This document shows positions 1 to 64,000 of a DNA stretch of 64,000 bases, piece by piece. The notes below the pieces were generated by a model. It saw nothing but the letters and a program-made list of their open reading frames with translations, had not been told where the DNA came from and did not search any database. The translations under genes were made by a program, and so were the position numbers. Every line of letters begins with the position of its first letter. Position 1 is the stretch's first letter. Location: positions 188,877 through 252,876 of the IMG/VR virus record IMGVR_UViG_3300033143_006101; one strand, written 5' to 3'.

Positions 1-21
1 TGGTCTTATAGACCAGATGAG

Positions 22-981
22 ATGAAAATATTTGAAGAAGCAGTGACTCACGCTAATGCAAATAAAATACCACATTCTTCAAAGGATAAGAAAAAAGTTC
101 ATCTATTACTCATTGATGTACAAAAAGATTTCTGTCACAAAGAAGGAAATTTGTATGTAGGAGGAAGAAGTGGAGAAGGAGCAATCGAAGATAGCCAACG
201 TATAACAGAGTTCATCTATCGAAAAGTTGATAGAATAACAGAAATCACAACAACACTGGATACTCACTTTGCATTCCAAATTTTCTTCCCATGGTTTTGG
301 TTGGACATTAATGATCGATACCTAGAAGCTCATTCTGTTATAGACACAGACATGATCAAGACCAGAAAAGTTAGACCTAATCCTGCTATAAGCTGGTGGT
401 TAGCTAATAATAATTACATGTGGCTAGAGCAGTATGTTGCTCATTATACCACGGAGCTTGAAAAAGCTGGCAAATATCAATTGTATATTTGGCCACCACA
501 CTGCATTATCGGTAGCGAGGGGCATAACGTAGTAGGGATCATACACGAAGCCAGGATGTTTCATTGTTTTGCTCGAGGGTCCCAATCCTTAGCTGAGATT
601 AAAGGAGGGCATCCATTAACAGAGAATTATTCTGTGCTTTCTCCAGAAGTAAGAACGAGACAAGACGGGCAAGTGCTTACACAAAAGAATGTTAGATTCA
701 TTAAAACACTTTTAGATTCTGACATTGTAATTATAGCAGGACAAGCAGCAAGTCACTGTGTAAAAAGTACAATTGATGATCTACTTGGAGAAATTAAAGC
801 ACAAGATCCGAGTCTTGCTAAGAAAATCTACATCATGAAAGATTGTATGAGTTCAGTAGTAGTTCCGAGTGGTCCGGATTTCACAGATGATGCTAATAAC
901 GCCCTAGATCAATTTGCATCTGAAGGTATGCACGTTGTAGAATCTACAGATGATAAATGGTTGGATGAGGCTTTATCATGA
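22..981 (+). CDS. Isochorismatase/nicotinamidase-like cysteine hydrolase
   Basis: LLIDVQKDFC, TLDTH, WPPHC and AGQAASHCV motifs of the isochorismatase/PncA fold. Confidence 0.8.
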   Translation: MKIFEEAVTHANANKIPHSSKDKKKVHLLLIDVQKDFCHKEGNLYVGGRSGEGAIEDSQRITEFIYRKVDRITEITTTLDTHFAFQIFFPWFWLDINDRYLEAHSVIDTDMIKTRKVRPNPAISWWLANNNYMWLEQYVAHYTTELEKAGKYQLYIWPPHCIIGSEGHNVVGIIHEARMFHCFARGSQSLAEIKGGHPLTENYSVLSPEVRTRQDGQVLTQKNVRFIKTLLDSDIVIIAGQAASHCVKSTIDDLLGEIKAQDPSLAKKIYIMKDCMSSVVVPSGPDFTDDANNALDQFASEGMHVVESTDDKWLDEALS

Positions 982-1167
982 GTTGTATAGTGTGTGGTGA
1001 AGAACATGTAATAGTGTATATGGGATTATCAGGAGCACCTAGTTTCTGTGAAAAACACGATACTTTAAAAAAAGCAGAGGAATACAGTATTGATTATGAA
1101 CGACAACTAGAGGCCACAGGAAGAATCGAAAACAATAAAAAATTACAAACAGCATGAGGAAAAACAA

Positions 1168-2424
1168 ATGACACAGGAAGAGGCAATTAACTCCATTTTT
1201 GGTGGAGATGACGTTTTTTTAACGGGAGGCCCGGGAACAGGCAAAACCCATGTAATTAATACGATTAAATCTATGATACGAAATAGAAATGTGGCCTGTA
1301 CTGCCACAACAGGTATAGCTGCCACTCATATAGATGGTAAAACTATACATTCATGGGCAGGGATAGGTATAAAAGGAGAGGCCGAACTTAATAACCTATC
1401 AGTTTTAGAAGATATTGCACATAAGAAGTGGACAAGAGAACGAGTTAGACAAACAGATATTCTTATCATAGATGAGATCTCCATGCTTCATCCATATCAA
1501 TTACAAGCCGTTAATTTAATATGTCAATACGCAAGAAACACATCAGCTTTATTTGGTGGAATCCAAACTGTCCTATGTGGAGATTTTTTTCAATTGCCCC
1601 CTGTATTAGATAACTATCATGCTAATGATAAAACATATGTCTTTGAAGCTGAAATTTGGGAGCACCTGGATCCAAAGATATGTTACTTATATCAAACATA
1701 TAGACATGATGATACGGTATTTATTTCAATACTGAATGAGATAAGAAGAAATAGTATATCAGATAGCAATAAAACAATGTTATACAATAAAATCAATCAA
1801 CCAATTGATAATAAGTATAACCCAACAAAGCTATTTGCTACTAATGCTGACGTTGATGCAATTAACAATTTGGAATTAGCTAAAATCCAAGAACAACCTC
1901 ATTTTTTTACAATGGATAAATGGGCTATAAACGATTTTGCTCTAAAAAGTCTTTTGAAGGCTTGTTTAGCACCTGAAATACTACAATTAAAAGTTGGTGC
2001 GATAGTAATGTTTTTAAAGAATCATGGTAGCTCGTATGCTAATGGTACAATTGGAAAAGTAATAAGATTTGATGAAGATGGAGACCCTGTAGTAGAAACA
2101 ACTAATGGCACTATTGTCCATGTACAACCAGACGCATGGGAAAGACAAGAATATAATAAAAGTTCAGGACTTAGCGAAACAATTGCTAGTGTAACTCAAT
2201 TGCCTATACGTTTAGCCTGGGCGATTACTATTCATAAATCTCAAGGTATGTCACTGGATTGTGCTGCAATGGATTTATCGAAATCTTTTGAAGATGGTAT
2301 GGGGTATGTTGGGCTCTCGAGAGTACGATCATTATCCGGAATTAAATTATTAGGATTGAATGATCAAGCTCTGAGAGTAGATGATAAAGTAATAGCATTT
2401 GACGAAGGAATTAAGGATATGTAA
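1168..2424 (+). CDS. PIF1-family SF1B DNA helicase
   Basis: Walker A GGPGTGKT, IIDEISM, GDFFQLPPV, QLPIRLAWAITIHKSQGMSLD, YVGLSRV. Confidence 0.92.
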   Translation: MTQEEAINSIFGGDDVFLTGGPGTGKTHVINTIKSMIRNRNVACTATTGIAATHIDGKTIHSWAGIGIKGEAELNNLSVLEDIAHKKWTRERVRQTDILIIDEISMLHPYQLQAVNLICQYARNTSALFGGIQTVLCGDFFQLPPVLDNYHANDKTYVFEAEIWEHLDPKICYLYQTYRHDDTVFISILNEIRRNSISDSNKTMLYNKINQPIDNKYNPTKLFATNADVDAINNLELAKIQEQPHFFTMDKWAINDFALKSLLKACLAPEILQLKVGAIVMFLKNHGSSYANGTIGKVIRFDEDGDPVVETTNGTIVHVQPDAWERQEYNKSSGLSETIASVTQLPIRLAWAITIHKSQGMSLDCAAMDLSKSFEDGMGYVGLSRVRSLSGIKLLGLNDQALRVDDKVIAFDEGIKDM

Positions 2425-2426
2425 CT

Positions 2427-3041
2427 ATGAAATGGTATGTAGCAAGAACTAAGCATGGGGAAACTATATGTGAGCATACTACTTGGGACCAATTTAAATC
2501 TAAAGTAGACGGTGTGAAAGGTATGACCTTTAAAAGTTTTGAGAGCAAAACAGCCGCTGAACAATGGATCCAACAACCACCAGTTCCTTATAGAACTGCA
2601 GACACCCCACACGAAAAGGATGTAATTTATCTTTATGTGGACGGATCCTTCTCTTCAAAAAGAAACATCTCCGGATGGGGTTGGGTTGCTGTTAAAAATG
2701 ATAAAAGAATAAGTGAAAATTATGGCTATCTAGATAATCTTTATGGCAGTAGAAATATTGTAGGAGAATTAACTGCCACACAGCAAGGAGTAGCAAGCAT
2801 GACACCTATAAGAAATGGGCTTCCAATAGTTGTTGTACATGACTATATTGGTATAGCTAATTGGGCTTTAGGATATTGGGCAGCACGTAAAGAAGTAGCT
2901 ATAGAATATAAACATTTCATGAGGCAATTCACTCATCTGATAGAGTCTAATCAATTGAGATTCGAAAAAGTAAGTGGACATAAAGATATTAAATGGAATG
3001 ATTATGCAGACGAACTAACAAGAAAAGGATACCCTGATTAA
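2427..3041 (+). CDS. rnhA: Ribonuclease HI with N-terminal hybrid-binding (viroplasmin-like) domain
   Basis: N-terminal KWYVAR...TWDQFK..V.G.KG..FKSF; catalytic YVDGSF, RNIVGEL, HDYIGI, KVSGH, NDYADEL. Confidence 0.88.
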   Translation: MKWYVARTKHGETICEHTTWDQFKSKVDGVKGMTFKSFESKTAAEQWIQQPPVPYRTADTPHEKDVIYLYVDGSFSSKRNISGWGWVAVKNDKRISENYGYLDNLYGSRNIVGELTATQQGVASMTPIRNGLPIVVVHDYIGIANWALGYWAARKEVAIEYKHFMRQFTHLIESNQLRFEKVSGHKDIKWNDYADELTRKGYPD

Positions 3042-3797
3042 ATGAATGATACCTACACAGTACTAATAGAAAGATCATATTGGATAAGATTTATAACTTT
3101 CTTCCTTATCTCCAAATACAGAAAACTAAAACACCATGAATGGTTTATAAATATAAAAGGTAATATTGCTTTAAAGAAAGCAGTAAAGCGTTATAGAAAA
3201 ATTTATGTGGAGTATATTTTATATGAAGATAATAAGAAAACGACTAAAAACTTATAGAACCTATATGGAATGCCCAGAATGTAAACAAGGGTTTATGATG
3301 TATAATATGACTGCAGTAAGTGGTGGAAAAGTTATCTTATATCGACATATTTGCAACAAATGTGGGATCGAGAAAGCATACGAAAAAACATATCCTTATG
3401 ATACACAAGTAGAAGGAATAGCAAGAGTAGAAGATGAATAAAATGAATTTAAAAAATAAAATACGAGTTGATATTGTTAGACATTTTATGTATTGGATTA
3501 CTAGTATATTATGTATTATAGATGGCATTATTATAACTATTACTTTTGGATTTATAGATCCAGAATGGAGCTTAAATTATGGAAAAAGAACAATACATTA
3601 CCAAGCAAAGTGGAGCGAACGATGGAAAAAGTAATACATTTCTTTAAATGGATAAAAAGTTTTGGTCTTATCATAGATGGAATTTGTGGGCTTCTTACTT
3701 TAGGAATGTATCGTAGTCGTTGGAACCATAAAGCTTTGAAAAAAATAATTGTAATTCAATGTAATCAACGAATAAAATTAAAACAGGAGGCAAGCAA

Positions 3798-4583
3798 ATG
3801 AGTACAGATGCAAATGATTTAATTCAAAGTGCCCAAGACGAAGGTCTAATCTCTCCAGAAAGTGGGAAAATATTAAACATACCGGATCTTGGAGCACAGA
3901 TTCAAGACGCGTTAGGCGTAGAAGTGGACGATGTCCAAGCAAGTGAAGTTATCTTAGTTACTGTTATGCCAGATGATTCGGGATCTATTGCTATGGCCGA
4001 TAATGAAGAGGCTATTCAAGAAGGTCATAATCTTGTACTAGATGCCTTGTTAGAATCAAAACAAACAGACGAGATTTTATTTCATACCAGATATTTAAAT
4101 GGATATGTACTAAATCCATTCTGTTTTCTTAATACTGCTAATAAACTAACAGGCCAAAATTATCAAGCGGATAAAGGAACCCCGTTATATGATAATACAA
4201 TTTTCCTATTAGCATCCATTCTAACAAAAACCCAGGATTTTATGGACAATAATAGTGTACCCACACGTACAATTACATTAATTGTAACAGATGGAGAAGA
4301 TATGCATTCAGTAAATCATACTGCAGACAATGTAAAAACAGTTATAACAGATATGCTAAAACAAGAGAATCATATCATAGCAGGTATGGGAGTAGATAAT
4401 GGAGCTACTGATTTCAAAGAAGTATTCAAAGAAATGGGTATACAGGATAGATGGATCCTTACACCCAAAAATAATGCGAGTGATATTCATAAGTGTTTTC
4501 AAGTATTTTCTCAATCTGCTATAAGAGCCAGCCAGGGTGCAGCAAACTTTTCCAAAACAAATTTAGGAGGTTTCGGAAACTAA
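3798..4583 (+). CDS. von Willebrand factor type A domain protein
   Basis: MIDAS-like DDSGSI, GTPLYD, IVTDGED. Confidence 0.75.
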   Translation: MSTDANDLIQSAQDEGLISPESGKILNIPDLGAQIQDALGVEVDDVQASEVILVTVMPDDSGSIAMADNEEAIQEGHNLVLDALLESKQTDEILFHTRYLNGYVLNPFCFLNTANKLTGQNYQADKGTPLYDNTIFLLASILTKTQDFMDNNSVPTRTITLIVTDGEDMHSVNHTADNVKTVITDMLKQENHIIAGMGVDNGATDFKEVFKEMGIQDRWILTPKNNASDIHKCFQVFSQSAIRASQGAANFSKTNLGGFGN

Positions 4584-4585
4584 AC

Positions 4586-4613
4586 AAAAACCCCGCTACT
4601 CAGCGGGGTTTTT
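4586..4613. terminator. Bidirectional intrinsic terminator between convergent blocks
   Basis: AAAAA-CCCCGCT-actc-AGCGGGG-TTTTT. Confidence 0.85.
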
Positions 4614-4750
4614 AAATAATTCCATTATTTTATCAATTACTTCATCTACCTTGATATCCAGTAACTGTATTGTAGCATTATAGCAATCTAAATTAGTTAA
4701 TGCATCATGATCTGGGAATCGCAGAACTAAATCTTTTGCTAATATTTCTT

Positions 4751-5932
4751 TTAGCTTCTCCCTAACATTAATGTCGTCCATTCATCTGTTTTAAGTAGCC
4801 CATCAAATTCCGGGGCATACACTATTACCTCATTACCAATTTGTTGTAACAATAATCCAATAGTATCCTCATCTACTAATACAAAATCCCCTGGTTCAGC
4901 ATCATTAGTATCAGCAACAGCAACTTCTAATATTTCTACGACATCTATTGGAAGCACTAACTCTCTCTCTAAATCAGGAAGATATACTTTAGTTAATTTA
5001 TTAAAAGTCTCAGATTGTAACCCTATAAAATCACCTAAAACCACTTGTATCAATCCCAATGGCTGTTTAACAAAAATAGTTTGTTTAACACGCACCGGTT
5101 TAACATCAAAACTCCATTCTGGACCGGCAGATTTAACACGATCAAGATTAGCAGAAGCTGTTTCTTCTGGTTCGATCCCCTCATAATAAGGACGCATTTT
5201 TTCTCTCATTTCTTCCGGAATCTCTTCACCCATAGACATCTCTGCAGGTATAGACATTTCCCCAAACATCATCGGAGCCAATGTGTATCTATCTACATTT
5301 ACAGGAGGTAATTGAAGCATCAATTCTGTCTTTTCTTCTATTATTTTATCTTCATCCTCCCACATATGTAACCCGGGAGCATCATTAGGTATCTGATCAA
5401 TATCGCTAGGAGGATAAACATGAAGATATCCTTTACACCCAGGATGTGTCATCCAAAAAATTGGGGCTACGGGGTAACCTTGATTAGCCGCATCATCTTT
5501 AGCTGCCGCAAGTACCCCAATTAAATCCCATGGATTCTTATCCGCTACCCTATCACAAACATCTTCTTTATGTGAAGGATCGGGATTAATTATGAAATCC
5601 ATTACTACATATCCTAAACTTTGGAGATAACGTAAAACAGCAAAAGAATGATCAACATTAACATCCCCAAGTCTAGCATATAACTCATCAGGGATATTTA
5701 ATTTATATGTATAAACTTTTACCTCTCCGACTTCTAACTGAGGTTCGATTACTGGGAGCTCATCTTCTTGATCTTCTAAAAAATTAGGGGGAACATCTTT
5801 TCCTTGTTCAACATCTTCTACTCTATCTTCTATTTCAGTATCAGCAGAATCTTTATACTCATCCACAGGAGATCCAAAGAATTTTTTAACCTCACTCAAA
5901 ATTGTATCAAAAACACCGGCTTGTTTATCCAT
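4751..5932 (-). CDS. Acidic hypothetical protein, probably virion/late
   Basis: 393-aa ORF downstream of a CCTTAA-class promoter; carries K-x-A motifs like the head proteins. Confidence 0.5.
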   Translation of the reverse strand: MDKQAGVFDTILSEVKKFFGSPVDEYKDSADTEIEDRVEDVEQGKDVPPNFLEDQEDELPVIEPQLEVGEVKVYTYKLNIPDELYARLGDVNVDHSFAVLRYLQSLGYVVMDFIINPDPSHKEDVCDRVADKNPWDLIGVLAAAKDDAANQGYPVAPIFWMTHPGCKGYLHVYPPSDIDQIPNDAPGLHMWEDEDKIIEEKTELMLQLPPVNVDRYTLAPMMFGEMSIPAEMSMGEEIPEEMREKMRPYYEGIEPEETASANLDRVKSAGPEWSFDVKPVRVKQTIFVKQPLGLIQVVLGDFIGLQSETFNKLTKVYLPDLERELVLPIDVVEILEVAVADTNDAEPGDFVLVDEDTIGLLLQQIGNEVIVYAPEFDGLLKTDEWTTLMLGRS

Positions 5933-6362
5933 ATCTATACCACAATTCGTTCGTTTTTATCTTTAATGGCTTGATCAATTACATTAAATACTAATTCTCG
6001 CATATCATCTGGAACTAATCGCATCACATTTGCTGTTACTTCCATAATTTCAACAGGTTGAATACTTCTAGAAGTATACACATTAAATTTACCTTCTTTT
6101 TTTATAATGTGAAACGAAAAATCGCTGTTTTCTATCTGTGGATCCATAGTTAAATTGTTTATTCTGTATTATTTTGTGCCTCAAACAATACTTGAGCTAA
6201 TTCAGTGTAATACCCATGAACTTCACTAACTAATTTATACATTACATTTTCAGGAACCGAACCAGCAAATACTCGAGTAATCATATCCTTGATTGACTTT
6301 TTTGTAGCTTGTTGTACTTCTTCTTCTGTACTAATTTTTCTCTTCATCTTGTCTCCTTAAAG

Positions 6363-6812
6363 TTATTCATCTCTAGTATAAATTTTTCTGTCTTCAAAAG
6401 CTTTATACGTATCGCTTTTGTCAGTATTTACATGACTAATATCTTTAGTACTTTTTATTTCCTTTGATCTTAGTTTAAATACTGATTCTTTACTAAGAAG
6501 TTGACTACCACCAGCATCCCATCTAACCATAATAGTGTCACCATCAGGACGAATACCTGTTACTTCCCCTATTCTAGCTGTGGATCTGGATTTTATAGTA
6601 TCTCCTATTGAGATTTCCTCTTCTTGAATGAACACATCAATCAGATCTTCTCTTCTAGCCATTCTTAATGTTCTTTTAACCATTTGATTAGAATATCTTA
6701 AACCGTTATAAGCCATCCAATCCATAATCTTTTCATTAGGTACATTGGATATAGCCATACGATATAATGGTACAATATATTCGGCATCTGCAGCCCATTT
6801 ACTTCCAGACAT
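6363..6812 (-). CDS. Hypothetical protein (SH3-like C-terminal segment)
   Basis: 149-aa ORF with GAGGA RBS; IGDTIKS...IGEVTGI...VRWD pattern. Confidence 0.45.
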   Translation of the reverse strand: MSGSKWAADAEYIVPLYRMAISNVPNEKIMDWMAYNGLRYSNQMVKRTLRMARREDLIDVFIQEEEISIGDTIKSRSTARIGEVTGIRPDGDTIMVRWDAGGSQLLSKESVFKLRSKEIKSTKDISHVNTDKSDTYKAFEDRKIYTRDE

Positions 6813-6823
6813 AATAATTCCTC

Positions 6824-7162
6824 CTAAACAGGTATAATCTTTGCTTCTACTTTAATCTCATTTTCCTTCATATGTTCTTTATAACCGCCTGTTCTCTCAA
6901 TTACTCTATTACAATACTTACAAAAATGTAACCCATTAGGTAGCAGCTCTACTGGATGCTTATAATTTTGTTGGCATTCTTCACCAGCACAAGCTTTACA
7001 TAAATGCACATCCTTTTGTGAACTAAGCTTGATTCCTTGAATTATTTTTGGGTCTATCGGAGCACTGTGTGGATCTATAATAATAATCCCACAACTTTTG
7101 CAATAGTACTCTTTCAACGCAAATTTACCAGGCTTAATATTAGGTTCTCTTCCTTGTATCAT
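6824..7162 (-). CDS. Small zinc-finger protein
   Basis: Three CxxC pairs. Confidence 0.5.
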   Translation of the reverse strand: MIQGREPNIKPGKFALKEYYCKSCGIIIIDPHSAPIDPKIIQGIKLSSQKDVHLCKACAGEECQQNYKHPVELLPNGLHFCKYCNRVIERTGGYKEHMKENEIKVEAKIIPV

Positions 7163-7169
7163 AACGCTT

Positions 7170-7201
7170 AAATAATAGACAAAGTTTTTCTAAAATTAAG
7201 G
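7170..7201 (-). promoter_or_regulatory. Phage late-type promoter CCTTAA-N17-CTATTATTT
   Basis: Same bipartite motif and exact 17-nt spacing as five copies in the head module. Confidence 0.7.
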
Positions 7202-7202
7202 T

Positions 7203-7886
7203 TTATTGCCAATTTATAATATTAGGTATCCATTGATCCTTATTGATTATTAAGCAACGAAACCTCAAATCTACCTCTGGTTTCCTACCTAAATTATATC
7301 CAGTAAGCACTCCCGGAACTTTTGTATGAATATGACTAAAACAAATCTTAACATGAACCCCGTTCACTAAATAAGGCTTTTGATACCAAGATTCTTCTCT
7401 TTCATTAGGATATTGATAGAATCTACTATCTTTATCATACTCTCCTATTGAATAAAACACCTCTGGGTCCTGGTTCTCTAATGGTTGGGATGGATCCAAA
7501 CCAGCATGCATTATATAATAATCTCCAATTTTTATAACTAAAGGAAGATCATTCATATAATTTATTATTCTTTCATCATCAATATATTTACCTAATTTCT
7601 TACTCAATTCCTCTTTCTTCTCAGGAACTTGTAAGTCATTTAAGAAATTTACTTCATATTCTCCTTTCACCGCATAGGCATTCATAGCATTATGCAAAAA
7701 ACCAATTAAATCAATTATCTTAGGAGCATCTGTATCAAAGAAATCCCCACACAATATTAAAGTATCTGCATAATTATATCGTTGTTGAAAAAGAAGCCGC
7801 ATAAGGGCCTCATGATCCCCATGTATTTCACCTACGATAAAGTAACGCTTTGTATTTAGATCTGTCAGATCTAACAAGTTATCCAT
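7203..7886 (-). CDS. Calcineurin-like metallophosphoesterase (degenerate motifs)
   Basis: VGEIHGD, CGDFFD, KGEYE, MHAGL. Confidence 0.7.
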   Translation of the reverse strand: MDNLLDLTDLNTKRYFIVGEIHGDHEALMRLLFQQRYNYADTLILCGDFFDTDAPKIIDLIGFLHNAMNAYAVKGEYEVNFLNDLQVPEKKEELSKKLGKYIDDERIINYMNDLPLVIKIGDYYIMHAGLDPSQPLENQDPEVFYSIGEYDKDSRFYQYPNEREESWYQKPYLVNGVHVKICFSHIHTKVPGVLTGYNLGRKPEVDLRFRCLIINKDQWIPNIINWQ

Positions 7887-8125
7887 TTGTTCTTACCCCC
7901 TTTCCTTTTATTACTCTAATCAATTCATCTTTTGTTTTTGCTTTTTTTGCTTCAATAGGATTTATTGCAAAAGCCCAATTACATAAAACATTCTCTTCAT
8001 AATCCCTCAAAGTTCTATAAGTCTTTTTTTTGCTATAAAGCTTATTATCACTCACTCCAATCCCCAACATCTAATGATCTACAAATCTTATATAATATCC
8101 ACACCTAAAATTCCTAAATATATCA

Positions 8126-8623
8126 TTATGTATTCTCCAATTTCTTCCTATAAAACCTACATAATTCTGAAGTGATTCTTTTAATAATATACTTTTTTAA
8201 AATTTCACTATAAGTAGTATGAAGAGATTTAGCTACTTTTTTTACTGAAATTCTATCCTCTAACCATTTACATTTACTAGAATAACTCATTACTCCATAC
8301 TTATCATTCAACTCATTAGCAAACTTTATTGTATCTTCAACTAATACCTCCGGCACACAAAAATAAAACCTGTTTGGTTGTTTAACCGGATGAGTAATTG
8401 TTTTTAAATAAGCATGCTTACGTACTTTCTCTTTTGCTTCTCTATATAAATTTGCTTTAGAAATTTTTACTTCTACTTCCACTACCTCTGAATCATTATA
8501 TGCTAAGATATCTGCAATGGATCCATAGGTAACTTCCGTAGCAGGTATATATCTTCTCTTGAATCTAAAATAATGTAAAAGAGCTGCTTTAATATATGCT
8601 GATGTGATTTTATCAGATGTCAC
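8126..8623 (-). CDS. PD-(D/E)XK / MmcB-like nuclease-fold protein
   Basis: TEV...ADILAY...EVEVKISKANL and PNRFYFCVP; start moved to GTG at 8623 to minimise overlap with the RNR gene. Confidence 0.6.
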   Translation of the reverse strand: MTSDKITSAYIKAALLHYFRFKRRYIPATEVTYGSIADILAYNDSEVVEVEVKISKANLYREAKEKVRKHAYLKTITHPVKQPNRFYFCVPEVLVEDTIKFANELNDKYGVMSYSSKCKWLEDRISVKKVAKSLHTTYSEILKKYIIKRITSELCRFYRKKLENT

Positions 8624-11606
8624 AAGCACCGCCACCACATGCGTATTCTTTACCTCCCTCAGTATTATCTTCCATTTCGTACTCACCCAACAAACCAAAA
8701 TTTACTTCTGGGAATTCTTTCATCATTTTTCTATACGTATCAGCATCTATATCTTCATAAGGAGCCAATTGATATACATGATCATCAACAGGCATAAACG
8801 TTAAACCACATACATCTTCAAAATTACTATATACCCAAGCAGCTACATCCAACCATTCATCTTCTCTAACATCAATTGTTATTGATGGATTATGCTCACA
8901 CCAAAAATTACGTACCATCCTCCAATACTCTAATTGTTGTAACGCAGAATCACCCAACACTTTAGCCCCCCTCGGTGCTTTGATAGGAAATTCTAAAACA
9001 AATCTTGTAGTATCCCCTCCTACTTCTTGAATTAACTCCATTCCTGCATCTTGCATAAGAAAAGCAAGAGGATCATTACTAGCAATCCGCACTCTTCTAA
9101 TATAACATCCACTCTTTGTTTTTCTAGTATGAGCTCCAGGAGAACAATCAACTAAAGAAGATACAGTATTATGACTTACATAAGAATTAGCTATATAAGT
9201 ATTATTTTCAGGAACCTCAAGATCTACTGTGTGTGCTACAGAATCTTCTATACCCTCAACAATATCAGGAATAAACTCTGTCATTCCAATATTATCAAGA
9301 TCTTTATATAAATTTCCCAACCCGCTTTTATGCATAGCACCATTTCGTCCTTTTAGTATTGTAATTCTATATCTCATTGCTGATCCCCAAGAAGTCTCAG
9401 TTGGTAGCATTAGTCTACAAGAACATGTATGTCCAAGTGCTCGTAATACAATAGGCAACTGCCTCGCAAGTGTTTCAGAAATAGTACATAAAATTTTATA
9501 ACCCCTACTAGAAACACAACCATCTGCATCAAAAAGACCGTCAATAAACGCTTGGATTATATGTTTAGGAGATCTTCTTATAAGAAGAGGAATATCTATA
9601 TTATTAGTCTTATTCTTTATCAAATCATTTGCCTTTAAAAAAGCTAAAAGAAATGTTGAATTAGCATATACATCTGCATTTCTACCAGATGCCCTTTCAT
9701 AAATAAAACAATCAATATTAAATAATTGTGAGATATACTCCCCAACTTTCTTTAAAGGAACCATATCATCACAACAACCCGCTATTCGTATTCCTTTCTT
9801 ATGTGTACTACCATCTCCTGCATATAGACCTAAAACATATGCTAATTTTTCATCTAAAATATCTGGTTGCTCTATCTCTTTTACATTACAATAAGGAGGC
9901 TCTACTTTAATTAATTTCTGTAGACTACCCCCAGAGTACCCGCCTATCTTATAAGGTAAACAATCACCAATGGACATTTCTCGTAATTCTTTCCACTGGT
10001 ATTCCCCATTTTGTAACACTCTAAATTTATGATTAGGTGTTGCTTCTAAAACAATACCGGATTGCATATGAACACGTTTTGTTGGTACTTCCCCATTTAC
10101 ATGAAATTTAGTAGACTTTTCATAAGATGTTTCCTGTTCCACTTCAATATCATGATCTTGCCAATCTTCTCCATGAGTATCTCCTATTTCTGCTAACTCT
10201 AAAATACCTTCCGATGTAGAAATAAGAGAATCTGTGGACAAACAACCAGATGGTTTTACACATGTAATTGCTGCTGCTCTATTTATTCCTAATTTTTCAG
10301 CATACTTTTTATTTGTTTGAATAGCTACATGTTTTAAATCAGCCAACCACTTCTTTGCTGTATCATTCACATTACCTAATACTTTATGATCCCGTAATCC
10401 AGTAAAAGAAACCCCTAAAAGCCGTTCCTCTTCACAATTCATCTTCCATTCTTTATCAACGTATTTAAATTTCGTAAATGTAGATTGCCAGGTACCGATC
10501 ATAGTAGCTATAATCACTTTTCTCTTAAGTGTTTCAAAAGTGTCTTCCGGACGAATAACCACTTCCGATAAGTTACACGTCTCTTTACTAGTCAATAATA
10601 CTTCACCACATGGATTAACACCCACAACTTTTGAGCCATCTCTCCTATCATTTTCACTTGCTTTCTTTTGTGCTGCTACCCTACTAAAAATACCTCTTTC
10701 TCCACTTTTAGAACGATAGAGGTTCTTCCATTCATCAATAAATGAAACTATATCCGGTACCCTAGTATAAGCTACAGAGTTGTTAGCGAGTTCTCGTTGT
10801 TTATTAATTTTCCAAAAATCACCCATCTTAGCATTGGCCATTTGGTTATCAGTTAGATCCGAAAGGGATATACATGCAGACCTTCTAGTTCCCCCAGCTA
10901 CAACAGCCTCCGATACTTTACATGCTATATCATGAGCATCAACAGGTTGAATTTGAAATCCTCTATTTCTTTCAGCAATATCAGTCACAAAATCAACTAA
11001 TTCTATTAAAGGGCCGGGGCCTGAGGCTCTTCCCCCAAATGTTTTTAATCTCTCCCCAAATGGGCGTACTTTTGAATAATCACATTCAAAATCCTGACCT
11101 TCCCAAAGGCATTCCAATACTCTCTCAAATCCTTTAGCCCAACCTAAACGGCTATCTTCAAAAACAATTTTTTCTATAGCAGATCCATTCTTTTCTTTAA
11201 TGGCAGGTAATTGTTGTATAAATTTTCTTTCTACACTGAAGCCTAATCCACAACCGTTCATAAGAACATAGAGGATTTCAGAAAAGTCTTTCAATTTAGT
11301 TATAGTTGTAAAAGCACAATTATAAAAAGAGAGGTTCTCAACATCCGCAGCTTTCCCAGCTGACCACAATGCTCTCATAGAAGGCATTACTTCAAGATTA
11401 TATATTGCATTAAAAACATCCTTACGTTCTTTTTCCGTAACTTTATCGCCAAGCTTCTTCTTTATATAATCACAATATCGACTTACTGTTTCATCCCAGG
11501 ACTCTCTCCTTTTTTCTTTTTCTCTCCATCTAGAATACGAACGAACATATATAAATTCTTGAAACATCGTTTCGAATATATTTTCTTTTTCTTTCTTATC
11601 CGTCAT
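8613..11606 (-). CDS. nrdJ: Class II (B12-dependent, RTPR-type) ribonucleotide reductase, intein-containing
   Basis: RESWDETVSRY, MPSMRALW, NPCGE, CNLSE, TCVKPSG-[intein]-TVS, WCEHNPSIT, C-terminal ACGGGACDI. Confidence 0.93.
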   Translation of the reverse strand: MTDKKEKENIFETMFQEFIYVRSYSRWREKEKRRESWDETVSRYCDYIKKKLGDKVTEKERKDVFNAIYNLEVMPSMRALWSAGKAADVENLSFYNCAFTTITKLKDFSEILYVLMNGCGLGFSVERKFIQQLPAIKEKNGSAIEKIVFEDSRLGWAKGFERVLECLWEGQDFECDYSKVRPFGERLKTFGGRASGPGPLIELVDFVTDIAERNRGFQIQPVDAHDIACKVSEAVVAGGTRRSACISLSDLTDNQMANAKMGDFWKINKQRELANNSVAYTRVPDIVSFIDEWKNLYRSKSGERGIFSRVAAQKKASENDRRDGSKVVGVNPCGEVLLTSKETCNLSEVVIRPEDTFETLKRKVIIATMIGTWQSTFTKFKYVDKEWKMNCEEERLLGVSFTGLRDHKVLGNVNDTAKKWLADLKHVAIQTNKKYAEKLGINRAAAITCVKPSGCLSTDSLISTSEGILELAEIGDTHGEDWQDHDIEVEQETSYEKSTKFHVNGEVPTKRVHMQSGIVLEATPNHKFRVLQNGEYQWKELREMSIGDCLPYKIGGYSGGSLQKLIKVEPPYCNVKEIEQPDILDEKLAYVLGLYAGDGSTHKKGIRIAGCCDDMVPLKKVGEYISQLFNIDCFIYERASGRNADVYANSTFLLAFLKANDLIKNKTNNIDIPLLIRRSPKHIIQAFIDGLFDADGCVSSRGYKILCTISETLARQLPIVLRALGHTCSCRLMLPTETSWGSAMRYRITILKGRNGAMHKSGLGNLYKDLDNIGMTEFIPDIVEGIEDSVAHTVDLEVPENNTYIANSYVSHNTVSSLVDCSPGAHTRKTKSGCYIRRVRIASNDPLAFLMQDAGMELIQEVGGDTTRFVLEFPIKAPRGAKVLGDSALQQLEYWRMVRNFWCEHNPSITIDVREDEWLDVAAWVYSNFEDVCGLTFMPVDDHVYQLAPYEDIDADTYRKMMKEFPEVNFGLLGEYEMEDNTEGGKEYACGGGACDI
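9168..10244 (-). mobile_element. Intein (359 aa) with LAGLIDADG endonuclease in nrdJ
   Basis: KPSG|CLSTDS ... ATPNHKF ... LGLYAGDG, DGLFDADG ... YVSHN|TVS; removal restores KPSGTVS. Confidence 0.93.
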
Positions 11607-11891
11607 TATAATTTCTCCTTTAATCTAAATCTTCGAAATCTAATTCCAACTGTTTAATAATCTCTTGCAGTACATGAATTTTATCTTCCTTCTCAGCAAC
11701 ACCTATTCCAATATATTCTGTCAAATCTCTTATGTTATCAATACATAAACTAACACAGTGTATTGCATAAGATTTTTCATCTTTATTTTTTGTAGTATTG
11801 ACTTTATCTAAATAATCCATTATCTCATTACAATTTCTATAAATATCATTAAGCCTTTGCTCTGTAACGTACATAAATAATCCTCCTGTTA

Positions 11892-12230
11892 TTATCTTTC
11901 GTCTCCTGATCCTTGTAATTTTCCTCTCTTCATTCTTGAATGAAGCTTATCTAAATTAGTTCGAGCCACACTGCCCATTGATACACCTAATTCTTTACAA
12001 ACAGCTGAGAGATACCACATGATATCTGAAGCCTCCTTAATAAGTTCTACTCTTTTCTCGTCTGTCATAACCCCATCATCATCTCGTATCATCTTTTTTA
12101 TTTTTTCTGCAAACTCTCCTGATTCACCACATAAACCCAATGTTGGATAAACAATATTATTTCCTTTATTTGGATATATAGCAGTAGACCATGCTTGTTC
12201 TTGATATACATCAAATGTCATTTCATTCAT
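11892..12230 (-). CDS. MazG-like nucleotide pyrophosphohydrolase
   Basis: LGLCGESGEFAEKIKK, KEASDIMWY, NLDKLHSR..RGKLQGSGDER. Confidence 0.88.
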   Translation of the reverse strand: MNEMTFDVYQEQAWSTAIYPNKGNNIVYPTLGLCGESGEFAEKIKKMIRDDDGVMTDEKRVELIKEASDIMWYLSAVCKELGVSMGSVARTNLDKLHSRMKRGKLQGSGDER

Positions 12231-12290
12231 TATAATAGCCCCCTCTATTTATATATATATATATGCTAAATACCAAAAATTTTACAAAAA

Positions 12291-13184
12291 TTATTCAGTA
12301 TTTTCACCCTCTCCTTCATCATCTGGTGCCTCATCTAAAGGTCGTACTATCCTACCTGATCGTAAAACATCATCTTCAATACTATTAATTTTAGATGCTA
12401 ACAAAGATCTCATTTCATGAATCATAGGCTTATATTCCTCTTGTTGCTCAAGTTCATTTAAAGATAGTTGGATAGCACCCAACATCTTAGTAAGAACACT
12501 ATATTTATATGACATAACTGCATTATTCATTTCTTCCTTACCTCCAGGAAATATTTTTTTAACCATAAGCTCTTGTACTTTTACAGCATCATTCTCTAAA
12601 TCATTTAATAGCTTATTAAGTTGGATAAATTCCCCAGTTTCGAAATTCCCTAAGTTATCAATTTCTTGATTATCTGTTAATGTATCTATACGACTAGATA
12701 TGGCATTTATTCTTTTAGCTTTTGATTTAAGCACCGCTTCCATAGCACAAAAAAAATCTAGATCACCTTCTAACATTCTATCTACGAATTCATTAGCTTC
12801 AGTAGGACTATTTTCTCTCAATTCTATAATGTTTCTATTATTTCTAGATATATAGAAATGATTAGTGAAATGAATTCTTAAAGCATCTGGTGTAACATTG
12901 AATCTATAGATCATATCCTCATATGGCATATGATCCCGGGCACGAGCCAAATTAATATCCATATAATCTGGACGAGTACATATAGAGCATAATCTACTAC
13001 GCTTATGTATTTTACCGTATTGACTAATATCTTCTATGACTTCGGGTTCTATAACAAGAGTAGATTCTTGCTCTATAGGAGCAATTTCAGTTGAAGGTTG
13101 CCTAGTTAAGACTTGTTCTGGTTCTGATTTGGAGGGGTCGTCTTTTTCTTCCTCATTAAAAATCATAGGATCATCATCACTCAT
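12291..13184 (-). CDS. Hypothetical Zn-finger/HTH protein (terminase small subunit-like candidate)
   Basis: CSIC...RIHFTNH followed by a helical C-terminus. Confidence 0.35.
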   Translation of the reverse strand: MSDDDPMIFNEEEKDDPSKSEPEQVLTRQPSTEIAPIEQESTLVIEPEVIEDISQYGKIHKRSRLCSICTRPDYMDINLARARDHMPYEDMIYRFNVTPDALRIHFTNHFYISRNNRNIIELRENSPTEANEFVDRMLEGDLDFFCAMEAVLKSKAKRINAISSRIDTLTDNQEIDNLGNFETGEFIQLNKLLNDLENDAVKVQELMVKKIFPGGKEEMNNAVMSYKYSVLTKMLGAIQLSLNELEQQEEYKPMIHEMRSLLASKINSIEDDVLRSGRIVRPLDEAPDDEGEGENTE

Positions 13185-13580
13185 ATTATTTCCTCACACT
13201 AACAATTTTAACTTTATCACCTTTATATCCTTTATGGATATCGCATTCATCTGTATTTGGGCATAATACTATATGCCCTTTTTCAACTACCATATGTACT
13301 TCAATAGTAGAACTTTGCTTTGGATCCAATTCTGACACATGTTTACATTTTGTTAATATATCCTGGACTTTTAATTTTTCGATGTTCATTAGTTCTAAAA
13401 AATTAGCCAAAGAGATATACATTTCATCTTTTTTCTCATGCATTAATTGGAACTCTACATCATCTAATTCTTCTTGCTTCTGATTAATTTCATTTGAAAG
13501 TTTTGCCAATTTTTTCATCTTCTTTAAAAATTTTTTACCTTCGCCTTTTTTCTTAAAGACGTTGGAAAGAAATACCTTCA

Positions 13581-15062
13581 TTAGATACCAACCTTAATTA
13601 AACTTACATAACGTATTCTATTATCTGCAAAATCAATCAGAGAAAACATATTATTAAAATACATATTAAAACATCTAACTAAAACTAGCCTGGATGCTAT
13701 AGCTTGAAGCATAGCAGATTCAATACCTTCTGTTCTGCTTTCTAATTCAGATGCTATACGAGTTACATGAAAAGCAAAATAATAACGTAAATAATTCAAT
13801 ACTGTAGTAATAGAATTTGGTTGTAATGAATTATTTAAATGAGACACTATTTCTCTTCTACTTACTTCATTTAAAGCTTCCCCCGATGTAGCCTGTCTAA
13901 TTGGTATCTTTTCCATTTTAACAGAATCCATATTAGTTTTAGAAACGTGTTGCTTTATTTCATTTTCAACAGTTAATAATTCTATTTGAGCGTTTTCTTT
14001 TTTCTTATTCAATTCATTTAACCTATCTTCCAATACATTTATATCATCTACATTGTATGCATTGGCTTTTCGTAACTGATCAGTAATCCCATTCAATACA
14101 ATATTAGTTGAATCCATTAAATCTTTAATTCCTTTTGTACTTCTCATCAAATTATCTTGTTGTTTTTTAAACACTTCTTTTTTATCTAATAAATACTTTA
14201 TTTCTTTTTTAAATTCAGGGGTTGCTTGTATCTCAGGGACTGAACTATATAACCCATCTAATTCAACCTGAATTTTTGATATAATATCTAATACACTATT
14301 GAAATTTGTTGTTTCTTCTTCAAGTTTAAGTTTTAAACCATTATACTCTGCCACATATATTTTTTTATCATGATCTAATCCAGATATAACTCTTAATACA
14401 CCTGATATCTTTTTTTGATCTGTAGAAACAGCTTCTATTTCAGAGACAAGGACAGCTATAGTATTTAATAATTCCTTTCTTCTTTTTTTAAGAACTTCTA
14501 CTAAAGATTGGCTATCCGCTATCGATGATTTTGATATAGTTCCAATATCAATTTCTTTTTTAGTTTCCCGCTCGGCAAACCTATCTTTTAAAGGACCATA
14601 AATAGACTCTATCTTTGTTCTAAATTGTTCTGAAAAAGAAAATAAATTCTCAAACTCATTAAAGATATCATATACTGGTTTTGTCACAAGAAAATACTTA
14701 AATATATCCAAATTTTTAATAAACATTAATTGTTCTGGAATAGTTGTTTGATTATTATTTGAATAGATTTTATACTCTATACCTTCAAATTCTACAATAA
14801 GCTCCACCACACAACCATCCGGAAAAGAGAAAAACTGATAAAAAGTATTATGAATGATCTCTATAATATATAATGGGACCGGTTTATTTTCCGAAAATTC
14901 AACCTCTTCCGTTTGTGTTCCAACAGTATACTTTAAATGGATCCATTTAAGATTCGAAATCATATTTAATACTTCATCAAACTGAATAAATACCGTTTTA
15001 TAAATACTATCTTCTAATTGAGTGTGAGCTAAAAAATCTTCATATATTTTTTGTAATCTCAT
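13581..15062 (-). CDS. Long coiled-coil protein
   Basis: 493 aa with heptad-rich central region. Confidence 0.5.
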   Translation of the reverse strand: MRLQKIYEDFLAHTQLEDSIYKTVFIQFDEVLNMISNLKWIHLKYTVGTQTEEVEFSENKPVPLYIIEIIHNTFYQFFSFPDGCVVELIVEFEGIEYKIYSNNNQTTIPEQLMFIKNLDIFKYFLVTKPVYDIFNEFENLFSFSEQFRTKIESIYGPLKDRFAERETKKEIDIGTISKSSIADSQSLVEVLKKRRKELLNTIAVLVSEIEAVSTDQKKISGVLRVISGLDHDKKIYVAEYNGLKLKLEEETTNFNSVLDIISKIQVELDGLYSSVPEIQATPEFKKEIKYLLDKKEVFKKQQDNLMRSTKGIKDLMDSTNIVLNGITDQLRKANAYNVDDINVLEDRLNELNKKKENAQIELLTVENEIKQHVSKTNMDSVKMEKIPIRQATSGEALNEVSRREIVSHLNNSLQPNSITTVLNYLRYYFAFHVTRIASELESRTEGIESAMLQAIASRLVLVRCFNMYFNNMFSLIDFADNRIRYVSLIKVGI

Positions 15063-15567
15063 CTACAATCTCCTTTTAATCTAATATTCCGAGTTCTCTT
15101 AAATTAAAACTCTTTTTACAATAAGGGCATTCCACTTCTTCCTGGATTTTCTCATCTACATCTCTTATCAATTGATGCCCTTTCATACAAAAAGGACAAT
15201 AAATAGCTTTAATTTTCTTAACTTTCATACTCCCCCCTATCCATTCTTTCCAAATCCCTAACATGTGCAATATGTCTTCTATGCATTAAACCATCTAAAT
15301 ACTTTTTACTTTCTTTTTTGTTCATTACTAACATAGCGAATACATCTATGTTTAATGAATGATGAAATTCGTTTTTTCTAATCCATGACTTATACCACCA
15401 CAATAAAATATGTTTATTCCATATTCTATATTTAGTATTTCTAATTTTTTGAAGTAAAATCCAATCTAAATACCATCTTATATTGTTACATTTCTTTTTT
15501 ATATAATCCCAAACATAATAATATAAATAGAAGTTTATATGACTAATTATTGTCATTGTATTATCCC

Positions 15568-17661
15568 TTAATTAACATAACTAATATTATCTTCTGTTTT
15601 TCTAACAGTTATTATCTGAGGAAAATCTTGGATATGATCCACATGCGAAATCACTAAGATTTGATCAAACCAATTCAATATCAAAGTAAGTACTTTTTGT
15701 ACCAAATATTTATTATGATTATCAAGAAATCCAAAGGGCTCATCTAAAGTAATAAGACCTAAATTAATTTTAGATCGGTACCTTATCACCTTTGAGAACC
15801 CAAGACGTAGACCTATATTTGCAACAACCTTTTCCCCACCAGAAAGCCGTTTATAACTTCTTTCCCTACCCGCGATTATAAAAGAGATAATAAGTCGTTT
15901 AGATTTACTAGTATCTTCAAAAATATTAACCGATATATCCGGTAATATCTGCTGAATTATTTCATTTGCAGCATCTTGGATTAGAATAACAGATTGCTGA
16001 AAGATATTACGTGGTATTTCTTGAAAAGCATTTATCAATATACCATGAAGATATATTGATTCTTCTGTTTCTTCTATATCATTATCAATATTTTCAATTT
16101 CTACTTCTAATTTATCCTTGTTCTTTTCTAATTGAGAAAGCTCACCGAGCTTCCTGTTTTTAACCTCTATAGATTCCTCCAGGAACTCCACATCTGCTTT
16201 CATTTTATCTAAGATAACTTTATCCGGAACAAAGTTATCTATAACTTTTTCTATTTCACGTATTTGCTTCTTTATACCAGAAACACTAAGCTCTGTTTCT
16301 CTATTCTTTTCCGTAGCCTGGTTCATTTGAAGTTCAAGCTTTTCAATATTCTGTTCTTTAAGTAATTTCTCCTTTTCCAATTCATTTTTATTTTTAATTA
16401 TATTAGCTAACATAGTCTCGGTAGCTGTAATACTTTCTTTAAATTCTTTTATAGTTTTTTCCAAATTTAATTTTCTAGTTTGAAAATCAGTTACATTTTT
16501 AGAAGTATCCGTAGCTAATCCAGTAAGCTCTATGATTTGTGCATTAAATTCTTTCTGCTTTTCTTGAAGATACTGCGGATCCACATCTTGAAAACAAGAA
16601 GGGCATACTCCCTCTTTCATTTTACTTTTAGATTCTGTTAATAATCGTATTCTAGTCGAGTACTCTGCTAATACTACATTATATTTATTTAGCTGTTGAT
16701 TAATATCCCCTAACTTATTTTCTACAATATCCTGTTCCGTTTTTAAACTACTTATCTGCGTATCATCAAAATCACCCCTCTCACCTACCGCTTTTAATTT
16801 ATTTGTAATTTCAATTATATCAAGTTGATCGGTATTGATACTGTTTGTAAAAGATACTTTAATATCATCAAATTCTTTTAACCCTTTTTCCGCATCAAAC
16901 CTTTGCTGTCGCAATTCATTTAATTTAATAGTAAATTGTAAAGAATTATCATATTTAATTATCTCATCTTGTAGCTCTTTTTTCTTCTTCTTTAAATCAT
17001 CAAGCTCTGCAGCTATTGTTTTCTTTTCCGCTACTTTTATTTTAAGATCATCCATTTCCTCAATTTTTATTTTAGAGGTTTCAACTAATGTTTTCCTTGC
17101 ACTAATTAATAACTTATTGGCTTTATTAGCAGTCTTGTATGCAATTCTCCAAATCTCAAGATCTAATACCTTATCAACATAATTACGTCTTTCTTCTGGT
17201 GTAGCATTAATAAAGTTATCTATGTTTCCCTGTTCGAAAAAATTCGATGCAGTGCACATCTTATAATCCATACCCAAAACACGTATAATTTCCTCCTGGG
17301 TATGTTCTATTCTTTCTTTTGTTAAGGGAACATCATTTTCATAAAAATCTAGGTAGGATGAAGATTTAACACGACCGCGTTCTACTCTATATTGTTGACT
17401 GTTTAAAGTAAACTCGAGACGCACAAACATTTCTTTATCTGTAAGCGAATCATTAACAATCTCATCTAACTTGCTAAATTCTCCCTCACCAAACAGAGCA
17501 TAGATTATCGCCATTACTAATGTGGACTTACCAGATCCATTGGATCTATTTTCATTATTATCATAGACCCCGATAATCCCAGTGATACCATCCTGAAATT
17601 CAACTACATTATGCTCCTTATACGAACCAAAACCCTTTAATTCTAAACGGTTAATTTTCAT
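15568..17661 (-). CDS. sbcC: SbcC/Rad50-like (gp46-like) ATPase
   Basis: NGSGKSTL, zinc hook CPSC, LSGGE signature, LDEPF Walker B, ISH. Confidence 0.9.
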   Translation of the reverse strand: MKINRLELKGFGSYKEHNVVEFQDGITGIIGVYDNNENRSNGSGKSTLVMAIIYALFGEGEFSKLDEIVNDSLTDKEMFVRLEFTLNSQQYRVERGRVKSSSYLDFYENDVPLTKERIEHTQEEIIRVLGMDYKMCTASNFFEQGNIDNFINATPEERRNYVDKVLDLEIWRIAYKTANKANKLLISARKTLVETSKIKIEEMDDLKIKVAEKKTIAAELDDLKKKKKELQDEIIKYDNSLQFTIKLNELRQQRFDAEKGLKEFDDIKVSFTNSINTDQLDIIEITNKLKAVGERGDFDDTQISSLKTEQDIVENKLGDINQQLNKYNVVLAEYSTRIRLLTESKSKMKEGVCPSCFQDVDPQYLQEKQKEFNAQIIELTGLATDTSKNVTDFQTRKLNLEKTIKEFKESITATETMLANIIKNKNELEKEKLLKEQNIEKLELQMNQATEKNRETELSVSGIKKQIREIEKVIDNFVPDKVILDKMKADVEFLEESIEVKNRKLGELSQLEKNKDKLEVEIENIDNDIEETEESIYLHGILINAFQEIPRNIFQQSVILIQDAANEIIQQILPDISVNIFEDTSKSKRLIISFIIAGRERSYKRLSGGEKVVANIGLRLGFSKVIRYRSKINLGLITLDEPFGFLDNHNKYLVQKVLTLILNWFDQILVISHVDHIQDFPQIITVRKTEDNISYVN

Positions 17662-17960
17662 CTTATTTCATCTCCAAAGTCTATAATTTATATGTCTTCA
17701 TCCTTATTGCTTTCTATATCAATATTCATAGCATAATTCTTATATAAGTTACTTGAAATATCTAAAGCACTTCTAACAGATAAAGCAGCATCTAAAATAC
17801 GTAATGCAATCCCCTCTAATTCAATCTCTTCTGTGAGATACATCCTAATATTTTTTAAATCGTTAATAATCTCTACTAATTTGTATTCTATCATCATATA
17901 CAAATCAGGAGTTTCACCTCTATCCATAAAGCCCTCCTAAACTTGAGTTATAGGATTCAT

Positions 17961-18392
17961 CTATTTAATTACTCCAATTGTTTGATTGTATTTTATTCCA
18001 AATTCCAGAGCTCCTTCATGTGTACTCATTAAAATATCAATATGATTTCCTTTTATAGCACCTCCTGTATCTAAAGCCTTATACCATTTATTGTCGTAGT
18101 AAATAGTAGACCAAAGTGGAATAATTTTAGGGTCTACAGCCACAATACTATAAATATTGCTCATTTCTGCCATTTTATACCCAGTAGCAATATAGCCTAC
18201 CCATTTACCATTACATTTTCTGCAGGGGCAATATGCAGTTATAGTAAAACCCTTGATCTCCTTAACATTTGTTATGGAAACAGATGTTGACTTAAGCGGA
18301 TTATACTCCAAACACCAAATAAATACTAATAATATCAAAATTCCCAAAATAAGATATACCATCCCTATTTTTTGACTAGATTCACACTTCAT
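17961..18392 (-). CDS. 3D-domain (MltA-like) cell-wall protein with N-terminal TM helix
   Basis: TITAYCPC, VAVDPKIIPL, ALDTGGAIKGNHIDI. Confidence 0.85.
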   Translation of the reverse strand: MKCESSQKIGMVYLILGILILLVFIWCLEYNPLKSTSVSITNVKEIKGFTITAYCPCRKCNGKWVGYIATGYKMAEMSNIYSIVAVDPKIIPLWSTIYYDNKWYKALDTGGAIKGNHIDILMSTHEGALEFGIKYNQTIGVIK

Positions 18393-19515
18393 CTTGCACT
18401 CCTCCCGCTTTTTCTAAAAATTCATTACCCAAAATCGAGATCTTACTTAATAAATTCCACCTATCTTCCTTTTTCAACTTATCTACTAAATATGTGTTTA
18501 GTACTTTGAAAGGATCAATAGAATCTACCTGAATTTCTATAGAAGATTTATTATTTTTGGCTTTTTTATACCTTACATTCTCTAATTTACAACCTTTAGT
18601 GTCTAAAAGCTCCCCTAACGCTGTTTCATCCACTTTTTTATCACTGATAGTGGTAACAAAAACCACTCGATTGGTTGGCATCCTAAAACCCTTAAAATAT
18701 CCTAAAATATCCTCATTTTCGGGTATTTCATAAGAAACAAATTCCCTTAAACCCATTATTTTCTCAAAAATATGGCCACCATCCGGTTCTATTAACACAT
18801 ATCCCTTATCTTGGTTAGCATCCGCGAGATCATGATAAAAAAGTGACCCGGGGTATATCACTCTCATATTATTTTTCTTATTATAACATTGGTATCGATG
18901 AGCATGCCCAAGCAAAAGAATTACCTTCTTCTGTTTAAAATAATCAAAGTCAATTGTCTCCGTAAACCTAGAAATCATAGTAGATTCACTACCTACTTTC
19001 ACATCGGAATCATATACATGAGCTACAATAATAGATTTATTTTTACAATTCTCTACAACACGCAATAAAGCTTCATAGGTTGGGGCATTCCTATCTTTAG
19101 AAGTTTCAAAAGGTAAATATGGTATAAACCACACATCCCATTCACCCCATGTTGTTCCATGATTAGTATCAACATCGAGTAACCATATATTTTCTAATTC
19201 TAATTCATGTACAAAAATCATAGAATTAGAATGCATGCTTACATCATGATTACCCGTAATTAAATAAAAAGGTTTTCCTAATGCGTCCATTCGATGAATC
19301 CATTGTGTAAGAAATGCTATATTTTTAGTAGTTGGATGTGGGGTATGAAACATATCACCACCAAACACAACCATATCTACATCATCTTGTTTTGCTCTTT
19401 CATATATAGCATTCAAAGCATTCCTAGCCTCCTGTTCAGCTGTAACTAAACCACCAGGCTCCTTAATTGAATGCGTTTTTATGCCTAAATGGGTATCACT
19501 AAAAAATAATATCAT
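18382..19515 (-). CDS. sbcD: SbcD/Mre11-like (gp47-like) nuclease
   Basis: SDTHLG, GGDMFH, GNHD, LGHAH, YPGS; lies near sbcC. Confidence 0.9.
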   Translation of the reverse strand: MILFFSDTHLGIKTHSIKEPGGLVTAEQEARNALNAIYERAKQDDVDMVVFGGDMFHTPHPTTKNIAFLTQWIHRMDALGKPFYLITGNHDVSMHSNSMIFVHELELENIWLLDVDTNHGTTWGEWDVWFIPYLPFETSKDRNAPTYEALLRVVENCKNKSIIVAHVYDSDVKVGSESTMISRFTETIDFDYFKQKKVILLLGHAHRYQCYNKKNNMRVIYPGSLFYHDLADANQDKGYVLIEPDGGHIFEKIMGLREFVSYEIPENEDILGYFKGFRMPTNRVVFVTTISDKKVDETALGELLDTKGCKLENVRYKKAKNNKSSIEIQVDSIDPFKVLNTYLVDKLKKEDRWNLLSKISILGNEFLEKAGGVQDEV

Positions 19516-19575
19516 TTCTCACCCTCCTTAAAATTTTCGTCTATTACAACATAAAATAAGTGTTCTTTAATAATA

Positions 19576-20109
19576 TTAACATTCAGGCACATCCACTTTA
19601 TCCCATTCAAACCATGTCCGACAACTCTCATTTTTACATTCAGTATCCCAAGGAGTAATATCTTCCTTGCATTCTGGACAAGTATAATCCCAATTATAAA
19701 AATCATCATCATATTCTGTTCTGGTTTTTACTTTAGGAATAGGAATCCCTTTACCACGTATATTTTCTTGTTGTTTTACCTGAGCTTTACTTTTCCCTGA
19801 ATTAACTAAAACCTTATCAAAATAACCAGGTCTAACAGTGGTTCCTCCTGTTTTACCTTTTTTTATTCTATCTGTTATATCATTAATTATTCGCTTAATT
19901 TTATTTTCCCCATATACAGAAGTAACAGATTTCATGTGTTTAATACGTCTTTTAGTTAAACTAAGATTACCACCATCTTTAGCACCACCAAAATATAAAT
20001 AGTCACGATAAAAATTATGTAAAAGTAACCCATAATCTTCCCCATAAAGATTTGTACATTGTTGTTTAAACGATGTTCTTTTTATTTGATAATGATCTGC
20101 TAAAGACAC
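19576..20109 (-). CDS. Hypothetical protein with C-terminal zinc ribbon
   Basis: CPEC...CKNESC; overlaps the parB stop codon. Confidence 0.45.
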   Translation of the reverse strand: MSLADHYQIKRTSFKQQCTNLYGEDYGLLLHNFYRDYLYFGGAKDGGNLSLTKRRIKHMKSVTSVYGENKIKRIINDITDRIKKGKTGGTTVRPGYFDKVLVNSGKSKAQVKQQENIRGKGIPIPKVKTRTEYDDDFYNWDYTCPECKEDITPWDTECKNESCRTWFEWDKVDVPEC

Positions 20110-21125
20110 TACTTGTTTTCCTTCACTTCATTCAATTCGTATGCTTTTCCAGTCAGATGAGATATTGTTTCAATCAAACTCTCTATTAATAACCTCTCAT
20201 ATGTTTTAGTGACCTTTTTAATATTATTAGATTTCATATTACTAATTAATTCTGATGTAATCTTAGCTAATTTCTCAACATAATTAGCTACAAGAGTTTT
20301 GGCATCCGTTGGGACCTTAGTCTTTCTTTTTATAGTATCATCTGATAAATCTCCATTCTCAGACATTTCTTTCATATTACTACGAAGGGATTGAGAATCC
20401 ATACCCCCATCACCGGTACTCTTTACAAAATTCTCTATCACATTTTTCCGGGCATCCTCATTATCCCTAAAATCAGGATTCCTAGCAGTTTCTTCCAAAA
20501 CAGAATTATATCGTTTCTGCATTAATTCCTTTTGCTCTGCATTACCCTCTATCATCTCTAATATTTTCTGATGAAAACTAATATTACGCTCTATAAAATC
20601 AAATTTATTAACTGCCATTTTAACAACATACACAGATACACCTACATGATCACTAATATAGTATATCATCCAATCATCCGCCTTAGTTTTATCAGGTTTC
20701 ATTTGATCTAATTCTTCTGGAGGTAAAGATTTCAACATTTTCCAATACTGATGTATAGCAGCATCCCTTTCTACAGAAGCAAGCTTCTCTTTCAAACAAT
20801 CTAATAGTAATTGCTTTTCCAAAACCTGTATATCATTTAAGTTATCTAAGATTAGACACGGTAATTCAGTTACCCCCAAAGCACAAGCAACACGAAACCT
20901 ACGTTCACCATCAAGAATAACATAAACAGGGTCTCCTCCACGAGTTGCTATCCTTCTAACAAAAAGTGGAATTAAAACCCCATAATCCTTGACAGAATCC
21001 ATTAAAAATTGTAATGGTTCTTCATCAAAGGTTTTACGCGGTTGAGTAGTGTCGGCTTGAAGTGTACTAACAAGTAACATTTCAATAGTTTGCATTTTAA
21101 GACCCCCTAAATTTTTTTTCGTCAT
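20109..21125 (-). CDS. parB: ParB/Srx N-terminal domain protein
   Basis: QPRKTF, SVKDYGVLIPLFVR, ILDGERRFR. Confidence 0.85.
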   Translation of the reverse strand: MTKKNLGGLKMQTIEMLLVSTLQADTTQPRKTFDEEPLQFLMDSVKDYGVLIPLFVRRIATRGGDPVYVILDGERRFRVACALGVTELPCLILDNLNDIQVLEKQLLLDCLKEKLASVERDAAIHQYWKMLKSLPPEELDQMKPDKTKADDWMIYYISDHVGVSVYVVKMAVNKFDFIERNISFHQKILEMIEGNAEQKELMQKRYNSVLEETARNPDFRDNEDARKNVIENFVKSTGDGGMDSQSLRSNMKEMSENGDLSDDTIKRKTKVPTDAKTLVANYVEKLAKITSELISNMKSNNIKKVTKTYERLLIESLIETISHLTGKAYELNEVKENK

Positions 21126-21129
21126 ATAT

Positions 21130-21160
21130 TATATAAAGTACAACTAACATAATCTTTACA
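21130..21160 (-). promoter_or_regulatory. TGTAAA-N16-CTTTATATA promoter-like motif ahead of parB (probably leaderless)
   Basis: Same motif and spacing at 42542 and 50297. Confidence 0.6.
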
Positions 21161-21286
21161 CTTTTTTTTCGTTTTTATTTCTTTTTTTTTTGGTTATCTT
21201 TAGTTCTTTTTCTTTTAGTAACAGAGCGTAGCGTTTTGCCGTTCTCACAGATCCCTAATAGCTCATTCCCTACAGATAATAATTGT

Positions 21287-21397
21287 TTGACTTTAAAGTC
21301 AATCACTGGGAACTGGCACTTACATTTTTGGTGTTTTTAAAAAATAAAAGTCAATCACTGGGAACTGGCACTTTTTAGTACTTGACTTTAAAGTCAT
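21287..21397. repeat. Two TGACTTTAAAGTCA palindromes plus a 27-bp direct repeat (origin/parS candidate)
   Basis: TTGACTTTAAAGTCAA at 21287-21302, TGACTTTAAAGTCA at 21383-21396; AAAGTCAATCACTGGGAACTGGCACTT at 21295-21321 and 21347-21373. Confidence 0.9.
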
Positions 21398-21997
21398 GTG
21401 CTCTTAGTGTTTGGAGGTAAAAAAGTCATGAATAATAATAAAAAATGGTACATAATTGACTGGAAAAGCGGTATAAAAAGAGTTATTGATTTATTTAAAT
21501 TATATCCGATTGTTGAACAGTCAGATAAGGATTTATTTTTACTATTTGGATACAAGAATTTGTCTCCAGGAGATAAGGAAACTTATTATTTAATAAAGGA
21601 GTTAGCAATTCTTAATGAAAAGAAATATAAGCGATATCAATGTCAGGTTTCCCTGGGTTATTTAGCTGATGTTTTAGATACTACAGTGGAATGCCAATCA
21701 AGACGAGTAAAAAAGTTAAAATCCGCTTATTTGTTAAAAATTATACCATCTAAAGCTGATACTAATACATATATTCCTTTAATAAAAGCTTATCCTGATT
21801 CTACTTTAGTATCAACTATCATAAAATTAATCCGTCGTAAAAAATTATATGCAATGATGAGTATTTATGAGCAAGAAAAAGGTATAATACAACATCCTGC
21901 CTCTTTAGAATCTATCAAATATCTTGTTAAAAAGGTACCTGCTTTTACAAGGTATCTTAGTAAAGAGTTAAAGTCTAAAATACAACCATCCCTTTAA
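21398..21997 (+). CDS. Winged-helix protein, replication-initiator-like
   Basis: LSPGDKETYY...VSLGYLADVLDTTVECQSRRVKKLKSAYLL...TNTY pattern; adjacent to the repeats. Confidence 0.5.
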   Translation: MLLVFGGKKVMNNNKKWYIIDWKSGIKRVIDLFKLYPIVEQSDKDLFLLFGYKNLSPGDKETYYLIKELAILNEKKYKRYQCQVSLGYLADVLDTTVECQSRRVKKLKSAYLLKIIPSKADTNTYIPLIKAYPDSTLVSTIIKLIRRKKLYAMMSIYEQEKGIIQHPASLESIKYLVKKVPAFTRYLSKELKSKIQPSL

Positions 21998-22023
21998 AAT
22001 ATTCCCATTTCTACCATTTAACT

Positions 22024-22055
22024 CCTTAAAAAATAGAAAATTTTTTCTATCATTT
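22024..22055 (+). promoter_or_regulatory. Late-type promoter CCTTAA-N17-CTATCATTT
   Basis: Heads the structural module. Confidence 0.7.
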
Positions 22056-22805
22056 TAGATGATAAATACATTTATTCTATTTTTGTATAGAGGAGTTATA
22101 CTATGGCTGACATAACAAAAGTTAATTCTACAAAAGGATTAGTTACTTTAAAAGAAGAAGATTTACTCGAAAATAATCTTATGAGGTATATAAGAACTTC
22201 ATTAAAAGGTATTGGTAAGAAAGGATTACTTACAGATCACCCCTTCGAGACAGTAGCTGCAAGCATGTTTAAAGAGAAACACCCAAGTGATCAAGTAAAG
22301 CTCGCGGAGAAGTGTTTGCTTAAATGTAATAAAGACGGGGATATTTCAGTAGATGTTGTACTTCGCATTTCTAAAGATGTTTCTGAAGGTTTATATGAGA
22401 TGCACCCTACCAAACAAGTGTTCAAAAAACAAGAAGTAACACGCGGTGACAAATAGCGGAGGAAATTATGAAATCAGTTAAAGATGTTTCTGGTAGATCT
22501 ATTCATGTTGGAGATCCGGTTTGTGTATTACCTGATATAGAATTATCTAAAAAAATTGGTGATTATATGGATTCACTTCTTATAGGTGTTGTTCATCGTA
22601 TACGTCAATCTGGTCAAATCAGTGTTAAGGTTGGAAGTGTTGGTTTACATTCCGAAAGGCACCAATTAAGTAAAATAGATTTAAAAGATAAAATAGATGA
22701 TGTTATTGCTCGTTTAGCACAAGATATAGAAACATTGCAATTACAAAAGGAATCTGATATTCTAAATTCTATGTTGGATCCAACAGAACTTTAAGGAGAA
22801 TTTTC

Positions 22806-24788
22806 ATGAAATATTATATACATAAAGGAAAAATCAAAGAAGCAGCTAAAGAATATAAAATACCTTTTGATAAACTTACTCCAGAGAATGAAGCAAAAAT
22901 TGAGAAATGGGTCGAAATGGGAAAAGCTGATGTAGTATATGGTCCTGAAGGAGTTACTGTTTATACTACTGAAGAAGGTTCAGCTATGGATCCATTAGAA
23001 GAAGCAGAACAATCTTTTGTTAGTGAGGTACCGATAGTAGAAGAAGAAGAAATAACAGAAGAAGAAGGATTAAAAGCAATGGAAGAAAATCTTATTACTG
23101 AAGGTTATAAGTCATTGAATCTTCCTGAAGGTTTTTTAAAAAATAAAACAGTAAGAAGTGTAATAGAAAATTTCGAAGCCGAAACAAACTCACAAGTACT
23201 TAATGATAAATTATTTGTTAGTCCAGAAGGAATGGATTCTTGGAAAACTATTTATTATCCGGCTCTTAAAAGTTATTATGGAGAGCTTGCTAGTAAAGAA
23301 AAAGAAATTACAGAAAAAGATCTCAAAGAACCAACATTAGAAGAAAGTTTAGTAGATACTCTTTATTATGCTAAACCTCATGAGCAACTTAATCCATGGT
23401 TTGAAGAAGGTCAAGATATTGAAATAGTAAATATGCCAGATGATCCTACTGGTAAAGTTATATTAAAAGCTAAAGATGGTAAAGATATCCCTATTTCATT
23501 AGATAACATAAAAAAATTAATAGATAATGGATATTTTGTATTAAAAGAAGATCCTTTTAAAATGTTTAAGAATATCGCTTCTATCAACTTAACTAATTTA
23601 TTAAAACAGGCCGAAGAACAATCAGTTAAAGAATTACGAAAAAAAAGAGACGAGCTTAAATCTGGATTAAAAGAAGTAAGACAATTAATAAATGATTTCT
23701 CAGTAGAAGCAGATAGAGAATTAAATGAGATAATGTCTGGACGCATAAATATTTTAGATTGGGTGTCTAAAATACCAGGAGGGAAATCCCCTGCTCGTAT
23801 TACAGAAGTAGAAGAAAAAGCTAAAAGAGAACAAACTTCTCCTATGGAAGTGATTGAAGAAGGAAAGCCACAACAAAAATCTTCTGCAGAAGTACCGTTA
23901 GAAGAAGGATTAGCAATAGATGTACCAGAAGAAAAAGAATCAATTCCTGGAGAGGAAAAACAATTAGCTGGGAAAATAAAAACAATTACTGAAGCAACAC
24001 ATTATGCAATCCAAGAACAAACAAATAAAGCATTAGTTAATTTAGATGCACTTTATAGTACAATTGCCAGTGATATAGACGAAGATTTATTACGAGACCC
24101 GGATTTCAATGCTAATTATACAGAAAAAATAAATATAGCTGATAAAATTATAAAACGATTTTCTACATTAAAACCTTATAAGTTCAAACAAGATGCAGGT
24201 GAAACTAAAGGAAAAGAAAAACTTCCTGAGGGTATGGGCCAAATGTCTAAAGTAGAAGAAGGACCTGCAATGTATGTTGGTGTGGGGGCTGATTTTTTAA
24301 GGAATTTTGTTAAGAGCATGCTCAATAGGGATATTACTTCACCAGATCAAGTGCACGCTGAAGTACAGAAATTTTTTGCTATAGGTGAAGATGAAGAAGG
24401 TAACCCACAAGTAAAAACTCCTATTTCATTATTAATTCATTCTGACTTTGTTGATGTTACTCCAACTGAAGATGCGGGTCCAATTGAAGAAACAGAAGAA
24501 TATACTGGAGAAGCACCAATAACAAAGCTCAAGGAATTAGGACCAGAAGCAATAAATGTTGCTATCAATGATATAAAACAACAATTAATAAATTATAACA
24601 AATATTATAATTATTCACCTGCAAGACAAGACATGATTAATAAAATTATGGAAGAATATAAAGTTACTTATGAAGTAGCCGAACATTATTATGAAGAAGC
24701 AAAAGAAGAAGCACGGGAAACAATGACAGATGAAGAGGAGATTATTCATGACTATACTCCTTCAGAAAGAGAAATGCAACATTTATAA
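22806..24788 (+). CDS. Large acidic head-module protein
   Basis: 660 aa, Glu-rich, K-x-A motifs, upstream of the portal gene. Confidence 0.5.
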   Translation: MKYYIHKGKIKEAAKEYKIPFDKLTPENEAKIEKWVEMGKADVVYGPEGVTVYTTEEGSAMDPLEEAEQSFVSEVPIVEEEEITEEEGLKAMEENLITEGYKSLNLPEGFLKNKTVRSVIENFEAETNSQVLNDKLFVSPEGMDSWKTIYYPALKSYYGELASKEKEITEKDLKEPTLEESLVDTLYYAKPHEQLNPWFEEGQDIEIVNMPDDPTGKVILKAKDGKDIPISLDNIKKLIDNGYFVLKEDPFKMFKNIASINLTNLLKQAEEQSVKELRKKRDELKSGLKEVRQLINDFSVEADRELNEIMSGRINILDWVSKIPGGKSPARITEVEEKAKREQTSPMEVIEEGKPQQKSSAEVPLEEGLAIDVPEEKESIPGEEKQLAGKIKTITEATHYAIQEQTNKALVNLDALYSTIASDIDEDLLRDPDFNANYTEKINIADKIIKRFSTLKPYKFKQDAGETKGKEKLPEGMGQMSKVEEGPAMYVGVGADFLRNFVKSMLNRDITSPDQVHAEVQKFFAIGEDEEGNPQVKTPISLLIHSDFVDVTPTEDAGPIEETEEYTGEAPITKLKELGPEAINVAINDIKQQLINYNKYYNYSPARQDMINKIMEEYKVTYEVAEHYYEEAKEEARETMTDEEEIIHDYTPSEREMQHL

Positions 24789-24809
24789 TATGAAATAGGA
24801 GATGAAAAT

Positions 24810-27800
24810 ATGGCGAGAAGATTTAGTACAGGTGGACCAGAAAACTTCAATGATATCTTGCCACGTACTATTTTTGCTGAAGCTGACCCAGAAAGATTAG
24901 ATAAAACAGGAGCATCTTTTACAGGTTATCCTGGGTTAGGAAATTCAGTAAATCAGATGGTAACTTATGGTGCAGGTAATAATATATTACGAAATCCTTC
25001 ACGAAGATTTTACGACCCGGAAATAACAACTACAGCTATTTATTTACCGCGAACTGTTAAACAAAAAAATAGATGGTGTAGATGGTTCTATGATCATGAT
25101 GAGTTAGTTGGAGCTGTATTAGATTTGCATGCTGAACTTCCTTACTCCCGGGCAGAGATCGTAGAAAAAGATACTTATGTTAGAAAATTAGTAGAGGAAT
25201 GTTTTAGTCGTATAAACTTTTTCTCTATGCTTCCTATCATAGATCTTGAGTTTATGAAAATAGGAGAAGTATTCATACATACTCCATGGGATGATACCGA
25301 AGGTATGTGGAGTCATATCATTGTACACAATCCTGACTTTGCAGAAGTAAGGTTTACTCCTTTTGCTGATCAAGAATGTACGATAGAATTAATTCCAGAT
25401 GATGAACTTAGATCAATTGTACATTCTACTAAACCAGAAGACCAACAATTAAAACGTAGAATACCGGATGATGTGTTTAGAAGAGTACTTACTGGAAAGA
25501 ATATAACTTTGGATCCGTCAGAAGTAACTCATATTGCTCGTCGAAGCAATCCTTATGATATTAGAGGAACTTCAATAATCAATCGTATTTTTAGACTTTT
25601 AATGTATGAAGATAAACTACGAGAAGCTCAAATTACTATTGCAGATAACTTTATATACCCATTAAAGATATTTAAACTTGGTGATCCAAAAATTGGTTGG
25701 ATTCCTAATGAGACACATCAAAGAGCTCTGGCTCAAATGTTGCAGCAATCTACTTTCGATCCCAACTTTAGTCTTATTTATCATTACGGTTTGAATGTCG
25801 AATTTCATACTGTGGCTGATAAGGTAATGAGATTAGAGAAAGAATGGTCTGATATTACTGAAAAGAAAATGATTGCTCTCGGTGTTGGTAAACAATTTCT
25901 GTCTGGGGAAACAACATATGCGTGTTTTGTAGAAGGATCAAAAATACTAACACCAAATGATATTGTAAATATTGAAGATATATCAAATGATGATAAAATA
26001 TTAGATAAAAATGGAATGGTACAAACTGTAGTAGATAATTGGTGTGAAGGAATCCCAGAGACAATTACAAAAATAAATTTATGGGGTGGAAAAGAATTAC
26101 TATGTACTAATAATCACAAATGGCCTGTTTGGATGTGGCCTAGAAAATGTGCTTGTGGATGTGATAGAGATCTTACAGCTGGAAGAGCGTTTGCACATGC
26201 AATGAAATATTCTTCTAATTATAAATTGAAAAAAGTAGATTGTGGTAGGGCTACGATTAATTCGAAAGAATCTTTAGGTATACCTATTGATTATGAATCA
26301 ATTAATAAAATAAGTGCTTCTGAAATAAAAGAATGGGATTATTTAATGATCCCAAGAAATTTTGAGATTATAGAAACAGATACTACAAAAGACGAAGCCA
26401 GATTATTAGGGTATTTCGTGACTAAAGGTAGCTTTTCTAAACACGCCAGAACCAAGAATTTAACAGGTATCAATCTAACATTCGGTATCACAGAAGAAAA
26501 TACTTTAGTAAAAGATACTGTAGATCTTTGTGAAAAATTTGGTATTCCTGTTAGAGATGTAGAAGAAAAAACAAATTCTCTTCGGATAAGATCAATAGAC
26601 CGAAAAGAATTTAAAGATAAAGTTTTGTGGTTTAAAGAACACGCTGGAGAATATTCTCATCTCAAAAAATTATCTAGTACTGTAATGCATTGGCCTCTTG
26701 ATCTTAAAGAAGAGTTGGTGAAAGGTCTTTTTAAAGGAGATGGTTGTCAACAAATAAATAAAGTTAATAATGAACATTCTGTTCATTATACTACTACATC
26801 TAAAGTATTAGCTTATCAAATAGAACTAATATTAGCTCAATTAGGTTTTCCTATTAATTGGACAATACAAGATAACTCACATAGAAATAGGAAAATGACT
26901 TATAGATTAGATATTTATGGAAAATTTGCATTCGATTTAGCTAAATTAATTTGGGAAGATGATTGTATAATAAATTTTAATGATTCAAAACAATTTTATG
27001 GGCAAAAAGCTTGGGTGGATAATGATTATATATATATTATGGTCAAATCTGTTGAAGAAATTAAAAATGATAAAAAAGTATATAATTTAACAGTAGAAAA
27101 TTCCCATAGTTATTTAATAGAAAATATAGGGACATATAATTCAGCTAATGTTGCATTACAAACTCAGTTAGCACGTTATAAAGCTAAGCGTGATCTATTT
27201 CAAATTAAATGGATCCATAAAATGCTTAGAATAATGGCTGAGCGTAATGAATGGTATCGTAGAGATAAAAAAGAACTTGTAGGACAATATAGAGTAAAAA
27301 GAAAAGGCAAAGAGCTACAGGAAAGATTGATTATACCTAAATTAACCTGGCATAAAAAGTTAATGATGCGTGATGATCAAGCTTTCTTAACTTTTATGAA
27401 CAATGTATATGCTCAAGGTAAAGGCCCTATTAGTACAATAACACTTTTACAGTATATGGGGTTGAGTCTTGAAGATGAATTAGAGAATAAAGTAAAACAA
27501 ACTGAATTAGAAGAAAAGATTGGGGCTCTTATTCATCCTATAACACAAATTGCAGGTGGTATGACTGCTAAAATTAAAGATAAGTTTAAATTTGGGAAAA
27601 ATAAACCTGAAAAAGAAATTACTGGAGAAGAGTTAATGAAATTAGAAACAACTTCTCCTACATCAACTCAGTATTCTGGTTCTCAAATGGAACATCCTAA
27701 AGGTGATTTAAAGAAATTAACTGTTAATGAAGCTAAGTTAAGAGAAGCCCAACTAGATATTGAGACCACAAAACAATTGCATCCTGTTGATGAAAAAGTA

Positions 27801-29105
27801 TGGTTTGATAATCTAGAGTCTCCAAGCGTACCATCCGAAGTTAAATTATTACTTATTAATCTCAATAATAAACTTAATGCAATAGATAAACGAAATAATG
27901 GAGATTATAAAGAGGGACTTATTAAAGAGACTAATAATATTAAATCTGTATTAATAGATTTGTACAAGCAAGGTAAATTACATTCATATAATATTACAGG
28001 ATTTTTTCCTATTTATAAACAATATTATTCAACTCATGAAGCATTAACAGATTATTCTGATCTTGTATTAGCAGAAGAGTTTGAACAATGGATCCATAAG
28101 ATAATTGCTATTGATGTAGAAAAGCAAGAAACATTCAAGCATTTACGAAATGTTGGGAATGCCTGTTTTTGTTATGGGCAAGTTAAAGGTTACCAAGAGC
28201 AAGGTGTTAATACATTAAAAATAGGGAATTTATTAGTAAACGAAGGACTTAGATATTCATCAAATGAATTATTAGATAAGGGATGGAATTTAAGTTCATT
28301 ATTGTCTCCCAAGAATGAAATTGTTATTTTATATCCTTGTATAGAAGGACATGATGATGATATGTTTAATAATAATCTAGATCCTCAAGTACAGAGGTAT
28401 AGGGACGCAGTAATTTCAGGAATAGCAATAAAAGATTGTCCTATTGAATATATGCCTTATATTAACAGAATTTTTAATAAACTTGGTAAACATATAAATA
28501 AAAAATATGATACTATTGTTTTTGTTAAAGATGTTATAGATTTAAAAAAATGGGAAGAAAGAAAGGCAAAAGACATTGAAAATGAGGCTTCCTCCGCAGA
28601 TGAAAAAACAAAGAATTTAATGGTAATAAATTCTTTAGGATATGAAAAATTACAAAAGAGAGGTACAGTCCCTACATTTACTGACGGAAGAACACTTTAT
28701 ATATCTAATTGGATTGGGGTAGAGGAATTCCCATTAACAAGTAAGTTACTTAGGCTATTAGATATTACAGATGAGATTGGAGATAAAGCCATTAGAAAAG
28801 CATTTAAAAAGAAGAGTTTAGATTTAACACAAGATGATATTCAAACTTATCGAGTATTTAATTATATTGTTCCTATTTCTGATGATCCACAAAATCCGAG
28901 AGGATTTAAAATAAGTAAAGAATATATGGATACTACGGATCTTGATTTTAGATTAAAACAAGGAAAGATGTGGGATTTAAATGGAAAATGTATGGGAGCT
29001 GATGACACTGATGAATTAAAACTTTTTAATGATAATTTAAGGATATGGATTGATTATCCACATCTATTAAATGTAGATTTAGCAAAATCTTTTGAAGTAC
29101 TATAA
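24810..29105 (+). CDS. Portal protein, intein-containing, with long C-terminal extension
   Basis: RWFY..DELVGAVLDLHAELP, HIARRSNPYDIRGTSII.R, PLKIFKLG, GETTYA-[intein]-SANVAL; position at the start of the head operon. Confidence 0.75.
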   Translation: MARRFSTGGPENFNDILPRTIFAEADPERLDKTGASFTGYPGLGNSVNQMVTYGAGNNILRNPSRRFYDPEITTTAIYLPRTVKQKNRWCRWFYDHDELVGAVLDLHAELPYSRAEIVEKDTYVRKLVEECFSRINFFSMLPIIDLEFMKIGEVFIHTPWDDTEGMWSHIIVHNPDFAEVRFTPFADQECTIELIPDDELRSIVHSTKPEDQQLKRRIPDDVFRRVLTGKNITLDPSEVTHIARRSNPYDIRGTSIINRIFRLLMYEDKLREAQITIADNFIYPLKIFKLGDPKIGWIPNETHQRALAQMLQQSTFDPNFSLIYHYGLNVEFHTVADKVMRLEKEWSDITEKKMIALGVGKQFLSGETTYACFVEGSKILTPNDIVNIEDISNDDKILDKNGMVQTVVDNWCEGIPETITKINLWGGKELLCTNNHKWPVWMWPRKCACGCDRDLTAGRAFAHAMKYSSNYKLKKVDCGRATINSKESLGIPIDYESINKISASEIKEWDYLMIPRNFEIIETDTTKDEARLLGYFVTKGSFSKHARTKNLTGINLTFGITEENTLVKDTVDLCEKFGIPVRDVEEKTNSLRIRSIDRKEFKDKVLWFKEHAGEYSHLKKLSSTVMHWPLDLKEELVKGLFKGDGCQQINKVNNEHSVHYTTTSKVLAYQIELILAQLGFPINWTIQDNSHRNRKMTYRLDIYGKFAFDLAKLIWEDDCIINFNDSKQFYGQKAWVDNDYIYIMVKSVEEIKNDKKVYNLTVENSHSYLIENIGTYNSANVALQTQLARYKAKRDLFQIKWIHKMLRIMAERNEWYRRDKKELVGQYRVKRKGKELQERLIIPKLTWHKKLMMRDDQAFLTFMNNVYAQGKGPISTITLLQYMGLSLEDELENKVKQTELEEKIGALIHPITQIAGGMTAKIKDKFKFGKNKPEKEITGEELMKLETTSPTSTQYSGSQMEHPKGDLKKLTVNEAKLREAQLDIETTKQLHPVDEKVWFDNLESPSVPSEVKLLLINLNNKLNAIDKRNNGDYKEGLIKETNNIKSVLIDLYKQGKLHSYNITGFFPIYKQYYSTHEALTDYSDLVLAEEFEQWIHKIIAIDVEKQETFKHLRNVGNACFCYGQVKGYQEQGVNTLKIGNLLVNEGLRYSSNELLDKGWNLSSLLSPKNEIVILYPCIEGHDDDMFNNNLDPQVQRYRDAVISGIAIKDCPIEYMPYINRIFNKLGKHINKKYDTIVFVKDVIDLKKWEERKAKDIENEASSADEKTKNLMVINSLGYEKLQKRGTVPTFTDGRTLYISNWIGVEEFPLTSKLLRLLDITDEIGDKAIRKAFKKKSLDLTQDDIQTYRVFNYIVPISDDPQNPRGFKISKEYMDTTDLDFRLKQGKMWDLNGKCMGADDTDELKLFNDNLRIWIDYPHLLNVDLAKSFEVL
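25923..27140 (+). mobile_element. Intein (406 aa) with LAGLIDADG domain in the portal gene
   Basis: TYA|CFVEGSKI ... CTNNHKW ... KGLFKGDG ... VYNLTVENSHSYLIENIGTYN|SAN. Confidence 0.9.
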
Positions 29106-29131
29106 TAAATTTAAATTTAGGAGAATTTACA

Positions 29132-29389
29132 ATGGAAGACAAGAAAGCGTATACTTTAACAAATGATGATTTTTTTGACATTGAGCAAATAATTAAAAAA
29201 ATTGCAAAAGATAATAACATCGGTGATGTTGAAAATGTTACAATTAATTTAACAGCTAATGAAGGCATGGCTAGATTCAAAATAGCTAAAAAAGACGATG
29301 ATGACGATAAGGATGATAAAAAAGATAAAGAAAAGGATAAAGAAGAGAAAGGTGAAGAAGAAGAAAAAGAAGAGGAGAAATGTGATTAA
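29132..29389 (+). CDS. Small protein, paralogue of 47182-47364
   Basis: IIKKIAKDNNIGDVENVTINL..NEGMARFK vs IIKKIASENKIENVESVSITL..KQGMVQFK. Confidence 0.6.
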   Translation: MEDKKAYTLTNDDFFDIEQIIKKIAKDNNIGDVENVTINLTANEGMARFKIAKKDDDDDKDDKKDKEKDKEEKGEEEEKEEEKCD

Positions 29390-29401
29390 AGGAGTTTAAT
29401 C

Positions 29402-29806
29402 ATGACAGATAATAAAGTAGATAAATTACCAGGAGGCATAGGCGATAAAATGACTCCTGGTTCTGTAGATCCGAAGGAGCTGGAAAAGGGTCAGAAGATA
29501 GAAATGGAGCATACTAAGGATCCAGAGGTTGCTAAGGAGATAGCTTTAGATCATTTAACAGAATTCAAAGATTATTACAAGCGTCTTGAAAAAATGGAAG
29601 ACGATGCTGAGAAGGATAAGGAAAAAGCGGAAGCTGAAAAGGATAAGAAGAAAAAAAAGAATAAGGGAGCCGATCTTCCTCTGAAAAGAGACATTAATTG
29701 GAAATTAATGTTAGAAGGTGGCAATGTAGAAAGTGTTGAAGATCTGTTAAATAAGCATGCTAATTGTGGGAAAGATCATGACGATGAAAAAGAAGAAGAG
29801 GAATAG
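29402..29806 (+). CDS. DUF5661-like protein
   Basis: KGQKIEMEHT.D..AKEIALDHLTE..DYYKRL. Confidence 0.7.
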   Translation: MTDNKVDKLPGGIGDKMTPGSVDPKELEKGQKIEMEHTKDPEVAKEIALDHLTEFKDYYKRLEKMEDDAEKDKEKAEAEKDKKKKKNKGADLPLKRDINWKLMLEGGNVESVEDLLNKHANCGKDHDDEKEEEE

Positions 29807-29846
29807 ATATCGATGGGAGAAAATTATAAGACCTGGAAATAAATAA

Positions 29847-30998
29847 ATGGATTTTATTGAAGCAAAGACATTAAGTGCATTATTAAAAACAGCAGCTGAA
29901 GAAGAGCATGCTGTTTATGATATGAGGGTAAAACTTTCCTATGTAAAACATATGCCAGGTCATAAAAATTCTAAAGGTGAAGCTGCCCCATGGGTTATTA
30001 TAGATCATGATGATGGTAAAGTACTTTCTTCTCACAAAACCAAAGAAGAAGCAAAGAGTCATCTTCGTGATATGAAAATACATGGTTCTGTTAAAACTGC
30101 TCAAGATGAAGAGGAAGAATATGATTTAATAGAAAATCTTCCTTATGAAGATCCAGCATTTGAAAAGATTGAAGAAGAGGAGGCATATACAGAGGAACAA
30201 TTAATGGGACAAGAAGAAGAAAGTGTTGTTTCTGAAGAAGCTATTCAATCTTTTTTTGGTGCAAGTTCAGATGAATTAGCCCAACAATATGTAGAAGAAG
30301 TTGGTACTGTCTCTGACGAAGATCATTGGAAAACACTTAAAAAAGAATTAAAAATTACTGATTTTAAAGAGCTAGAAAGACAAGAAGAATTAATGAAAGA
30401 TTTACCTGAAGACATTCAAGCTATTCGAGATAAAGGAGTTGTGACTAAAGAAGATGTACAATCAATAGATGAAAAATATTGGGATAAGTATAAACAGGTA
30501 GATTTATTAAAATTGTTAGGAATTAGCGATAAATCTTATACCGCTTTATATAACAATGAAAAAGATAAAATATTAAAAGATCGTCAACACAGACCTTATT
30601 TTGAATGGTGGGAATTAATATCAAATGAACAAACTGCAGCTATACATAAATTAATTGATCGGTTTATGCCTTTCATTCAAGATTACATATATGAGTGGTT
30701 AGGGACAAGAGTAAAGGAATTGTATTTAGCAAAATTCCAAGAATTATATGGAGATTGGCAAGATCCAAATGACCCGGATGCTGTATTTAAATATATTTTT
30801 AAATCTGTAATTAACCAAGCATTTTCTTTAGCTAGAAGACTTAAATTAAAATCGGAATCTCCTTTTGCAAGAAGAAGTAGTATAATATTTCATGATAATA
30901 GAATAATTAATTACTGTGATATATATAATATAAATGAATTAGTTAAATATGCAGATCATGTTATAAATCTTGAAATGGACATTTCTATTTATGCATAA
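29847..30998 (+). CDS. Acidic head-module protein
   Basis: PGHKNSKGEAAPWVI motif; KTA motifs. Confidence 0.5.
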   Translation: MDFIEAKTLSALLKTAAEEEHAVYDMRVKLSYVKHMPGHKNSKGEAAPWVIIDHDDGKVLSSHKTKEEAKSHLRDMKIHGSVKTAQDEEEEYDLIENLPYEDPAFEKIEEEEAYTEEQLMGQEEESVVSEEAIQSFFGASSDELAQQYVEEVGTVSDEDHWKTLKKELKITDFKELERQEELMKDLPEDIQAIRDKGVVTKEDVQSIDEKYWDKYKQVDLLKLLGISDKSYTALYNNEKDKILKDRQHRPYFEWWELISNEQTAAIHKLIDRFMPFIQDYIYEWLGTRVKELYLAKFQELYGDWQDPNDPDAVFKYIFKSVINQAFSLARRLKLKSESPFARRSSIIFHDNRIINYCDIYNINELVKYADHVINLEMDISIYA

Positions 30999-31461
30999 AA
31001 ATTATGAAAGAATACTAAAAAGAAAACTTGCTTATTTACTTCAAACATCAGATACTTCTATTATTAATTCTCCTGCAGTACCTAAAAGTTATCTACGATT
31101 TGATGAACAAAAAGAGCAGGAAATTGTTGTATGGATCCGTCAATTACAAGGAGAGGATAAGCAACAGATCATGGATAATATAATAGACAAGTTTAATATT
31201 TCAGAAGAAGATGCTGAAAGATTGTTTTTTGTAGCTTATCCAGACGGGCTTAGTTTCCAGGAAGAAGAAAACATAAATCAGTTCGAACCAGAATTACCTC
31301 AATGCAACCAATCACAATTTATAGATGATTCAATTTCAATTATAATCGATAATCAAAACCCATCGGATTTAGTAGAAGATTATGAAATGGATCCAGAGAT
31401 TGCACGCCTTTTTATTCAATATCTAATGTATATGCTAGGCGATAGAAATATCATACAATTA

Positions 31462-31493
31462 CCTTAAAATTAGTAAAAAATTCACTATTCTTT
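31462..31493 (+). promoter_or_regulatory. Late-type promoter CCTTAA-N17-CTATTCTTT
   Basis: Motif copy upstream of the protease gene. Confidence 0.65.
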
Positions 31494-31525
31494 GAGAGAA
31501 TGTATATCAACTTAAGGAGAATTGT

Positions 31526-32422
31526 ATGGATCCGAAAACAGGTTTTGTAAGTAAAACTTATGAATATAAACAATTTCATGAGTTTTCTAATAGAGATAAG
31601 GATAAAATCGCAGAAAGTATAGAAACAAAACATGGTAGTCATTGGTTATCTCCTACTGTAGAAGATTGGATTTACGGAACTACACGAGCATTAGATTGTG
31701 GTGACTTTTATGGTAATATTAATAAAAAAGCTCTTTGGGAGCATGCAGTAAATAAGAATGCCGATTATTTTGATATAACAGAATTAGAAGATGTACATCC
31801 CGAAAAAGATATAGAACGCTATCTCACTTTCAGAACAGCTGCACTTTATAGAGATCACAAATCACAAAGCTTAGAACTTGCAATTGGATTACTTTTTGAT
31901 AGTACATTATTAAAAGATAAGTATGATGATATGCATGTAACTGCTTTGTTTGGTTTAGATAAAAAGAAAGCTCCAGCGATAGCAAGATTACTTCACGATT
32001 ATCCAACCAGAGTTGGAACCAGTATGGGATGTTCGATAAAATATTCTATTTGTACTCTATGTGGTCATGAAATTAAAAGCGATAATGATTTTTGTGATCA
32101 TTTGCTTTATAATCGAGGTGGGCGTTTTCAAGGCAAAAGAGTTGCTGAGATACTAAAAGGTGTAGATTTCTATGAGCTATCTGTAGTAAATGCACCGGCT
32201 TGTCCAACTGCTTTTGTGATTGATGCAATATCTAAAGTAGTTCCTGGACGTTTACTTAAAATTGCTAATACAAATGAAGGTTTTGCAGTAGCTCACATTA
32301 TGATGAATGTATATAATGCTATTAAAACAGCAAGTACAGTAAATGAAAAGAAAAGACTTTCTAATCAATTGGATATGTTAATAGTAAAGTTACAAGAGCT
32401 TGATGCTAAAAGAATAGCATAA
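31526..32422 (+). CDS. Prohead (capsid maturation) protease
   Basis: N.NADYF...EL, YRDH, TSMGC...SICTLCG..FCDHL, FYELSVVNAPA; lies between portal and capsid genes. Confidence 0.7.
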   Translation: MDPKTGFVSKTYEYKQFHEFSNRDKDKIAESIETKHGSHWLSPTVEDWIYGTTRALDCGDFYGNINKKALWEHAVNKNADYFDITELEDVHPEKDIERYLTFRTAALYRDHKSQSLELAIGLLFDSTLLKDKYDDMHVTALFGLDKKKAPAIARLLHDYPTRVGTSMGCSIKYSICTLCGHEIKSDNDFCDHLLYNRGGRFQGKRVAEILKGVDFYELSVVNAPACPTAFVIDAISKVVPGRLLKIANTNEGFAVAHIMMNVYNAIKTASTVNEKKRLSNQLDMLIVKLQELDAKRIA

Positions 32423-32435
32423 TTGAGTATATGCG

Positions 32436-34412
32436 ATGCCAGATGGAAAACATGACATAACAGAATTAGAAAAAGGAGATAAACATATTACCCCGGGAGT
32501 AGGGGCTGATTTATTTATTCGCAAAAAGTTACCTGGTGCTCAAATAGGTAGAGGTTACATTATTGATGTCTATGAAAATGGTGTCAAGATGGATACTCAA
32601 GAAGTTCCTACTAAAAAAGAAGTTACAGAACTTATAAGAGTATTTAAAGATAAGTATCGTACTGATAGAGCATTCCAAAATGAACTTCAAGTACATATAA
32701 CTTATAAAACTAAAGAAGAGAGAGGGGAAGTACCCGAAAAAGCTCCCGAAGAAAAAGGGAAAATACCAGAAATTGCATTAGAAAAGGAAAAAGAATTAGA
32801 AAAAGCAATTCCCCCTGTTGAAGAAGTAAAAAAAACAAAAGAGGAGAGACCTATGGCTTCAATAGATAATATCTTAATGAAACAAGCAAGTTCAATTAAT
32901 GGATTAATTTTAAGATTACTTAATCCTGAATTGCCTATTAAAGTAAGGAATGCCGAAGAACCTGTAATACCAGGACCATTAGAAACTGTTAGTAGTGTTC
33001 CTGCTACTCCGGCTACTGAAAAAGGTTATGATAATATAGAACAAGTAAAAGCATATATTGTTAATGAAATTATAACAAAATTTGCTACTTTTGTTTCTAA
33101 CCGTATTAAAGATGCTGGTGGAATAGAAGTAAAAATTGATGATCTATATAATCCTTTAAAAGGATGGTATGGTGCATTAGGTAGAGCTATTGAAGACTGG
33201 AATAGAATGAGTAAAGGTGCTTTTGTTAAACAGGATATTGAAGATATTGTTGTTGAAACAGAAAAAATATTGTTATCTAAGGATCCAACGTTAATTTCTA
33301 ACAAATCTGGGGTACAAGTAGATCAACGTGTTGCAGATTTAATGTATGAAGTTGGATCTAAAAGTGTAGGGCAAAAAGGGGATGCCGAACAAGGTGGAGA
33401 ATTAGGTGGTGATCCAGCAACTTCTAGAAAAGCTAGTGAGGATGAAGGTGAAAAATATGAGCCTACTGAAGAAGATAAATTGTATGAGTTTACTCGTCAA
33501 ATTCAAATAAACGGAATTATGGAACCAATAGAAGCAATAGCTCAGAATTTAAATTTAAAAGACTCTTCAATGTTAATGTCTTTTTATAAGATACTTAATA
33601 AAAAATCTGCATTGAATGAATCAGAAACTATTGCTAAACGATGGATTGAAGAAGAACTTCATAATAAAAAACAAGAAGTAGAAAAGTATGAAAGTCATGT
33701 AAAAGATTTTTGGAAGTATGCTGAAACAATTGAAGGTGAAATGCAAATTGATGAAGCATTTTTAAGTTGGTTACCTGATAATAAATTTTCATCTATGGAT
33801 GTACAAGAAATTTGGAATAGAGTCTATGATGATGTTGTAAATGTTTTCTTCAAGAAAGAAGCAGCTCTTTATTTAAGTAGTTCTGTAATAGAAAGCTTAT
33901 TTCCTGGAACTATGAGTGCAATAGGGGAAACAATAACTACTGCAGTAGCAGAAGGAGTAGATCTTAATAGTTTTAAAGATATGATAGATCAATCGGGTTT
34001 AATACAAACCATGCTTAGTGAAGCTTCCGGTATTGTTTTACAAAATGGATTAGCTATTGCTAGTAGATTTATAGAAGCTGGGAAAGGAGAAAGCGAATCT
34101 GAAATAGTTGAAAAAGTACAGCATGCTGCGGAACATAGCAATGTAGTTCAAGGAATAACATCTTTCTTGCAAAGTTATTTTGGTGATTTATATAAAGCTG
34201 GAAAACGAGAATATAGAGCATATCTTATGGAAGTAATGAATCAAATTAAGAATGCTTTAGATCAAAATTGGGATGCAATTACAGCTGAATTTGAAACAAA
34301 TATAAGACAACATATACGCGAAGCTACAGGTACATCAGAAGAGGCCCCCGCAGAAGAAACCCCTGCAGAGGCTGTTCCTACAGAAGTACCTACAGAAGGT
34401 GTCAGAGTTTAG
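32436..34412 (+). CDS. Large head-module protein
   Basis: 658 aa; shares a KDFWK(Y/F)A domain with 35182-35700. Confidence 0.5.
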   Translation: MPDGKHDITELEKGDKHITPGVGADLFIRKKLPGAQIGRGYIIDVYENGVKMDTQEVPTKKEVTELIRVFKDKYRTDRAFQNELQVHITYKTKEERGEVPEKAPEEKGKIPEIALEKEKELEKAIPPVEEVKKTKEERPMASIDNILMKQASSINGLILRLLNPELPIKVRNAEEPVIPGPLETVSSVPATPATEKGYDNIEQVKAYIVNEIITKFATFVSNRIKDAGGIEVKIDDLYNPLKGWYGALGRAIEDWNRMSKGAFVKQDIEDIVVETEKILLSKDPTLISNKSGVQVDQRVADLMYEVGSKSVGQKGDAEQGGELGGDPATSRKASEDEGEKYEPTEEDKLYEFTRQIQINGIMEPIEAIAQNLNLKDSSMLMSFYKILNKKSALNESETIAKRWIEEELHNKKQEVEKYESHVKDFWKYAETIEGEMQIDEAFLSWLPDNKFSSMDVQEIWNRVYDDVVNVFFKKEAALYLSSSVIESLFPGTMSAIGETITTAVAEGVDLNSFKDMIDQSGLIQTMLSEASGIVLQNGLAIASRFIEAGKGESESEIVEKVQHAAEHSNVVQGITSFLQSYFGDLYKAGKREYRAYLMEVMNQIKNALDQNWDAITAEFETNIRQHIREATGTSEEAPAEETPAEAVPTEVPTEGVRV

Positions 34413-35050
34413 TTTGCGATATTAATGATTTTTACTTTTTGCGGTTGAAAATTTAAACATTCTAATACTTTTCTAGTAAAATTATCTTCAATAGGTTCAG
34501 TAGTAATATATTCTATTAGATTTTCAATATCTTTAAATGTTTGTGCTTCCTTATCAAAGGACATACTCAAAAAATAATCTACATGAGTAAACTCTAATAC
34601 TGAAATATCAATACCAGAAAGTCTTATAAATTCCTGTATATCTTTTATATAAATTCTAATATATGATTTCTCTTTTATAAAAACTATTGTTATTATCTCA
34701 CCTTTATCTTTCTTTTCCCTCATAAAAAATTCTGGATGCACATCAATAGTAGGAGACTCAGCTAATACTTTTTTCATTATTCGTTCTAAATAAGCTATAG
34801 TATAATCAAAACTCGCTTCTTTAGTTATATGTTTCCAGGTATTTTTATACGTATCTAAAAACGGATCATACGAATATCCACCATAATGTACACGAGCAAA
34901 CCATTCTTCTGGAACATTTTCGGCATGAATTAAAGGTTGTATCTTAGTATGAAGTTCTTCTATTTTTGCGATAAGTTTTAATATAAACATGTCTTGTGTA
35001 TTGCTTCTTTTGTGCACTATTTCCGACAACTTAATGAGATTATTGTTCAC
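34409..35050 (-). CDS. Hypothetical protein, antisense insertion in the head operon
   Basis: 213-aa ORF with its own TTGACA-17-TATATT promoter. Confidence 0.6.
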   Translation of the reverse strand: MNNNLIKLSEIVHKRSNTQDMFILKLIAKIEELHTKIQPLIHAENVPEEWFARVHYGGYSYDPFLDTYKNTWKHITKEASFDYTIAYLERIMKKVLAESPTIDVHPEFFMREKKDKGEIITIVFIKEKSYIRIYIKDIQEFIRLSGIDISVLEFTHVDYFLSMSFDKEAQTFKDIENLIEYITTEPIEDNFTRKVLECLNFQPQKVKIINIAN

Positions 35051-35080
35051 ATTACCCCCTTTTAATTAATATATACATCT

Positions 35081-35109
35081 AATATACATTAGTTTAAAAC
35101 CAATGTCAA
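35081..35109 (-). promoter_or_regulatory. Host sigma70-type promoter TTGACA-N17-TATATT
   Basis: Consensus -35, 17-nt spacer. Confidence 0.75.
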
Positions 35110-35126
35110 CTTTTTTTGTACAAATA

Positions 35127-35158
35127 CCTTAAATTTTTTAAAAATCTTTCTAATATTT
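35127..35158 (+). promoter_or_regulatory. Late-type promoter CCTTAA-N17-CTAATATTT
   Basis: Motif copy. Confidence 0.7.
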
Positions 35159-35181
35159 TAATACTATGTGCAAATAGGGGT

Positions 35182-35700
35182 ATGCTAATGTTAAACAATA
35201 AAATTATTGATGCTTATGCTAAAGATTTTTGGAAGTTTGCTAGTACAACTAAAGGTACACATCAAATAGAAGATATTTTTTTTGAGTGGGCAAAAGAAGC
35301 TAACATAACGTTTGCTGAATTTGAAATAGTTTGGGGAAAAGTAAATGCTGATGCATATCAAGCTTTTGGTATGAAAGAAGCATATAATAAACAACAATTA
35401 TTACAAGATCTTATTCAAAATTATAATAAATATTTATTTGGAATAGGAAAAGAAGAAGACATAAGTGCACCTCCTATCATTGAAGAAGAACAACTTCCAG
35501 AAGAACCAATTGAAGAAGACAAACCAGAAATGTCTATGGACGAAGATGAATTAAGATCAGACGTTGGAGAATCAATACCAGAAACTTCTCCCGGTGCCGA
35601 TGAAGGTATTGGAAGAAGACCAAAAATGGTAACTAGTCCAGCAGAAGCTGGAGAAGAAAATTTAGTTGGCTCACTTAAAGTAAACTTTGACGAACGTTAA
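35182..35700 (+). CDS. Acidic head-module protein
   Basis: AGGGG RBS; KDFWKFA domain. Confidence 0.55.
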   Translation: MLMLNNKIIDAYAKDFWKFASTTKGTHQIEDIFFEWAKEANITFAEFEIVWGKVNADAYQAFGMKEAYNKQQLLQDLIQNYNKYLFGIGKEEDISAPPIIEEEQLPEEPIEEDKPEMSMDEDELRSDVGESIPETSPGADEGIGRRPKMVTSPAEAGEENLVGSLKVNFDER

Positions 35701-35750
35701 TTAATACACCGTTATTACTACCTACCTTATTAACTTTTTGAGCTCGATAT

Positions 35751-35782
35751 CCTTAAATTTTTGAGTGCGTTTTCTATATTTT
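35751..35782 (+). promoter_or_regulatory. Late-type promoter CCTTAA-N17-CTATATTTT
   Basis: Motif copy upstream of the scaffold/capsid genes. Confidence 0.7.
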
Positions 35783-35796
35783 AATCAGATTAAAAT

Positions 35797-38121
35797 ATGG
35801 GGAGAGCTATGCCTGATCCGTTAGATACAGCTAGTACATTTCAGGAAATGCCTTCGTTACATGGAGAAGGTAGTCAAACACCACCTGATCCATCAAAAGC
35901 TACTGGAGCACCAACTCCTATTGGTTCGGGTAAACCAATAACACCAGCAGGAAAACCTGGAGCACCACCTATGGGTGGAGCACCTGGTGGAGCGGGGATG
36001 CTCGGAGCAAAACCTGGGGCACCAAAACCTCCTGCAATATCTCCCGAAGAACAACTCAACTATGATTCACTTGATACGTTGAGGCAAGATATAACTAGAT
36101 TAATGAGAAATGATGAGATTGAAGATCTTGATTCATTAGTTGATAGATTACTAAATGAAGATTGGAGAGTTGAGAGAATAACAGACTTAATGGATTTTCG
36201 CAACTTTTCTACAGTTCAGGAATTATTTCAAGATGCCTTAAGTAAAAGCTATAAAGAAGAAGAGGAGAAGAAGAAACAAATGGGAGCACCACCACCCGCA
36301 GGTGGAACACCTCCTGGTGGAATGGGGGGCATTCCCATTGAACCTCCTAAAAAACCGGATAATGATCTAACGGGGCAAAACATGCCAAAACCGGAAGCGA
36401 ATACAAAAGGAATTATAAAAGAAGGTGTAGATCCTTTAGAAGCAAGTACTAAAAATCTAAATGTGAGGAGTGGACTTATGAAAAAAGTACTACTGAAAGA
36501 TGGTACTCTTGTAGTCAAGGAAGCAGCTTCTGCTTCTGAAGTAATTGAGGGTATCTCATCAGCAAGACGTAGAGTAGAAGCACTTATAGACGATTATAAA
36601 GATGCTTATTTAAGACATGCCGGACTTGAAGCACTTAAGAAAGAAGGCATGGGTCCTTTTGGAGACATGGGACCAGGTGGGCCTCCTGGTGGGCCTGACA
36701 TAGGCGGTGGTTTAGATCTTGGTGGACCAGATATGGGTGAACCGGATCTTGGTGGAGTATCGGGGCTTGAAGATATAGTAGGGGCTCTTAAAGATGCTAT
36801 CCAGAAACTTACCGATTGGCTTTCAAAAGGTAAAGACACTAAGAAAGACGAGGCTCTTCCTGCAGCTGATGCCGGAGATCTCGAAGATGAAATGGGTAAA
36901 GCTAAAGAACCTATGGACAAAGCAAAAGGTATTTTATCAGGACCTCCAAAGAAGAAAGACGAGGATTCCGAAGATAAAGATAAGGACAAAGATAAGAAAG
37001 AAGAAGCCGGAACTGAAGGCGATACTAAGCAAGCAGTAGCTGGTGATGCAAAGGGTGAGAATACTCCTGTTGGTTCAGATGCACCAATGAAAGTAACTAT
37101 GGGAGAAACAAAACCACCTGGAGATTCAGGACAAACTAGTAAGGAGAAAACTCAAATGAAAGATGGAGAAGGCGGAGTAAAAAAGGCTGATTTAGACGAA
37201 GTTGTAGAAACTGTTGTTGAGCGTGTTGTTGATGACGCGACTGCACCGACAGAAACTACACCGGATCCTGCACCAGAGACTACTTCTATGGAAGCAGCAC
37301 CTGAGGGTGGGGAAGGCGATGTAGCAGAACCTATTACAGCAGCGACTATCGTTGATCAGTTAGAAACACGTTTAGCAGAGCTTAAGAAAGAAGCAAATCT
37401 CTATCCATTCAAAGACCTCAACAAACAGCAAGTAGATCCTATTAACGCACAGACTGCATCAGATCAAGCATCAACAATTAACACAGAAATATCTGGTGGA
37501 AACCATGCAACTAAAGAACCTCAGCGTGGGGAAACTTTAGCACCTGGTGATATTTCAACAACTAATCCTACAGTTGGACAGGGCAATCCATCAGAAGCAC
37601 CAAACAGTAAAACTGTTAATGCTCCTGCGGCAGGCAAAGTTTCTGTTGAAGTAGCTGAGAAGATTCGTCAGTCAAGTGTTGAGAATGAAAGAGCTAAAGC
37701 AAAACTTTCTGTTGAGCTTGCATGCCAGCAGCAACTTAAGGGACTTATTGATAATCCTTTGAGAGTGGCAATGGTTAAGAATATGATTGAAGCAGGAATT
37801 GCTGAAGCATCTGCTGAAGCTATCGCATTCAACTCTTTCTTAGATGGATATGAGGAATCACAAAAACTTGTTATGAAGGAAGCTTTTGAAGAATTCATGA
37901 CCAAGGATATTGATGAGTTTATTAAAATAGCGAAAGTTACTAAAGAACATAGAGTAAAAGAAGGCTCCCAAGCGTCTGTAGAGAACGTAGAAGAAGGAAC
38001 ACGAAATAAAACCGCGAGTTTAGATTCAGCACCTCTGAGAGGATCTCAACCAAATAAGGGTCGTAAAGAGGATTATAGCAAATATTGGACAGATGTCGCT
38101 CGTGAAAGAAGAAATTGGTAA
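35797..38121 (+). CDS. Probable scaffolding/core protein
   Basis: 774-aa low-complexity Pro/Gly/acidic protein preceding the decoration and capsid genes. Confidence 0.55.
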   Translation: MGRAMPDPLDTASTFQEMPSLHGEGSQTPPDPSKATGAPTPIGSGKPITPAGKPGAPPMGGAPGGAGMLGAKPGAPKPPAISPEEQLNYDSLDTLRQDITRLMRNDEIEDLDSLVDRLLNEDWRVERITDLMDFRNFSTVQELFQDALSKSYKEEEEKKKQMGAPPPAGGTPPGGMGGIPIEPPKKPDNDLTGQNMPKPEANTKGIIKEGVDPLEASTKNLNVRSGLMKKVLLKDGTLVVKEAASASEVIEGISSARRRVEALIDDYKDAYLRHAGLEALKKEGMGPFGDMGPGGPPGGPDIGGGLDLGGPDMGEPDLGGVSGLEDIVGALKDAIQKLTDWLSKGKDTKKDEALPAADAGDLEDEMGKAKEPMDKAKGILSGPPKKKDEDSEDKDKDKDKKEEAGTEGDTKQAVAGDAKGENTPVGSDAPMKVTMGETKPPGDSGQTSKEKTQMKDGEGGVKKADLDEVVETVVERVVDDATAPTETTPDPAPETTSMEAAPEGGEGDVAEPITAATIVDQLETRLAELKKEANLYPFKDLNKQQVDPINAQTASDQASTINTEISGGNHATKEPQRGETLAPGDISTTNPTVGQGNPSEAPNSKTVNAPAAGKVSVEVAEKIRQSSVENERAKAKLSVELACQQQLKGLIDNPLRVAMVKNMIEAGIAEASAEAIAFNSFLDGYEESQKLVMKEAFEEFMTKDIDEFIKIAKVTKEHRVKEGSQASVENVEEGTRNKTASLDSAPLRGSQPNKGRKEDYSKYWTDVARERRNW

Positions 38122-38145
38122 TCACTTTATTAGGAGGAAATTATT

Positions 38146-38847
38146 ATGAGTACAGACTTAGCACCAATAGGTCGTCGTGGAATAGTTAATTCAGCAAGAA
38201 AACTTAGTCAGTTCGCCAAGCCTGGTTACATGTGGAGAGATGCAAGTGCAGTTTTCCAACAAGGTATGGTAGCTACTAAGGGAAGTGACGGAGAGCTTGA
38301 AGTTGCTTCAAGTACAAGCAAGATTCTTACAGGTATCTTCAATTGCCATAAGGCAAGTACTTTTAAGAGACCTGTAGTAGAAGAATCAATCACTTTTACA
38401 GGAGCATTAAGTGTTATTTCATTAGCACATCCTAATGTTTCTAAAGTAGTTGTAAACAAAGTATCCGATGGTTCAGCATATACTGTAACAACACATTATA
38501 CAGTACAGGCTGCTGCAGGTACCATTACACATGTTGGTACTATCGGCAACACAGAAACAGTTAATGTTTCTTATCTTTATGAAGATCCAGATCTTGCTGC
38601 TCTTGATCAGACTCAAAAATCAAGAAAAGCATCTATCCTTGCGGATGGTGAGATTGCTCTCAAGATTTATGATACTTCTAAGATCATGACTGATTCAGGC
38701 GGATATGACGAAAATGTAAAAGTAACTTGTGATGATGACGGATTAGTTACAACAGGTGGTAGTATTCAGCTTGGTTATGTTACTAAGCCACCTACATCTG
38801 GAGATCCAGAATTACACATTATGTTAGATATAGTTTCAACATTCTAA
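38146..38847 (+). CDS. Capsid decoration/cement-like protein (paralogue 1)
   Basis: Upstream of MCP; GYVTKPPTSGDPELH C-terminus. Confidence 0.6.
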   Translation: MSTDLAPIGRRGIVNSARKLSQFAKPGYMWRDASAVFQQGMVATKGSDGELEVASSTSKILTGIFNCHKASTFKRPVVEESITFTGALSVISLAHPNVSKVVVNKVSDGSAYTVTTHYTVQAAAGTITHVGTIGNTETVNVSYLYEDPDLAALDQTQKSRKASILADGEIALKIYDTSKIMTDSGGYDENVKVTCDDDGLVTTGGSIQLGYVTKPPTSGDPELHIMLDIVSTF

Positions 38848-38982
38848 CATGGCTTAAAACGAATTTAATCATCTGTATTTGATGTGTATTGTTTTCGATT
38901 TATAGAAATACCTCTTTAAGTACTAATAACGAAACGATCAGAAAGAGGATTACTAACTAAGGAGTAAAAGGAGACATAAACA

Positions 38983-39678
38983 GTGAGCAATGTAATAATG
39001 CCACCAGTAGGGAGACATGGAATTGTTAACTCTGTTCGCAGAATAACAGGAAATGTAGTTCCAGGCTGGAGGGCAGTTGACCCAGAGTCCCAGTTTATAG
39101 CTGGTTACATAGCTGCACTTAACGATCAAGGAAAAGTTACGGTGGCAGATGCCGATAGCGAAAATCTTCTCGGCTTATTTAACTGCCACAAAACTTTAAA
39201 CTTTTATGTTCCTGTTGAGGGAGAAGAAGGAACTTTTACAGGAGTAGGATCCTACATAGCAATTACTAACGCTTATATTAAAGAAAATTATGAGCGAGTA
39301 CTAAGTGCCGATAGGGAAACACTTTATGTAAGGGATACTGATTATACCATGAATTACACGAATGGTTTAATCACTCATACTTCAACAGGAAGCATTGGGT
39401 CTACAGATACAATTCTACTTAATTATACGTATCGAGATCCCAATGTTAGTGGACTTGATCAAACGCTATCTGGTTTTTGTTCTATTATAGAAGGAGACGG
39501 TGAAGTTGCCACTCTAGTTTATGACACCAGTGCTGCTTGGCGAGTAAATGTGGATTTAAGAGTAGGTGTAGATGGAATACCCACAACTAGTGGAGAAGGT
39601 AAGAAACTTGGATTTGTTACTAAACCTCCCACAGCTGGGGATCCGGAACTACACTTTCAAATGAGACTTACTACGTAA
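38983..39678 (+). CDS. Capsid decoration/cement-like protein (paralogue 2)
   Basis: PVGRHGIVNS, GLFNCHK and GFVTKPPTAGDPELH are shared with paralogue 1. Confidence 0.6.
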   Translation: MSNVIMPPVGRHGIVNSVRRITGNVVPGWRAVDPESQFIAGYIAALNDQGKVTVADADSENLLGLFNCHKTLNFYVPVEGEEGTFTGVGSYIAITNAYIKENYERVLSADRETLYVRDTDYTMNYTNGLITHTSTGSIGSTDTILLNYTYRDPNVSGLDQTLSGFCSIIEGDGEVATLVYDTSAAWRVNVDLRVGVDGIPTTSGEGKKLGFVTKPPTAGDPELHFQMRLTT

Positions 39679-39702
39679 AATTTTAAAGAGGAGAATGCAA
39701 TT

Positions 39703-40866
39703 ATGTGGGCAGAAGGAATTGAAAGAAAGTCCGTGGCAAATGTTACTCCAAGTAAATATGATGAGAGACTTCTTAATCCTAAAGCTTTCGGTGGAATGAA
39801 TACTGCAGGTAAGCACACTGCTTCTGCAGAAGACATGTTTAACTCTAAGGGAGAACTTAATGCTTATAGCAAAGAAGACGCTATAAATCAGCAAATGAGA
39901 TTCGCTCAACTTAGAGCTAATTACCAAAGACCTGGAAAACAAGCCCAGTCTTACTTCACACCAGAAGAAAGACAAAGAATAGTTGAATCCGTTTTTGCTG
40001 CTGATGAGCAGGAAAGACTTAGATTCGGTGCGGAGATGATCCCATTGATTCTTGACAGATTGGACTATGAAGGTTTTATTCGTCAGGTTTTTAGAACCCA
40101 TCAACTTGCACAAGGACAGATTAACTCCTATGAAAAGGACGTTAATGTTACTGCTCTTGTAATACATGAAGATGGTCAGACAATCGAAAGCGTAGTTAAA
40201 GGTAATAGAATTTTCCCACCAGAATTCTTAGTAACAGCAATGCCAAAAATTACTATCTCTGAAATCGCAACACGTCAATACGACATAGTAGATAGAACAC
40301 ATGACAAGACTACTTTCCAAATCATGCTAACTGAGGACAGAAATGGTCTTAGAGAATTGTATCAGTCAGCTACATTAGAGAACTCACTAATTAACGTGAC
40401 TTCAACAATTAGCAAGAGTGTTCTTGAAACACTACAATACGAAGTCGAAAGACACAGATTGCTCGTTGATAAGTTTATTATGAACAGAGCTGAACTTGGT
40501 GACTTGAAGAAAAATATTAACGCAATTGATTACGATCCAATCACATCTCGTGACCTGTTATTAACAGGTATATTTGGATCAATCTGGGGAGTTAACATCT
40601 ATGTAACAGCTGGTGTTGACGAAGCAGGTATTGAAAACGTATCTGTACCAGAAGGAATGATCTTCGCAGTAACAGAAGGAAGATATTTAGGAGCAATGCC
40701 TATTAGGGTTGACCTTACTGTACTTCCTGCAGATCAATTCATTTTTGGAGCACCTCAATATGGTTGGTTGTTCGTTGAGCAAATTTCTCAAGTTGTTGTT
40801 AATCCAAGATCTGTAGCGTGTGCCGTTAAGAGCAGTGCGACCGTGCCTCAGTGGATGAGTGCATAG
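39703..40866 (+). CDS. Major capsid protein (HK97-like)
   Basis: 387 aa, highly expressed-type codons, RLDYEGFIRQ / PEF...P.I...EI..RQYDIVDR / GIFGSIWGVNI pattern; followed by a strong terminator. Confidence 0.85.
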   Translation: MWAEGIERKSVANVTPSKYDERLLNPKAFGGMNTAGKHTASAEDMFNSKGELNAYSKEDAINQQMRFAQLRANYQRPGKQAQSYFTPEERQRIVESVFAADEQERLRFGAEMIPLILDRLDYEGFIRQVFRTHQLAQGQINSYEKDVNVTALVIHEDGQTIESVVKGNRIFPPEFLVTAMPKITISEIATRQYDIVDRTHDKTTFQIMLTEDRNGLRELYQSATLENSLINVTSTISKSVLETLQYEVERHRLLVDKFIMNRAELGDLKKNINAIDYDPITSRDLLLTGIFGSIWGVNIYVTAGVDEAGIENVSVPEGMIFAVTEGRYLGAMPIRVDLTVLPADQFIFGAPQYGWLFVEQISQVVVNPRSVACAVKSSATVPQWMSA

Positions 40867-40899
40867 CCAATATCTGACCAGTAATTAAATTTGTAAAAT

Positions 40900-40931
40900 A
40901 AAACATCCTCTCAAATAGAGAGGATGTTTTT
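40900..40931 (+). terminator. Intrinsic terminator after MCP
   Basis: AAAACATCCTCTC-aaata-GAGAGGATGTTTT. Confidence 0.85.
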
Positions 40932-41012
40932 AGTTAGATGTTATAAAAATACAAAGAAGTGCGAAAAATAAAAATTCTTGACAATGACATATAATAAATA
41001 TTAAAAAGTATA

Positions 41013-41981
41013 ATGAAAAAATTAACTATAGAACATATGCATAATATTGCTAAAGAAAGAAAAGGCGAATGCTTAACCAAAATATATAAAAATAATAAAG
41101 AAAAAATGATCTGGAAATGTGAGGTTGGGCATATATGGAAAGCTATATTTTTAAGCATACAAAAAGGAACTTGGTGTCCTAAATGTTATGGAAGAGGTAT
41201 ATATTCTTTTGACGCACATTTTTTTGATAAAATTAATACAGAAGCAAAAGCTTACTTTTTTGGTTTTTTATTGGCAGATGGATATAACCCAGAAAAAAGA
41301 AATGATATAATTTTACAACTTGATAAAAAAGATATAGAAATTCTTTATCAATTTAAGAAGATAATTAAATCAACATATCCTATTTATCAATATAATTATC
41401 TCCATAAAAAAGGGGGATGCCCTTGTGTTTTTAGAGTTAACAGTCATTATATGAGTAAAGTACTTTTTAATCATGGAATGGTTCATAACAAAACAGAAAG
41501 TTTAGATTTTCCTATATGTATTCCTGATCATTTATTACATCATTTTATTAGAGGTTTTTTTGATGGAGATGGTTCCTTTAAAAAAGATAAAAATAGTTTA
41601 AATTTTGTTATCTGTGGAACTATAAATGTTTTATCAAAATTACGAAACATATTAATCAAAAAATGTTTTCTTAAAAGACATAATAAATTATATTTTCCAA
41701 AAAAAATGCCTTCATATTTTAGAACTTTATCATATTCGGGTAATGATGCTTTGCGAATAAGAGATTATATGTATAATAAAGCTACATTATACTTATTAAG
41801 AAAATATAATATTGCTTTTTCATATGACTATAAATATAGAGGAAAAGAAGTAGTAGAAATGAATAAAGAAAAAATTAAGCAATTATATTTAAAAGGAAAA
41901 AAAATATATGAAATAGCTAAGATAATAAAATGTGATCGACATCTTATAAGCCCAATATTAAAAAATTTAAGAATTCATTAA
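41013..41981 (+). CDS. Free-standing LAGLIDADG homing endonuclease
   Basis: AYFFGFLLADG and HFIRGFFDGDG; N-terminal zinc ribbon WKCEVGH..WCPKC. Confidence 0.88.
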   Translation: MKKLTIEHMHNIAKERKGECLTKIYKNNKEKMIWKCEVGHIWKAIFLSIQKGTWCPKCYGRGIYSFDAHFFDKINTEAKAYFFGFLLADGYNPEKRNDIILQLDKKDIEILYQFKKIIKSTYPIYQYNYLHKKGGCPCVFRVNSHYMSKVLFNHGMVHNKTESLDFPICIPDHLLHHFIRGFFDGDGSFKKDKNSLNFVICGTINVLSKLRNILIKKCFLKRHNKLYFPKKMPSYFRTLSYSGNDALRIRDYMYNKATLYLLRKYNIAFSYDYKYRGKEVVEMNKEKIKQLYLKGKKIYEIAKIIKCDRHLISPILKNLRIH

Positions 41982-41987
41982 AAAATT

Positions 41988-42016
41988 TTGACTTTGCCTA
42001 TAGAAATGTGTATATT
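41988..42016 (+). promoter_or_regulatory. Host sigma70-type promoter TTGACT-N17-TATATT
   Basis: Consensus-like boxes, 17-nt spacer. Confidence 0.7.
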
Positions 42017-42044
42017 CCTCTAATTTTCTAAAAGGAGGTAAATT

Positions 42045-42527
42045 ATGACAACAGAAGTTAAGAACCAAGAAGATGTGGATTGTTTTAATAGTACTGCAAA
42101 ACATATCGAGTTTGTCAAACGTTACATGCAGAAAGTTTTATCGCTCCTACAACAACGGGCAGGGGCACATGATAAATCTAAATTAAAAGAACCGGAATTT
42201 GAGTTATTTGCTAAATACACACCTGAATTAGCTGGCTTAACATATGGTTCAGATGAATACAAAGAATGCATATCTAAATTAGCTCCTGCTTTAGAACATC
42301 ACTATGCTAAAAATAGGCATCATCCGGAACACTTTAAAAACGGCATTCGAGACATGAATTTAATAGATATAATAGAAATGTTTGTTGATTGGTATTGTGC
42401 GGCAATGAGACACAATAATGGAAATATTAGAAGAAGTATAGAATACAACCAGGAAAGATTTGATTTTTCAGATGATATTACTAAGATTTTTTATAATACC
42501 ATCGAAATTTTGGACATTTCTAATTAA
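42045..42527 (+). CDS. DUF5662-like HD-related protein
   Basis: HDKSKL..PE, HHYAKNRHHPEHF, EMFVDW. Confidence 0.7.
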   Translation: MTTEVKNQEDVDCFNSTAKHIEFVKRYMQKVLSLLQQRAGAHDKSKLKEPEFELFAKYTPELAGLTYGSDEYKECISKLAPALEHHYAKNRHHPEHFKNGIRDMNLIDIIEMFVDWYCAAMRHNNGNIRRSIEYNQERFDFSDDITKIFYNTIEILDISN

Positions 42528-42541
42528 ATTAGAAAAATTTT

Positions 42542-42572
42542 TGTAAAATAATCTGTGTTTCGGCTTTATATA
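42542..42572 (+). promoter_or_regulatory. TGTAAA-N16-CTTTATATA promoter-like motif overlapped by a long inverted repeat (42548-42616)
   Basis: Motif shared with 21130-21160 and 50297-50327. Confidence 0.6.
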
Positions 42573-42655
42573 GATAAGGGCTATAACAATAGTTTATAGG
42601 TCGGAACACAGATTATACTAAATAAATAAATATATAGAGACTTTGGAGTTATACA

Positions 42656-43507
42656 ATGAACGACGTTTTCCTATTACAAAATAGGTGGAAAGTACAAAAT
42701 ATTGTACATAACTGTAAACATAAAAAACACAAGAAATTGATTATGGATAGTTTTTTACTTTCTCGAATAACACGAAGAACTGAAGAACAAACTAAATTAT
42801 TACATATTAATATAAAAAAACTGGTGGAATTAAATAAGAAGAAGGATTGTAGCTTTTCTAGAGATACTATGTGTTTACTATTTCTTCCTTTAATAATAAA
42901 AATAACTACAGAATTATATTACAAATATTGTAGAAAACATTATCTCAGAATAATGTATAAAGATATATTTCAAGAAGGGTTCGTTATATTTTTAAAATTA
43001 TTAGACAAGTATGATAATAGAAAATCCGCTTTTCCTTATTATATAAAAATAATGTTAAAATTCCATTTAAAATATTATGTATTGGAGGTTATTAAATATA
43101 TTAAGATGACATCTACCAGAATGGTGGCCAATTCTCTGGCTGTGGATAGGAGTTGTGCATCTGAACATAAAGTAGTGTTAAATGTATTGGTAAGTATACT
43201 TTATCAAGATATCATAGATATAATCAAAATAATTAGAGTATCAAGAAATAGAGCACCCAGAACAATTAAAACTGTTTGTGATGAATTACTTCTTGGTCCT
43301 AATACAATACAGGGAGTAGCCACGAAATTAGGACTAACATATCATTCGATATATCAAGTTTATCAAAGAATTCAAGTAAAAGTAGCAGAAATGATTAATA
43401 ATAATAAATATGCTACTTGTCATGTGGATATTAATATTGCTTCTGCTACAGTATCAGGAAGTAACACTTATAATTTTACTGTACGTAATAGAAAATTCAA
43501 TGAATAA
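42656..43507 (+). CDS. RNA polymerase sigma factor-like protein
   Basis: Region-2-like YKDIFQEGFVIFLKLLDKYD....FPYYI and region-4-like HTH TIQGVATKLGLTYHSIYQ. Confidence 0.65.
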   Translation: MNDVFLLQNRWKVQNIVHNCKHKKHKKLIMDSFLLSRITRRTEEQTKLLHINIKKLVELNKKKDCSFSRDTMCLLFLPLIIKITTELYYKYCRKHYLRIMYKDIFQEGFVIFLKLLDKYDNRKSAFPYYIKIMLKFHLKYYVLEVIKYIKMTSTRMVANSLAVDRSCASEHKVVLNVLVSILYQDIIDIIKIIRVSRNRAPRTIKTVCDELLLGPNTIQGVATKLGLTYHSIYQVYQRIQVKVAEMINNNKYATCHVDINIASATVSGSNTYNFTVRNRKFNE

Positions 43508-43760
43508 GGAGAAAAAATATGCTAGACTTAGGAGGACAAGTATTATTAGATGTATCAGAGATTATTTGGGTAGAAAAGGTTGAGGGCTCTATGGCACTAA
43601 AACTATCCTTCCGAACAGGGAAAGAACAATTTATTGAATATGATACTGAAGCAGAAATGCATACAGATTATATGATGATAAAAAGAGCTAAAGAAAGACT
43701 AACAGAGGAAATAATTAATAAAGATATAGAAAGAGAAATTTAAATTAAAGGAGAGATGAT

Positions 43761-44642
43761 ATGAAAATAACAATTTTAGGTTGTGGAAACGCTTTTAGTA
43801 AAATCAATTATAATCAATGCTTTCTGCTAGAAGCTGACAGTAGAAAAATGTTAATTGATTTTGGAGCTAAGGCTCCTCTTGCTTTACATAATGCTGGTAT
43901 AGATATCAAAGAAATTGATGATGTCTATATCTCTCATTTACATGGGGATCATATTGGTGGTCTTGAAGAAATGGCATTTTTACGTTATGATTGGTATAAT
44001 AGACCAGTGCATTATAATGAAAGATCTATTAAAGACGCTCCTCCAAAATTGATTGCTAATGAACATTTGATGGGTGATCTTTGGAAAAAATCATTGTGTG
44101 GTGGATTAGATTCAATGGAAGGTTTTGATGCTACATTAGAGACATATTTTATACCTAAACCAATAAAACCTAATAAAACATTTAGATGGATGCAGTGGGA
44201 CTGTCAGCTGATACAACAAGTACACATTATGACAGGATCTATTATATCCAGTACATTTGGTTTATTTATGGAACAAAGTGGACATCCAACTATATATTTT
44301 ACTACAGATAGTCAACATTGCTCCCCGCGACAAGTAGAGATATTTTATGCTAAAGCAGATATAATCTTTCAAGATTGTGAATGTATTGGTGTAGATACTA
44401 AAGAAATGGAATTTAAATTCAGTTCGGGAATACATGCTAATTATGCTCAATTATCTGGTTGGAAATCAGCTAATAATGTTGTACTTTCTGATGAGATTAG
44501 AGCTAAAATGTGGCTCAGTCATTATCAAGATTTTGTTACAGAAGATAAAGACTTCTTCGGTAATGTTTGTGATTGGACCGGAATGTCTTGTGCTGACGGA
44601 TTTAAAGGGTTTCTTACAGTCGGACAAGAAATAGAAGTATAA
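43761..44642 (+). CDS. Metallo-beta-lactamase-fold hydrolase, Apyc1-like
   Basis: LGCGNAFSK, LIDFG..APLALH, SHLHGDHIGGLEE, IFQDCE, IHA, MWLSHYQD. Confidence 0.75.
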   Translation: MKITILGCGNAFSKINYNQCFLLEADSRKMLIDFGAKAPLALHNAGIDIKEIDDVYISHLHGDHIGGLEEMAFLRYDWYNRPVHYNERSIKDAPPKLIANEHLMGDLWKKSLCGGLDSMEGFDATLETYFIPKPIKPNKTFRWMQWDCQLIQQVHIMTGSIISSTFGLFMEQSGHPTIYFTTDSQHCSPRQVEIFYAKADIIFQDCECIGVDTKEMEFKFSSGIHANYAQLSGWKSANNVVLSDEIRAKMWLSHYQDFVTEDKDFFGNVCDWTGMSCADGFKGFLTVGQEIEV

Positions 44643-44657
44643 ATTATCTAAAAAAGT

Positions 44658-44689
44658 CCTTAAAGTTTCATCTATCCTATCTAATATTT
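44658..44689 (+). promoter_or_regulatory. Late-type promoter CCTTAA-N17-CTAATATTT
   Basis: Motif copy restarting late genes. Confidence 0.7.
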
Positions 44690-44724
44690 AAGAAGTAGTA
44701 AAATATTAAATAGAGGTAGATGAA

Positions 44725-45717
44725 ATGAACCCATTAATAAAAAACCCAGATTTAATGGATAAACTCCACAAGCAATATAGTGCAAACGGAGGAATCCAAG
44801 GTCAGTTTGATGTAAATTCTAATACTGTTTTGCCTGCACAACAAACAAGTGTAGATCAATCAGTAAACCAAGCTCCAATAGACTGGAATCAAGCAAATGA
44901 TAACACAGTACCTGATTCACAGCCAAAAGTAAGGAGTGCAAGTAATGTACCTGGCCCAGGCCCATTGCCGGATCCTACAGAACCGGTACCTGTAGAAGAT
45001 AAACCGGGGCAACAAGAGGCACCTACACCTGCACCTACGCCTACACCTGCACCACAAAGATCTATACAGGACCAGATTCAAGAAGTTGAGTCTAAACTTG
45101 GGGAAGCACCGCAGAACATTGCTGATGTTACTGCCCGGGCAAAAGCTTTCTTAGACGAATACAATGATGAAACATTTTATGTAGAGAATCAATCGAATGG
45201 GCATATTGTAATTTCTGATATGGATATTACAATTAAGCGAGCTAAGTGTGAGGACTTGTTAAAATTTGCAACGCTTGAGGACCTTAAAAAGTCAAGAGAT
45301 TTAAGAGCTATGTTAGCAAGTGCGGGATTACGCCCAATGTTAAAGAGGTTAACGCAAGAGGAATATTTAGTAAAGAAAAAACGTGAGTATGATAATAAAA
45401 GAGTTGTAGAGCAAATGAAAACACAGCATGCTCAGACTGCTCAACAGAATCCTCAACAGCCTCAAGCACAACCGCAACAACCTCAACAAGTAACACCTAG
45501 AATAAATCCAACTATTCTAAGTAAGCTTGAGAAATTAAGACTCTCTACAGTACCAGAAAGTGCTCATTTAGGATTAACACCACCAGAATTTATTGAATGG
45601 GTGTTAACAGAAAGCTTATCATCAGAAGAATTAGATTTTGTAGCAAGTCATCCTAATGTAGTACATAACAATGAGATAAGAACAGCTGTATATCAGCGAA
45701 AGAGTGAAATAGAGTAA
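44725..45717 (+). CDS. Pro/Gln-rich hypothetical late protein
   Basis: 330-aa ORF with GAGGT RBS. Confidence 0.55.
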   Translation: MNPLIKNPDLMDKLHKQYSANGGIQGQFDVNSNTVLPAQQTSVDQSVNQAPIDWNQANDNTVPDSQPKVRSASNVPGPGPLPDPTEPVPVEDKPGQQEAPTPAPTPTPAPQRSIQDQIQEVESKLGEAPQNIADVTARAKAFLDEYNDETFYVENQSNGHIVISDMDITIKRAKCEDLLKFATLEDLKKSRDLRAMLASAGLRPMLKRLTQEEYLVKKKREYDNKRVVEQMKTQHAQTAQQNPQQPQAQPQQPQQVTPRINPTILSKLEKLRLSTVPESAHLGLTPPEFIEWVLTESLSSEELDFVASHPNVVHNNEIRTAVYQRKSEIE

Positions 45718-46235
45718 AGAGGTATTGATAAGTGAAGAATAAAAAGATAACTGTATCTCAAGTAGATTTAAATACTGGGGATCAATTAAAAATCCCTTGT
45801 AGTTTATCAGGTGAGGACGATCCAAATCAACGAGAAGCCTCACCCAAATTTATTCATTTTATAAATGGAACAGGCAAGCTGATAGAGATCAATCTACTCA
45901 GCAAAACGGAATTATCAGAGTACACTACTTCAACTGGAAATTTTGAAGGAATGGGAATAGCAAACGGAGCTACTTATAATAGCATGCTATTAAGCATTGA
46001 TCCAGAAGATTCAAATAATCCAATCGATTATATATTAGTCAAGAAAGCCGAAGCAGGTGATGTCTCTGCAGTATTAGATGTCTACTGCATTAACTATGTG
46101 TAAAAGGATCCGCTTAGAATGTCAAACTTGTCTGTTTTTCTTTACGGTAAGTAAAAAGAGATATGATAATAAAAATGAGATGATTCTCTGTCGTTATTGT
46201 GAGAGCCCTAATTTAGTACTATTAAGACATTCGGA

Positions 46236-47168
46236 GTGCACATGCTAAGATTAATTAATATTGCGGAACAAACTAGTACCGGTTTAACATTTAGTACAGA
46301 AGAAATAACAGAAAAAGATAAAGTAGCATATGTCATGTATGATACTAGTACAGGTATAGCTAATATGAATGATTATTATTCTTGGCGTACCTTGACTACT
46401 TCTACTGGAACTTCTACACTCTTTGAGTTAGATATAGACAATACTAAAAAATATCCTGGTACTGATGATAACGTATTGGATTACGATATTTTTGATCCTA
46501 AACTATTTAAAGTAATGACATGGGCAGAGCATGAAGTCATTCAAATGTTATTATCACGAATAGATTTAATTCGAAGACGATTCCCTAATCCCGGACCTAC
46601 AATTTCAGATACAGATGCTATAGGGCAAGGTGGAGTAATAGGGTTTGGTGGAGGATGGGATAAAAAATTCTCTCTTGAAGAATTAAGACATATGGTGGAG
46701 GGAGCTCTTATTGAAGTAAACATACACCCTCCGGCAACTGAATTCTGGTGGCAATATAGTAGTGAAGATAGGGATAAAGCATATAGCCCCTATCAAAGAT
46801 CAGAAAGCTTAGGGATACCATATAAATTTATAGATTTAATAGTACATGGGGCCATCATTAGATGTCTTACAGCATGGGGTATTTTAGAAATCGATATTAA
46901 TTTTAGTTCTTCTGATTCAGGACTAACAATAACATATGATCGTGTGGGGCACATATCAACCTGGATGCAAAATTTATTAAATGATTATAAAGAGATGAAA
47001 ACTTTTATTAAGATGGATTCTATTAATAGTTATGGCGTAGGAGTCGGAACGTATCCATTTGCTGTATCAGCTCTTTGGGGTGCTGCAATGAACATGATTT
47101 CTCAAGGTGGAACAGTGCCTCTTAGTTCTATGTTAGGATTTGGAATCAGAGCAAACACACCATTATAG
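46236..47168 (+). CDS. Probable head-tail connector/neck protein
   Basis: Position in the late operon; FSLEEL...ALIEVNIHPP and FSSSDSGLTITYDR pattern. Confidence 0.45.
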   Translation: MHMLRLINIAEQTSTGLTFSTEEITEKDKVAYVMYDTSTGIANMNDYYSWRTLTTSTGTSTLFELDIDNTKKYPGTDDNVLDYDIFDPKLFKVMTWAEHEVIQMLLSRIDLIRRRFPNPGPTISDTDAIGQGGVIGFGGGWDKKFSLEELRHMVEGALIEVNIHPPATEFWWQYSSEDRDKAYSPYQRSESLGIPYKFIDLIVHGAIIRCLTAWGILEIDINFSSSDSGLTITYDRVGHISTWMQNLLNDYKEMKTFIKMDSINSYGVGVGTYPFAVSALWGAAMNMISQGGTVPLSSMLGFGIRANTPL

Positions 47169-47367
47169 AAGGAGATTTAGTATGAAAATTAACAGTAACA
47201 CAGTTCAATTAGAAACAGAACATCATCAAGCCGTTGAAACAATTATCAAAAAAATTGCTTCAGAGAATAAGATTGAAAACGTTGAATCTGTTTCAATAAC
47301 TTTGGATCCAAAGCAAGGTATGGTACAGTTTAAATCTATCAATAAAGATGAGCGTGGACAATAGATA

Positions 47368-48045
47368 ATGTCTTGGATAAGTGAAATACAAAGACAAATT
47401 AAACAATTAGTACCATCAACAAAAGCTTATCTCAATAAAAAGCCTGGTAGAGAAGTAGAAGCCAATTTTACAGAAAGAGCTTCGGATTTAGTATTTACTT
47501 CTGATGAGGAGATTGAGATAAAAAAAGATTTCTTAACTCTTAATAGATATTCACGACCAGGTAAATTGCGAATAGCTATTAAAGGCATAGAAATTCATTG
47601 GGTGGCTAACCCAAAAACTTCCGCAAAGTTCAATAGAAATTATTTTGAACTAAGAAAAGGAGGTAAATATGGATTTGGTTCTACACAATTTATCATTGAT
47701 TTAGACGGTGATATTATTCAGATGATACCAGAAGCAGAAATAGCTTACTCATCGGGAAGTAGTTCAGGATATAAAGATGGAATTAAAACAAGATTAGGAA
47801 GTAAAACACCTTACTATTATACTTTATCTATTGAATGTACACATACTAATTGGAAAGGTGAAATGGATCAGTCTACACATAATGCTCTTGTTGAACTATG
47901 TGTTCATCTTTGTAAGAAATATAAATTAACAGCAAGGGATTTATATCTACATTATGATATAACAGGAAAGAATTGTCATAGATGGTTTGTAGATAACCCT
48001 GAATTATGGGGTGAGTTTAGAGATGAGGTAGATGTAGAATTGTAA
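47368..48045 (+). CDS. N-acetylmuramoyl-L-alanine amidase (Amidase_2), endolysin candidate
   Basis: IEIHWVAN, STQFIIDLDG.I.Q.IPE.EIAY, SIECTH, HYDITGKNCH. Confidence 0.88.
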   Translation: MSWISEIQRQIKQLVPSTKAYLNKKPGREVEANFTERASDLVFTSDEEIEIKKDFLTLNRYSRPGKLRIAIKGIEIHWVANPKTSAKFNRNYFELRKGGKYGFGSTQFIIDLDGDIIQMIPEAEIAYSSGSSSGYKDGIKTRLGSKTPYYYTLSIECTHTNWKGEMDQSTHNALVELCVHLCKKYKLTARDLYLHYDITGKNCHRWFVDNPELWGEFRDEVDVEL

Positions 48046-48072
48046 TTTTTTTACCGACATAACATTTTTTAC

Positions 48073-48101
48073 TTGACGAAGGAGAACTAAATTGTTATAT
48101 T
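48073..48101 (+). promoter_or_regulatory. Sigma70-type promoter TTGACG-N17-TATATT with extended TG, heading the tRNA island
   Basis: Predicted +1 coincides with the ATG at 48108. Confidence 0.8.
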
Positions 48102-48107
48102 GTAAAC

Positions 48108-48248
48108 ATGAAAATGCGAAGACAAATATATTTTACCAACCCGAACCTAAAACCGAATTGCCTCTCGGTACAGGGATGGTTATGTCCAGATCATGGCACA
48201 GAGAACATCTATGCGGTGATAGGGAAAGGTAGGTCTGCTTTTCGTTAA
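48108..48248 (+). CDS. Leaderless 46-aa leader peptide (putative attenuator peptide)
   Basis: MKMRRQIYFTNPNLKPNCLSVQGWLCPDHGTENIYAVIGKGRSAFR*; all 20 amino acids, 37 distinct codons; below the ORF-track length cutoff. Confidence 0.7.
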   Translation: MKMRRQIYFTNPNLKPNCLSVQGWLCPDHGTENIYAVIGKGRSAFR

Positions 48249-48274
48249 TTGATATTATTCATTATTTTACTCTC

Positions 48275-48309
48275 AAAAACGAAAGGCGAAAACCTTTCGT
48301 TTTTTTTTT
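48275..48309 (+). terminator. Intrinsic terminator/attenuator upstream of the first tRNA
   Basis: ACGAAAGG-cgaaaa-CCTTTCGT followed by T9. Confidence 0.9.
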
Positions 48310-48353
48310 GGTTTTTTAATTGGTATCTGGAGATGCTAGTTTTTTGTAGAAAG

Positions 48354-48440
48354 GGTGAGTTGGCAGAGCCCGGTTTATTGCACTGGTTTGCTAAATCAGA
48401 GGGTGTAACAGCCCCGAAGGTTCAAATCCTTCACTCACCG
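48354..48440 (+). tRNA. tRNA-Ser(GCT)
   Basis: GGTGAGT/ACTCACC acceptor, ctggt-ttGCTaa-atcag, long variable arm, G73. Confidence 0.93.
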
Positions 48441-48707
48441 AATTACTGCTAAAACAATAAAAGAAATGAAATTGTATGATATTATAGCAAAGATAATGCA
48501 AAGATAACGATTATTACTGATAAACCAGTAATAATTCTCGAATCGCGAATAGCGAATGGAGGGCTTTATGATAGCATATCAATGTATACGTAAAAGTTGT
48601 GGTAAAATAATATCATCTCATGAGGTCTTAAGAATAAGAAGACCTGATAAAATAACTAAGAAATGTCCTCATTGTAAAGGGCAAGTTAGTAAAATACATG
48701 TGAAATA

Positions 48708-48794
48708 GGAGCGGTGGCAGAGTCTGGCTAATTGCGTCAGTCTTGAAAACTGAAGGGTGTAACAGCCCCGTGGGTTCAAATCCTACCCGCTCCG
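48708..48794 (+). tRNA. tRNA-Ser(TGA)
   Basis: GGAGCGG/CCGCTCC, tcagt-ctTGAaa-actga, long variable arm. Confidence 0.95.
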
Positions 48795-48806
48795 AAGGAG
48801 AATGAA

Positions 48807-49105
48807 ATGGGGGCAAACGAAAAAAACCTTGGATCCATCAAGTAGGTCGAGTTGTTGCAAATAATGCAACAGTTGTTTCCGGGGAACAAACTTTTCGATT
48901 GGTAGACACGTTAGGAATACCATTAGAAATCATCCTGGAAAGGTTCGAGCAAGAAAATATTGTAGTCCAGTGGCAAAAGTTTTATGACATGGGACTAAAA
49001 GTAGGATGGAACGAACAGACCGTAATTGATCGAATGAAGTATGCTATTATTGATATTTATGGTATCCATTATTGGGAAGAAGTAAATAAAAGATTAAGGA
49101 GGTAA
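48807..49105 (+). CDS. Small protein resembling an alanyl-tRNA synthetase helical segment; needs a -1 frameshift from the RBS-linked ATG
   Basis: VSGEQTFRLVDTLGIPLEI resembles AlaRS SGEDAFKLYDTYGFPLDL; A_AAA_AAC at 48821-48827. Confidence 0.5.
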
Positions 49106-49143
49106 TACCATGTTATAGTTAAATCCAAGTAAGGAGAAAGATT

Positions 49144-49347
49144 ATGGCACATGGTTACAGGGCTTCCCGGATGTCTAATCATTGTGGGTATGACTATTGG
49201 AGTGCTAGAAAGCACAATAGAAATACCCTAAACAAAGCCAGGTGGTTAAGCCCAACAAGGCATAAATATTCTAAAAAGCTTACGTATCGAGAAGAACGAA
49301 AGATGAATAAACAAATTATTCAGGAGGACTTACATGAACTGTATTAA
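49144..49347 (+). CDS. Small basic Arg/Lys-rich protein
   Basis: AAGGAG RBS; GYDYWSAR motif. Confidence 0.6.
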   Translation: MAHGYRASRMSNHCGYDYWSARKHNRNTLNKARWLSPTRHKYSKKLTYREERKMNKQIIQEDLHELY

Positions 49348-49387
49348 GGAGGTTGGAGTTTTCTGACTTTAATGTTAGGAGGCTCTT

Positions 49388-49678
49388 ATGTTTTACTCTT
49401 GGAATAGCTGGACAGGAGAATACGACGAACACGATTGTCCTGTTTGGTGGATGTTGAATGATCATATTGGATATTATAGAATCCAACGAACGCAACAAGA
49501 AATGACTCGTTGGTACAGAGATTTAGAAGAACCAGTAAAGCTAAGACAACGGAGAAGTCCAAAAAACTTGAATCCGTGGATCATTGAGACGATCCCTAGT
49601 AGATGTTGTTCTAAATCCTGGAAAGACCTGTATAAAATTCGCAGGCAATGGCAGGCCCCGAAAACTATAGTACGGTGA
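49388..49678 (+). CDS. Small basic Trp/Arg-rich protein
   Basis: AGGAGG RBS; RTQQE...KLRQRRS..NL.PW...KSWK...RRQW. Confidence 0.6.
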   Translation: MFYSWNSWTGEYDEHDCPVWWMLNDHIGYYRIQRTQQEMTRWYRDLEEPVKLRQRRSPKNLNPWIIETIPSRCCSKSWKDLYKIRRQWQAPKTIVR

Positions 49679-49755
49679 AACCTGTAAGATATTTGACAAC
49701 TCCGGTCTCATTTTTGTTCAGAATGTAACCTCAAGGTTACAAACTGAACACTTTT

Positions 49756-49839
49756 GGTGCAGTTGAGCAGTGTGGTGTGCTTAGCAGGCTGTAAACCTGT
49801 GCTCATTTGAGATTAGTGGTTCGATTCCACTCTGCACCA
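49756..49839 (+). tRNA. tRNA-Tyr(GTA)
   Basis: GGTGCAG/CTGCACC, gcagg-ctGTAaa-cctgt, variable arm. Confidence 0.93.
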
Positions 49840-49918
49840 ATTTTAAAATCTATTTGAATCTTAAAAGTGATTGATAAATTACTACTCTTTAAATAAGAGT
49901 TACATAGGAGGTTCGAAT

Positions 49919-50178
49919 ATGAAATGTGAAAATTGCAACAACGAGCACGATGGTTCTTATGGTTCTGGTAGATTCTGCTCTGAAAAATGTGCTAGAGGAT
50001 TTTCTACGACGGTAATTCAAAGAATAACAAAGAAGAGAACCTGGAACTAATTTGTCCTAATTGTCATTCCTTGACTGTAAATTATGGTTCTTTAAACATG
50101 GGTAATGGTAGAAAATATTATAGGGATTTAAAAAGAAAACAAGCAGGTGTAGCTCAGATTGGGAGAGCACAAGACTGA
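49919..50178 (+). pseudogene. HNH endonuclease remnant (internal deletion/frameshift) running into tRNA-Phe
   Basis: MKCENCNNEHDGSYGSGRFCSEKCARGFST, then in another frame DGNSKNNKEENLELICPNCHS...KQAGVAQIGRAQD*. Confidence 0.7.
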
Positions 50179-50216
50179 AAATCTTGGTGTCGTCGGTCCG
50201 ATTCCGACCATCTGCA
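50143..50216 (+). tRNA. tRNA-Phe(GAA)
   Basis: caaga-ctGAAaa-tcttg; T-loop TCCGATT. Confidence 0.92.
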
Positions 50217-50296
50217 TATAATAGGACAAAAATCGGGGCATTTTGTCCCGATTTTTGTCCCGATTCAAATAAAATGTAATTTTTTGCAAAAAAAAG

Positions 50297-50327
50297 TGTA
50301 AAATTATGTCTAGTTATACTTTATATA
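50297..50327 (+). promoter_or_regulatory. TGTAAA-N16-CTTTATATA promoter-like motif inside the tRNA island
   Basis: Closely similar, including flanks, to the element upstream of parB. Confidence 0.6.
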
Positions 50328-50358
50328 AGTAGGGCATAAAAAGTAAAGGTTATAATAT

Positions 50359-50775
50359 ATGTCGTATAAAAATAAGCAAAGGCAATTAGAATACCAACGA
50401 AACTGGATGAGGAAAAGAAGAAATATGTTTTTTTCAGGTAAAGTTTGTGCGAAATGTGGGTCTTCAAAAAAATTGGTATTACATCATATAAATCCAGAAG
50501 AAAAAGAAAGTCATTATGTTTGGTCGTGGTCAGAAAAACGAAGAGAAGCAGAGCTTAAAAAATGTGTTGTTTGGTGCGAAAAGTGTCATATTGAATATCA
50601 TACAAATAAACGGAGATTAAAAAATATACATGGTACACGTACTGGATATAATAAGTATAAATGTCGTTGCGATGCTTGTATACAAGCTAATAGCCTATAT
50701 CAAAAACAATGGCGTAATCAAAAACAATTAGCTGGCGTTGTGTCCGAACTGGTTAGGTCATCGATTGCAACTTGA
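50359..50775 (+). CDS. HNH endonuclease (paralogue of 52502-52885); stop lies inside tRNA-Cys
   Basis: CAKCGS..LVLHHINP..K...ELKKCVVWCEKCH; HGTRTGY..CRC..C. Confidence 0.8.
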   Translation: MSYKNKQRQLEYQRNWMRKRRNMFFSGKVCAKCGSSKKLVLHHINPEEKESHYVWSWSEKRREAELKKCVVWCEKCHIEYHTNKRRLKNIHGTRTGYNKYKCRCDACIQANSLYQKQWRNQKQLAGVVSELVRSSIAT

Positions 50776-50805
50776 TATATGCAGGTTCGAATCCTGTCAA
50801 CGCCT
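50734..50805 (+). tRNA. tRNA-Cys(GCA)
   Basis: GGCGTTG/CAACGCC, U73, ttGCAac loop. Confidence 0.92.
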
Positions 50806-50811
50806 AATAAA

Positions 50812-50884
50812 ACTCCCAGAGTTCGACTGGCTGAACGCCTGTGTTACAAGCAGGTATGTCTTGGTTCAAATCCAAGTGGGAGTA
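50812..50884 (+). tRNA. tRNA-Val(TAC)
   Basis: ACTCCCA/TGGGAGT, cctgt-gtTACaa-gcagg; atypical G8 and G32. Confidence 0.85.
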
Positions 50885-50898
50885 ATAAGGAGAATAAT

Positions 50899-51486
50899 AT
50901 GTTTGAATTACAAGATTATTTAAAAAAATACGAAGATTTTAATGTAATAGATACAGATGCTTATTGTATTACAAAATCTAATATGAAAGATCAATTAAGT
51001 CATTGGGGTGCAGAAGAGATTGCTGAAAGATCATTTATTAATGCTCTTTGGATTACTTGTTCAGAATCCGGAAAGATAATATCATCAGATAATTTTGCAG
51101 AAACTGGACTAAAACATTTATTAGAAGCTGTACAATACGAAGTAGAAAAGAAGAGGAGACTTGTAGATGCTTTTCTTTTTAATAGAGCAATGTTAGGTAA
51201 CATGAAACATTATGTAAATGCTATTGATTTTGATCCTATAACGGACAAGGATAAATTAGTAACGGAGGGTATTTTTGGTAGTTTGTGGGGAGTAAATATA
51301 ACAATAATTACTACAATACCTCATAAAACTATTTTTTCAATAGAAGCTAAAAATACTTTAGGCTATTATCGAGTAGAAGGAGATATATTAGAAATAGGAA
51401 TTAATCCAGATGCAGTAGCAGTAGCAACTAAGAAAAAGTATATAAGGTCTAAGTTAGAACCTTTACCTTTAAACCTTGAAGAATAA
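50899..51486 (+). CDS. Truncated paralogue of the major capsid protein (195 aa)
   Basis: LEAVQYEVEKKRRLVDAFLFNRAMLGNMKHYVNAIDFDPIT...GIFGSLWGVNI vs MCP LETLQYEVERHRLLVDKFIMNRAELGDLKKNINAIDYDPIT...GIFGSIWGVNI. Confidence 0.85.
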   Translation: MFELQDYLKKYEDFNVIDTDAYCITKSNMKDQLSHWGAEEIAERSFINALWITCSESGKIISSDNFAETGLKHLLEAVQYEVEKKRRLVDAFLFNRAMLGNMKHYVNAIDFDPITDKDKLVTEGIFGSLWGVNITIITTIPHKTIFSIEAKNTLGYYRVEGDILEIGINPDAVAVATKKKYIRSKLEPLPLNLEE

Positions 51487-51487
51487 T

Positions 51488-51560
51488 GGGAGCGTAGCTC
51501 AATTGGGAGAGCGTCTGCCTTGCACGCAGAAGGTCGCGAGTTCGACTCTCGCCGCCTCCA
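51488..51560 (+). tRNA. tRNA-Ala(TGC)
   Basis: G3:U70, tctgc-ctTGCac-gcaga. Confidence 0.95.
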
Positions 51561-51581
51561 ATGGATCCATTAAGTTAGATC

Positions 51582-51654
51582 CCCCTTCTCTACACCAAGA
51601 ATGCTAAAATATGAGGGGCTATGAGTAGAGAACGGGTATTAATAGCCCCTCATA
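51582..51654 (+). ncRNA. Pseudoknot/switch element upstream of a small membrane-peptide gene
   Basis: 13-bp stem 51610-51622/51642-51654; loop GTAGAGAA is complementary to TTCTCTAC at 51586-51593. Confidence 0.55.
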
Positions 51655-51695
51655 AATAAGATGATATGAAGTAATCCACTATCAGGAGGTATACC

Positions 51696-51836
51696 ATGTC
51701 ATCTTGTAACAAATTATTAACCACTGCATTATGGATGATTGCAGGGTGTCTCATAGCGATACTTTTAACCTTGTTCACTTTTATGAACAAGATGGATTTA
51801 ATACTTCAAACATTAAAAAGTATGGCTGTTCTTTAA
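51696..51836 (+). CDS. 46-aa single-TM hydrophobic peptide
   Basis: AGGAGG RBS; MSSCNKLLTTALWMIAGCLIAILLTLFTFMNKMDLILQTLKSMAVL*. Confidence 0.6.
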   Translation: MSSCNKLLTTALWMIAGCLIAILLTLFTFMNKMDLILQTLKSMAVL

Positions 51837-51840
51837 AGAC

Positions 51841-51979
51841 GGGGGAGTGCAGGCCAATGGTTGGCCATCTGATTTTGGGTCAGACAAAGCACTGCATTAA
51901 AGCTGTATCAACTTGAACCTTTTAGGTTCCATAAGAAACCAGCGTACAAGCATATCGGTTCGATTCCGACTCTCCCCCA
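51841..51979 (+). tRNA. tRNA-like gene 1 (TTG anticodon) with ~70-nt variable-loop module
   Basis: GGGGGAG/CTCCCCC, ggcc/ggcc D stem, tctga-ttTTGgg-tcaga, GGTTCGATTCC; insert 51885-51954. Confidence 0.8.
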
Positions 51980-51981
51980 CA

Positions 51982-52194
51982 TGGCTCAACTGGTATAGCC
52001 AATCAGTTAAACGCAGAGATAACAGGCTCCTTTGAAAAAAACATGAGAGTCTCTGACAAAGGAAAGTTGATCACTAAACCTTGATACAAATCGCATGCGT
52101 GTATCTGCCTTCCAGGAAAGACTGGTTTACCCTATGCTTTCATCGGCATCGCCTTCATCGGCGTGATAGGGGTTGACAGCTCGGAAAGACGGGC
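51982..52194 (+). ncRNA. ~210-nt multi-pseudoknot structured RNA candidate
   Basis: Two H-type pseudoknots, twin TTCATC-loop hairpins, two GGAAAGAC hairpins, no ORF of 60 aa or more. Confidence 0.65.
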
Positions 52195-52199
52195 AACAC

Positions 52200-52342
52200 G
52201 GCGAAGTAGCCAAGTTGGGTAAAGGCACTAGAATTGAAATCTAGCTAACAGCAGACTAACTAAATTAACTTGAACTCAGAAGAGTTCCCCATAACTTAGT
52301 TTACAAGCAAAATTATCGATGGTTCGAGTCCATCCTTCGCCA
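52200..52342 (+). tRNA. tRNA-like gene 2 (TGA anticodon) with 73-nt variable-loop module
   Basis: GGCGAAG/CTTCGCC, ctaga-atTGAaa-tctag, gatgg-TTCGAGT-ccatc; insert 52245-52317. Confidence 0.8.
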
Positions 52343-52344
52343 AT

Positions 52345-52481
52345 GCCCGAGAAGCTCATGGAGAGCACTTTTTCTACTAAAAAAGAGGTAACAATTCTTT
52401 TGGGTTATTTCAACTTGAACTCTTTAGAGTTCCATCGGAACTAACTTACAAGCATTTGCCGTTCGATTCGGCACTCGGGCT
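52345..52481 (+). tRNA. tRNA-like gene 3 (ambiguous ACT / 8-nt loop) with 71-nt variable-loop module
   Basis: GCCCGAG/CTCGGGC, 5-nt D-loop, ctttt-tctactaa-aaaag, tgccg-TTCGATT-cggca; insert 52386-52456. Confidence 0.75.
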
Positions 52482-52501
52482 CATAAAATTTTAGAGGGTT
52501 T

Positions 52502-52885
52502 ATGCCATACAAGGATAAGGAGAAGCAATCAGAGTATCAGTTGCAATGGATGAAAGCTAGAAGAAATGCTTTCTTTAATGGCAAGTGTTGTAAAAAATGT
52601 GGGTCTATGTTTAACTTAGTCTTACACCATAAAAACCCAGCCGAGAAAGAAGATCATAGGATATGGTCGTGGTCGGAAGAAAGAAGAAATGCAGAACTTA
52701 AAAAATGTGTTGTTTGGTGTTTATCATGTCACATAGAACATCATGCTGATAGACTGAGATTAAAAGAAATACACGGCACAAGAACTGGTTATAAGAATTA
52801 TGGGTGTCGATGTAAAAAATGCACACAAGCAAATACGGTTTACATAAGAAATTGGAATAGAAGAAAAAAAGGGGTATTCGTCTAG
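52502..52885 (+). CDS. HNH endonuclease; stop lies inside tRNA-Glu
   Basis: CKKCGS..LVLHHKNP...ELKKCVVWCLSCH. Confidence 0.8.
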   Translation: MPYKDKEKQSEYQLQWMKARRNAFFNGKCCKKCGSMFNLVLHHKNPAEKEDHRIWSWSEERRNAELKKCVVWCLSCHIEHHADRLRLKEIHGTRTGYKNYGCRCKKCTQANTVYIRNWNRRKKGVFV

Positions 52886-52943
52886 TGGACTAGGACATCG
52901 GGTTTTCAATCCGACAACAGGAGTTCAATTCTCCTATACCCTA
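52871..52943 (+). tRNA. tRNA-Glu(TTC)
   Basis: tcggg-ttTTCaa-tccga; GTCTAGTGG..AGGAC D arm. Confidence 0.93.
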
Positions 52944-52956
52944 ATAAGGAGACAAT

Positions 52957-53613
52957 ATGAAACCAAGTGATGCAGGCATAGCAAACTCATTACATTTTAC
53001 GAGTAAAGATTATCCTGAAGAGGTGAAGAAGAATTTTCTTACTATCACCTAGGATGGGAAAAGAGGCAGACCAAAGTTTCCTGAAAGGACTTGTTCACGA
53101 TGTGAAAAGATTACTGAGAGGAAAAACAAATCCGGGATGTGTCAAAAATGTTTAAAACTTACTAACAAAGAAAGAAGAGAGGAAGAAAAAGCAGCTGAGC
53201 CTAAGTATAACTGTAAAGAATGCACTGCACCGATTACCAGGCATAGTAAATCAGGATTGTGTCAGACATGTTTTAGTTTAACTCGTACCAAGATGCCAAC
53301 AGAGGAAGTACTCGAAGAAGATGTTAAAAAATTAAGCGTAATAGCAATGAGTAAAAAGTATGGGGTATCTGATGCAACCATAAACAAATGGATGAGGCTT
53401 TATGGAATAAAAAGAGTACTTTCTTGGCGTAGGACATTGCCATCCGAAGAACAGCTTAAAAAAGATTTAGTGGATCTGCGGTATGACGATATAGCAAAGA
53501 AGTATAACGCAACAAAAAACCAAATTAACAAATGGATAAAGCATTACAATCTACAAGGCTATAAAAAGATTTTAAGAATAGAGGGAAAGAAAAACGAAAA
53601 CAATAAAGGGTGA
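52957..53613 (+). CDS. Zn-finger/HTH protein interrupted by an in-frame TAG at 53050-53052
   Basis: AAGGAG RBS and ATG 52957 are in frame with ORF 53137; a repeated CxxC...KSGxCQxC unit spans the predicted start. Confidence 0.55.
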
Positions 53614-54055
53614 TTTAATCAAGTTAGCATTGGAAGGGCACTTCGATGTTATTATTCATGGATGTAATTGTTATCGTACCATGGGTAAAGGTATTGCAAG
53701 TACTATTAAACGAGTTTTTCCTGAAGCATACACAGCCGATAGAGAAACACGTGCCGGAGCCAGCAAGCTTGGTACTTTTTCTCATGCTACAGTCGTAAGA
53801 CCAAAGGGAAGAATAACTATTGTAAATGCATACACACAAGACAGATTTAATCCTAAATACAGTAAAGGAAAAAGCATGGCTGATTACCGGGCAATAACTG
53901 ATGTAATGAAAAGCATCAAAGTGGCATTTCACGGATTTAGAATTGGTTATCCTAAAATAGGAGCAGGGCTTGCTCGTGGTGATTGGAATAAAATATCTGA
54001 AATTATTGATAGAGAGTTGGAAGGAGAAGATCACACGTTGGTAGTATTACCATAA
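53594..54055 (+). CDS. Macrodomain (ADP-ribose/Appr-1''-p processing) protein, apparent ACG start
   Basis: KTIKGDLI...IIHGCNC..TMGKGIA, VNAYTQ, YPKIGAGLARGDW. Confidence 0.85.
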   Translation, partial: TKTIKGDLIKLALEGHFDVIIHGCNCYRTMGKGIASTIKRVFPEAYTADRETRAGASKLGTFSHATVVRPKGRITIVNAYTQDRFNPKYSKGKSMADYRAITDVMKSIKVAFHGFRIGYPKIGAGLARGDWNKISEIIDRELEGEDHTLVVLP

Positions 54056-54060
54056 AATAC

Positions 54061-54135
54061 AGAGGCATAGCATAGTTTGGTCAAATGCAGCGGGTTTTGA
54101 TCCCGTGATCTCAAGTTCAAATCTTGATGCCTCTA
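54061..54135 (+). tRNA. tRNA-Gln(TTG)
   Basis: AGAGGCA/TGCCTCT, gcggg-ttTTGat-cccgt. Confidence 0.92.
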
Positions 54136-54754
54136 ATAAAGGAGATAGATGTGGGTGAAGAGCATAAAGATTGTGATTGTGGTGGTGATGAAGATGATTG
54201 TGTTTGTGACAATGATGATGATATAATTATACTAGATGATGAAGAAGACATAGAGAAAATAAGCACTCCAAGTATAAATAATTTGTTAGAAACAATAATT
54301 AAAGAATTACAGACTATGAATACTAAAATAGAAAAGATTAATAATAAATTAAAAGCATTAAGTGATAGGGTAGACGAAATTTATATGGATGGTTTTTGAT
54401 ATGGGAAATTAAGATGAAACCAAATGATGTATTAAAATGGGATCCACATTGGGTTAAATATAGTGACCCCAATAAAGATAGATTAGTCAGTTTAAAAGTA
54501 ACACATCTTCGGACAGAGACTTCTGTAGAAGTACGAAATTATGCATCAGGTTTAGATTATACTGTCACAATGGATTTTTTAAAAGATCGATTACATGTAC
54601 TGACCGATTACACAGATGGAAAAAGAATGTAAGTGTGGAGCCATGATGCTCCATATAACATTTGCTAACAAAGCAAAGTTAGCAGTATATCATTGCAAGA
54701 AGTGTGGAAGAACAGTCACAGAACCATTAAATGAAACTATAAAGAGGATATAAT

Positions 54755-55864
54755 ATGAAAGCACCACCAAAGAAAAAAACAACAGGTAAAGGTAAAACAG
54801 CAAGTAAAAATGCCCCTAAGAGAAAACCAGTAGAAAGAGAAGAAATTTCAAAGGTTGAAGAGATATTCTCAGAGGACAATGCTCGTATAAGATTCGGGGT
54901 AGAATGTGTACCAGCGATTAAGGTACGAATGCAATCAGATCCAAATTCTTTTGCCCATTTGTTTCATAGTTATATATTAGAGCAAGGGCAGATAGGATGC
55001 CATAACTTACACCCACCAAGAAAAATTCTTTACCTGGAAGATAAACAAGAAGGTCCTGAGAGTTTAGGTACTCGAGTAGATATTAGTAATAAAACTTCAA
55101 GGGTTTTTCCCAGTGAATATGTTATAGCCATAACTGTGGATATACCCCTATCAGAAATAGCGATTCGTACCAAGATAGACATACTCCATAAAGAGCTTGT
55201 TGATACAGCTTCTTCAAAATTAAACAGGAATATAGCTACGAATTGGCTCAAGCTTCTTTATGCCTCTGCACTGGTTAATAAAAATATTAAAACTCTAAGA
55301 AGCTTCTGGAGGAACATCCCAGTTATTCGTTGGAAAGTTCTTTTTAGTTTAATCACTAAAGCGAGAAGTAAAATTCATCAAAGGGGGTACCAGACATTGG
55401 TATTTTTAGTTCACCCGGCAACACTTGCGGAATTGGAACTATTTCTTGGAGGCCATCTAAGAGTAACTTCAACCAGTTTTCCATATGTTAAACAATCAAT
55501 ATATGTTCCGGAAGGGTTTGTGCTTATATTTCCCAATGATAGGACTATGGCTGCAAAGAATATACGAATAGATTTGACTGCGTTTGGGGCTAATAAGTTT
55601 GTTATGGGATCAGCTACCTTTGGGTTTATGTTTGTACAGTCTGAGTCCTCTGTTATTCTTGATCCCGAATCCGTAGTTTGTATTAGAATGAGTAATTTTA
55701 AAATTCCTGGTTATCTAAAAGAAATTAAGTCTTATCTGATGCCTACGGTTTTTTCTAAGCTAAAAGAGAAAAGCATAAAGCTGTGGGGAAAAGTTAAGAA
55801 GTTAAAGAATAAGATAATGAATAGGATAAAGAAGTTTAGGAAGAAAAATGCTGGAATCGCATAG
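54755..55864 (+). CDS. Divergent full-length paralogue of the major capsid protein with Lys-rich termini
   Basis: RIRFGVECVP/QGQI/RVFPSEY/SEIAIR/VPEG/IRIDLT..ANKF..FGFMFV..DPESV align in order with MCP RLRFGAEMIP/QGQI/RIFPPEF/SEIATR/VPEG/IRVDLT..ADQF..YGWLFV..NPRSV. Confidence 0.85.
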   Translation: MKAPPKKKTTGKGKTASKNAPKRKPVEREEISKVEEIFSEDNARIRFGVECVPAIKVRMQSDPNSFAHLFHSYILEQGQIGCHNLHPPRKILYLEDKQEGPESLGTRVDISNKTSRVFPSEYVIAITVDIPLSEIAIRTKIDILHKELVDTASSKLNRNIATNWLKLLYASALVNKNIKTLRSFWRNIPVIRWKVLFSLITKARSKIHQRGYQTLVFLVHPATLAELELFLGGHLRVTSTSFPYVKQSIYVPEGFVLIFPNDRTMAAKNIRIDLTAFGANKFVMGSATFGFMFVQSESSVILDPESVVCIRMSNFKIPGYLKEIKSYLMPTVFSKLKEKSIKLWGKVKKLKNKIMNRIKKFRKKNAGIA

Positions 55865-55933
55865 AGGTCGAGTGCACCTGCCTTGTAAGCAGGAGGGTAA
55901 ACCCCCGCGTCAGTTCAAATCTGACTTCCAGCT
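55850..55933 (+). tRNA. tRNA-Thr(TGT) with long variable arm
   Basis: GCTGGAA/TTCCAGC, cctgc-ctTGTaa-gcagg, 15-nt variable region with a GGG-taaa-CCC stem. Confidence 0.9.
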
Positions 55934-55939
55934 CATAAA

Positions 55940-56372
55940 GCAAAATGCAGATACTGCTTTAGGAAGTTAGAGATACTTCTAAAAAACTCCGTACATACTA
56001 CGATAGTGTATGGGTGCTCTTTCTGCTGAGATCCTTATGGGAGTAGAATCACTAGGAGGCGAGACTGGTGAAAAACTAAAAACCGCCAGAAGACTAAAAA
56101 TGCTGCATCGTTTTTAGTCTGAGGTGCTTGATGGCGAAAGTTAGACGCTGAGTAAGGGCGGAAACGTCAAGAAAGCCGAGGTTGTGATATTAGCAACGAG
56201 CATATGGGTATCAAATCCCATTCAAGCACATCTCTGTTCGGATCGTTGGTCACTGTTTGGGTAGAATCCTTCTGAGATACCGTAATTCGATCTTTATGCC
56301 CAACATTGTGCATGCAGAGTAATCCTCGGACCGAATGTACCCCTTAAGGAAGGAGCTAAGGTTTGGGGTATT
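55940..56372 (+). ncRNA. ~430-nt structured RNA candidate containing a tRNA-like domain without an anticodon arm
   Basis: ORF-free, GC-enriched, serial hairpins; tRNA-like domain at 56124-56230. Confidence 0.65.
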
Positions 56373-56391
56373 TAATTGAAGGTATAATTAA

Positions 56392-56852
56392 ATGATAAAA
56401 AGATGGAAAGATAACGATATACTTATTATGAAAAGTATGATTAATGAAAAGACAAGCCCAGAAATTGCAGAGATATTTGAAACTTCTACTAAAGCAATTA
56501 ATAGTTTATTCACAAGAAGAAAAATTATTCGAAATAAAGAAATATCAAAAGAGCATGTTAGAAAAAGTTTGATAAAAAGAAATAAAAAAAATTATGGGGA
56601 TAAAAATGGTAACTGGAAAGGAGGAATATCAAAAAATAATTATCATTACAAAAAATTACAAATTGAAAAATTTCCAGAGAGAGAGTAAAGGCACGAGGTA
56701 AAGTGCATAAAGCAATTAAAAGCGGAAAGTTAAAAAGAAAACCATGTGAAATTTGTAATTCAAAAGATGTGCAGGCACATCATAATGATTATTCTAAACC
56801 ACTAGAGGTTAAATGGTTTTGTAGAAAACATCATAGAGAGTATGAACAATAG
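56392..56852 (+). pseudogene. HNH-type endonuclease frameshifted in an (AG)5 run; stop overlaps +1 of tRNA-Asp
   Basis: GDKNGNWKGG...FPER, then in another frame VKARGKVHKAIKSGKLKRKPCEIC...AHHNDYSKPLEVKWFCRKHH. Confidence 0.75.
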
Positions 56853-56923
56853 GAGCTTTAGTTTACTTGGGAAAACACTACCCTGTCACGGTAGAGTAAG
56901 GAGATCGAAACTCCTAAGCTCCG
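56852..56923 (+). tRNA. tRNA-Asp(GTC)
   Basis: GGAGCTT/AAGCTCC, ctacc-ctGTCac-ggtag; T-loop ATCGAAA. Confidence 0.92.
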
Positions 56924-56926
56924 AAT

Positions 56927-57322
56927 TGTCAGGTAGGTTGCCTCACGAGAGGCTCGGCATTTGATAGTACCAATCCCGTAATTAGTAGGGCTATCAAATA
57001 CTGCTCGGTACTGGTTAGGGTCTGAGTCAGTTTGGTTTCTAGAAAAGCTAGATTATTATAGTTTCATCAGGTTATTAGGACCGCTTCGTGAAGCAACTTG
57101 GATGAACAACTTCTAGCTGATCATTCTGAAGAACTTGGCGGTTAGGGGAAACAGATGTGATAAGGATGAAGATTGAAACTAGGATCCAATTGTAAACTTA
57201 TCTTACTTAAAAATAGTAGAAGGGATTGAGGCGACTCCCACTCGGTTTATAATATTAAATAAACTCTAACTATTCTGAGTAAAAGCCTTCACCCTAGATT
57301 AGCGACCTGGGGCTATCTGACA
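56927..57322 (+). ncRNA. ~400-nt structured RNA candidate closed by a terminal helix
   Basis: TGTCAGGTAG/CTATCTGACA closing stem; many nested stems; ORF-free. Confidence 0.65.
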
Positions 57323-58285
57323 CAACTATGGATCCATAGTTATTTGGGGTATAATGATTAACGTATTTATGACAATACATCAGAAACAGCAATCTCTTAT
57401 TAGTCCAGAGGCTACTGATACTATTACTTCAATTTGTATTACAGCAATTATTATTTGTATTATATTATTTATATCTGTACTTTTTATGTTATATAGAAAT
57501 AAATGGATATTTGGTAATGCTCTTATTCTTTCAAGAATGGTGTTTGCAAGACAACTTAATACTCTAATGTTTCAAGAAGCAGAAATTTATACTAGTGAAG
57601 AATTGTATGCTAATAATTGGTCATATAATAAAATGCTTTTTTCAATTTGGGTATGGACACCACTAAAAATGGCTTATAATAAGAAAATGTTGGATTATGT
57701 TGTAATGGGTGTGTTACCTGATATTAGGGAAAGAATTATAGATGTTTCTATTGAAGAAGTCTGGAAGAAAAACCCAAAACCATGGGAAGCATTAAAAAAA
57801 AGAACTTATGGCTTTCTGTGCAATTGAAGGGTGTGTACAATGATTATAACAAATATTGCGATAGCTCTTATAACTATTTTAGTACTTATTGATGTTATAT
57901 TATTAACCGCTAATATTATGGATAAAGATAATAATCTAAGTATACTAAGCTGTATTGGTGGAATATTTATAATTGTACTTATTACATGGTTTATGATAGT
58001 AGCACCTACATTTAAGGATAGTGATAAAGAACTAAAGAGGTTAGAAATGTCATTAATAAAAGAACCAAAAGAAATGACTCTACATTCTTTGAATAAGGAA
58101 CTAGAAAAATATTATGATGAGCACGGTCGTGAATATGGAGAAGAAAGTAAGATATTCTACAAATGTGAATTAGAATTATTTGATAGAATAAGAGAAGCAA
58201 TTAAAGATGATAGAGAAACTCTAGTACTATTTGAGTTTACTAGAAAATTTGCTGAGATGAAATCAGCTTGTGCGGGGAATTAGAT

Positions 58286-59470
58286 ATGAAAGAATTAATA
58301 AATAGACAAATCGATGGTAAAATAAGTAACGATAATGTAGAAGAATGTAATTCCAGTTATAAGGCAACTATCCTAAAGGGAGCACCCAAAGGACTTGCTG
58401 TTTTTGAACAATATGGTAATTTAGTTCTTAAGCAAATAACACATGATGTTGTTACACAACATACTTTAGATAAAAAATTATTTTTGACTTTTGTGCTACA
58501 TCTTCCTCTTAGAAATGAAAATTTAGACGCTTTATTTTTAGAGAAATTTTCTGAGCTAGGAGATGTTTATAGAATGGAAGATGGTTTAATGAGTTATAAA
58601 AGTATCGTAGTAGCAAAGGATTTTATAATTCGATACGAAAGTGGGGAAAGTACTGTTAAAATAGCTCATATTTATCTTGCTCTGCATGTACAAACACTAC
58701 AACAAAGAGATATTCTTATTTTAAAATTAAAGGAATTATTTAAAGATCATATTGTTACTGATATAAATGTAAACGTATCATTTTTTTATCTTACTAAACA
58801 TGGATTAAAAAATTTAGGTTTTGATATGATATATACACCCGAGCTACCCGAAGTAAATTATCCTTACATTTCAATTGATAAAAATGTTAAGGATATGAAT
58901 GAATATATAGAAAAATATATTAAAAGTGAATCTCCTATAATTATTCTAATGGGAGAACCTGGAACAGGTAAAACAAGGTTTATTAGATATCTTCTATCAA
59001 AGTTAAAATGTCATTATAATGCAGATTGGAATGTATATTTCACAGTGGATCCGGAAGTGCTAAAAGACACGGTGTTCTTTGTGAATTTTATGGCTTCTAC
59101 GTCAAGAGCAATGGTAGTAGAAGACATGGATAAAAATCTTCACGCGAGAATAGAAGGCAATGAGGTAATGTATAGTTTACTTGGAATATCTGATGGCATC
59201 ATAAATATAGAAGAAAAGAAAATGATCTTTTCTACTAATCTACCTTCTATAAAAAATATAGACTCGGCTATTATCAGAGAAGGTAGATGCTATGATATTC
59301 TAAATTTTAGAGCATTAACTGTAAATGAATCAAATGCATTTTTAGCATATAATAAAAAAGGGGATTTAGATTTAGTAAAAGATTCATATACTCTTGCTGA
59401 ACTATATGCACTAATAAACGGTAACCCTAATAATTCTCATATAAGAAAAACAGGATTCAAAAATGAATGA
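58286..59470 (+). CDS. AAA+ ATPase
   Basis: GEPGTGKT, VVEDMD, FSTNL..IDSAIIREGRCYD. Confidence 0.85.
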   Translation: MKELINRQIDGKISNDNVEECNSSYKATILKGAPKGLAVFEQYGNLVLKQITHDVVTQHTLDKKLFLTFVLHLPLRNENLDALFLEKFSELGDVYRMEDGLMSYKSIVVAKDFIIRYESGESTVKIAHIYLALHVQTLQQRDILILKLKELFKDHIVTDINVNVSFFYLTKHGLKNLGFDMIYTPELPEVNYPYISIDKNVKDMNEYIEKYIKSESPIIILMGEPGTGKTRFIRYLLSKLKCHYNADWNVYFTVDPEVLKDTVFFVNFMASTSRAMVVEDMDKNLHARIEGNEVMYSLLGISDGIINIEEKKMIFSTNLPSIKNIDSAIIREGRCYDILNFRALTVNESNAFLAYNKKGDLDLVKDSYTLAELYALINGNPNNSHIRKTGFKNE

Positions 59471-60235
59471 GAATAAACACTGGCAAGTTATGGTAATGCG
59501 AAGAAGGTGGTATCATGCTTTATACTATTGGTTAAGAAGACTTCGTGGGAGAGATTTTAGTAAAGCTAAAGAGTATTTTGTAGGATTTCATATGAAGATT
59601 ACAGATGATGGTATAATGGATGAACCTACTTGTTCTCATATAGTTGAGACTTTTGAAAGTACACAAGGTTATACGCCTGCTTATGAAACTTTATCAGAAA
59701 GAAATAAGGATGTTAAATATGAATGATTGGTTGTTAACTATTATAATGCTTATATTAATAGTTATGTGTATTATATTATTAGGTATAGGTGAATTACTTC
59801 AAATGATTTTAGTGGTATTGAAATGAAAAGGAGATAATTAAAATGTTAGATGATTTATTACCTCCTATAGGAGGATGTCCAATATCAGTTACTTTATGCA
59901 AAGATTGCCGTTATTTGTCTAGTGGAGGTTCTGAGCCAAGTGTAAACAGTGAAGAGTATAAAGAAGTAAAAAAGAAGTATCCGCATGTACAAAATATGCT
60001 GACAAAATATAGAGAGTGTAGTAGTTTTAATGTAATTTTCAGAATTTTTAATTCTATGGTAAAAAGGTTTTTTGGGGATAAAATACAAACGGTTCTTAAT
60101 GAAGATGACTATTGGGATTTAAGACTTCTACTCAGTTATGCACATTTTGTAAGAACAGGAGAAAAGAGAAAGGATATTGAAGGTCCTGAAAATGAAAATG
60201 ATCTTGATGAATGTATAGAATGGAAAAGATTATAA

Positions 60236-60307
60236 TGCTGGGTAGCTCAGAGGGAGAGCTCGTGTTTGTTAAACACAGGGTCGGCGGTTCAATCCCGTCC
60301 CCAGCAG
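60236..60307 (+). tRNA. tRNA-Asn(GTT)
   Basis: TGCTGGG/CCCAGCA, ttGTTaa loop, G73. Confidence 0.9.
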
Positions 60308-60493
60308 ATAAAAATAGATTTTGGAGATGTTAGTTATGGCAGAAAAAGTAAAAATAATTGTACTTAAGTCTAGGAATAAACGATTGAGAGGCATGAGGAA
60401 ATTCATTACTGAACATATTGATGAATTGGATTGTTTATTCACTGAAAAAGAACAGGACAAATTGAATAAGATTAAGGCAAGGAGAAGTTCTGT

Positions 60494-60850
60494 ATGCTAG
60501 TAAAATTATTAAACTGGCTCATTAAACGTCTTAAGTTAACAGGAAAGATTTCAGATGGGTATCATACTTTTGATGAATTGTATGAACATAGAGTAAGATT
60601 GTATTTAGCTCTTTGTAAACATGGCCCCAAGTTTGTCTGGAAGTCACGGAAACATTCAGATGGAACTTCATACCCTGGATGGTTTTTGTTAGGAATGAAT
60701 ACCGTTCCCGGATTGCAAATGACGTATCATATTCCGGATAAGTATTGGGATCACTGCCAATAGTATCGAGAGTTAGATCAAGCTCCTAATTTTGATGGAC
60801 ATACATCGAATGATGTACTAACAAGAATCCACAGAGAGTTGATTATTTAA
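60494..60850 (+). CDS. Conserved phage protein (SDGYHTFDELY...DGH family) interrupted by an in-frame TAG at 60761-60763
   Basis: The family motif APNFDGHTSNDVL lies in frame after the TAG. Confidence 0.65.
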
Positions 60851-60876
60851 GTTGTAATAGGCATCATATTAAAAAA

Positions 60877-60951
60877 CGGGGTGTAGGCTAGTCAGGCTAA
60901 GTCGCCTGCTTTGGGAGCAGGAAATCGGAAGTTCGAATCTTCTCACCCCGA
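60877..60951 (+). tRNA. tRNA-Pro(TGG)
   Basis: CGGGGTG/CACCCCG, cctgc-ttTGGga-gcagg. Confidence 0.95.
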
Positions 60952-60968
60952 ATGATAAGGTTATTCAT

Positions 60969-61574
60969 ATGAAAAAATATACCAAAGAAGAAAAACAGCA
61001 AATTGAAAAACTAGTACGTTTTGGAAAAACAAATAAAGAAATTCCTGCTTTATTAAATAGACCCTTCGAGTCTATTAAAACTTTTATAGCACGTAATTGT
61101 TCTAGGTATAAAATAGTAAAAGATAGTAAAACAAAAGCTATAACTTATGAAATAGATAAAAAGACTGGTTGCTGGATTTGTGCAAGTCATTACTGTACTA
61201 CTGATTACCTCTATATTCAATCAGATGGTACAAAAGTAGGTTTTCATAGAAAAGCTTTAGAAGAAAAATTAGGAAGACGTATAAAAAAAGGAATGTACGC
61301 TTGTCATATTTGTGATAATATATCGTGTATTAATCCTGATCATTTGTATGAAGGAACACATAAAAGTAATATGTTAGATAAAGTAAACCGAAATCGCCAA
61401 GCAAAAGGGGAGTAAAATGGCAAAGCTAAATTAAAGGATAGTCAAGTTAAAAAATTAAAAAAGGTAGTATGTAATAAAAGTAGAGAAGAACTTAAAATAA
61501 TTGCTAAAAAATATAATGTAGATGTTAGAACAATAGAACATATTAAAAATGGTCATACTTGGAAGTATTTATAA
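60969..61574 (+). pseudogene. HNH endonuclease with in-frame TAA (61413-61415) before its C-terminal HTH
   Basis: ACHICDNISCINPDHLYEGTHKSNMLD; KGE*NGKAKL...IAKKYNV..RTI..IKNGHTWKYL. Confidence 0.7.
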
Positions 61575-61643
61575 ATAGTATAAGAATATTCAATCAATTT
61601 ATTTTTGATTAGGGTATAAAGTCTGGCCACACAACCAGATAAT

Positions 61644-61730
61644 AAGGGGGCGAGTAGAGTGATAAGTGCTCCACGCTGACTTTATGTTAGCTAACGCCTG
61701 TGCGGTGGATGACTCTACTCTTTCCCCCTT
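61644..61730 (+). ncRNA. 87-nt branched hairpin RNA candidate
   Basis: AAGGGGG/CCCCCTT, GAGTAGAGT/ACTCTACTC and TCCAC/GTGGA stems enclose two small hairpins. Confidence 0.55.
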
Positions 61731-62724
61731 AAAAGGAGAGAAGATATGGATGTAAAAGTAGAGATAACAATTAAAAATGAATTTGAACAAATATCAAGAA
61801 GTGTTTCAGAACTAAAAGATTTTGATAATGATTGTATTTTAGATGGTACGACAACTGTAATAGACGAAATTATACAACATGTTTATCAAGCTATACTAGC
61901 ATTGGGTTATACACCTGAAACAGTTGATAAGTATATCAATAGAGAAGGAATATGAGTAACGAGATTATAGAAGAGTTTTTAGTAGATAAAGTAGACAAAG
62001 CATTAGCTGATTATTCAAGTCTTTTAGATCAATTGAATAGTACAGATGAAATTGATCAAGTAAAGTTTGAGAAGGGTACTGATAATCTTTTAGAAGAGTA
62101 TGAAGAAGTAATGTATTACGCCGATACTTTTCAACAAAACCGGCAAGATTCTGATAAGTATTATGAAGTATTGAAGTGTGTGGATTTATTAGCAGACACA
62201 CATAGATCTTTTATAAGTTGTTTAGAAAAAATATTAAGAGAAGAAGGAAGAAGAAAATAATGTATGACAAAACAAGGCATAAGATTAAATAAAAGGAGAT
62301 GTAATGAATGATATCCTTGAAAAGTTAGCAGATTTACATCATCAAGCAACTGAAGAAAAATCTCATTACTATGTTGGTGCGTGCATTAGAGAAGCTATGT
62401 CAGAAATAATGAAACTAAGAGAAAAAATAGTGGAGGAAATCAGTATGTCAGTAGATAAAATACCAAAGTATGAGAATGCTCGAAAGGGGGAAGAATGTAA
62501 ATGCCCACACTGTGATAATTCTTTTCATATAAAAGGTAATTACTGTGGATTGTGTGGACGGAAAGGGTAATGTACTACATAACTAAACTGGGAGATATAA
62601 AAATAGTAAAAAAGGACTCTGAATTTCTAACACAAGAAAGTCTTTGGAAATGGTGTATAGGTATGGGAGAGAAAGGATATAAGATTGAAAAGGAATATGA
62701 ACCAGGGGAGCATAAGGCGATAAG

Positions 62725-63144
62725 ATGACTGTAGGATACAAAAGATTGTGTGGTTTTTATGATCATCCTAATGCAGATAAATACGGAGTTATTTTAGAGC
62801 ATAGGCTAGTAATGTCTCAGAAACTGGGAAGACCATTAAAGAAAAATGAAACAGTACACCATATTAATGATGATACTTTTGATGATACTTTTGATAATCG
62901 ACCAGAGAATTTAGAAATATATACTAATGAAGAGCATGCAAGAAAACATGCATTAGAAAGAGGAAAACTAGTTATTGAAATAGAATGTAATTTCTGTGGT
63001 AGTACTTTTGAATTAGATTTATCTCAATATAATTCAAAAGTTAAACAAGGTTATAAAAATTTTTATTGTAATAGGTCTTGCATGGGAAAAGGACAATGGA
63101 ATAAACATCTTTTCAAAAATAAAAAACAAGCGGATGTGGTGTAA
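62725..63144 (+). CDS. HNH endonuclease; stop lies inside tRNA-Gly
   Basis: HPNA...EHRLVMSQKLGRPL...VHHIN..DNRPENLE, with a 12-bp tandem duplication (DDTF x2). Confidence 0.8.
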   Translation: MTVGYKRLCGFYDHPNADKYGVILEHRLVMSQKLGRPLKKNETVHHINDDTFDDTFDNRPENLEIYTNEEHARKHALERGKLVIEIECNFCGSTFELDLSQYNSKVKQGYKNFYCNRSCMGKGQWNKHLFKNKKQADVV

Positions 63145-63201
63145 GAGGAAGCATTAGAGTCTTCCAAACTCTGGGTACGAGATCGTGGCTCGTCATCCGC
63201 T
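63130..63201 (+). tRNA. tRNA-Gly(TCC)
   Basis: GCGGATG/CATCCGC, U73, agagt-ctTCCaa-actct; atypical T-loop ATCGTGG. Confidence 0.9.
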
Positions 63202-63230
63202 AATTAAAAATTAAACTAAGGAGGTATTTT

Positions 63231-63410
63231 ATGTGGGCTAAAAAAGGAGAAAGAGGAGAAGGTAAAGGAAAAGGAGGACCTAGACAACAAGACATGGGTG
63301 CAATTTATTGTGAATGTCCTAAATGTTCATACAAAACAAAGCATGATAAAGGAATACCATGTTCTTCAAAATCTTGTCCTAAATGTAATATACCGTTAGT
63401 GGGTAAATAA
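63231..63410 (+). CDS. 59-aa zinc-finger peptide
   Basis: AAGGAGGT RBS; CECPKC...HDKGIPC...CPKC. Confidence 0.65.
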   Translation: MWAKKGERGEGKGKGGPRQQDMGAIYCECPKCSYKTKHDKGIPCSSKSCPKCNIPLVGK

Positions 63411-63416
63411 TTGTAT

Positions 63417-63488
63417 ACGGTTGTAGCTCAACGATAGAGTACTTGTTTTACCAAGCAGGAGACGGGCGTTCAATTCGCCCCAACCGCT
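63417..63488 (+). tRNA. Gly-type tRNA with 8-nt anticodon loop (ACC/UACC) and A1:C72 mismatch
   Basis: ACGGTTG/CAACCGC-T; cttgt-tttaccaa-gcagg; gggcg-TTCAATT-cgccc. Confidence 0.75.
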
Positions 63489-63512
63489 AATTAAATAAAG
63501 GAGAAAAATGAA

Positions 63513-63788
63513 ATGGAAAAAGAAATGAACAAAGCAGGAAAAGAATCCCGCACTTTATCTAGAATAGATTTACTAAAAGATAAAGTAGATACTATTGAGA
63601 GTAAGTTAGGAGCTCTTACAGAGCAACTAAATCCTTTGATGGTTTGCCCTCCTCCAAGCGTTGGTGAAGGGAACATGAAAGAAGCTGAAGACCGCTCTCG
63701 TGTAATCACAGAGTTGGATGATTTAAGTAATAGACTACAAGATATTATAAATGCAATAGAAGATGTTAGGGATAGGTTAGAGATATGA
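63513..63788 (+). CDS. Coiled-coil hypothetical protein
   Basis: AAGGAG RBS, 91 aa. Confidence 0.55.
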   Translation: MEKEMNKAGKESRTLSRIDLLKDKVDTIESKLGALTEQLNPLMVCPPPSVGEGNMKEAEDRSRVITELDDLSNRLQDIINAIEDVRDRLEI

Positions 63789-64000
63789 TGTTAAATGCCA
63801 ATATGTTATTTAAAACATTGTAGTCACCCTCCTGTAAAAAATTAAAAATGCCTGGTTTCAGTGAAGGCACTTTAAATTTTTTCCTAGAGGGAAATGTATT
63901 TATTAAGGAATATGACTGAATATCGTTTAATTACGGCTTAATACAAGCGATTTAAAACTATATACTGAGATATAATAATCAATATCTCTGGGAAGAATAT

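What the first reader, a model, noticed from the sequence alone, without database searches (positions are those of the whole stretch)
48073..48354. Candidate 'codon-sampling' attenuator that turns on the phage tRNA island when the host tRNA pool fails
Seen: a sigma70 promoter (TTGACG-17-TATATT, 48073-48101) has its predicted +1 at the A of an ATG (48108). A leaderless 46-codon ORF follows, then a strong intrinsic terminator (48279-48309), then the first tRNA (48354). The peptide contains all 20 amino acids and uses 37 distinct codons of 46. These include all four Gly codons, four Arg codons, both Cys, Gln and Asn codons, and GC-rich CCG/TCG/GCG/CTC in an AT-rich genome. Uniform random use of 61 codons would give only about 32.5 distinct. 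The ORF end TGCTTTTCGTT (48236-48246, covering Ala-Phe-Arg and the stop) can form 11 contiguous pairs (2 G-U) with AACGAAAGGCG (48278-48288), the 5' arm and loop of the terminator, which makes it an antiterminator. A weaker competing hairpin GAAAGGTA/TGCTTTTC (48224-48243) completes a trp-like 1:2/2:3/3:4 layout. Established: ribosome-mediated attenuators (trp, his, thr) sense one or two amino acids through codon runs, and host anticodon nucleases (PrrC, PARIS AriB, retron PtuAB) are countered by phage tRNAs. Inference: a ribosome that finishes the peptide masks the antiterminator strand (island OFF), while stalling at almost any depleted codon frees it (island ON). That would be a general translation-health sensor for inducible counter-defence. 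I do not know of a described example. Caveats: AGY, UUG, CUG and CGG codons are not sampled, and an internal promoter-like motif exists at 50297.
Basis: partly seen in the sequence, partly recalled or inferred. Interest (0 to 1): 0.95.

Follow-up and report, generated by a model that had tools for sequence, protein, structure and literature searches.

The report
Switchable terminator before phage tRNA genes
A strong promoter, a 170-base RNA leader that can fold in two rival ways and a terminator sit just before a giant phage's tRNA genes, so it looks like an on/off transcription switch, but nothing shows that it works by a ribosome "sampling" all codons.

Summary
They are the promoter (48073-48101), an ATG at the predicted +1 (48108), a 46-codon ORF with 37 distinct codons and all 20 amino acids, the terminator (48275-48304) and tRNA-Ser (48354).

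The antiterminator pairing is real. It is unlikely by chance (P 0.0005-0.02). It occurs at only one of about 12 terminator-like hairpins in the window. The switch strand (48233-48246) pairs instead with the transcript's 5' end, including the AUG. The leader therefore has three competing helices, and the terminated and read-through folds are nearly equal in energy.

The codon-sampling idea has little support:
- The other frames with 35-37 distinct codons nearly all lie over tRNA genes or other GC-balanced, non-protein-coding sequence.
- Composition-matched shuffles give P 0.016-0.04.
- The overlapping frame also encodes all 20 amino acids.
- Codon usage resembles non-coding sequence.
- The gene caller called no gene here, and no homologue exists.

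No relative of this leader was found, so covariation cannot be tested.

Best reading: a conditional terminator gating the first tRNA/ORF unit, with its sensor unknown. A plain operon terminator remains a strong rival.

The parts
48073..48101 (+). Sigma-A/sigma-70-type promoter: -35 TTGACG, 17-nt spacer, extended -10 TGnTATATT. Predicted +1 at 48108.
   Evidence: It lies in the 62-nt gap after the amidase stop (48045). Only 3 hits of this quality with a TG occur in 128 kb of both strands.
48079..48094 (+). Shine-Dalgarno-like AAGGAGA, then 6 nt, then a TTG start (48092). It overlaps the promoter spacer and would serve the alternative frame, ORF B.
   Evidence: The spacing matches that of real genes in this window.
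48092..48232 (+). ORF B: 46 codons, TTG start, overlapping ORF A in another frame. It has 32 distinct codons and also all 20 amino acids.
   Evidence: The only hits among 1.84 billion representatives are repeat-driven and spurious. No Pfam match.
48108..48248 (+). Translation is unproven.
   Evidence: No homologue, no Pfam match, not called by the JGI gene caller.
48108..48123 (+). Strand 1: the 5' strand of closing helix P1 (anti-antiterminator). It includes the AUG.
   Evidence: Pairing probability with strand 2 is 0.80-0.83 before strand 3 has been transcribed.
48152..48225 (+). Two internal hairpins (48152-48169 and 48185-48225) inside the P1-closed domain, which is 42.5% GC in a genome of about 33% GC.
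   Evidence: z -2.3 for 48108-48250; GC content.
48233..48246 (+). Strand 2, the switch strand. It pairs either with strand 1 (P1) or with the terminator's 5' arm (antiterminator). It covers the last codons of ORF A and the first base of its stop codon.
48275..48309 (+). Intrinsic terminator: a 12-bp stem with a 6-nt loop, ending in a T10 run that includes the last five bases of the 3' arm. Strand 3 is 48278-48288.
   Evidence: It is the first + strand terminator after 40903, so it also ends the operon 42045-48045.
48354..48440 (+). tRNA-Ser(GCU), the first gene downstream. No promoter-like site lies between the terminator and this tRNA.
50233..50256 (+). Terminator-like hairpin plus T5 directly after tRNA-Phe. 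It is the likely end of the first unit, which holds tRNAs Ser, Ser, Tyr and Phe and five small ORFs.

Best explanation
This is a conditional terminator, that is, a transcription-attenuation leader. It sits at the head of the first tRNA/ORF transcription unit of an uncultivated 253-kb jumbo phage.

Shown by prediction:
- Host RNA polymerase would start at about 48108.
- As the leader is made, strand 2 (48233-48246) first closes a 139-nt GC-rich domain by pairing with the transcript's 5' end (helix P1).
- When the terminator's 5' arm emerges, strand 2 is predicted to switch to it, forming the antiterminator.
- The fold with terminator plus P1 and the fold with the antiterminator are almost equal in energy.

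Inferred:
- Read-through is the default.
- Termination is imposed when strand 2 is held away from strand 3. That could happen through a factor that locks P1 (a ligand or a protein, as in OFF riboswitches). It could also happen through a ribosome sitting on the end of the ORF.
- I rank a non-coding, factor-locked P1 slightly above the ribosome version.
- The same hairpin also ends the upstream operon 42045-48045.
For: - The promoter is among the three best in 64 kb and sits in a short intergenic gap.
- No promoter-like site lies between the terminator and tRNA-Ser. The island's tRNAs are wedged between ORFs with no signals of their own.
- The antiterminator forms in the minimum-energy fold once the 3' arm is left out.
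- The partner of strand 2 shifts as the transcript grows. It pairs with the 5' end at probability 0.8 and then with the terminator arm at 0.92. In the full-length transcript the split is 0.55 to 0.19.
- The two full-length folds are -53.4 and -52.1 kcal/mol.
- Complementarity beats shuffles at P 0.0005-0.005 and 0.023 in a global test.
- Only this one of about 12 terminator-like hairpins shows it.
- The leader domain is GC-rich and more stable than shuffles (z -2.3 to -2.9).
- The layout meets the P1 / antiterminator / terminator definition used for regulated terminators. The gap between strands 2 and 3 is 31 nt (PMC5314783).
Against: - All evidence comes from one sequence, found identical in two samples of one study. 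There is no covariation, and no transcript or ribosome data.
- The structure z-scores are modest and equal on both strands.
- No Rfam family matches, so no ligand or partner can be named.
- Strands 1/3 and 2/4 of any attenuator resemble each other. A decayed tandem copy of the terminator hairpin would therefore give the same complementarity.
- The terminator has an ordinary job as the end of the upstream operon.
- Jumbo phages may use promoters of their own that the scan cannot see.
Confidence: 0.45

Rival explanations
1. One reading: ribosome-mediated attenuation on a leaderless 46-codon ORF. A ribosome that reaches the stop codon masks strand 2, so the island is OFF. Stalling at a depleted codon leaves strand 2 free, so the island is ON. 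In the strong form, the ORF is built to sample nearly all codons.
For: - The AUG sits exactly at the predicted +1, and the frame stays open to strand 2, with the stop codon overlapping it.
- 37 distinct codons and 20 amino acids are jointly rare in composition-matched shuffles (P 0.002-0.012).
- The folding picture fits: any state that leaves strand 2 free favours the antiterminator.
- Leaderless attenuator ORFs are described in Corynebacterium (PMC11857589) and in mycobacteria (10.1101/834739).
- Stall-sensing uORF attenuators exist in Bacillus (PMC4191407, PMC9226507).
Against: - The ORF's codon usage is worse than that of every real-CDS window and is typical of off-frame sequence.
- 39 of the 40 most codon-diverse frames listed for this window lie in the tRNA island, not in long CDSs. 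Those outside this leader mostly run over tRNA genes, their antisense strands or a structured element.
- The overlapping frame B also encodes all 20 amino acids.
- AUG at +1 is half-expected from P1 pairing, which needs A-(C/U)-G-A-A-A-A opposite the strand-2 bases (inference).
- Any open frame would end soon after entering the AT-rich spacer.
- There is no Shine-Dalgarno sequence, no gene call and no homologue.
- AGY codons, read by the first tRNA of the island, are absent. Only 24 of the 46 codons are read by tRNAs found in the window.
- The sampled GC-rich codons are ones the phage hardly uses.
- The host is probably a Bacillota, where RNA polymerase outruns ribosomes (PMC13323073).
Confidence: 0.15
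2. No regulation. The hairpin is simply the terminator of the operon 42045-48045. The promoter makes a short RNA of about 200 nt, or is a chance match. The tRNAs are expressed by leaky read-through or from phage-specific promoters. The complementarity is chance or a relic of a duplicated hairpin.
For: - No other + strand terminator lies between 40903 and 48275.
- The amidase stop has no hairpin of its own.
- An unrelated phage, L011, also has a terminator-like hairpin 10 nt before its first tRNA.
- Promoter-like sites overall are no more frequent than in shuffles.
- Small stable RNAs of unknown role next to the T4 tRNA genes are a precedent (from memory, not checked here).
Against: - Several modest coincidences would have to combine: a top-ranked promoter inside the operon's 3' end, strand-2 complementarity (P 0.003, about 0.04 after correcting for 12 terminators), a GC-rich structured domain, and no visible promoter for the first tRNAs.
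Confidence: 0.3
3. A small protein gene in the other frame. ORF B (48092-48232) would be translated from upstream-operon transcripts through its strong Shine-Dalgarno sequence. Its terminating ribosome would also cover strand 2 and so secure termination of that operon.
For: - AAGGAGA followed by 6 nt and TTG matches the ribosome-binding pattern of real genes here.
- The ORF B stop lies 4 nt before strand 2.
Against: - TTG is a rare start codon.
- Codon usage falls in the lowest 1% of real-CDS windows.
- Not called as a gene, no Pfam match, and only spurious repeat-driven hits.
- The start lies upstream of the predicted +1, so transcripts from the local promoter cannot encode it.
Confidence: 0.1

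Closest known systems
Leader-peptide transcription attenuators (trp, his, leu type), including the leaderless ilvBNC attenuator of Corynebacterium glutamicum (PMC11857589)
   Same: - A promoter-proximal terminator with a mutually exclusive antiterminator and an anti-antiterminator.
- A short ORF that ends at strand 2.
- In ilvBNC the first hairpin also hides a leaderless start codon.
   Different: - There are no runs of regulatory codons.
- The ORF is three times longer than most leader peptides.
- The downstream genes are tRNAs, not biosynthetic enzymes.
- Translation is unproven.
- Strand 1 is the extreme 5' end, 110 nt away from strand 2.
OFF riboswitches with a P1 / antiterminator / terminator expression platform (purine, TPP and SAM type; defined in PMC5314783)
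   Same: - A multi-stem domain closed by P1, whose 3' strand doubles as the antiterminator's 5' strand.
- Terminated and read-through folds of similar energy.
- A GC-rich domain in an AT-rich genome.
   Different: - No match to any Rfam aptamer.
- P1 starts at +1.
- No ligand can be proposed, and there is no conservation.
Translation-stress-sensing uORF attenuators: bmrB-bmrCD (PMC4191407), vmlR (PMC9226507) and E. coli toiL (PMC12121999)
   Same: These already show that a uORF can report general trouble in translation and switch on downstream genes through a terminator.
   Different: - Those uORFs are short, have ribosome-binding sites, and respond to drug-stalled ribosomes at particular positions.
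- None is proposed to survey the tRNA pool codon by codon.
- None is in a phage or upstream of tRNAs.
T-box leaders
   Same: A leader in Bacillota that reads tRNA status and flips an antiterminator/terminator pair.
   Different: - No Rfam T-box hit, even at E of 10 or less in a 321-nt scan.
- No UGGN bulge in the antiterminator, and no Stem I-like specifier architecture.
Phage early-promoter / terminator modules overcome by antitermination (lambda N-nut type; from memory)
   Same: A host-type promoter followed within 200 nt by a strong terminator that gates downstream phage genes.
   Different: No nut/boxA-like site or antiterminator gene was identified. Here an RNA-intrinsic alternative helix exists.

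Membership tests
Ribosome-mediated (leader-peptide) transcription attenuator | Intrinsic terminator between the promoter and the regulated genes | tested here: met
   the terminator is at 48275-48304 and the first tRNA at 48354.
Ribosome-mediated (leader-peptide) transcription attenuator | Antiterminator helix (2:3) mutually exclusive with the terminator | tested here: met
Ribosome-mediated (leader-peptide) transcription attenuator | Anti-antiterminator helix (1:2) | tested here: met
Met by the pairing of the 5' end (48108-48123) with strand 2.
Ribosome-mediated (leader-peptide) transcription attenuator | A translated short ORF positioned so that the ribosome controls strand 1 or 2 | tested here: inconclusive
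   - The ORF exists and ends on strand 2.
- It has no Shine-Dalgarno sequence and is leaderless only if +1 is 48108.
- Its codon usage resembles non-coding sequence.
- It was not called as a gene.
- Translation cannot be tested with these tools.
Ribosome-mediated (leader-peptide) transcription attenuator | Regulatory codons: runs of codons for the sensed amino acid | tested here: not met
   no codon occurs more than 3 times and there are no tandem runs.
Ribosome-mediated (leader-peptide) transcription attenuator | Conservation of the ORF and helices in relatives | not testable with these tools
   No relative carries the leader.
Riboswitch / riboregulator with conditional termination (PASIFIC definition, PMC5314783) | P1, an antiterminator (strands 2-3 at most 50 nt apart) and a terminator as alternative folds of comparable energy | tested here: met
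   -53.4 against -52.1 kcal/mol, with a 31-nt gap. Definition.
Riboswitch / riboregulator with conditional termination (PASIFIC definition, PMC5314783) | Recognisable aptamer family or ligand | tested here: not met
   No Rfam 15 match above noise.
T-box leader | T-box covariance-model match, or an antiterminator bulge that pairs with the tRNA 3' end | tested here: not met
   One search gives no hit. The antiterminator loop (48247-48277) contains no UGG.
Ordinary intrinsic terminator of the upstream operon | GC-containing hairpin plus a U-tract, downstream of the last gene, with no earlier terminator | tested here: met
   no + strand terminator lies between 40903 and 48275.

The most novel reading that the evidence does not exclude
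It would be a leaderless, codon-diverse ORF whose translation to completion shuts off the phage tRNA island. Ribosome stalling at nearly any depleted codon, for example after attack by an anticodon nuclease, would turn the island on. That would make it a general sensor of the tRNA pool for inducible counter-defence.
Probability: 0.07. Interest if true: 0.9.

Novelty: new variant of a known kind. Interest (0 to 1): 0.4.

Why it matters
Phage tRNAs are now known to rescue infection from tRNA-cutting host defences (PMC11464382, PMC11555353). How phages control their tRNA genes is hardly studied, and my literature searches turned up no regulated terminator in front of a phage tRNA cluster.

If this leader really switches, it would be a first example of conditional expression of a phage tRNA island. 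It is also compact, about 250 nt, and could be synthesised and tested in laboratory strains. If the ribosome version were true, it would add a new sensing logic to attenuation.

As it stands, it is a single-sequence prediction from an uncultivated phage.

Tried and rejected
Searches for relatives, all without result:
- Near and distant DNA searches of GenBank phages found nothing.
- The amidase in IMG/VR found only the window's own contig.
- The amidase in JGI metagenomes found one 51% relative in another context, with no tRNAs.
- Amidase relatives at 57-65% identity in the 5.8-billion-protein set sit in different neighbourhoods with no tRNAs.
- Island proteins of 68, 96 and 195 aa found only themselves, apart from distant Aeromonas phage hits for the 68-aa protein.
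- Leader DNA patterns in IMG/VR gave chance hits only.
- A tRNA-Ser pattern found one unrelated phage, L011.
- I walked 69 kb along the 266-kb contig ERZ23498405 scaffold_9. It held no tRNAs and shared only the RNR and amidase genes with the window, so it is a distant phage and a dead end.
- The second sample's copy, L010, is identical.

Protein and RNA identity checks:
- ORF A has no homologue.
- ORF B has only repeat-driven hits.
- Neither has a Pfam match.
- The leader is not a pseudo-tRNA and is not repeated elsewhere in the window.
- No Rfam family matches.

Rejected ideas:
- Stop-codon recoding as a complication. Stop-codon usage is ordinary: TAA 26, TGA 6, TAG 6.

Not used: the genome-contig scan, two viral scans and the structure-prediction tools. 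I saw no question they could settle.

Full report
**What the window is.** The window is the last 64 kb of IMG/VR contig IMGVR_UViG_3300033143_006101. This is a 252,876-bp, roughly 33% GC jumbo phage genome from a metagenome. Its signals are of the Bacillota type: AAGGAGA ribosome-binding sites and extended -10 promoters. Its amidase resembles those of Bacillus and Listeria phages and of Clostridia and Paenibacillus. Positions 22.8-48.0 kb carry + strand genes and end with an Amidase_2 endolysin-like gene at 47368-48045. From 48354 to the contig end lies an island of at least 15 tRNAs interleaved with small ORFs.

**Checking the observation.**
- The promoter (TTGACG, 17-nt spacer, TGnTATATT) is at 48073-48101. 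It is the best + strand match in 18 kb and one of the three best in the window.
- The -10 hexamer ends seven bases before an A that follows a C, at 48108. That A is therefore the likeliest start of transcription, and it opens an ATG.
- The ORF 48108-48248 has 46 sense codons, 37 of them distinct, and encodes all 20 amino acids.
- The terminator at 48275-48304 is a perfect 12-bp stem (-13.0 kcal/mol) running into a T10 tract.
- tRNA-Ser(GCU) starts at 48354.
- Positions 48236-48246 can form 11 pairs, two of them G-U, with 48278-48288.

**Is the antiterminator more than chance?** Yes, moderately.
- The best duplex between the leader and the terminator's 5' arm is -14.1 kcal/mol, against -8.0 +/- 1.8 in dinucleotide shuffles. 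That gives P 0.005, or 0.0005 if only the proximal 60 nt are considered.
- I ran the same test on about 12 terminator-like hairpins found across the window. Only this one stood out (P 0.003; all others above 0.1), so the null model is not miscalibrated by A- or U-richness.
- A global test asked how much energy is lost when the 3' arm is forbidden to pair. It gave P 0.023.

**How the leader folds.** Instead, as soon as strand 2 (48233-48246) exists it pairs with the extreme 5' end of the transcript (48108-48123), AUG included, with probability 0.80-0.83. This closes a 139-nt domain that holds two internal hairpins.

When the transcript reaches 48290, strand 2 switches to the terminator's 5' arm with probability 0.92. 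In the full-length RNA, terminator plus P1 (-53.4 kcal/mol) and the forced antiterminator (-52.1) are nearly equal in energy. This is the P1 / antiterminator / terminator architecture used to define regulated terminators, with a 31-nt gap between strands 2 and 3 (PMC5314783).

The domain is 42.5% GC in a 33% GC genome. It is more stable than shuffles, with z -2.3, or -2.9 with the terminator included. The opposite strand scores the same.

**Is the codon diversity meaningful?** Against real genes it is extreme.
- 12,493 in-frame 46-codon windows from 38 long ORFs average 25.8 distinct codons and never exceed 35.
- Sampling from genome codon usage gives P of about 5e-5.

Real genes are the wrong null, however.
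- The ORF's codon usage is worse than that of every real-CDS window and sits in the middle of the off-frame distribution.
- I listed the 40 stop-free 46-codon frames with the most distinct codons (35 or more) in all six frames. Apart from this ORF and one window in a long CDS, they all lie in the tRNA island. Most run across tRNA genes, their antisense strands, an insert-bearing tRNA-like gene, or a structured intergenic element at 61621-61731.
- High codon diversity here is therefore the signature of GC-balanced, RNA-gene-like sequence read as if it were protein.
- Shuffles that keep the ORF's own composition give 31.9-32.9 distinct codons. P for 37 or more is 0.016-0.042, P for all 20 amino acids is 0.04-0.09, and P for both together is 0.002-0.012.
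- The overlapping frame B (48092-48232) also encodes all 20 amino acids.

**Is ORF A a gene?** Nothing says so.
- It has no Shine-Dalgarno sequence, no Pfam match and no homologue among 5.8 billion proteins.
- The JGI gene caller left 48046-48567 empty in both samples.

Its three suggestive properties are AUG at +1, a frame open to strand 2, and a stop codon on strand 2. All three are weaker evidence than they look (inference).
- P1 pairing with the strand-2 bases requires A-(C/U)-G-A-A-A-A at the 5' end, so AUG is a one-in-two outcome.
- About 5% of composition-matched shuffles are stop-free, and two of the three frames are open here.
- Any open frame must end soon after it enters the AT-rich spacer behind strand 2.

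Together I estimate these properties favour a translated ORF by perhaps 20-30 fold. That is set against a low prior for ribosome-mediated attenuation in Bacillota, where RNA polymerase outruns ribosomes (PMC13323073). Exceptions exist: bmrCD (PMC4191407), vmlR (PMC9226507), the leaderless ilvBNC attenuator in Corynebacterium (PMC11857589) and leaderless mycobacterial uORFs (10.1101/834739).

A competing signal is a strong AAGGAGA, followed by 6 nt and a TTG at 48079-48094, which would drive frame B from upstream-operon transcripts. Frame B has only repeat-driven, spurious hits.

**Transcriptional context.**
- The only + strand terminators between 40.9 kb and 50.3 kb are those at 40903, 48275 and 50233, plus a hairpin with a poor T tail at 49355-49386 that overlaps the ribosome-binding site of the gene starting at 49388.
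- Sigma-A-like intergenic promoters also occur at 41988 on the + strand (before the gene at 42045) and at 35109 on the - strand, so host-type promoters seem to be used.
- The 48275 hairpin therefore also terminates the operon 42045-48045.
- No promoter-like site lies between it and tRNA-Ser.
- The island's tRNAs abut stop codons upstream and ribosome-binding sites downstream. The first tRNAs thus depend on polymerases that pass this terminator.
- A terminator right after tRNA-Phe (50233-50256) probably closes this first unit.

**The comparative test could not be done.** No relative of the leader exists in GenBank phages, IMG/VR, JGI metagenomes or the large protein collection. The second sample's copy is identical. 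Amidase relatives at 57-65% identity sit in other neighbourhoods. I walked 69 kb along the largest of these contigs (266 kb). It held no tRNA and shared only the RNR and amidase genes with the window. An unrelated phage from a sister sample (L011) has a compact seven-tRNA array that is also preceded by a terminator-like hairpin, 10 nt upstream. This hints that terminators in front of phage tRNA arrays may be common and mundane.

**Verdict.** The anatomy is real. The alternative-helix layout is statistically non-random, so a conditional terminator gating the first tRNA/ORF unit is the best reading (confidence about 0.45). The input it senses is unknown. I slightly prefer a non-coding leader whose P1 is locked by some factor over a ribosome-based switch (about 0.15). 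I give the full codon-sampling idea about 0.07. A plain operon terminator with incidental complementarity remains a serious rival (about 0.3).

General translation-stress sensing by uORF attenuators is already known (PMC12121999, PMC4191407, PMC9226507). The new element would be the phage tRNA context and, if true, the codon survey.

Noticed in passing
window 51841-51978, 52200-52342, possibly 52343-52487 (+): tRNA-like genes of 138-145 nt carry an insert of about 60-65 nt after the anticodon arm. The inserts share a conserved core (CAACTTGAAC..GTTCC..ACAAGCA). Rfam scores the second as tRNA (53 bits) and the first as a sub-threshold tRNA-Sec. ARAGORN, with intron search switched on, reads the second as tRNA-Phe with a 58-nt intron. 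No tRNA tool detects the third.
   Followed up: partly
window 61621-61731 (+): A GC-rich, tightly closed RNA structure (-51.9 kcal/mol, z -3.9) lies immediately upstream of the ribosome-binding site and ATG of the gene at 61746. It matches no Rfam family and may be another cis-regulatory RNA in the island.
   Followed up: partly
window 43761-44642 (+): A metallo-beta-lactamase-fold protein matches the anti-Pycsar Apyc1 family (Pfam PF23023, E 4.5e-19). It is a likely counter-defence gene in the operon that ends at the 48275 terminator.
   Followed up: no
window 63417-63488 (+): Rfam finds an extra tRNA here (47 bits) that ARAGORN missed.
   Followed up: no
window 24810-29105 (+) and 8613-11606 (-): Inteins with LAGLIDADG domains interrupt a 1431-aa protein of unknown function and a class II (B12-dependent) ribonucleotide reductase. 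The distant 266-kb phage also has an intein-bearing RNR.
   Followed up: no
window 48440-63500 (+): The island's tRNAs are wedged between ORFs. The upstream ORF's stop codon abuts the tRNA, and ATAAGGAGA plus an ATG follows within about 15 nt. HNH-like endonuclease ORFs (for example 50359-50775) recur. This implies long polycistronic tRNA-mRNA transcripts.
   Followed up: partly
L011 1134-1836 (- strand), IMGVR_UViG_3300033153_002115: An unrelated 98-kb phage from a sister sample has seven tightly packed tRNAs. A 12-bp terminator-like hairpin precedes them, 10 nt upstream of the first tRNA.
   Followed up: partly
L034 12919-14718 (-), ERZ23498405 scaffold_9: The distant 266-kb phage carries an IS605/OrfB (TnpB-like) gene next to a resolvase gene.
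   Followed up: no

What the first reader, a model, noticed from the sequence alone, without database searches (positions are those of the whole stretch)
50899..55864. Two paralogues of the major capsid protein lie inside the tRNA island
Seen: 50899-51486 (195 aa) preserves the C-terminal half of MCP 39703-40866 with high local identity but lacks most of the N-terminal half. 54755-55864 is a divergent, near full-length copy with added Lys-rich N- and C-terminal tails. Neither is in the late operon and neither has the CCTTAA late promoter. Established: MCP triggers translation-targeting defences (CapRel-SJ46, Lit via the Gol peptide). Inference: non-assembling capsid mimics co-expressed with the tRNAs may titrate capsid-sensing immune receptors. 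Alternatives are minor/vertex capsid proteins, dominant-negative weapons against competing phages, or an RNA-binding shell (basic tails).
Basis: partly seen in the sequence, partly recalled or inferred. Interest (0 to 1): 0.78.

Follow-up and report, generated by a model that had tools for sequence, protein, structure and literature searches.

The report
Capsid-protein paralogues inside phage tRNA island
A jumbo phage carries, wedged between its tRNA genes, two diverged copies of its own capsid protein; one belongs to an undescribed, very fast-evolving family of capsid-fold proteins that related phages also keep among their tRNA genes, and what it does is not known.

Summary
ORF 50899-51486 (P1) and ORF 54755-55864 (P2) are both homologous to the major capsid protein (MCP) at 39703-40866 (BLASTP E 1e-26 and 8e-27), and both lie between tRNA genes.

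P2 is not a private duplicate. It groups (100/98-99 support) with seven metagenomic proteins of 281-303 aa, and an AU test rejects a recent copy of the window's own MCP (p 0.005). These proteins start where P2 starts on the MCP. That is the complete minimal capsid core, as in phage G gp27 (282 aa). Their end branches are roughly ten or more times longer than MCP end branches. Half have Lys-rich N-termini. None lies beside recognised head genes. Four of the eight members have a tRNA gene within about 35 nt.

P2 models as a full HK97 fold (pLDDT 81) and is strongly basic (pI 10.1, net +32; MCP net -10).

P1 has no relatives. Only aa 68-139 clearly match the MCP, but synonymous sites there are saturated while 58% of residues are kept, so it is not a fresh pseudogene.

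Function is untested. My best guess is accessory capsid mimics acting off the shell. A vertex (penton) protein is the main rival. The immune-decoy idea is neither supported nor excluded.

The parts
39703..40866 (+). Bona fide major capsid protein (387 aa), the reference for both paralogues. Residues 1-85 are an N-terminal extension absent from phage G gp27 and from the NF042927 profile.
50899..51486 (+). P1, 195 aa, acidic (pI 5.2). An MCP-derived protein reduced to roughly the A-domain, known only from this phage.
   Evidence: AAGGAG Shine-Dalgarno site 8 nt upstream of the ATG
51100..51315 (+). P1 core (aa 68-139), the only part with robust MCP homology (MCP 232-302). 41 of 71 residues are identical and synonymous sites are saturated.
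54755..55864 (+). P2, 369 aa. Member of the short MCP-like family with a full HK97 fold; pI 10.1, net charge +32.
54755..54844 (+). P2 Lys-rich N-terminal tail (aa 1-30, net +8). Modelled with low confidence and without secondary structure up to aa 24.
55715..55864 (+). P2 C-terminal basic tail (aa 321-369; the last 45 aa have net charge +15). Predicted as a long helix over aa 330-365. Absent from the other family members.
55027..55170 (+). 144-bp in-frame deletion polymorphism. A near-identical strain (contig L003, protein P0002) lacks P2 aa 92-139, i.e. most of the E-loop hairpin, the next beta-strand and a short helix.
50812..50884 (+). tRNA-Val; it ends 14 nt before the P1 start codon.
51487..51561 (+). 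tRNA-Ala; it begins directly after the P1 stop codon.
55850..55934 (+). tRNA-Thr; its first 15 nt overlap the last P2 codons and the stop codon.
54124..54753 (+). Three small overlapping or abutting ORFs (91, 78 and 45 aa) between tRNA-Gln and P2, packed as one unit with P2. They have no homologues next to the other family members.
50359..50775 (+). HNH homing endonuclease just upstream of tRNA-Cys, tRNA-Val and P1. Its paralogue lies at 52502-52885 (71% nucleotide identity).

Best explanation
P2 belongs to an old, very fast-evolving family of accessory MCP paralogues carried by an uncultured clade of jumbo phages with a phage-G-type capsid protein. I call them short MCP-like proteins. P1 is a further reduced, lineage-specific derivative that keeps little more than the A-domain.

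Shown for the family:
- It keeps the whole minimal HK97 core.
- It has lost about two thirds of the residues that are invariant in the true MCPs.
- It lacks the MCP's 85-residue N-terminal extension.
- It lies in tRNA or auxiliary-gene regions, not next to recognised head genes.
- Half of its members, P2 included, carry polycationic N-termini. P2 adds a strongly basic C-terminal helix.

Inferred:
- These proteins do not build the main shell.
- They work off the lattice as capsid-fold mimics. The HK97 core engages something that normally engages the MCP (the MCP itself, an assembly factor, or a host sensor of capsid proteins). The basic tails bind nucleic acid or another polyanion.
- The very high rate of change fits a role in phage-host or phage-phage conflict. 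The patchy detection would fit too, but it may only reflect search sensitivity. An immune decoy is one such role.

The family-level description is well supported. The functional part is a guess.
For: Paralogy.

Family: an exhaustive phmmer search of 1.84 billion representative proteins with P2 returned nine hits. These were its own deletion variant, seven proteins of 281-303 aa, and one ordinary MCP.

Phylogeny: P2 plus the seven form one clade (100/98 and 100/99) in LG+C20 trees, also with phage G gp27 as outgroup. End branches are 1.2-4.9 changes per site, against a median of 0.18 for all rows in the tree (most MCPs 0.02-0.46; the outlying MCP P0128 1.5-1.6). The AU test rejects P2 as sister of its own MCP (p 0.005).

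Fold and core: the AF2 model has pLDDT 80.8 and pTM 0.76. It matches HK97-fold capsids and encapsulins with Foldseek probability 1.0 and VIA-align Z up to 16.8 over aa 40-314. Phage G gp27 is 282 aa and aligns from MCP residue 83 onward.

Divergence from the MCP: P2 keeps 17% of MCP-invariant residues in the A-domain centre and 27-38% elsewhere. P2 gets no NF042927 hit and the two short members scanned (P0124, P0127) fall below its cut-off.

Context:
- P0131 lies inside a 15-tRNA island, with tRNA-Phe starting 1 nt after its stop.
- P0124 has tRNA-Leu 9 nt after its stop.
- P0129 has tRNA-Asp 34 nt before its start.
- P2's stop overlaps tRNA-Thr.
- Recognisable neighbours are RF-1-like, Ro60/TROVE, NADAR, Cpn10, ARPP-1, R2K ATP-grasp and FtsH-like proteins. 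None is a recognised head protein, and many neighbours have no annotation.

Charge.

A further MCP-like ORF on the P0127 contig is fused to an RRXRR domain (PF14239, E 3e-12).

The P1 core has pS 0.83 (saturated) and dN 0.41. The chance of 195 open codons at this base composition is about 1e-7.

MCP-homologous DNA occurs at exactly one place in each of 315 cultured phage records that match. The window's MCP finds P1 and P2 at E 1e-26 in direct comparison, so this MCP type does not usually come with a detectable second copy.
Against: - No experiment or expression data exist. Timing is unknown, and the sigma-70-like sites in the island are no more frequent than in shuffled sequence.
- P2 keeps every element needed for assembly, so co-assembly into the virion is not excluded.
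- The parts best conserved with the MCP are MCP 136-185, which holds the E-loop (47% of invariant residues kept on average in the seven short members, 33% in P2), and the C-terminal block (30-38%). The A-domain centre is the least conserved (16-17%). That is the pattern expected of a penton-specialised paralogue.
- 'Patchy distribution' may be a sensitivity artefact. At this rate, orthologues in even the nearest sequenced relatives would sit at the detection limit of a single-sequence search.
- The clade could in part reflect long-branch attraction (warnings).
- Lys-rich tails can arise neutrally in an AT-rich genome.
- P1 has no relatives at all, its structure model is poor (pLDDT 48), and 46 synonymous sites is a small sample.
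Confidence: 0.4

Rival explanations
1. P2 and its family are penton (vertex) or other minor capsid proteins. In this reading a short MCP paralogue fills the fivefold vertices while the long MCP forms the hexons. The basic N-terminal arm faces the packaged DNA.
For: - Precedent: phage Jabs builds its capsid from a 594-aa hexon MCP and a 257-aa penton MCP. T4 gp23/gp24 is a similar case (my own knowledge).
- P2 has a complete HK97 core equal to the phage G capsid protein.
- Divergence is greatest in the A-domain, which surrounds the capsomer axis. MCP 136-185 (with the E-loop) and the C-terminal block, expected to touch neighbouring capsomers, are better kept.
Against: - End branches are about ten or more times longer than most MCP branches, which is unexpected for a protein that must fit a slowly evolving lattice.
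- It is encoded 14 kb from the head genes among tRNAs and homing endonucleases, whereas the Jabs (and T4) pairs are adjacent genes.
- 315 cultured phages with this MCP type show a single MCP locus each.
- A natural strain lacks most of the E-loop.
- P2 has a 45-residue basic C-terminal helix. By analogy with encapsulin C-termini it should point outward (my own knowledge).
Confidence: 0.25
2. The short MCP-like proteins form, or are remnants of, a separate encapsulin-like shell or capsomer. It would bind nucleic acid (possibly RNA or tRNA) through basic or RNA-binding N-terminal modules that face the lumen.
For: - The size (281-303 aa) and fold match Family 1 encapsulins, which fill most of the top structural matches.
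- Four of eight members have polycationic N-termini.
- A neighbouring MCP-like ORF is fused to an RRXRR domain and a Cys/His-rich segment.
- Genes recur next to tRNAs and near Ro60/TROVE and RF-1-like genes.
Against: - Structural similarity to encapsulins is generic for compact HK97 models, and a phage procapsid protein ranks first.
- There is no Linocin_M18 match.
- No conserved partner or cargo gene exists.
- Half of the family lacks a basic N-terminus.
- tRNA islands are general dumping grounds for accessory genes.
Confidence: 0.1
3. P1, and perhaps P2, are functionless leftovers. They would be pieces of capsid genes carried into the tRNA island by recombination linked to the many homing endonucleases there, still open by chance.
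For: - P1 is a singleton with no homologue outside this phage.
- Its model is poor.
- It sits between two paralogous HNH endonuclease genes, and a LAGLIDADG endonuclease follows the MCP gene.
- A strain with a fold-damaging deletion in P2 exists.
Against: - Synonymous sites between the P1 core and the MCP are saturated (pS 0.83), yet 58% of residues persist.
- 195 and 369 open codons are very unlikely by chance at 33% G+C (1e-7 and 6e-14).
- Both have strong ribosome-binding sites and fit exactly between tRNAs.
- The P2 family is kept as intact ORFs in eight lineages that share only about 20-39% identity.
- The P2 deletion is in frame.
Confidence: 0.12

Closest known systems
Phage G gp27 / NCBIfam NF042927 'HK97-fold major capsid protein' (PDB 6wkk)
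   Same: The window's MCP is a clear member (154 bits, cut-off 80; E 8e-39 to 6wkk_A). P2 and the short family start and end where this 280-282-aa capsid protein does, so they hold its full core.
   Different: P2 gets no hit. P0127, P0124 and P1 score 41, 27 and 16 bits, far below the cut-off. gp27 is much closer to the long MCPs (130-148 bits) than to the short proteins (20-36 bits). The short proteins are not next to recognised head genes.
Penton-specialised MCP paralogues: phage Jabs MCPp (257 aa) beside MCPh (594 aa); T4 gp24 beside gp23
   Same: A second, shorter HK97-fold paralogue sits in the same genome as the main capsid protein (T4 from my own knowledge).
   Different: In those phages the two genes are adjacent in the head module and both products are virion components. 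Here the paralogue is 14 kb away in the tRNA island, evolves far faster than the MCP, and carries polycationic tails. Virion presence is unknown.
Family 1 (classical) encapsulins
   Same: HK97 fold of about 260-290 aa without a scaffold-like N-terminal extension. They are the most numerous top structural matches to the P2 model (Z 14-16.6).
   Different: No Linocin_M18 sequence match and no adjacent cargo gene. The gene is encoded by a lytic-type jumbo phage and clearly derives from that phage clade's own MCP.
Family 4 'A-domain' encapsulins (PF08967/DUF1884; PMC8346489)
   Same: These are a natural precedent for an HK97 protein reduced to the A-domain alone. P1's recognisable part is the A-domain core.
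   Different: P1 is 195 aa rather than about 100. It has no PF08967 match and no enzyme partner. It is 58% identical to a phage MCP in its core, whereas A-domain encapsulins have almost no sequence similarity to capsid proteins. Its fold could not be modelled.
Phage proteins that block sensors of structural proteins (e.g. DSAD1 against DSR2, PMC11087589) and defence systems triggered by MCPs (CapRel-SJ46, Avs7/Dsr1, Thoeris; PMC13728456, 10.64898/2026.01.04.697583)
   Same: These papers show that MCPs are frequent immune triggers, and that DSAD1 counteracts DSR2, a defence that recognises the tail tube protein. The window region also carries an Apyc1-like anti-Pycsar gene and a macro-domain gene.
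   Different: As far as I know DSAD1 is not a homologue of the trigger (my own knowledge). A diverged copy of the trigger itself acting as a decoy has not been described in what I could search. Nothing here tests binding to any sensor.

Membership tests
HK97-fold major capsid protein, phage G type (NF042927 / phrog_2522) | Sequence scores above the curated family cut-off | tested here: not met
   MCP scores 154 bits (cut-off 80). P1 scores 15.6 bits and P2 gets no hit. In PHROGs, P1 matches at E 3e-4 and P2 gets no hit. Homology itself is certain.
HK97-fold major capsid protein, phage G type (NF042927 / phrog_2522) | Complete HK97 fold (N-arm helix, E-loop, P-domain with spine helix, A-domain) | tested here: met
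   Met for P2: pLDDT 80.8, Foldseek probability 1.0, Z up to 16.8 over aa 40-314. Inconclusive for P1: pLDDT 47.9, and only the A-domain part is recognisable.
HK97-fold major capsid protein, phage G type (NF042927 / phrog_2522) | Encoded in the head-morphogenesis module | tested here: not met
   P1 and P2 lie 10 and 14 kb downstream of the MCP, between tRNAs and homing endonucleases. The other family members also lack recognised head-gene neighbours.
HK97-fold major capsid protein, phage G type (NF042927 / phrog_2522) | Forms the virion shell | not testable with these tools
   The phage is uncultured and known only from a metagenome; no proteomics exist.
Penton-specialised MCP paralogue (Jabs MCPp, T4 gp24) | Paralogue of the hexon MCP in the same genome | tested here: met
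Penton-specialised MCP paralogue (Jabs MCPp, T4 gp24) | Gene adjacent to the MCP gene and co-inherited with it in all relatives | tested here: not met
   It is not adjacent. No second copy lies within +-10 kb of the MCP in about 20 related loci. None lies within about 20 kb downstream in the relative with 85% MCP identity. Presence elsewhere in those genomes could not be checked.
Penton-specialised MCP paralogue (Jabs MCPp, T4 gp24) | Occupies the fivefold vertices of the virion | not testable with these tools
   Needs cryo-EM or virion mass spectrometry.
Encapsulin, Family 1 | Linocin_M18 (PF04454) sequence signature | tested here: not met
   No Pfam family at E <= 0.01 for P1 or P2.
Encapsulin, Family 1 | Adjacent cargo protein with a targeting peptide | tested here: not met
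   Neighbours differ in every locus and share no homology.
Encapsulin, Family 4 (A-domain, PF08967) | About 100-aa A-domain-only protein with the DUF1884 signature, downstream of an enzyme gene | tested here: not met
   P1 is 195 aa, has no PF08967 hit, and is flanked by tRNAs.
Anti-defence decoy of capsid-sensing immunity (no defined family) | Binds a capsid sensor without activating it and relieves defence | not testable with these tools
   There is only circumstantial context: an Apyc1-like gene, a macro-domain gene and the tRNAs nearby.

The most novel reading that the evidence does not exclude
The short MCP-like proteins (P2 and relatives, perhaps also the A-domain remnant P1) are homologue-based immune decoys. 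In this reading, diverged copies of the phage's own capsid protein are made together with the tRNAs. They occupy host sensors that recognise the HK97 fold (CapRel, Avs7/Dsr1, Lit or Thoeris type) without triggering them. That would protect translation until the real capsid protein appears. It would be the first case of a phage using a paralogue of the trigger itself as the counter-measure.
Probability: 0.15. Interest if true: 0.85.

Novelty: new variant of a known kind. Interest (0 to 1): 0.6.

Why it matters
Capsid proteins are now known to be among the commonest triggers of bacterial immunity. The HK97 fold has also been reused outside virions, in encapsulins. Here is a family of capsid-derived proteins that phages themselves keep outside the head module. 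It changes far faster than the capsid protein, often carries nucleic-acid-binding-type tails, and repeatedly sits among tRNA genes. It is either a hidden class of vertex proteins in jumbo phages or a new exaptation of the capsid fold (decoy, competitor poison or RNA-binding shell). Either answer is directly testable with recombinant protein, and either would change how second 'capsid' hits in phage genomes are annotated.

Tried and rejected
- Word-based homologue searches. P1 found only itself. P2 found itself plus a deletion variant from the same phage population. Scans of IMG/VR with P1 and P2 found only the source contig.
- Scans with alignments of short-family subgroups. The alignment of all eight had no conserved stretch to search with. 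The P0127 group pulled only true MCPs from IMG/VR. The P0124 group and P0131 found nothing. The metagenome scan found nothing.
- tblastn of P2 and P0127 against 50,697 cultured phage records gave no match.
- Synteny through the AAA protein downstream of P2 returned only the window's own contig.
- Walking 20 kb downstream of the MCP in the relative with 85% MCP identity found no tRNA island and no paralogue there. The rest of that genome could not be read.
- No conserved partner gene exists next to family members.
- The P1 structure model was too poor (pLDDT 48) to use for fold search.
- CCTTAA as a late-promoter word is not enriched. Sigma-70-like sites in the island are not above shuffled expectation.

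Ideas rejected:
- P2 is a recent duplicate of its own MCP. The AU test gives p 0.005.
- The short proteins are simply the real MCPs of phage-G-like phages. gp27 is far closer to the long MCPs than to them. They also lack head-gene neighbours, and those scanned fall below the family cut-off.
- P1 and P2 are two halves of one broken gene. This was suggested because P1 keeps exactly MCP 232-302, the stretch P2 fails to match. But P2 is one continuous ORF with its own diverged segment in place of that stretch. That segment is modelled as strand-helix elements, partly at low confidence. P1 resembles MCPs, not P2.

Full report
**Source and setting**

The window is the last 64 kb of a 252,876-bp metagenomic jumbo-phage contig, IMGVR_UViG_3300033143_006101. 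It has 33% G+C. No cultured phage record matches the tRNA-island region at the DNA level apart from a tRNA.

The gene at 39703-40866 is a genuine major capsid protein (MCP). It matches phrog_2522 at E 5.8e-55. It matches NCBIfam NF042927 'HK97-fold major capsid protein' at 154 bits against a cut-off of 80. It matches the phage G capsid protein gp27, PDB 6wkk, at E 8e-39. More than 170 metagenomic relatives exist, the listed ones at 61-100% identity, and several sit on contigs of 200-240 kb.

**Checking the observation**

P1 (50899-51486, 195 aa) matches the MCP at E 1e-26, and P2 (54755-55864, 369 aa) at E 8e-27. They do not match each other directly.

A profile of 66 MCPs sharpens the picture:
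- P1 matches only MCP 232-302, through its residues 68-139 (77 bits; 41 of 71 residues identical).
- It has a marginal collinear match near its C-terminus.
- Its first 64 residues match nothing.
- The BLAST alignment shows two internal gaps. One removes a 23-residue stretch (MCP ~338-360) from the block holding the LPADQF...YGWLF motif, the most conserved C-terminal block of the family.

P1 is therefore essentially an A-domain remnant.

P2 matches MCP 85-227 and 308-384. It has a diverged segment in place of MCP 228-307.

Both ORFs have strong ribosome-binding sites and fit exactly between tRNA genes:
- P1 begins 14 nt after tRNA-Val and ends where tRNA-Ala begins.
- P2's last 15 nt overlap tRNA-Thr.

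P2 is very basic (pI 10.1, net +32). The first 30 residues carry +8 and the last 45 carry +15. The MCP has pI 5.2 and net -10.

**P2 belongs to a family**

An exhaustive search of 1.84 billion representative proteins with P2 gave nine hits:
- its own variant;
- one ordinary MCP;
- seven proteins of 281-303 aa (P0124-P0127, P0129-P0131) at about 20-26% identity to P2 over full-length alignments.

All seven begin at about MCP residue 85-95, as P2 does. Three of them (P0124, P0125, P0129) also start with a run of lysines.

This is not a truncation of the fold. Phage G gp27, which builds a real capsid, is only 282 aa and aligns from MCP residue 83 onward. The NF042927 profile has 280 positions. 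The window's MCP therefore has an extra 85-residue N-terminal extension, and the short proteins hold the complete minimal core.

The short proteins are not ordinary phage-G-like MCPs either. gp27 scores 130-148 bits against the long MCPs but only 20-36 bits against the short ones. Of those scanned, P0127 and P0124 fall far below the family cut-off and P2 gets no hit.

**Phylogeny and rate**

In LG+C20 trees, P2 and the seven short proteins form one clade with 100/98 and 100/99 support. This holds with phage G gp27 as outgroup, even though that long branch could have attracted them.

Within the clade, P2 is sister to P0124 + P0129 (86/78), the members that share the Lys-rich N-terminus.

An AU test rejects P2 as sister of its own MCP (p 0.005). 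Whether the clade branches inside or beside the long-MCP clade is unresolved (p 0.36).

End branches of the short proteins are 1.2-4.9 changes per site. The median over all rows in the tree is 0.18; most MCPs have 0.02-0.46 and the outlying MCP P0128 has 1.5-1.6. Long-branch artefacts cannot be excluded, and the tool warns of them. However, the shared start point, the shared N-terminal character and the shared genomic setting are independent of the tree.

P2 keeps only 17% of MCP-invariant residues in the A-domain centre and 27-38% elsewhere.

**Structure**

With a 74-sequence alignment, P2 models as a full HK97 fold (pLDDT 80.8, pTM 0.76):
- N-arm helices at 25-61;
- E-loop hairpin at 83-117;
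- spine helix at 141-174;
- A-domain and C-terminal sheet up to about residue 312;
- a long C-terminal helix at 330-365.

Foldseek and VIA-align place it among phage capsid proteins in the procapsid state and Family 1 encapsulins. Foldseek probability is 1.0 and Z reaches 16.8 over residues 40-314.

P1 could not be modelled (pLDDT 47.9).

**Genomic context in other phages**

| Protein (locus) | tRNA genes nearby | Annotated neighbours |
|---|---|---|
| P2 (window) | stop overlaps tRNA-Thr | small ORFs, HNH endonucleases, macro domain |
| P0131 (L010) | inside a 15-tRNA island; tRNA-Phe 1 nt after the stop | RF-1-like, DUF4031, Ro60/TROVE |
| P0124 (L012, L013) | tRNA-Leu 9 nt after the stop | NADAR, Cpn10, R2K |
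| P0129 (L039) | tRNA-Asp 34 nt before the start; tRNA-Gln and tRNA-Met further upstream | R2K ATP-grasp |
| P0126 (L009, 10 kb) | none | DUF5662, FtsH-like |
| P0127 (L038, 3.7 kb) | none | ARPP-1; second MCP-like ORF |
| P0125, P0130 | contigs too short to tell | - |

So four of the eight members have a tRNA gene within about 35 nt, and none lies next to a recognised head gene (many neighbours have no annotation).

The island here (48354-63488) is about 6% of the genome. My own arithmetic gives four or more of eight by chance at roughly 7e-4. The cases are not independent if the position is inherited.

The second MCP-like ORF on the P0127 contig is cut by the contig end. Its capsid-like part, from about MCP residue 121, is fused to an RRXRR domain (PF14239, E 3e-12) and a Cys/His-rich segment.

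No neighbouring gene is shared between the loci.

In about 20 related loci there is no second MCP copy within 10 kb of the MCP. There is none within about 20 kb downstream in the relative with 85% MCP identity.

In 315 cultured phage records that match this MCP, the match is at a single place each.

**Are the genes decaying?**

- For the P1 core against the MCP, the proportion of synonymous differences is 0.83, beyond saturation. dN is 0.41. Under neutral drift since the split, the protein similarity would be gone. The sample is small (46 synonymous sites).
- For P2, dS is about 2.0 and dN 0.80.
- At the window's base composition, the chance of 195, 281 or 369 open codons is 1e-7, 9e-11 and 6e-14. 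All eight family members are intact.

Against strict constraint, a sister sample holds a contig from a near-identical strain (one mismatch in 2,255 nt). It carries an in-frame 144-bp deletion (55027-55170). This removes P2 residues 92-139: most of the E-loop, the next strand and a short helix.

**Interpretation**

What is shown:
- P2 is a member of an old, rapidly changing family of accessory capsid-protein paralogues.
- The family retains the minimal HK97 core and lies outside the head module, often among tRNAs.
- Several members carry polycationic or nucleic-acid-binding-type N-termini.
- P1 is a lineage-specific, selected, A-domain-sized derivative.

What is inferred: they do not form the main shell. 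They act as capsid-fold mimics, in conflict with the host or with competing phages, and the basic tails bind a polyanion.

The main rival is a vertex protein. Phage Jabs has exactly such a pair, a 594-aa hexon protein and a 257-aa penton protein. The better conservation of the E-loop region and the C-terminal block relative to the A-domain centre fits that reading. Four things argue against it:
- the extreme rate;
- the location away from the head genes;
- the single MCP locus in cultured relatives;
- the E-loop deletion strain.

None of these is decisive. At this rate, orthologues in the nearest sequenced relatives would lie at the detection limit, so 'patchy' cannot yet be told from 'universal'.

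It also fits the literature showing that MCPs trigger many defences. Nothing here tests it, and a mimic of a trigger might just as well set off the alarm.

**Comparison with what is known**

My literature searches found MCP paralogues in giant eukaryotic viruses, the Jabs pair, and A-domain encapsulins. They found no description of HK97 paralogues embedded in phage tRNA islands, and no homologue-based capsid decoys.

I rate this a new variant of a known kind (HK97-fold paralogues and exaptations), of moderate to high interest. A clear set of computations and bench tests would settle it.

Noticed in passing
window 41013-41981: A LAGLIDADG-type homing endonuclease gene sits directly after the MCP gene, behind a near-consensus sigma-70-like promoter (TTGACA, 17 nt, TATAAT). 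The relative with 85% MCP identity has no such gene after its MCP.
   Followed up: partly
window 38146-38847 and 38983-39678: Two tandem paralogues (38% identity, E 2e-49) lie just upstream of the MCP. They have weak matches to Ig-like virion and tail-protein families. The close relative (L006) has a single 232-aa gene at that place.
   Followed up: partly
window 52200-52342: Rfam calls a tRNA spanning 143 nt (53 bits) that ARAGORN did not report, possibly an intron-containing tRNA. Rfam also finds a tRNA at 63417-63488 that ARAGORN missed.
   Followed up: no
window 43761-44642 and 53630-54055: A metallo-beta-lactamase-fold protein carries a precomputed Anti-Pycsar Apyc1 hit (it also resembles RNase Z). 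A macro-domain protein (phrog_335) lies in the same downstream region, so counter-defence-type genes sit in the same block as the tRNAs.
   Followed up: partly
window 55850-55864; also L010 4812/4813 and window 51486/51487: The P2 stop codon lies inside tRNA-Thr. P1 and P0131 end exactly where a tRNA begins. If the genes are co-transcribed, RNase P cleavage at the tRNA 5' end would remove P2's last five codons and its stop, so mRNA and tRNA maturation may compete.
   Followed up: no
L038 3091-3654: A second MCP-like ORF lies on the P0127 contig and is cut by the contig end. It has an N-terminal RRXRR domain (PF14239, E 3e-12), then a Cys/His-rich segment, then a capsid-like part starting at about MCP residue 121. 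It is either a nucleic-acid-binding fusion or a homing-endonuclease remnant fused to a capsid fragment.
   Followed up: partly
L006 13972-14045, L028 13687-13760, L035 3383-3456: The relative with 85% MCP identity carries a tRNA with anticodon CTA (reads UAG; ARAGORN labels it Pyl) 2.8 kb downstream of its MCP. This may be an amber-suppressor tRNA. The window shows no sign of recoded stops.
   Followed up: no
L010 4983-5324 and 8114-9733: The tRNA island that holds P0131 also encodes an RF-1-domain protein and a Ro60/TROVE-vWA protein (E 1e-63). Both are RNA or translation quality-control functions.
   Followed up: no
window 50359-50775 and 52502-52885: Two paralogous HNH homing endonuclease genes (phrog_4234; 71% nucleotide identity) bracket the P1 region. 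More HNH or HTH endonuclease-like ORFs lie at 53137-53613, 56703-56852 and 60969-61415.
   Followed up: partly
window 22024, 31462, 35751, 44658 (+ strand): CCTTAAA lies about 45-70 nt upstream of four + strand genes (starts at 22103, 31526, 35797, 44725), so a phage-specific promoter is possible. The hexamer is under-represented overall (35 found, 55.5 expected).
   Followed up: partly

What the first reader, a model, noticed from the sequence alone, without database searches (positions are those of the whole stretch)
51841..52481. Three tRNA-like genes carry the same ~70-nt pseudoknotted module in the variable loop
Seen: three different tRNA bodies (51841-51979, 52200-52342, 52345-52481) have intact acceptor, D, anticodon and T arms but variable regions of 70, 73 and 71 nt. 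All share the order [stem P1]-AACTTGAAC-hairpin-GTTCC-(n)AT-[P1']-TACAAGCA-T arm. AACTTGAAC is at 51910, 52267 and 52412; TACAAGCA is at 51945, 52302 and 52447. P1 differs in sequence but keeps pairing (GCTG/CAGC; AACTAA/TTAGTT; GGTTA/TAACT). The hairpin covaries (GAACCT/AGGTTC, GAACTC/GAGTTC, GAACTCT/AGAGTTC). The invariant CTTG can pair with the invariant CAAG outside P1, forming a pseudoknot. Ordinary Gln(TTG) and Ser(TGA) tRNAs exist elsewhere in the window, so copies 1 and 2 are redundant for decoding. Established: bacterial tRNA introns are group I/II and much larger, and normal variable arms are about 24 nt or less. The P1-P2-P3-P1'-P2' topology recalls HDV-like/theta ribozymes, but their conserved L3/P1.1 nucleotides are not evident. 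Inference: a new class of tRNA-aptamer chimeras (nuclease decoys/traps, ribosome or EF-Tu modulators) or a novel small excisable or self-cleaving intron.
Basis: partly seen in the sequence, partly recalled or inferred. Interest (0 to 1): 0.92.

Follow-up and report, generated by a model that had tools for sequence, protein, structure and literature searches.

The report
Y-RNA modules grafted onto phage tRNAs
Three tRNA-shaped genes of a 253-kb phage carry, where a short variable loop should be, a ~50-nt rod that looks like the stem by which Y RNAs hold the ring-shaped Ro60 protein, which this phage also encodes; Y RNAs that mimic tRNA are known, but whole tRNAs carrying such a stem appear not to have been described.

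Summary
Three tRNA-like bodies (51841-51979, 52200-52342, 52345-52481) have 70-, 73- and 72-nt variable regions that share ACTT-hairpin-C-N13-15-TACAAGCA. Chance expects no such match.

The module is not a ribozyme or a pseudoknot. It is a rod of fixed size: helix P1, an internal loop, helix P3. I curated 26 copies from six phage contigs and saw seven more in two further contigs. Both helices covary. The proposed CTTG:CAAG pairing does not.

The same rod also occurs circularly permuted, as the closing stem of small RNAs, which is the Y RNA architecture. These permuted copies lie beside a 550-aa gene whose predicted fold matches Ro60/TROVE proteins over its full length. In the window's own phage that gene lies about 72 kb away and has five more module copies around it.

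In related phages the rod is grafted into the variable, anticodon or D loop of a tRNA, or replaces the acceptor stem.

Best reading: these are tRNA-Y RNA chimeras that bind a divergent phage Ro60. They do not pass as Rfam YrlA and lack the known Ro motifs, so I rate them a new variant of a known kind. Ro60 binding, whether the RNA stays intact, and the downstream function are all inferred.

The parts
51841..51979 (+). Copy 1: tRNA-like body, anticodon loop TTTTGGG (TTG, Gln-like), with Sec-like long acceptor and D stems and a 70-nt variable region
   Evidence: Rfam tRNA-Sec 35.6 bits, below the cut-off. ARAGORN calls Gln(ttg) after in-silico shortening. Fold z-score -2.9.
51902..51952 (+). Copy 1 module: P1a 51902-05, ACTT 51911-14, P3 hairpin 51915-29, unpaired C 51930, P1b 51940-43, TACAAGCA 51945-52
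52200..52342 (+). Copy 2: tRNA body with a class-II-like D arm, anticodon loop ATTGAAA (TGA), discriminator A, and a 73-nt variable region
   Evidence: Rfam tRNA 53.1 bits with the insert in the variable region. ARAGORN calls Ser(tga) after shortening.
52258..52309 (+). Copy 2 module: P1a 52258-63, ACTT 52268-71, P3 hairpin 52272-87, P1b 52296-52301, TACAAGCA 52302-09
52345..52481 (+). Copy 3: tRNA-like body that starts 2 nt after copy 2, with an odd anticodon loop (CTACTAA or 8 nt), A at position 8, and a 72-nt variable region
   Evidence: Not found by Infernal. ARAGORN calls Ser(act) after shortening. Fold z-score -4.9.
52403..52454 (+). Copy 3 module: P1a 52403-07, ACTT 52413-16, P3 hairpin 52417-32, P1b 52442-46, TACAAGCA 52447-54

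Best explanation
The three genes encode chimeras of a tRNA body and a Y RNA stem.

Shown:
- The roughly 50-nt rod that projects from the variable-arm position has a fixed layout: helix P1, an internal loop with ACUU on one strand and C-A-N-N on the other, then helix P3. An invariant UACAAGC(A) sits at the inner end of P1.
- The same rod, circularly permuted so that P3 is closed by the RNA's own 5' and 3' ends, forms small Y-RNA-like genes clustered around a Ro60-like gene in this phage and in seven related contigs.

Inferred:
- The rod is the docking site for the phage's own Ro60 homologue, a 550-aa protein encoded about 72 kb away in the same genome.
- The chimeras stay intact.
- The tRNA part gives the RNA tRNA-type end processing and stability, and serves as the handle that brings Ro60 to a tRNA-recognising partner. 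This is the role proposed for the tRNA-like domain of bacterial YrlA.

By analogy only: the ribonucleoprotein modulates RNA decay or RNA quality control, for example through host PNPase as reported for Thermus phage phiLo Ro60. It could equally act in counter-defence, as reported for the Ro60-like gp130 of phage Bas63.
For: Module occurrence:
- A strict definition finds 23 copies in the window plus the Ro-gene contigs. It finds 1 hit in 30 shuffles of those sequences and 0 in 445 kb of 53 control viral loci.
- I curated 26 copies from six contigs and saw seven more in L067 and L069.
- Eight of 11 distinct contigs that encode the protein have 2 to 6 copies close to the gene, mostly within 2 kb and at most about 7 kb away in L011.

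Helices and geometry:
- P3 base pair 1 is G-C 17, A-T 6, G-T 3; base pair 2 is A-T 13, G-C 11, G-T 2; base pairs 5-8 and all P1 positions show three or four Watson-Crick pair types.
- Cognate strands pair far better than non-cognate strands: P1 6.7 versus 1.9 bp, and P3 beyond bp 4 4.3 versus 0.5 bp.
- The strand lengths are fixed, at 9-10 nt and 13-15 nt, in all 26 copies.

Y RNA architecture:
- Permuted copies have it. L005 2516-2385(-) runs T arm, closed acceptor stem, D arm, anticodon arm, and ends about 30 nt before the protein's start codon.
- That copy is the best Rfam YrlA hit in the data, at 29 bits, E 2e-4.

The protein:
- A profile of 36 homologues hits PDB Ro60 at E 1.6e-6.
- 10 of 36 members hit Pfam vWA_Ro60.
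- The AlphaFold model has pLDDT 86.
- Its top 12 Foldseek hits are all Ro60/TROVE structures, aligned over 511-604 columns. They include 9KOP and 9L5Y (phage phiLo Ro60), 1YVP, 2I91, 9NFA and 2NVO.
- The DxSxS MIDAS motif is invariant.

The tRNA bodies:
- They are redundant for decoding. Normal Gln(ttg), Ser(tga) and Pro(tgg) tRNAs exist in the same genome.

Literature:
- YrlA Y RNAs with tRNA-like domains lie next to Ro60 in bacteria and phages (PMC4201824).
- Phage phiLo Ro60 binds two upstream Y-like RNAs and host PNPase (PMC12135203).
- Bas63 gp130 is Ro60-like, lies upstream of tRNA genes and counters the Ppl defence (PMC11482910).
Against: - There are no binding or expression data.
- The known Ro-binding sequence motifs (GGUCCGA, GNCGAAN0-1G) are absent from all 26 modules.
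- No copy reaches the Rfam YrlA cut-off of 69 bits, and none matches Rfam Y_RNA.
- The three window copies are about 72 kb from the Ro60-like gene.
- Three contigs with more distant homologues of the protein (L013-L015) show no module.
- The copy in an anticodon loop (L005 6725-6590) leaves a perfect 7-nt loop TTTGGAA right after the insert. That would also fit an excisable element.
Confidence: 0.65

Rival explanations
1. The rod is an excisable element, a protein-assisted or otherwise spliced intron. Its removal yields functional tRNAs, and the Ro60-like protein acts as chaperone or plays no part.
For: With its intron option, ARAGORN reads L005 6725-6590(-) as tRNA-Pro(tgg) with a 63-nt intron between positions 31 and 32, leaving an intact 7-nt loop. 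Inserts sit at several tRNA positions: the variable region, the anticodon arm and the D loop. This recalls archaeal introns (own knowledge). Every insert ends with TACAAGC(A) close to tRNA sequence.
Against: - The 12-17 nt between the tRNA and P1a are not conserved, so there is no defined 5' boundary.
- No group I/II or ribozyme family matches.
- About half the copies are permuted and enclose only small hairpins or 20 nt, so there is nothing to splice.
- The tRNAs that would be released are redundant or have odd anticodons such as ACT and ATT.
- No ligase or splicing endonuclease was seen in the ORFs I scanned near the loci.
Confidence: 0.15
2. The rod binds some other factor, either a different phage or host protein or a small ligand. 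On this reading its linkage to the Ro60-like gene reflects only shared placement in tRNA arrays.
For: The known Ro motifs are absent. The window copies are far from the gene. In several contigs the Ro-like gene sits at the edge of a tRNA array.
Against: Permuted copies that hold no tRNA still cluster tightly at the gene, for example L008 2118-2190, which ends about 20 nt before the start codon. The Ro-like gene was the only neighbouring protein seen in all the module-bearing loci; the one neighbour pair I compared directly showed no similarity. The module is absent from 445 kb of control phage DNA.
Confidence: 0.1
3. The module is a small self-cleaving ribozyme (HDV-like, theta, or a new class) that processes the tRNA transcripts. 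The permuted forms would be like hammerhead types I-III.
For: The element order P1-P2-P3-P3'-P1'-P2' is possible on paper. Circular permutations do exist. The conserved single-stranded nucleotides could form a catalytic core.
Against: - No Rfam ribozyme hit at E<=10.
- P2 is not supported. Its G is base pair 1 of P3 and changes to A six times with a compensating change in P3, not in CAAG. ACTC occurs three times without compensation.
- In several copies P1 runs the full 9-10 bp. A 3-nt UAC linker cannot cross a helix of that length (inference from pseudoknot geometry).
Confidence: 0.04
4. The module is an inert, recently spread repeat, a miniature mobile insertion in tRNA genes.
For: The core is 100% identical among the four type-A copies of this phage. 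A transposase-like ORF lies among the Y-like RNAs.
Against: The flanking helices differ completely between copies yet always pair. The core is conserved across phages whose Ro-like proteins are only 41-57% identical to this one by tblastn or BLASTP.
Confidence: 0.02

Closest known systems
YrlA Y RNAs of bacteria and mycobacteriophages (Rfam RF02553; Chen et al. 2014, PMC4201824)
   Same: A non-coding RNA that joins a Ro60-binding stem to a tRNA-like fold with T and D arms and an elbow. It is encoded beside a Ro60 orthologue, often in several copies. One permuted copy here (L005 2516-2385) has the same order of T arm, closed acceptor stem and D arm, and gives the best YrlA score in the data.
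   Different: - In YrlA the acceptor stem is closed, there is no anticodon loop, and the Ro stem takes the place of the anticodon stem.
- The window RNAs are unpermuted tRNAs with open acceptor ends and anticodon arms, and the rod is in the variable arm.
- The YrlA motif GNCGAAN0-1G is absent. The conserved elements here are ACUU, an unpaired C after P3, and UACAAGC(A).
- Scores are 20-29 bits against a cut-off of 69.
Thermus phage phiLo Ro60 with Yrl1 and Yrl2 (PMC12135203; PDB 9KOP, 9L5Y)
   Same: A phage-encoded Ro60 with Y-like RNA genes next to it. Its structure is the top Foldseek match of the protein here.
   Different: Yrl1 and Yrl2 were identified by a CGAA motif and are simple stem-bulge-stem RNAs, not tRNAs. 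The protein here has about 15% identity to it and no Pfam TROVE hit.
Ro60-like gp130 of E. coli phage Bas63 (PhageMaP preprint, PMC11482910)
   Same: A Ro60-like protein encoded at a phage tRNA array. The authors guessed that some annotated tRNA genes there could be Y RNAs.
   Different: That was a suggestion with no RNA motif defined. tblastn of the protein here against 50,697 phage records finds no cultured phage, so gp130 is not a close relative.
Metazoan Y RNAs and D. radiodurans Yrn1
   Same: A terminal helix with an internal loop or bulge that carries the Ro60 site, and a variable effector part beyond it. The strand G-Y-Y-C-C here faintly recalls GGUCCGA (by eye only).
   Different: No match to Rfam Y_RNA at any threshold I tried. 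There is no bulged-C helix of the vertebrate sequence. The effector part here is a tRNA.
Class II tRNAs and tRNA-Sec (long variable arms), and circularly permuted tRNA genes of Cyanidioschyzon (own knowledge)
   Same: An extra helix projects from the variable position. Gene-level circular permutation of a tRNA occurs here too (L005 2516-2385, L009 7584-7720).
   Different: Natural variable arms are 24 nt or less and carry no conserved protein-binding loop. The permuted genes of red algae are re-joined into normal tRNAs, and nothing suggests that here.

Membership tests
Y RNA (Ro60-associated ncRNA, functional class) | Encoded in a genome with a Ro60 orthologue, typically adjacent to it | tested here: met
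   The same contig encodes a Ro60 homologue. Five module copies lie within 5 kb of it. The three window copies are about 72 kb away. The linkage recurs in eight contigs.
Y RNA (Ro60-associated ncRNA, functional class) | A long stem with an internal loop or bulge that holds the Ro60 site | tested here: met
   A P3-internal loop-P1 rod of fixed size, with both helices supported by covariation.
Y RNA (Ro60-associated ncRNA, functional class) | Known Ro-contact sequence (GGUCCGA in vertebrates, GNCGAAN0-1G in bacteria) | tested here: not met
   A regex over all 26 modules finds neither motif. A bare CGAA occurs once.
Y RNA (Ro60-associated ncRNA, functional class) | Physically bound by Ro60 | not testable with these tools
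   Needs EMSA, RIP or a structure.
YrlA (Rfam RF02553) | Reaches the gathering score of 69 bits | tested here: not met
   19.6 bits for window 52291-52395, which spans two adjacent copies. 29.1 bits for L005 2409-2513. 25.8 bits in L067.
YrlA (Rfam RF02553) | tRNA-like domain with a closed acceptor stem, and the Ro stem in the anticodon-stem position | tested here: not met
   The window copies have open acceptor ends, anticodon arms, and the rod in the variable region.
tRNA (Rfam RF00005) | Cloverleaf at or above the 29-bit cut-off | tested here: inconclusive
   Copy 2 scores 53.1 bits. Copy 1 matches only tRNA-Sec, at 35.6 bits against a cut-off of 47. Copy 3 gets no Infernal hit. ARAGORN calls all three only after the insert is shortened.
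tRNA (Rfam RF00005) | Variable region of 4-24 nt | tested here: not met
   70, 73 and 72 nt.
HDV-like / theta ribozymes | Nested double pseudoknot with a covarying P2 and P1.1, and a match to the family models | tested here: not met
   No Rfam hit at E<=10. The proposed P2 is uncompensated in 9 of 26 copies.
Group I / group II tRNA introns | Match to the intron models, and size above 200 nt | tested here: not met
   No hit. The inserts are about 50-65 nt.
Ro60 / TROVE proteins (for the partner protein, L005 701-2353 minus strand) | Helical-repeat ring followed by a vWA domain with a MIDAS motif | tested here: met
   The Foldseek top 12 are all Ro60 structures aligned over their full length. 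The profile hits PDB Ro60 at E 1.6e-6. D357, S359 and S361 are invariant.
Ro60 / TROVE proteins (for the partner protein, L005 701-2353 minus strand) | Pfam TROVE domain (PF05731) recognised by sequence | tested here: not met
   The protein itself has no Pfam hit. Only vWA_Ro60 appears, in 10 of 36 relatives. Distant relatives also show only vWA domains.

The most novel reading that the evidence does not exclude
The rod is a portable Ro60 tag that these phages graft onto otherwise complete, processable and perhaps chargeable tRNAs, at any arm. The tRNA then guides Ro60, and whatever nuclease it recruits, onto tRNA-recognising host proteins such as anticodon nucleases, tRNA repair or modification enzymes, or the translation machinery. 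That would make it a tRNA-guided counter-defence or tRNA-surveillance particle. The series of forms seen here would also be living intermediates showing how YrlA-type Y RNAs arose from tRNAs: insertion in the variable, anticodon or D loop, replacement of the acceptor stem, and circular permutation.
Probability: 0.2. Interest if true: 0.85.

Novelty: new variant of a known kind. Interest (0 to 1): 0.62.

Why it matters
Y RNAs were known to mimic tRNA, but how and why remained open. Here a single Ro60-type docking stem is found attached in many ways: to whole tRNAs at every arm, to permuted tRNAs, and to plain hairpins. All of this occurs in one group of large phages, next to a Ro60 family that sequence models miss.

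This provides:
- a defined RNA motif and a defined protein partner that can be tested directly;
- a natural series linking tRNAs to YrlA-type Y RNAs;
- a concrete lead on what phage Ro60 proteins, recently tied to PNPase control and to counter-defence, use as guides.

There is also a practical consequence for annotation. Standard tRNA finders miss these genes, and Rfam YrlA does not pick them up.

Tried and rejected
- Rfam at gathering and at E<=10 thresholds on the region and on related loci gave only tRNA hits and weak YrlA hits. There were no ribozyme, riboswitch, intron or Y_RNA hits.
- blastn of the region against 50,697 phage records gave only tRNA-Glu and tRNA-Ala similarity.
- The exact motif scanned over IMG/VR returned the window's own contig plus chance hits in coding DNA. 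A degenerate motif scan gave 55 stretches, of which only the contigs already known were real.
- The MAFFT alignment of the type-A modules (A2) is out of register by one base for two rows and misaligns P1. I therefore did not use it for the count of structure pairs or to build a covariance model. Pair counts were made in scripts at fixed geometry instead.
- My first two scanners were too loose, giving 17 hits in 3 shuffles and then about 9 per shuffle. I replaced them with a strict one.
- A Pfam or PHROGs scan of ORFs near both loci found HNH endonucleases, a transposase-like ORF, an HD phosphohydrolase, a radical SAM protein and a weak Macro domain. It found no RNA ligase, PNPase or splicing endonuclease.
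- The ORF downstream of the Ro-like gene is not conserved between two contigs.
- The chimeras' tRNA bodies are not close paralogues of the phage's normal isoacceptors.
- The promoter and terminator scan was uninformative.
- The 220-nt spacer between copies 1 and 2 shows no fold signal.

Full report
**1. The observation**

The pattern AACTTGAAC-N5-25-GTTCC-N5-25-TACAAGCA occurs three times in the window, at 51910, 52267 and 52412, all on the + strand. None of 100 dinucleotide-preserving shuffles gave a match.

ARAGORN ordinary tRNAs in the window but none of the three loci. Infernal gives mixed results:
- 52200-52342 is a tRNA at 53.1 bits, with the whole insert in the variable region.
- 51841-51978 matches only tRNA-Sec, at 35.6 bits, below that family's cut-off.
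- 52345-52481 is missed.

When the variable region is shortened in silico, ARAGORN calls Gln(ttg), Ser(tga) and Ser(act) over hundreds of deletion end points. The variable regions are 70, 73 and 72 nt. The three RNAs fold better than shuffles, with z-scores of -2.9, -3.2 and -4.9. In each fold the insert forms a rod on the cloverleaf. So the description is correct.

**2. More copies, and permuted copies, in the same phage**

The window is the last 64 kb of IMG/VR contig IMGVR_UViG_3300033143_006101, which is 252,876 bp long. Another part of that contig (L005, contig 166-180 kb) holds five more copies on one strand:
- One copy sits in the anticodon loop of a tRNA (6725-6590). It scores 49 bits on Rfam tRNA. 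With its intron option, ARAGORN reads it as Pro(tgg) with a 63-nt insert.
- Four copies are circularly permuted. The 3' half (hairpin 3' strand, C, N, P1b, TACAAGC) comes first, and the 5' half (P1a, ACTT, hairpin 5' strand) follows 20-90 nt later. The two hairpin strands are exactly complementary.

What the permuted rods enclose varies:
- 20 nt;
- an 87-nt hairpin region;
- a whole tRNA with anticodon ATT (6836-6764, 61 bits);
- a permuted tRNA at 2516-2385, which runs T arm, acceptor stem closed by a loop that contains ACCA, D arm and anticodon arm.

That last RNA is the best Rfam YrlA (Y RNA-like) match in the data, at 29 bits and E 2e-4, well under the 69-bit cut-off. It ends about 30 nt before a 550-codon ORF.

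**3. The neighbouring protein is a Ro60 homologue**

Alone, the 550-aa protein has no Pfam, PHROGs or PDB sequence hit. It has many metagenomic relatives. In the library clustered at 50% identity there are 482 representatives at E<=1e-3.

- A profile of 36 relatives hits PDB 9NEN, RNA-binding protein Ro60, at E 1.6e-6.
- 10 of the 36 hit Pfam vWA_Ro60.
- A DxSxS MIDAS motif is invariant.
- The AlphaFold model has mean pLDDT 86.
- Its 12 best Foldseek matches in the PDB are all Ro60/TROVE structures, aligned over 511-604 columns. They are Thermus phage phiLo Ro60, Xenopus and human Ro60, and Deinococcus Rsr. Isolated vWA domains follow only after these.

The protein is therefore a divergent full-length Ro60. 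No cultured phage in 50,697 records has a detectable relative.

**4. The link between module and gene recurs**

I fetched loci around homologues of the protein. Eight of 11 distinct contigs carry 2-6 module copies close to the gene, mostly within 2 kb and at most about 7 kb away in L011.

A strict definition of the module required all of the following:
- ACT[TC] or GCT[TC];
- P3 of at least 6 bp;
- 13-15 nt to TACAAG[CT];
- P1 of at least 4 bp at the fixed register.

It finds 23 copies in these sequences, 1 hit in 30 shuffles of them, and 0 in 445 kb of 53 other viral loci.

Infernal confirms insert-bearing tRNAs in the relatives:
- in the variable region (L008 1572-1705, by inspection; others listed);
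- in the D loop (L010 4346-4484, a 72-nt insert);
- in the anticodon arm (L010 5181-5314, a 73-nt insert);
- as tRNA cores whose acceptor stem is replaced by P1 (L012 4413-4468 and 4852-4918).

**5. Anatomy of the module**

Twenty-six curated copies from six phages were laid out at fixed geometry.

Near-invariant elements:
- ACTT (23 copies; ACTC in 3);
- TACAAGC (25 of 26);
- an unpaired C after P3 (24 of 26).

Covariation:
- P3 base pair 1 is G-C 17, A-T 6, G-T 3.
- Base pair 2 is A-T 13, G-C 11, G-T 2.
- Base pair 4 is C-G 20, T-A 5, T-G 1.
- Base pairs 5-8 use all four Watson-Crick types, and every P1 position uses three or four.
- Cognate strands pair much better than strands taken from different phages: P1 6.7 versus 1.9 consecutive pairs, and P3 beyond bp 4 4.3 versus 0.5.

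Geometry: the strand from the first P1 base to ACTT is always 9-10 nt, and the strand from P3 to TACAAGC is always 13-15 nt. The rod therefore has one size. In several copies P1 runs the full 9-10 bp, leaving a 4-5 by 4-5 nt internal loop (ACUU opposite C-A-N-N).

**6. The pseudoknot is not supported**

- The G of CTTG is base pair 1 of P3. When it changes to A (six copies), the compensating change is in P3 and CAAG stays the same.
- ACTC (three copies) is also uncompensated.
- With a P1 of up to 10 bp, a 3-nt UAC linker could not carry AAG across the helix to CUU. This is an inference from H-type pseudoknot geometry.
- No ribozyme, riboswitch or intron model matches at E<=10.

**7. Comparison with what is known**

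- Chen et al. 2014 (PMC4201824) described YrlA RNAs beside Ro60 in more than 250 bacteria and phages. They have a tRNA-like domain (T arm, closed acceptor-like stem, D arm) and a 5' motif GNCGAAN0-1G that resembles the vertebrate GGUCCGA.
- Thermus phage phiLo Ro60 binds two upstream Y-like RNAs and host PNPase (PMC12135203).
- A few jumbo phages were noted to have ROT/TROVE proteins (PMC7824862).
- Bas63 gp130, which is Ro60-like and sits upstream of tRNA genes, counters the Ppl defence. Its authors guessed that some tRNA genes there might be Y RNAs (PMC11482910).
- Listeria phage CKA15 has an Rsr-like gene near abundant non-coding RNAs (PMC12282133).

The present RNAs share the principle but differ in these respects:
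- They lack both known motifs.
- They fail the YrlA and Y_RNA models.
- They use their own conserved elements.
- The tRNA part is a complete, unpermuted tRNA body with the rod in the variable arm, or in other arms in relatives.

I found no paper describing this in four literature searches.

**8. Mechanism**

- Shown: the rod, its covariation, its permutations, and its genomic linkage to a Ro60 homologue.
- Inferred: the rod docks the phage Ro60; the chimeras stay intact; the tRNA part supplies tRNA-type processing and a handle for a tRNA-recognising partner.
- By analogy only: the particle modulates RNA decay or surveillance, or counters a host defence.

The tRNA bodies are redundant with normal isoacceptors in the same genome and are not close paralogues of them. 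This argues against a decoding role.

The main rival is excision of the rod to release tRNAs. The clean 7-nt loop left in the anticodon-loop copy favours it. The lack of a conserved 5' boundary, the tRNA-free copies, and the absence of ligase or endonuclease genes in the ORFs I scanned argue against it.

**9. Verdict**

The finding is real and non-random. It is best read as a new variant of the Ro60-Y RNA system, with tRNA-Y RNA chimeras and a divergent phage Ro60. It is not a new ribozyme or intron class. Binding and RNA fate need experiments.

Noticed in passing
window 55850-55934: tRNA-Thr(TGT) carries an extra 12-nt hairpin (GGGTAAACCCCC) in its variable region. This is unusual for a class I tRNA. 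It has none of the module's motifs.
   Followed up: no
window 63417-63488: Rfam finds a tRNA here (47 bits) that ARAGORN does not call.
   Followed up: no
window 51980-52199: The 220-nt spacer between copies 1 and 2 begins with a D-arm-like GGCTCAACTGGTATAGCC. It shows no fold signal (z -0.04) and no Rfam hit.
   Followed up: partly
window 50359-50775, 52502-52885, 53630-54055: Small ORFs are scattered through the tRNA array. One has a weak HNH hit. One has a CxxC/HH pattern by eye but no Pfam hit. One has a Macro-domain hit below the cut-off.
   Followed up: partly
window 52342-52345: Copies 2 and 3 are only 2 nt apart. The 3' half of copy 2 plus the 5' half of copy 3 imitates a permuted Y-like RNA, which gives a weak YrlA hit at 52291-52395 (19.6 bits).
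   Followed up: yes
L005 6836-6764 (minus strand; same contig, outside the window): A tRNA with the unusual anticodon ATT (Rfam 61 bits) has acceptor-stem mismatches and is enclosed by the two halves of a module. The conserved TACAAGCA overlaps its first four bases.
   Followed up: partly
L007 3915-4952 and 11876-12373: A transposase-like ORF (phrog_10081, E 1e-23) lies among the Y-like RNAs. An HD phosphohydrolase-like ORF (phrog_990) lies downstream of the Ro60-like gene.
   Followed up: no
L012 2098-2415: A related phage contig encodes a tmRNA (107 bits) inside the tRNA array that leads up to its Ro60-like gene.
   Followed up: no
L067 8250-8930: In this relative the 5' element reads GCTT instead of ACTT, while TACAAGCA is unchanged. 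So the A of ACTT is not strictly invariant.
   Followed up: partly
L013, L014, L015: Three contigs with more distant homologues of the Ro60-like protein (31-50% identity in tblastn) show no recognisable module within 6 kb. Their partner RNAs, if any, must differ or lie elsewhere.
   Followed up: partly
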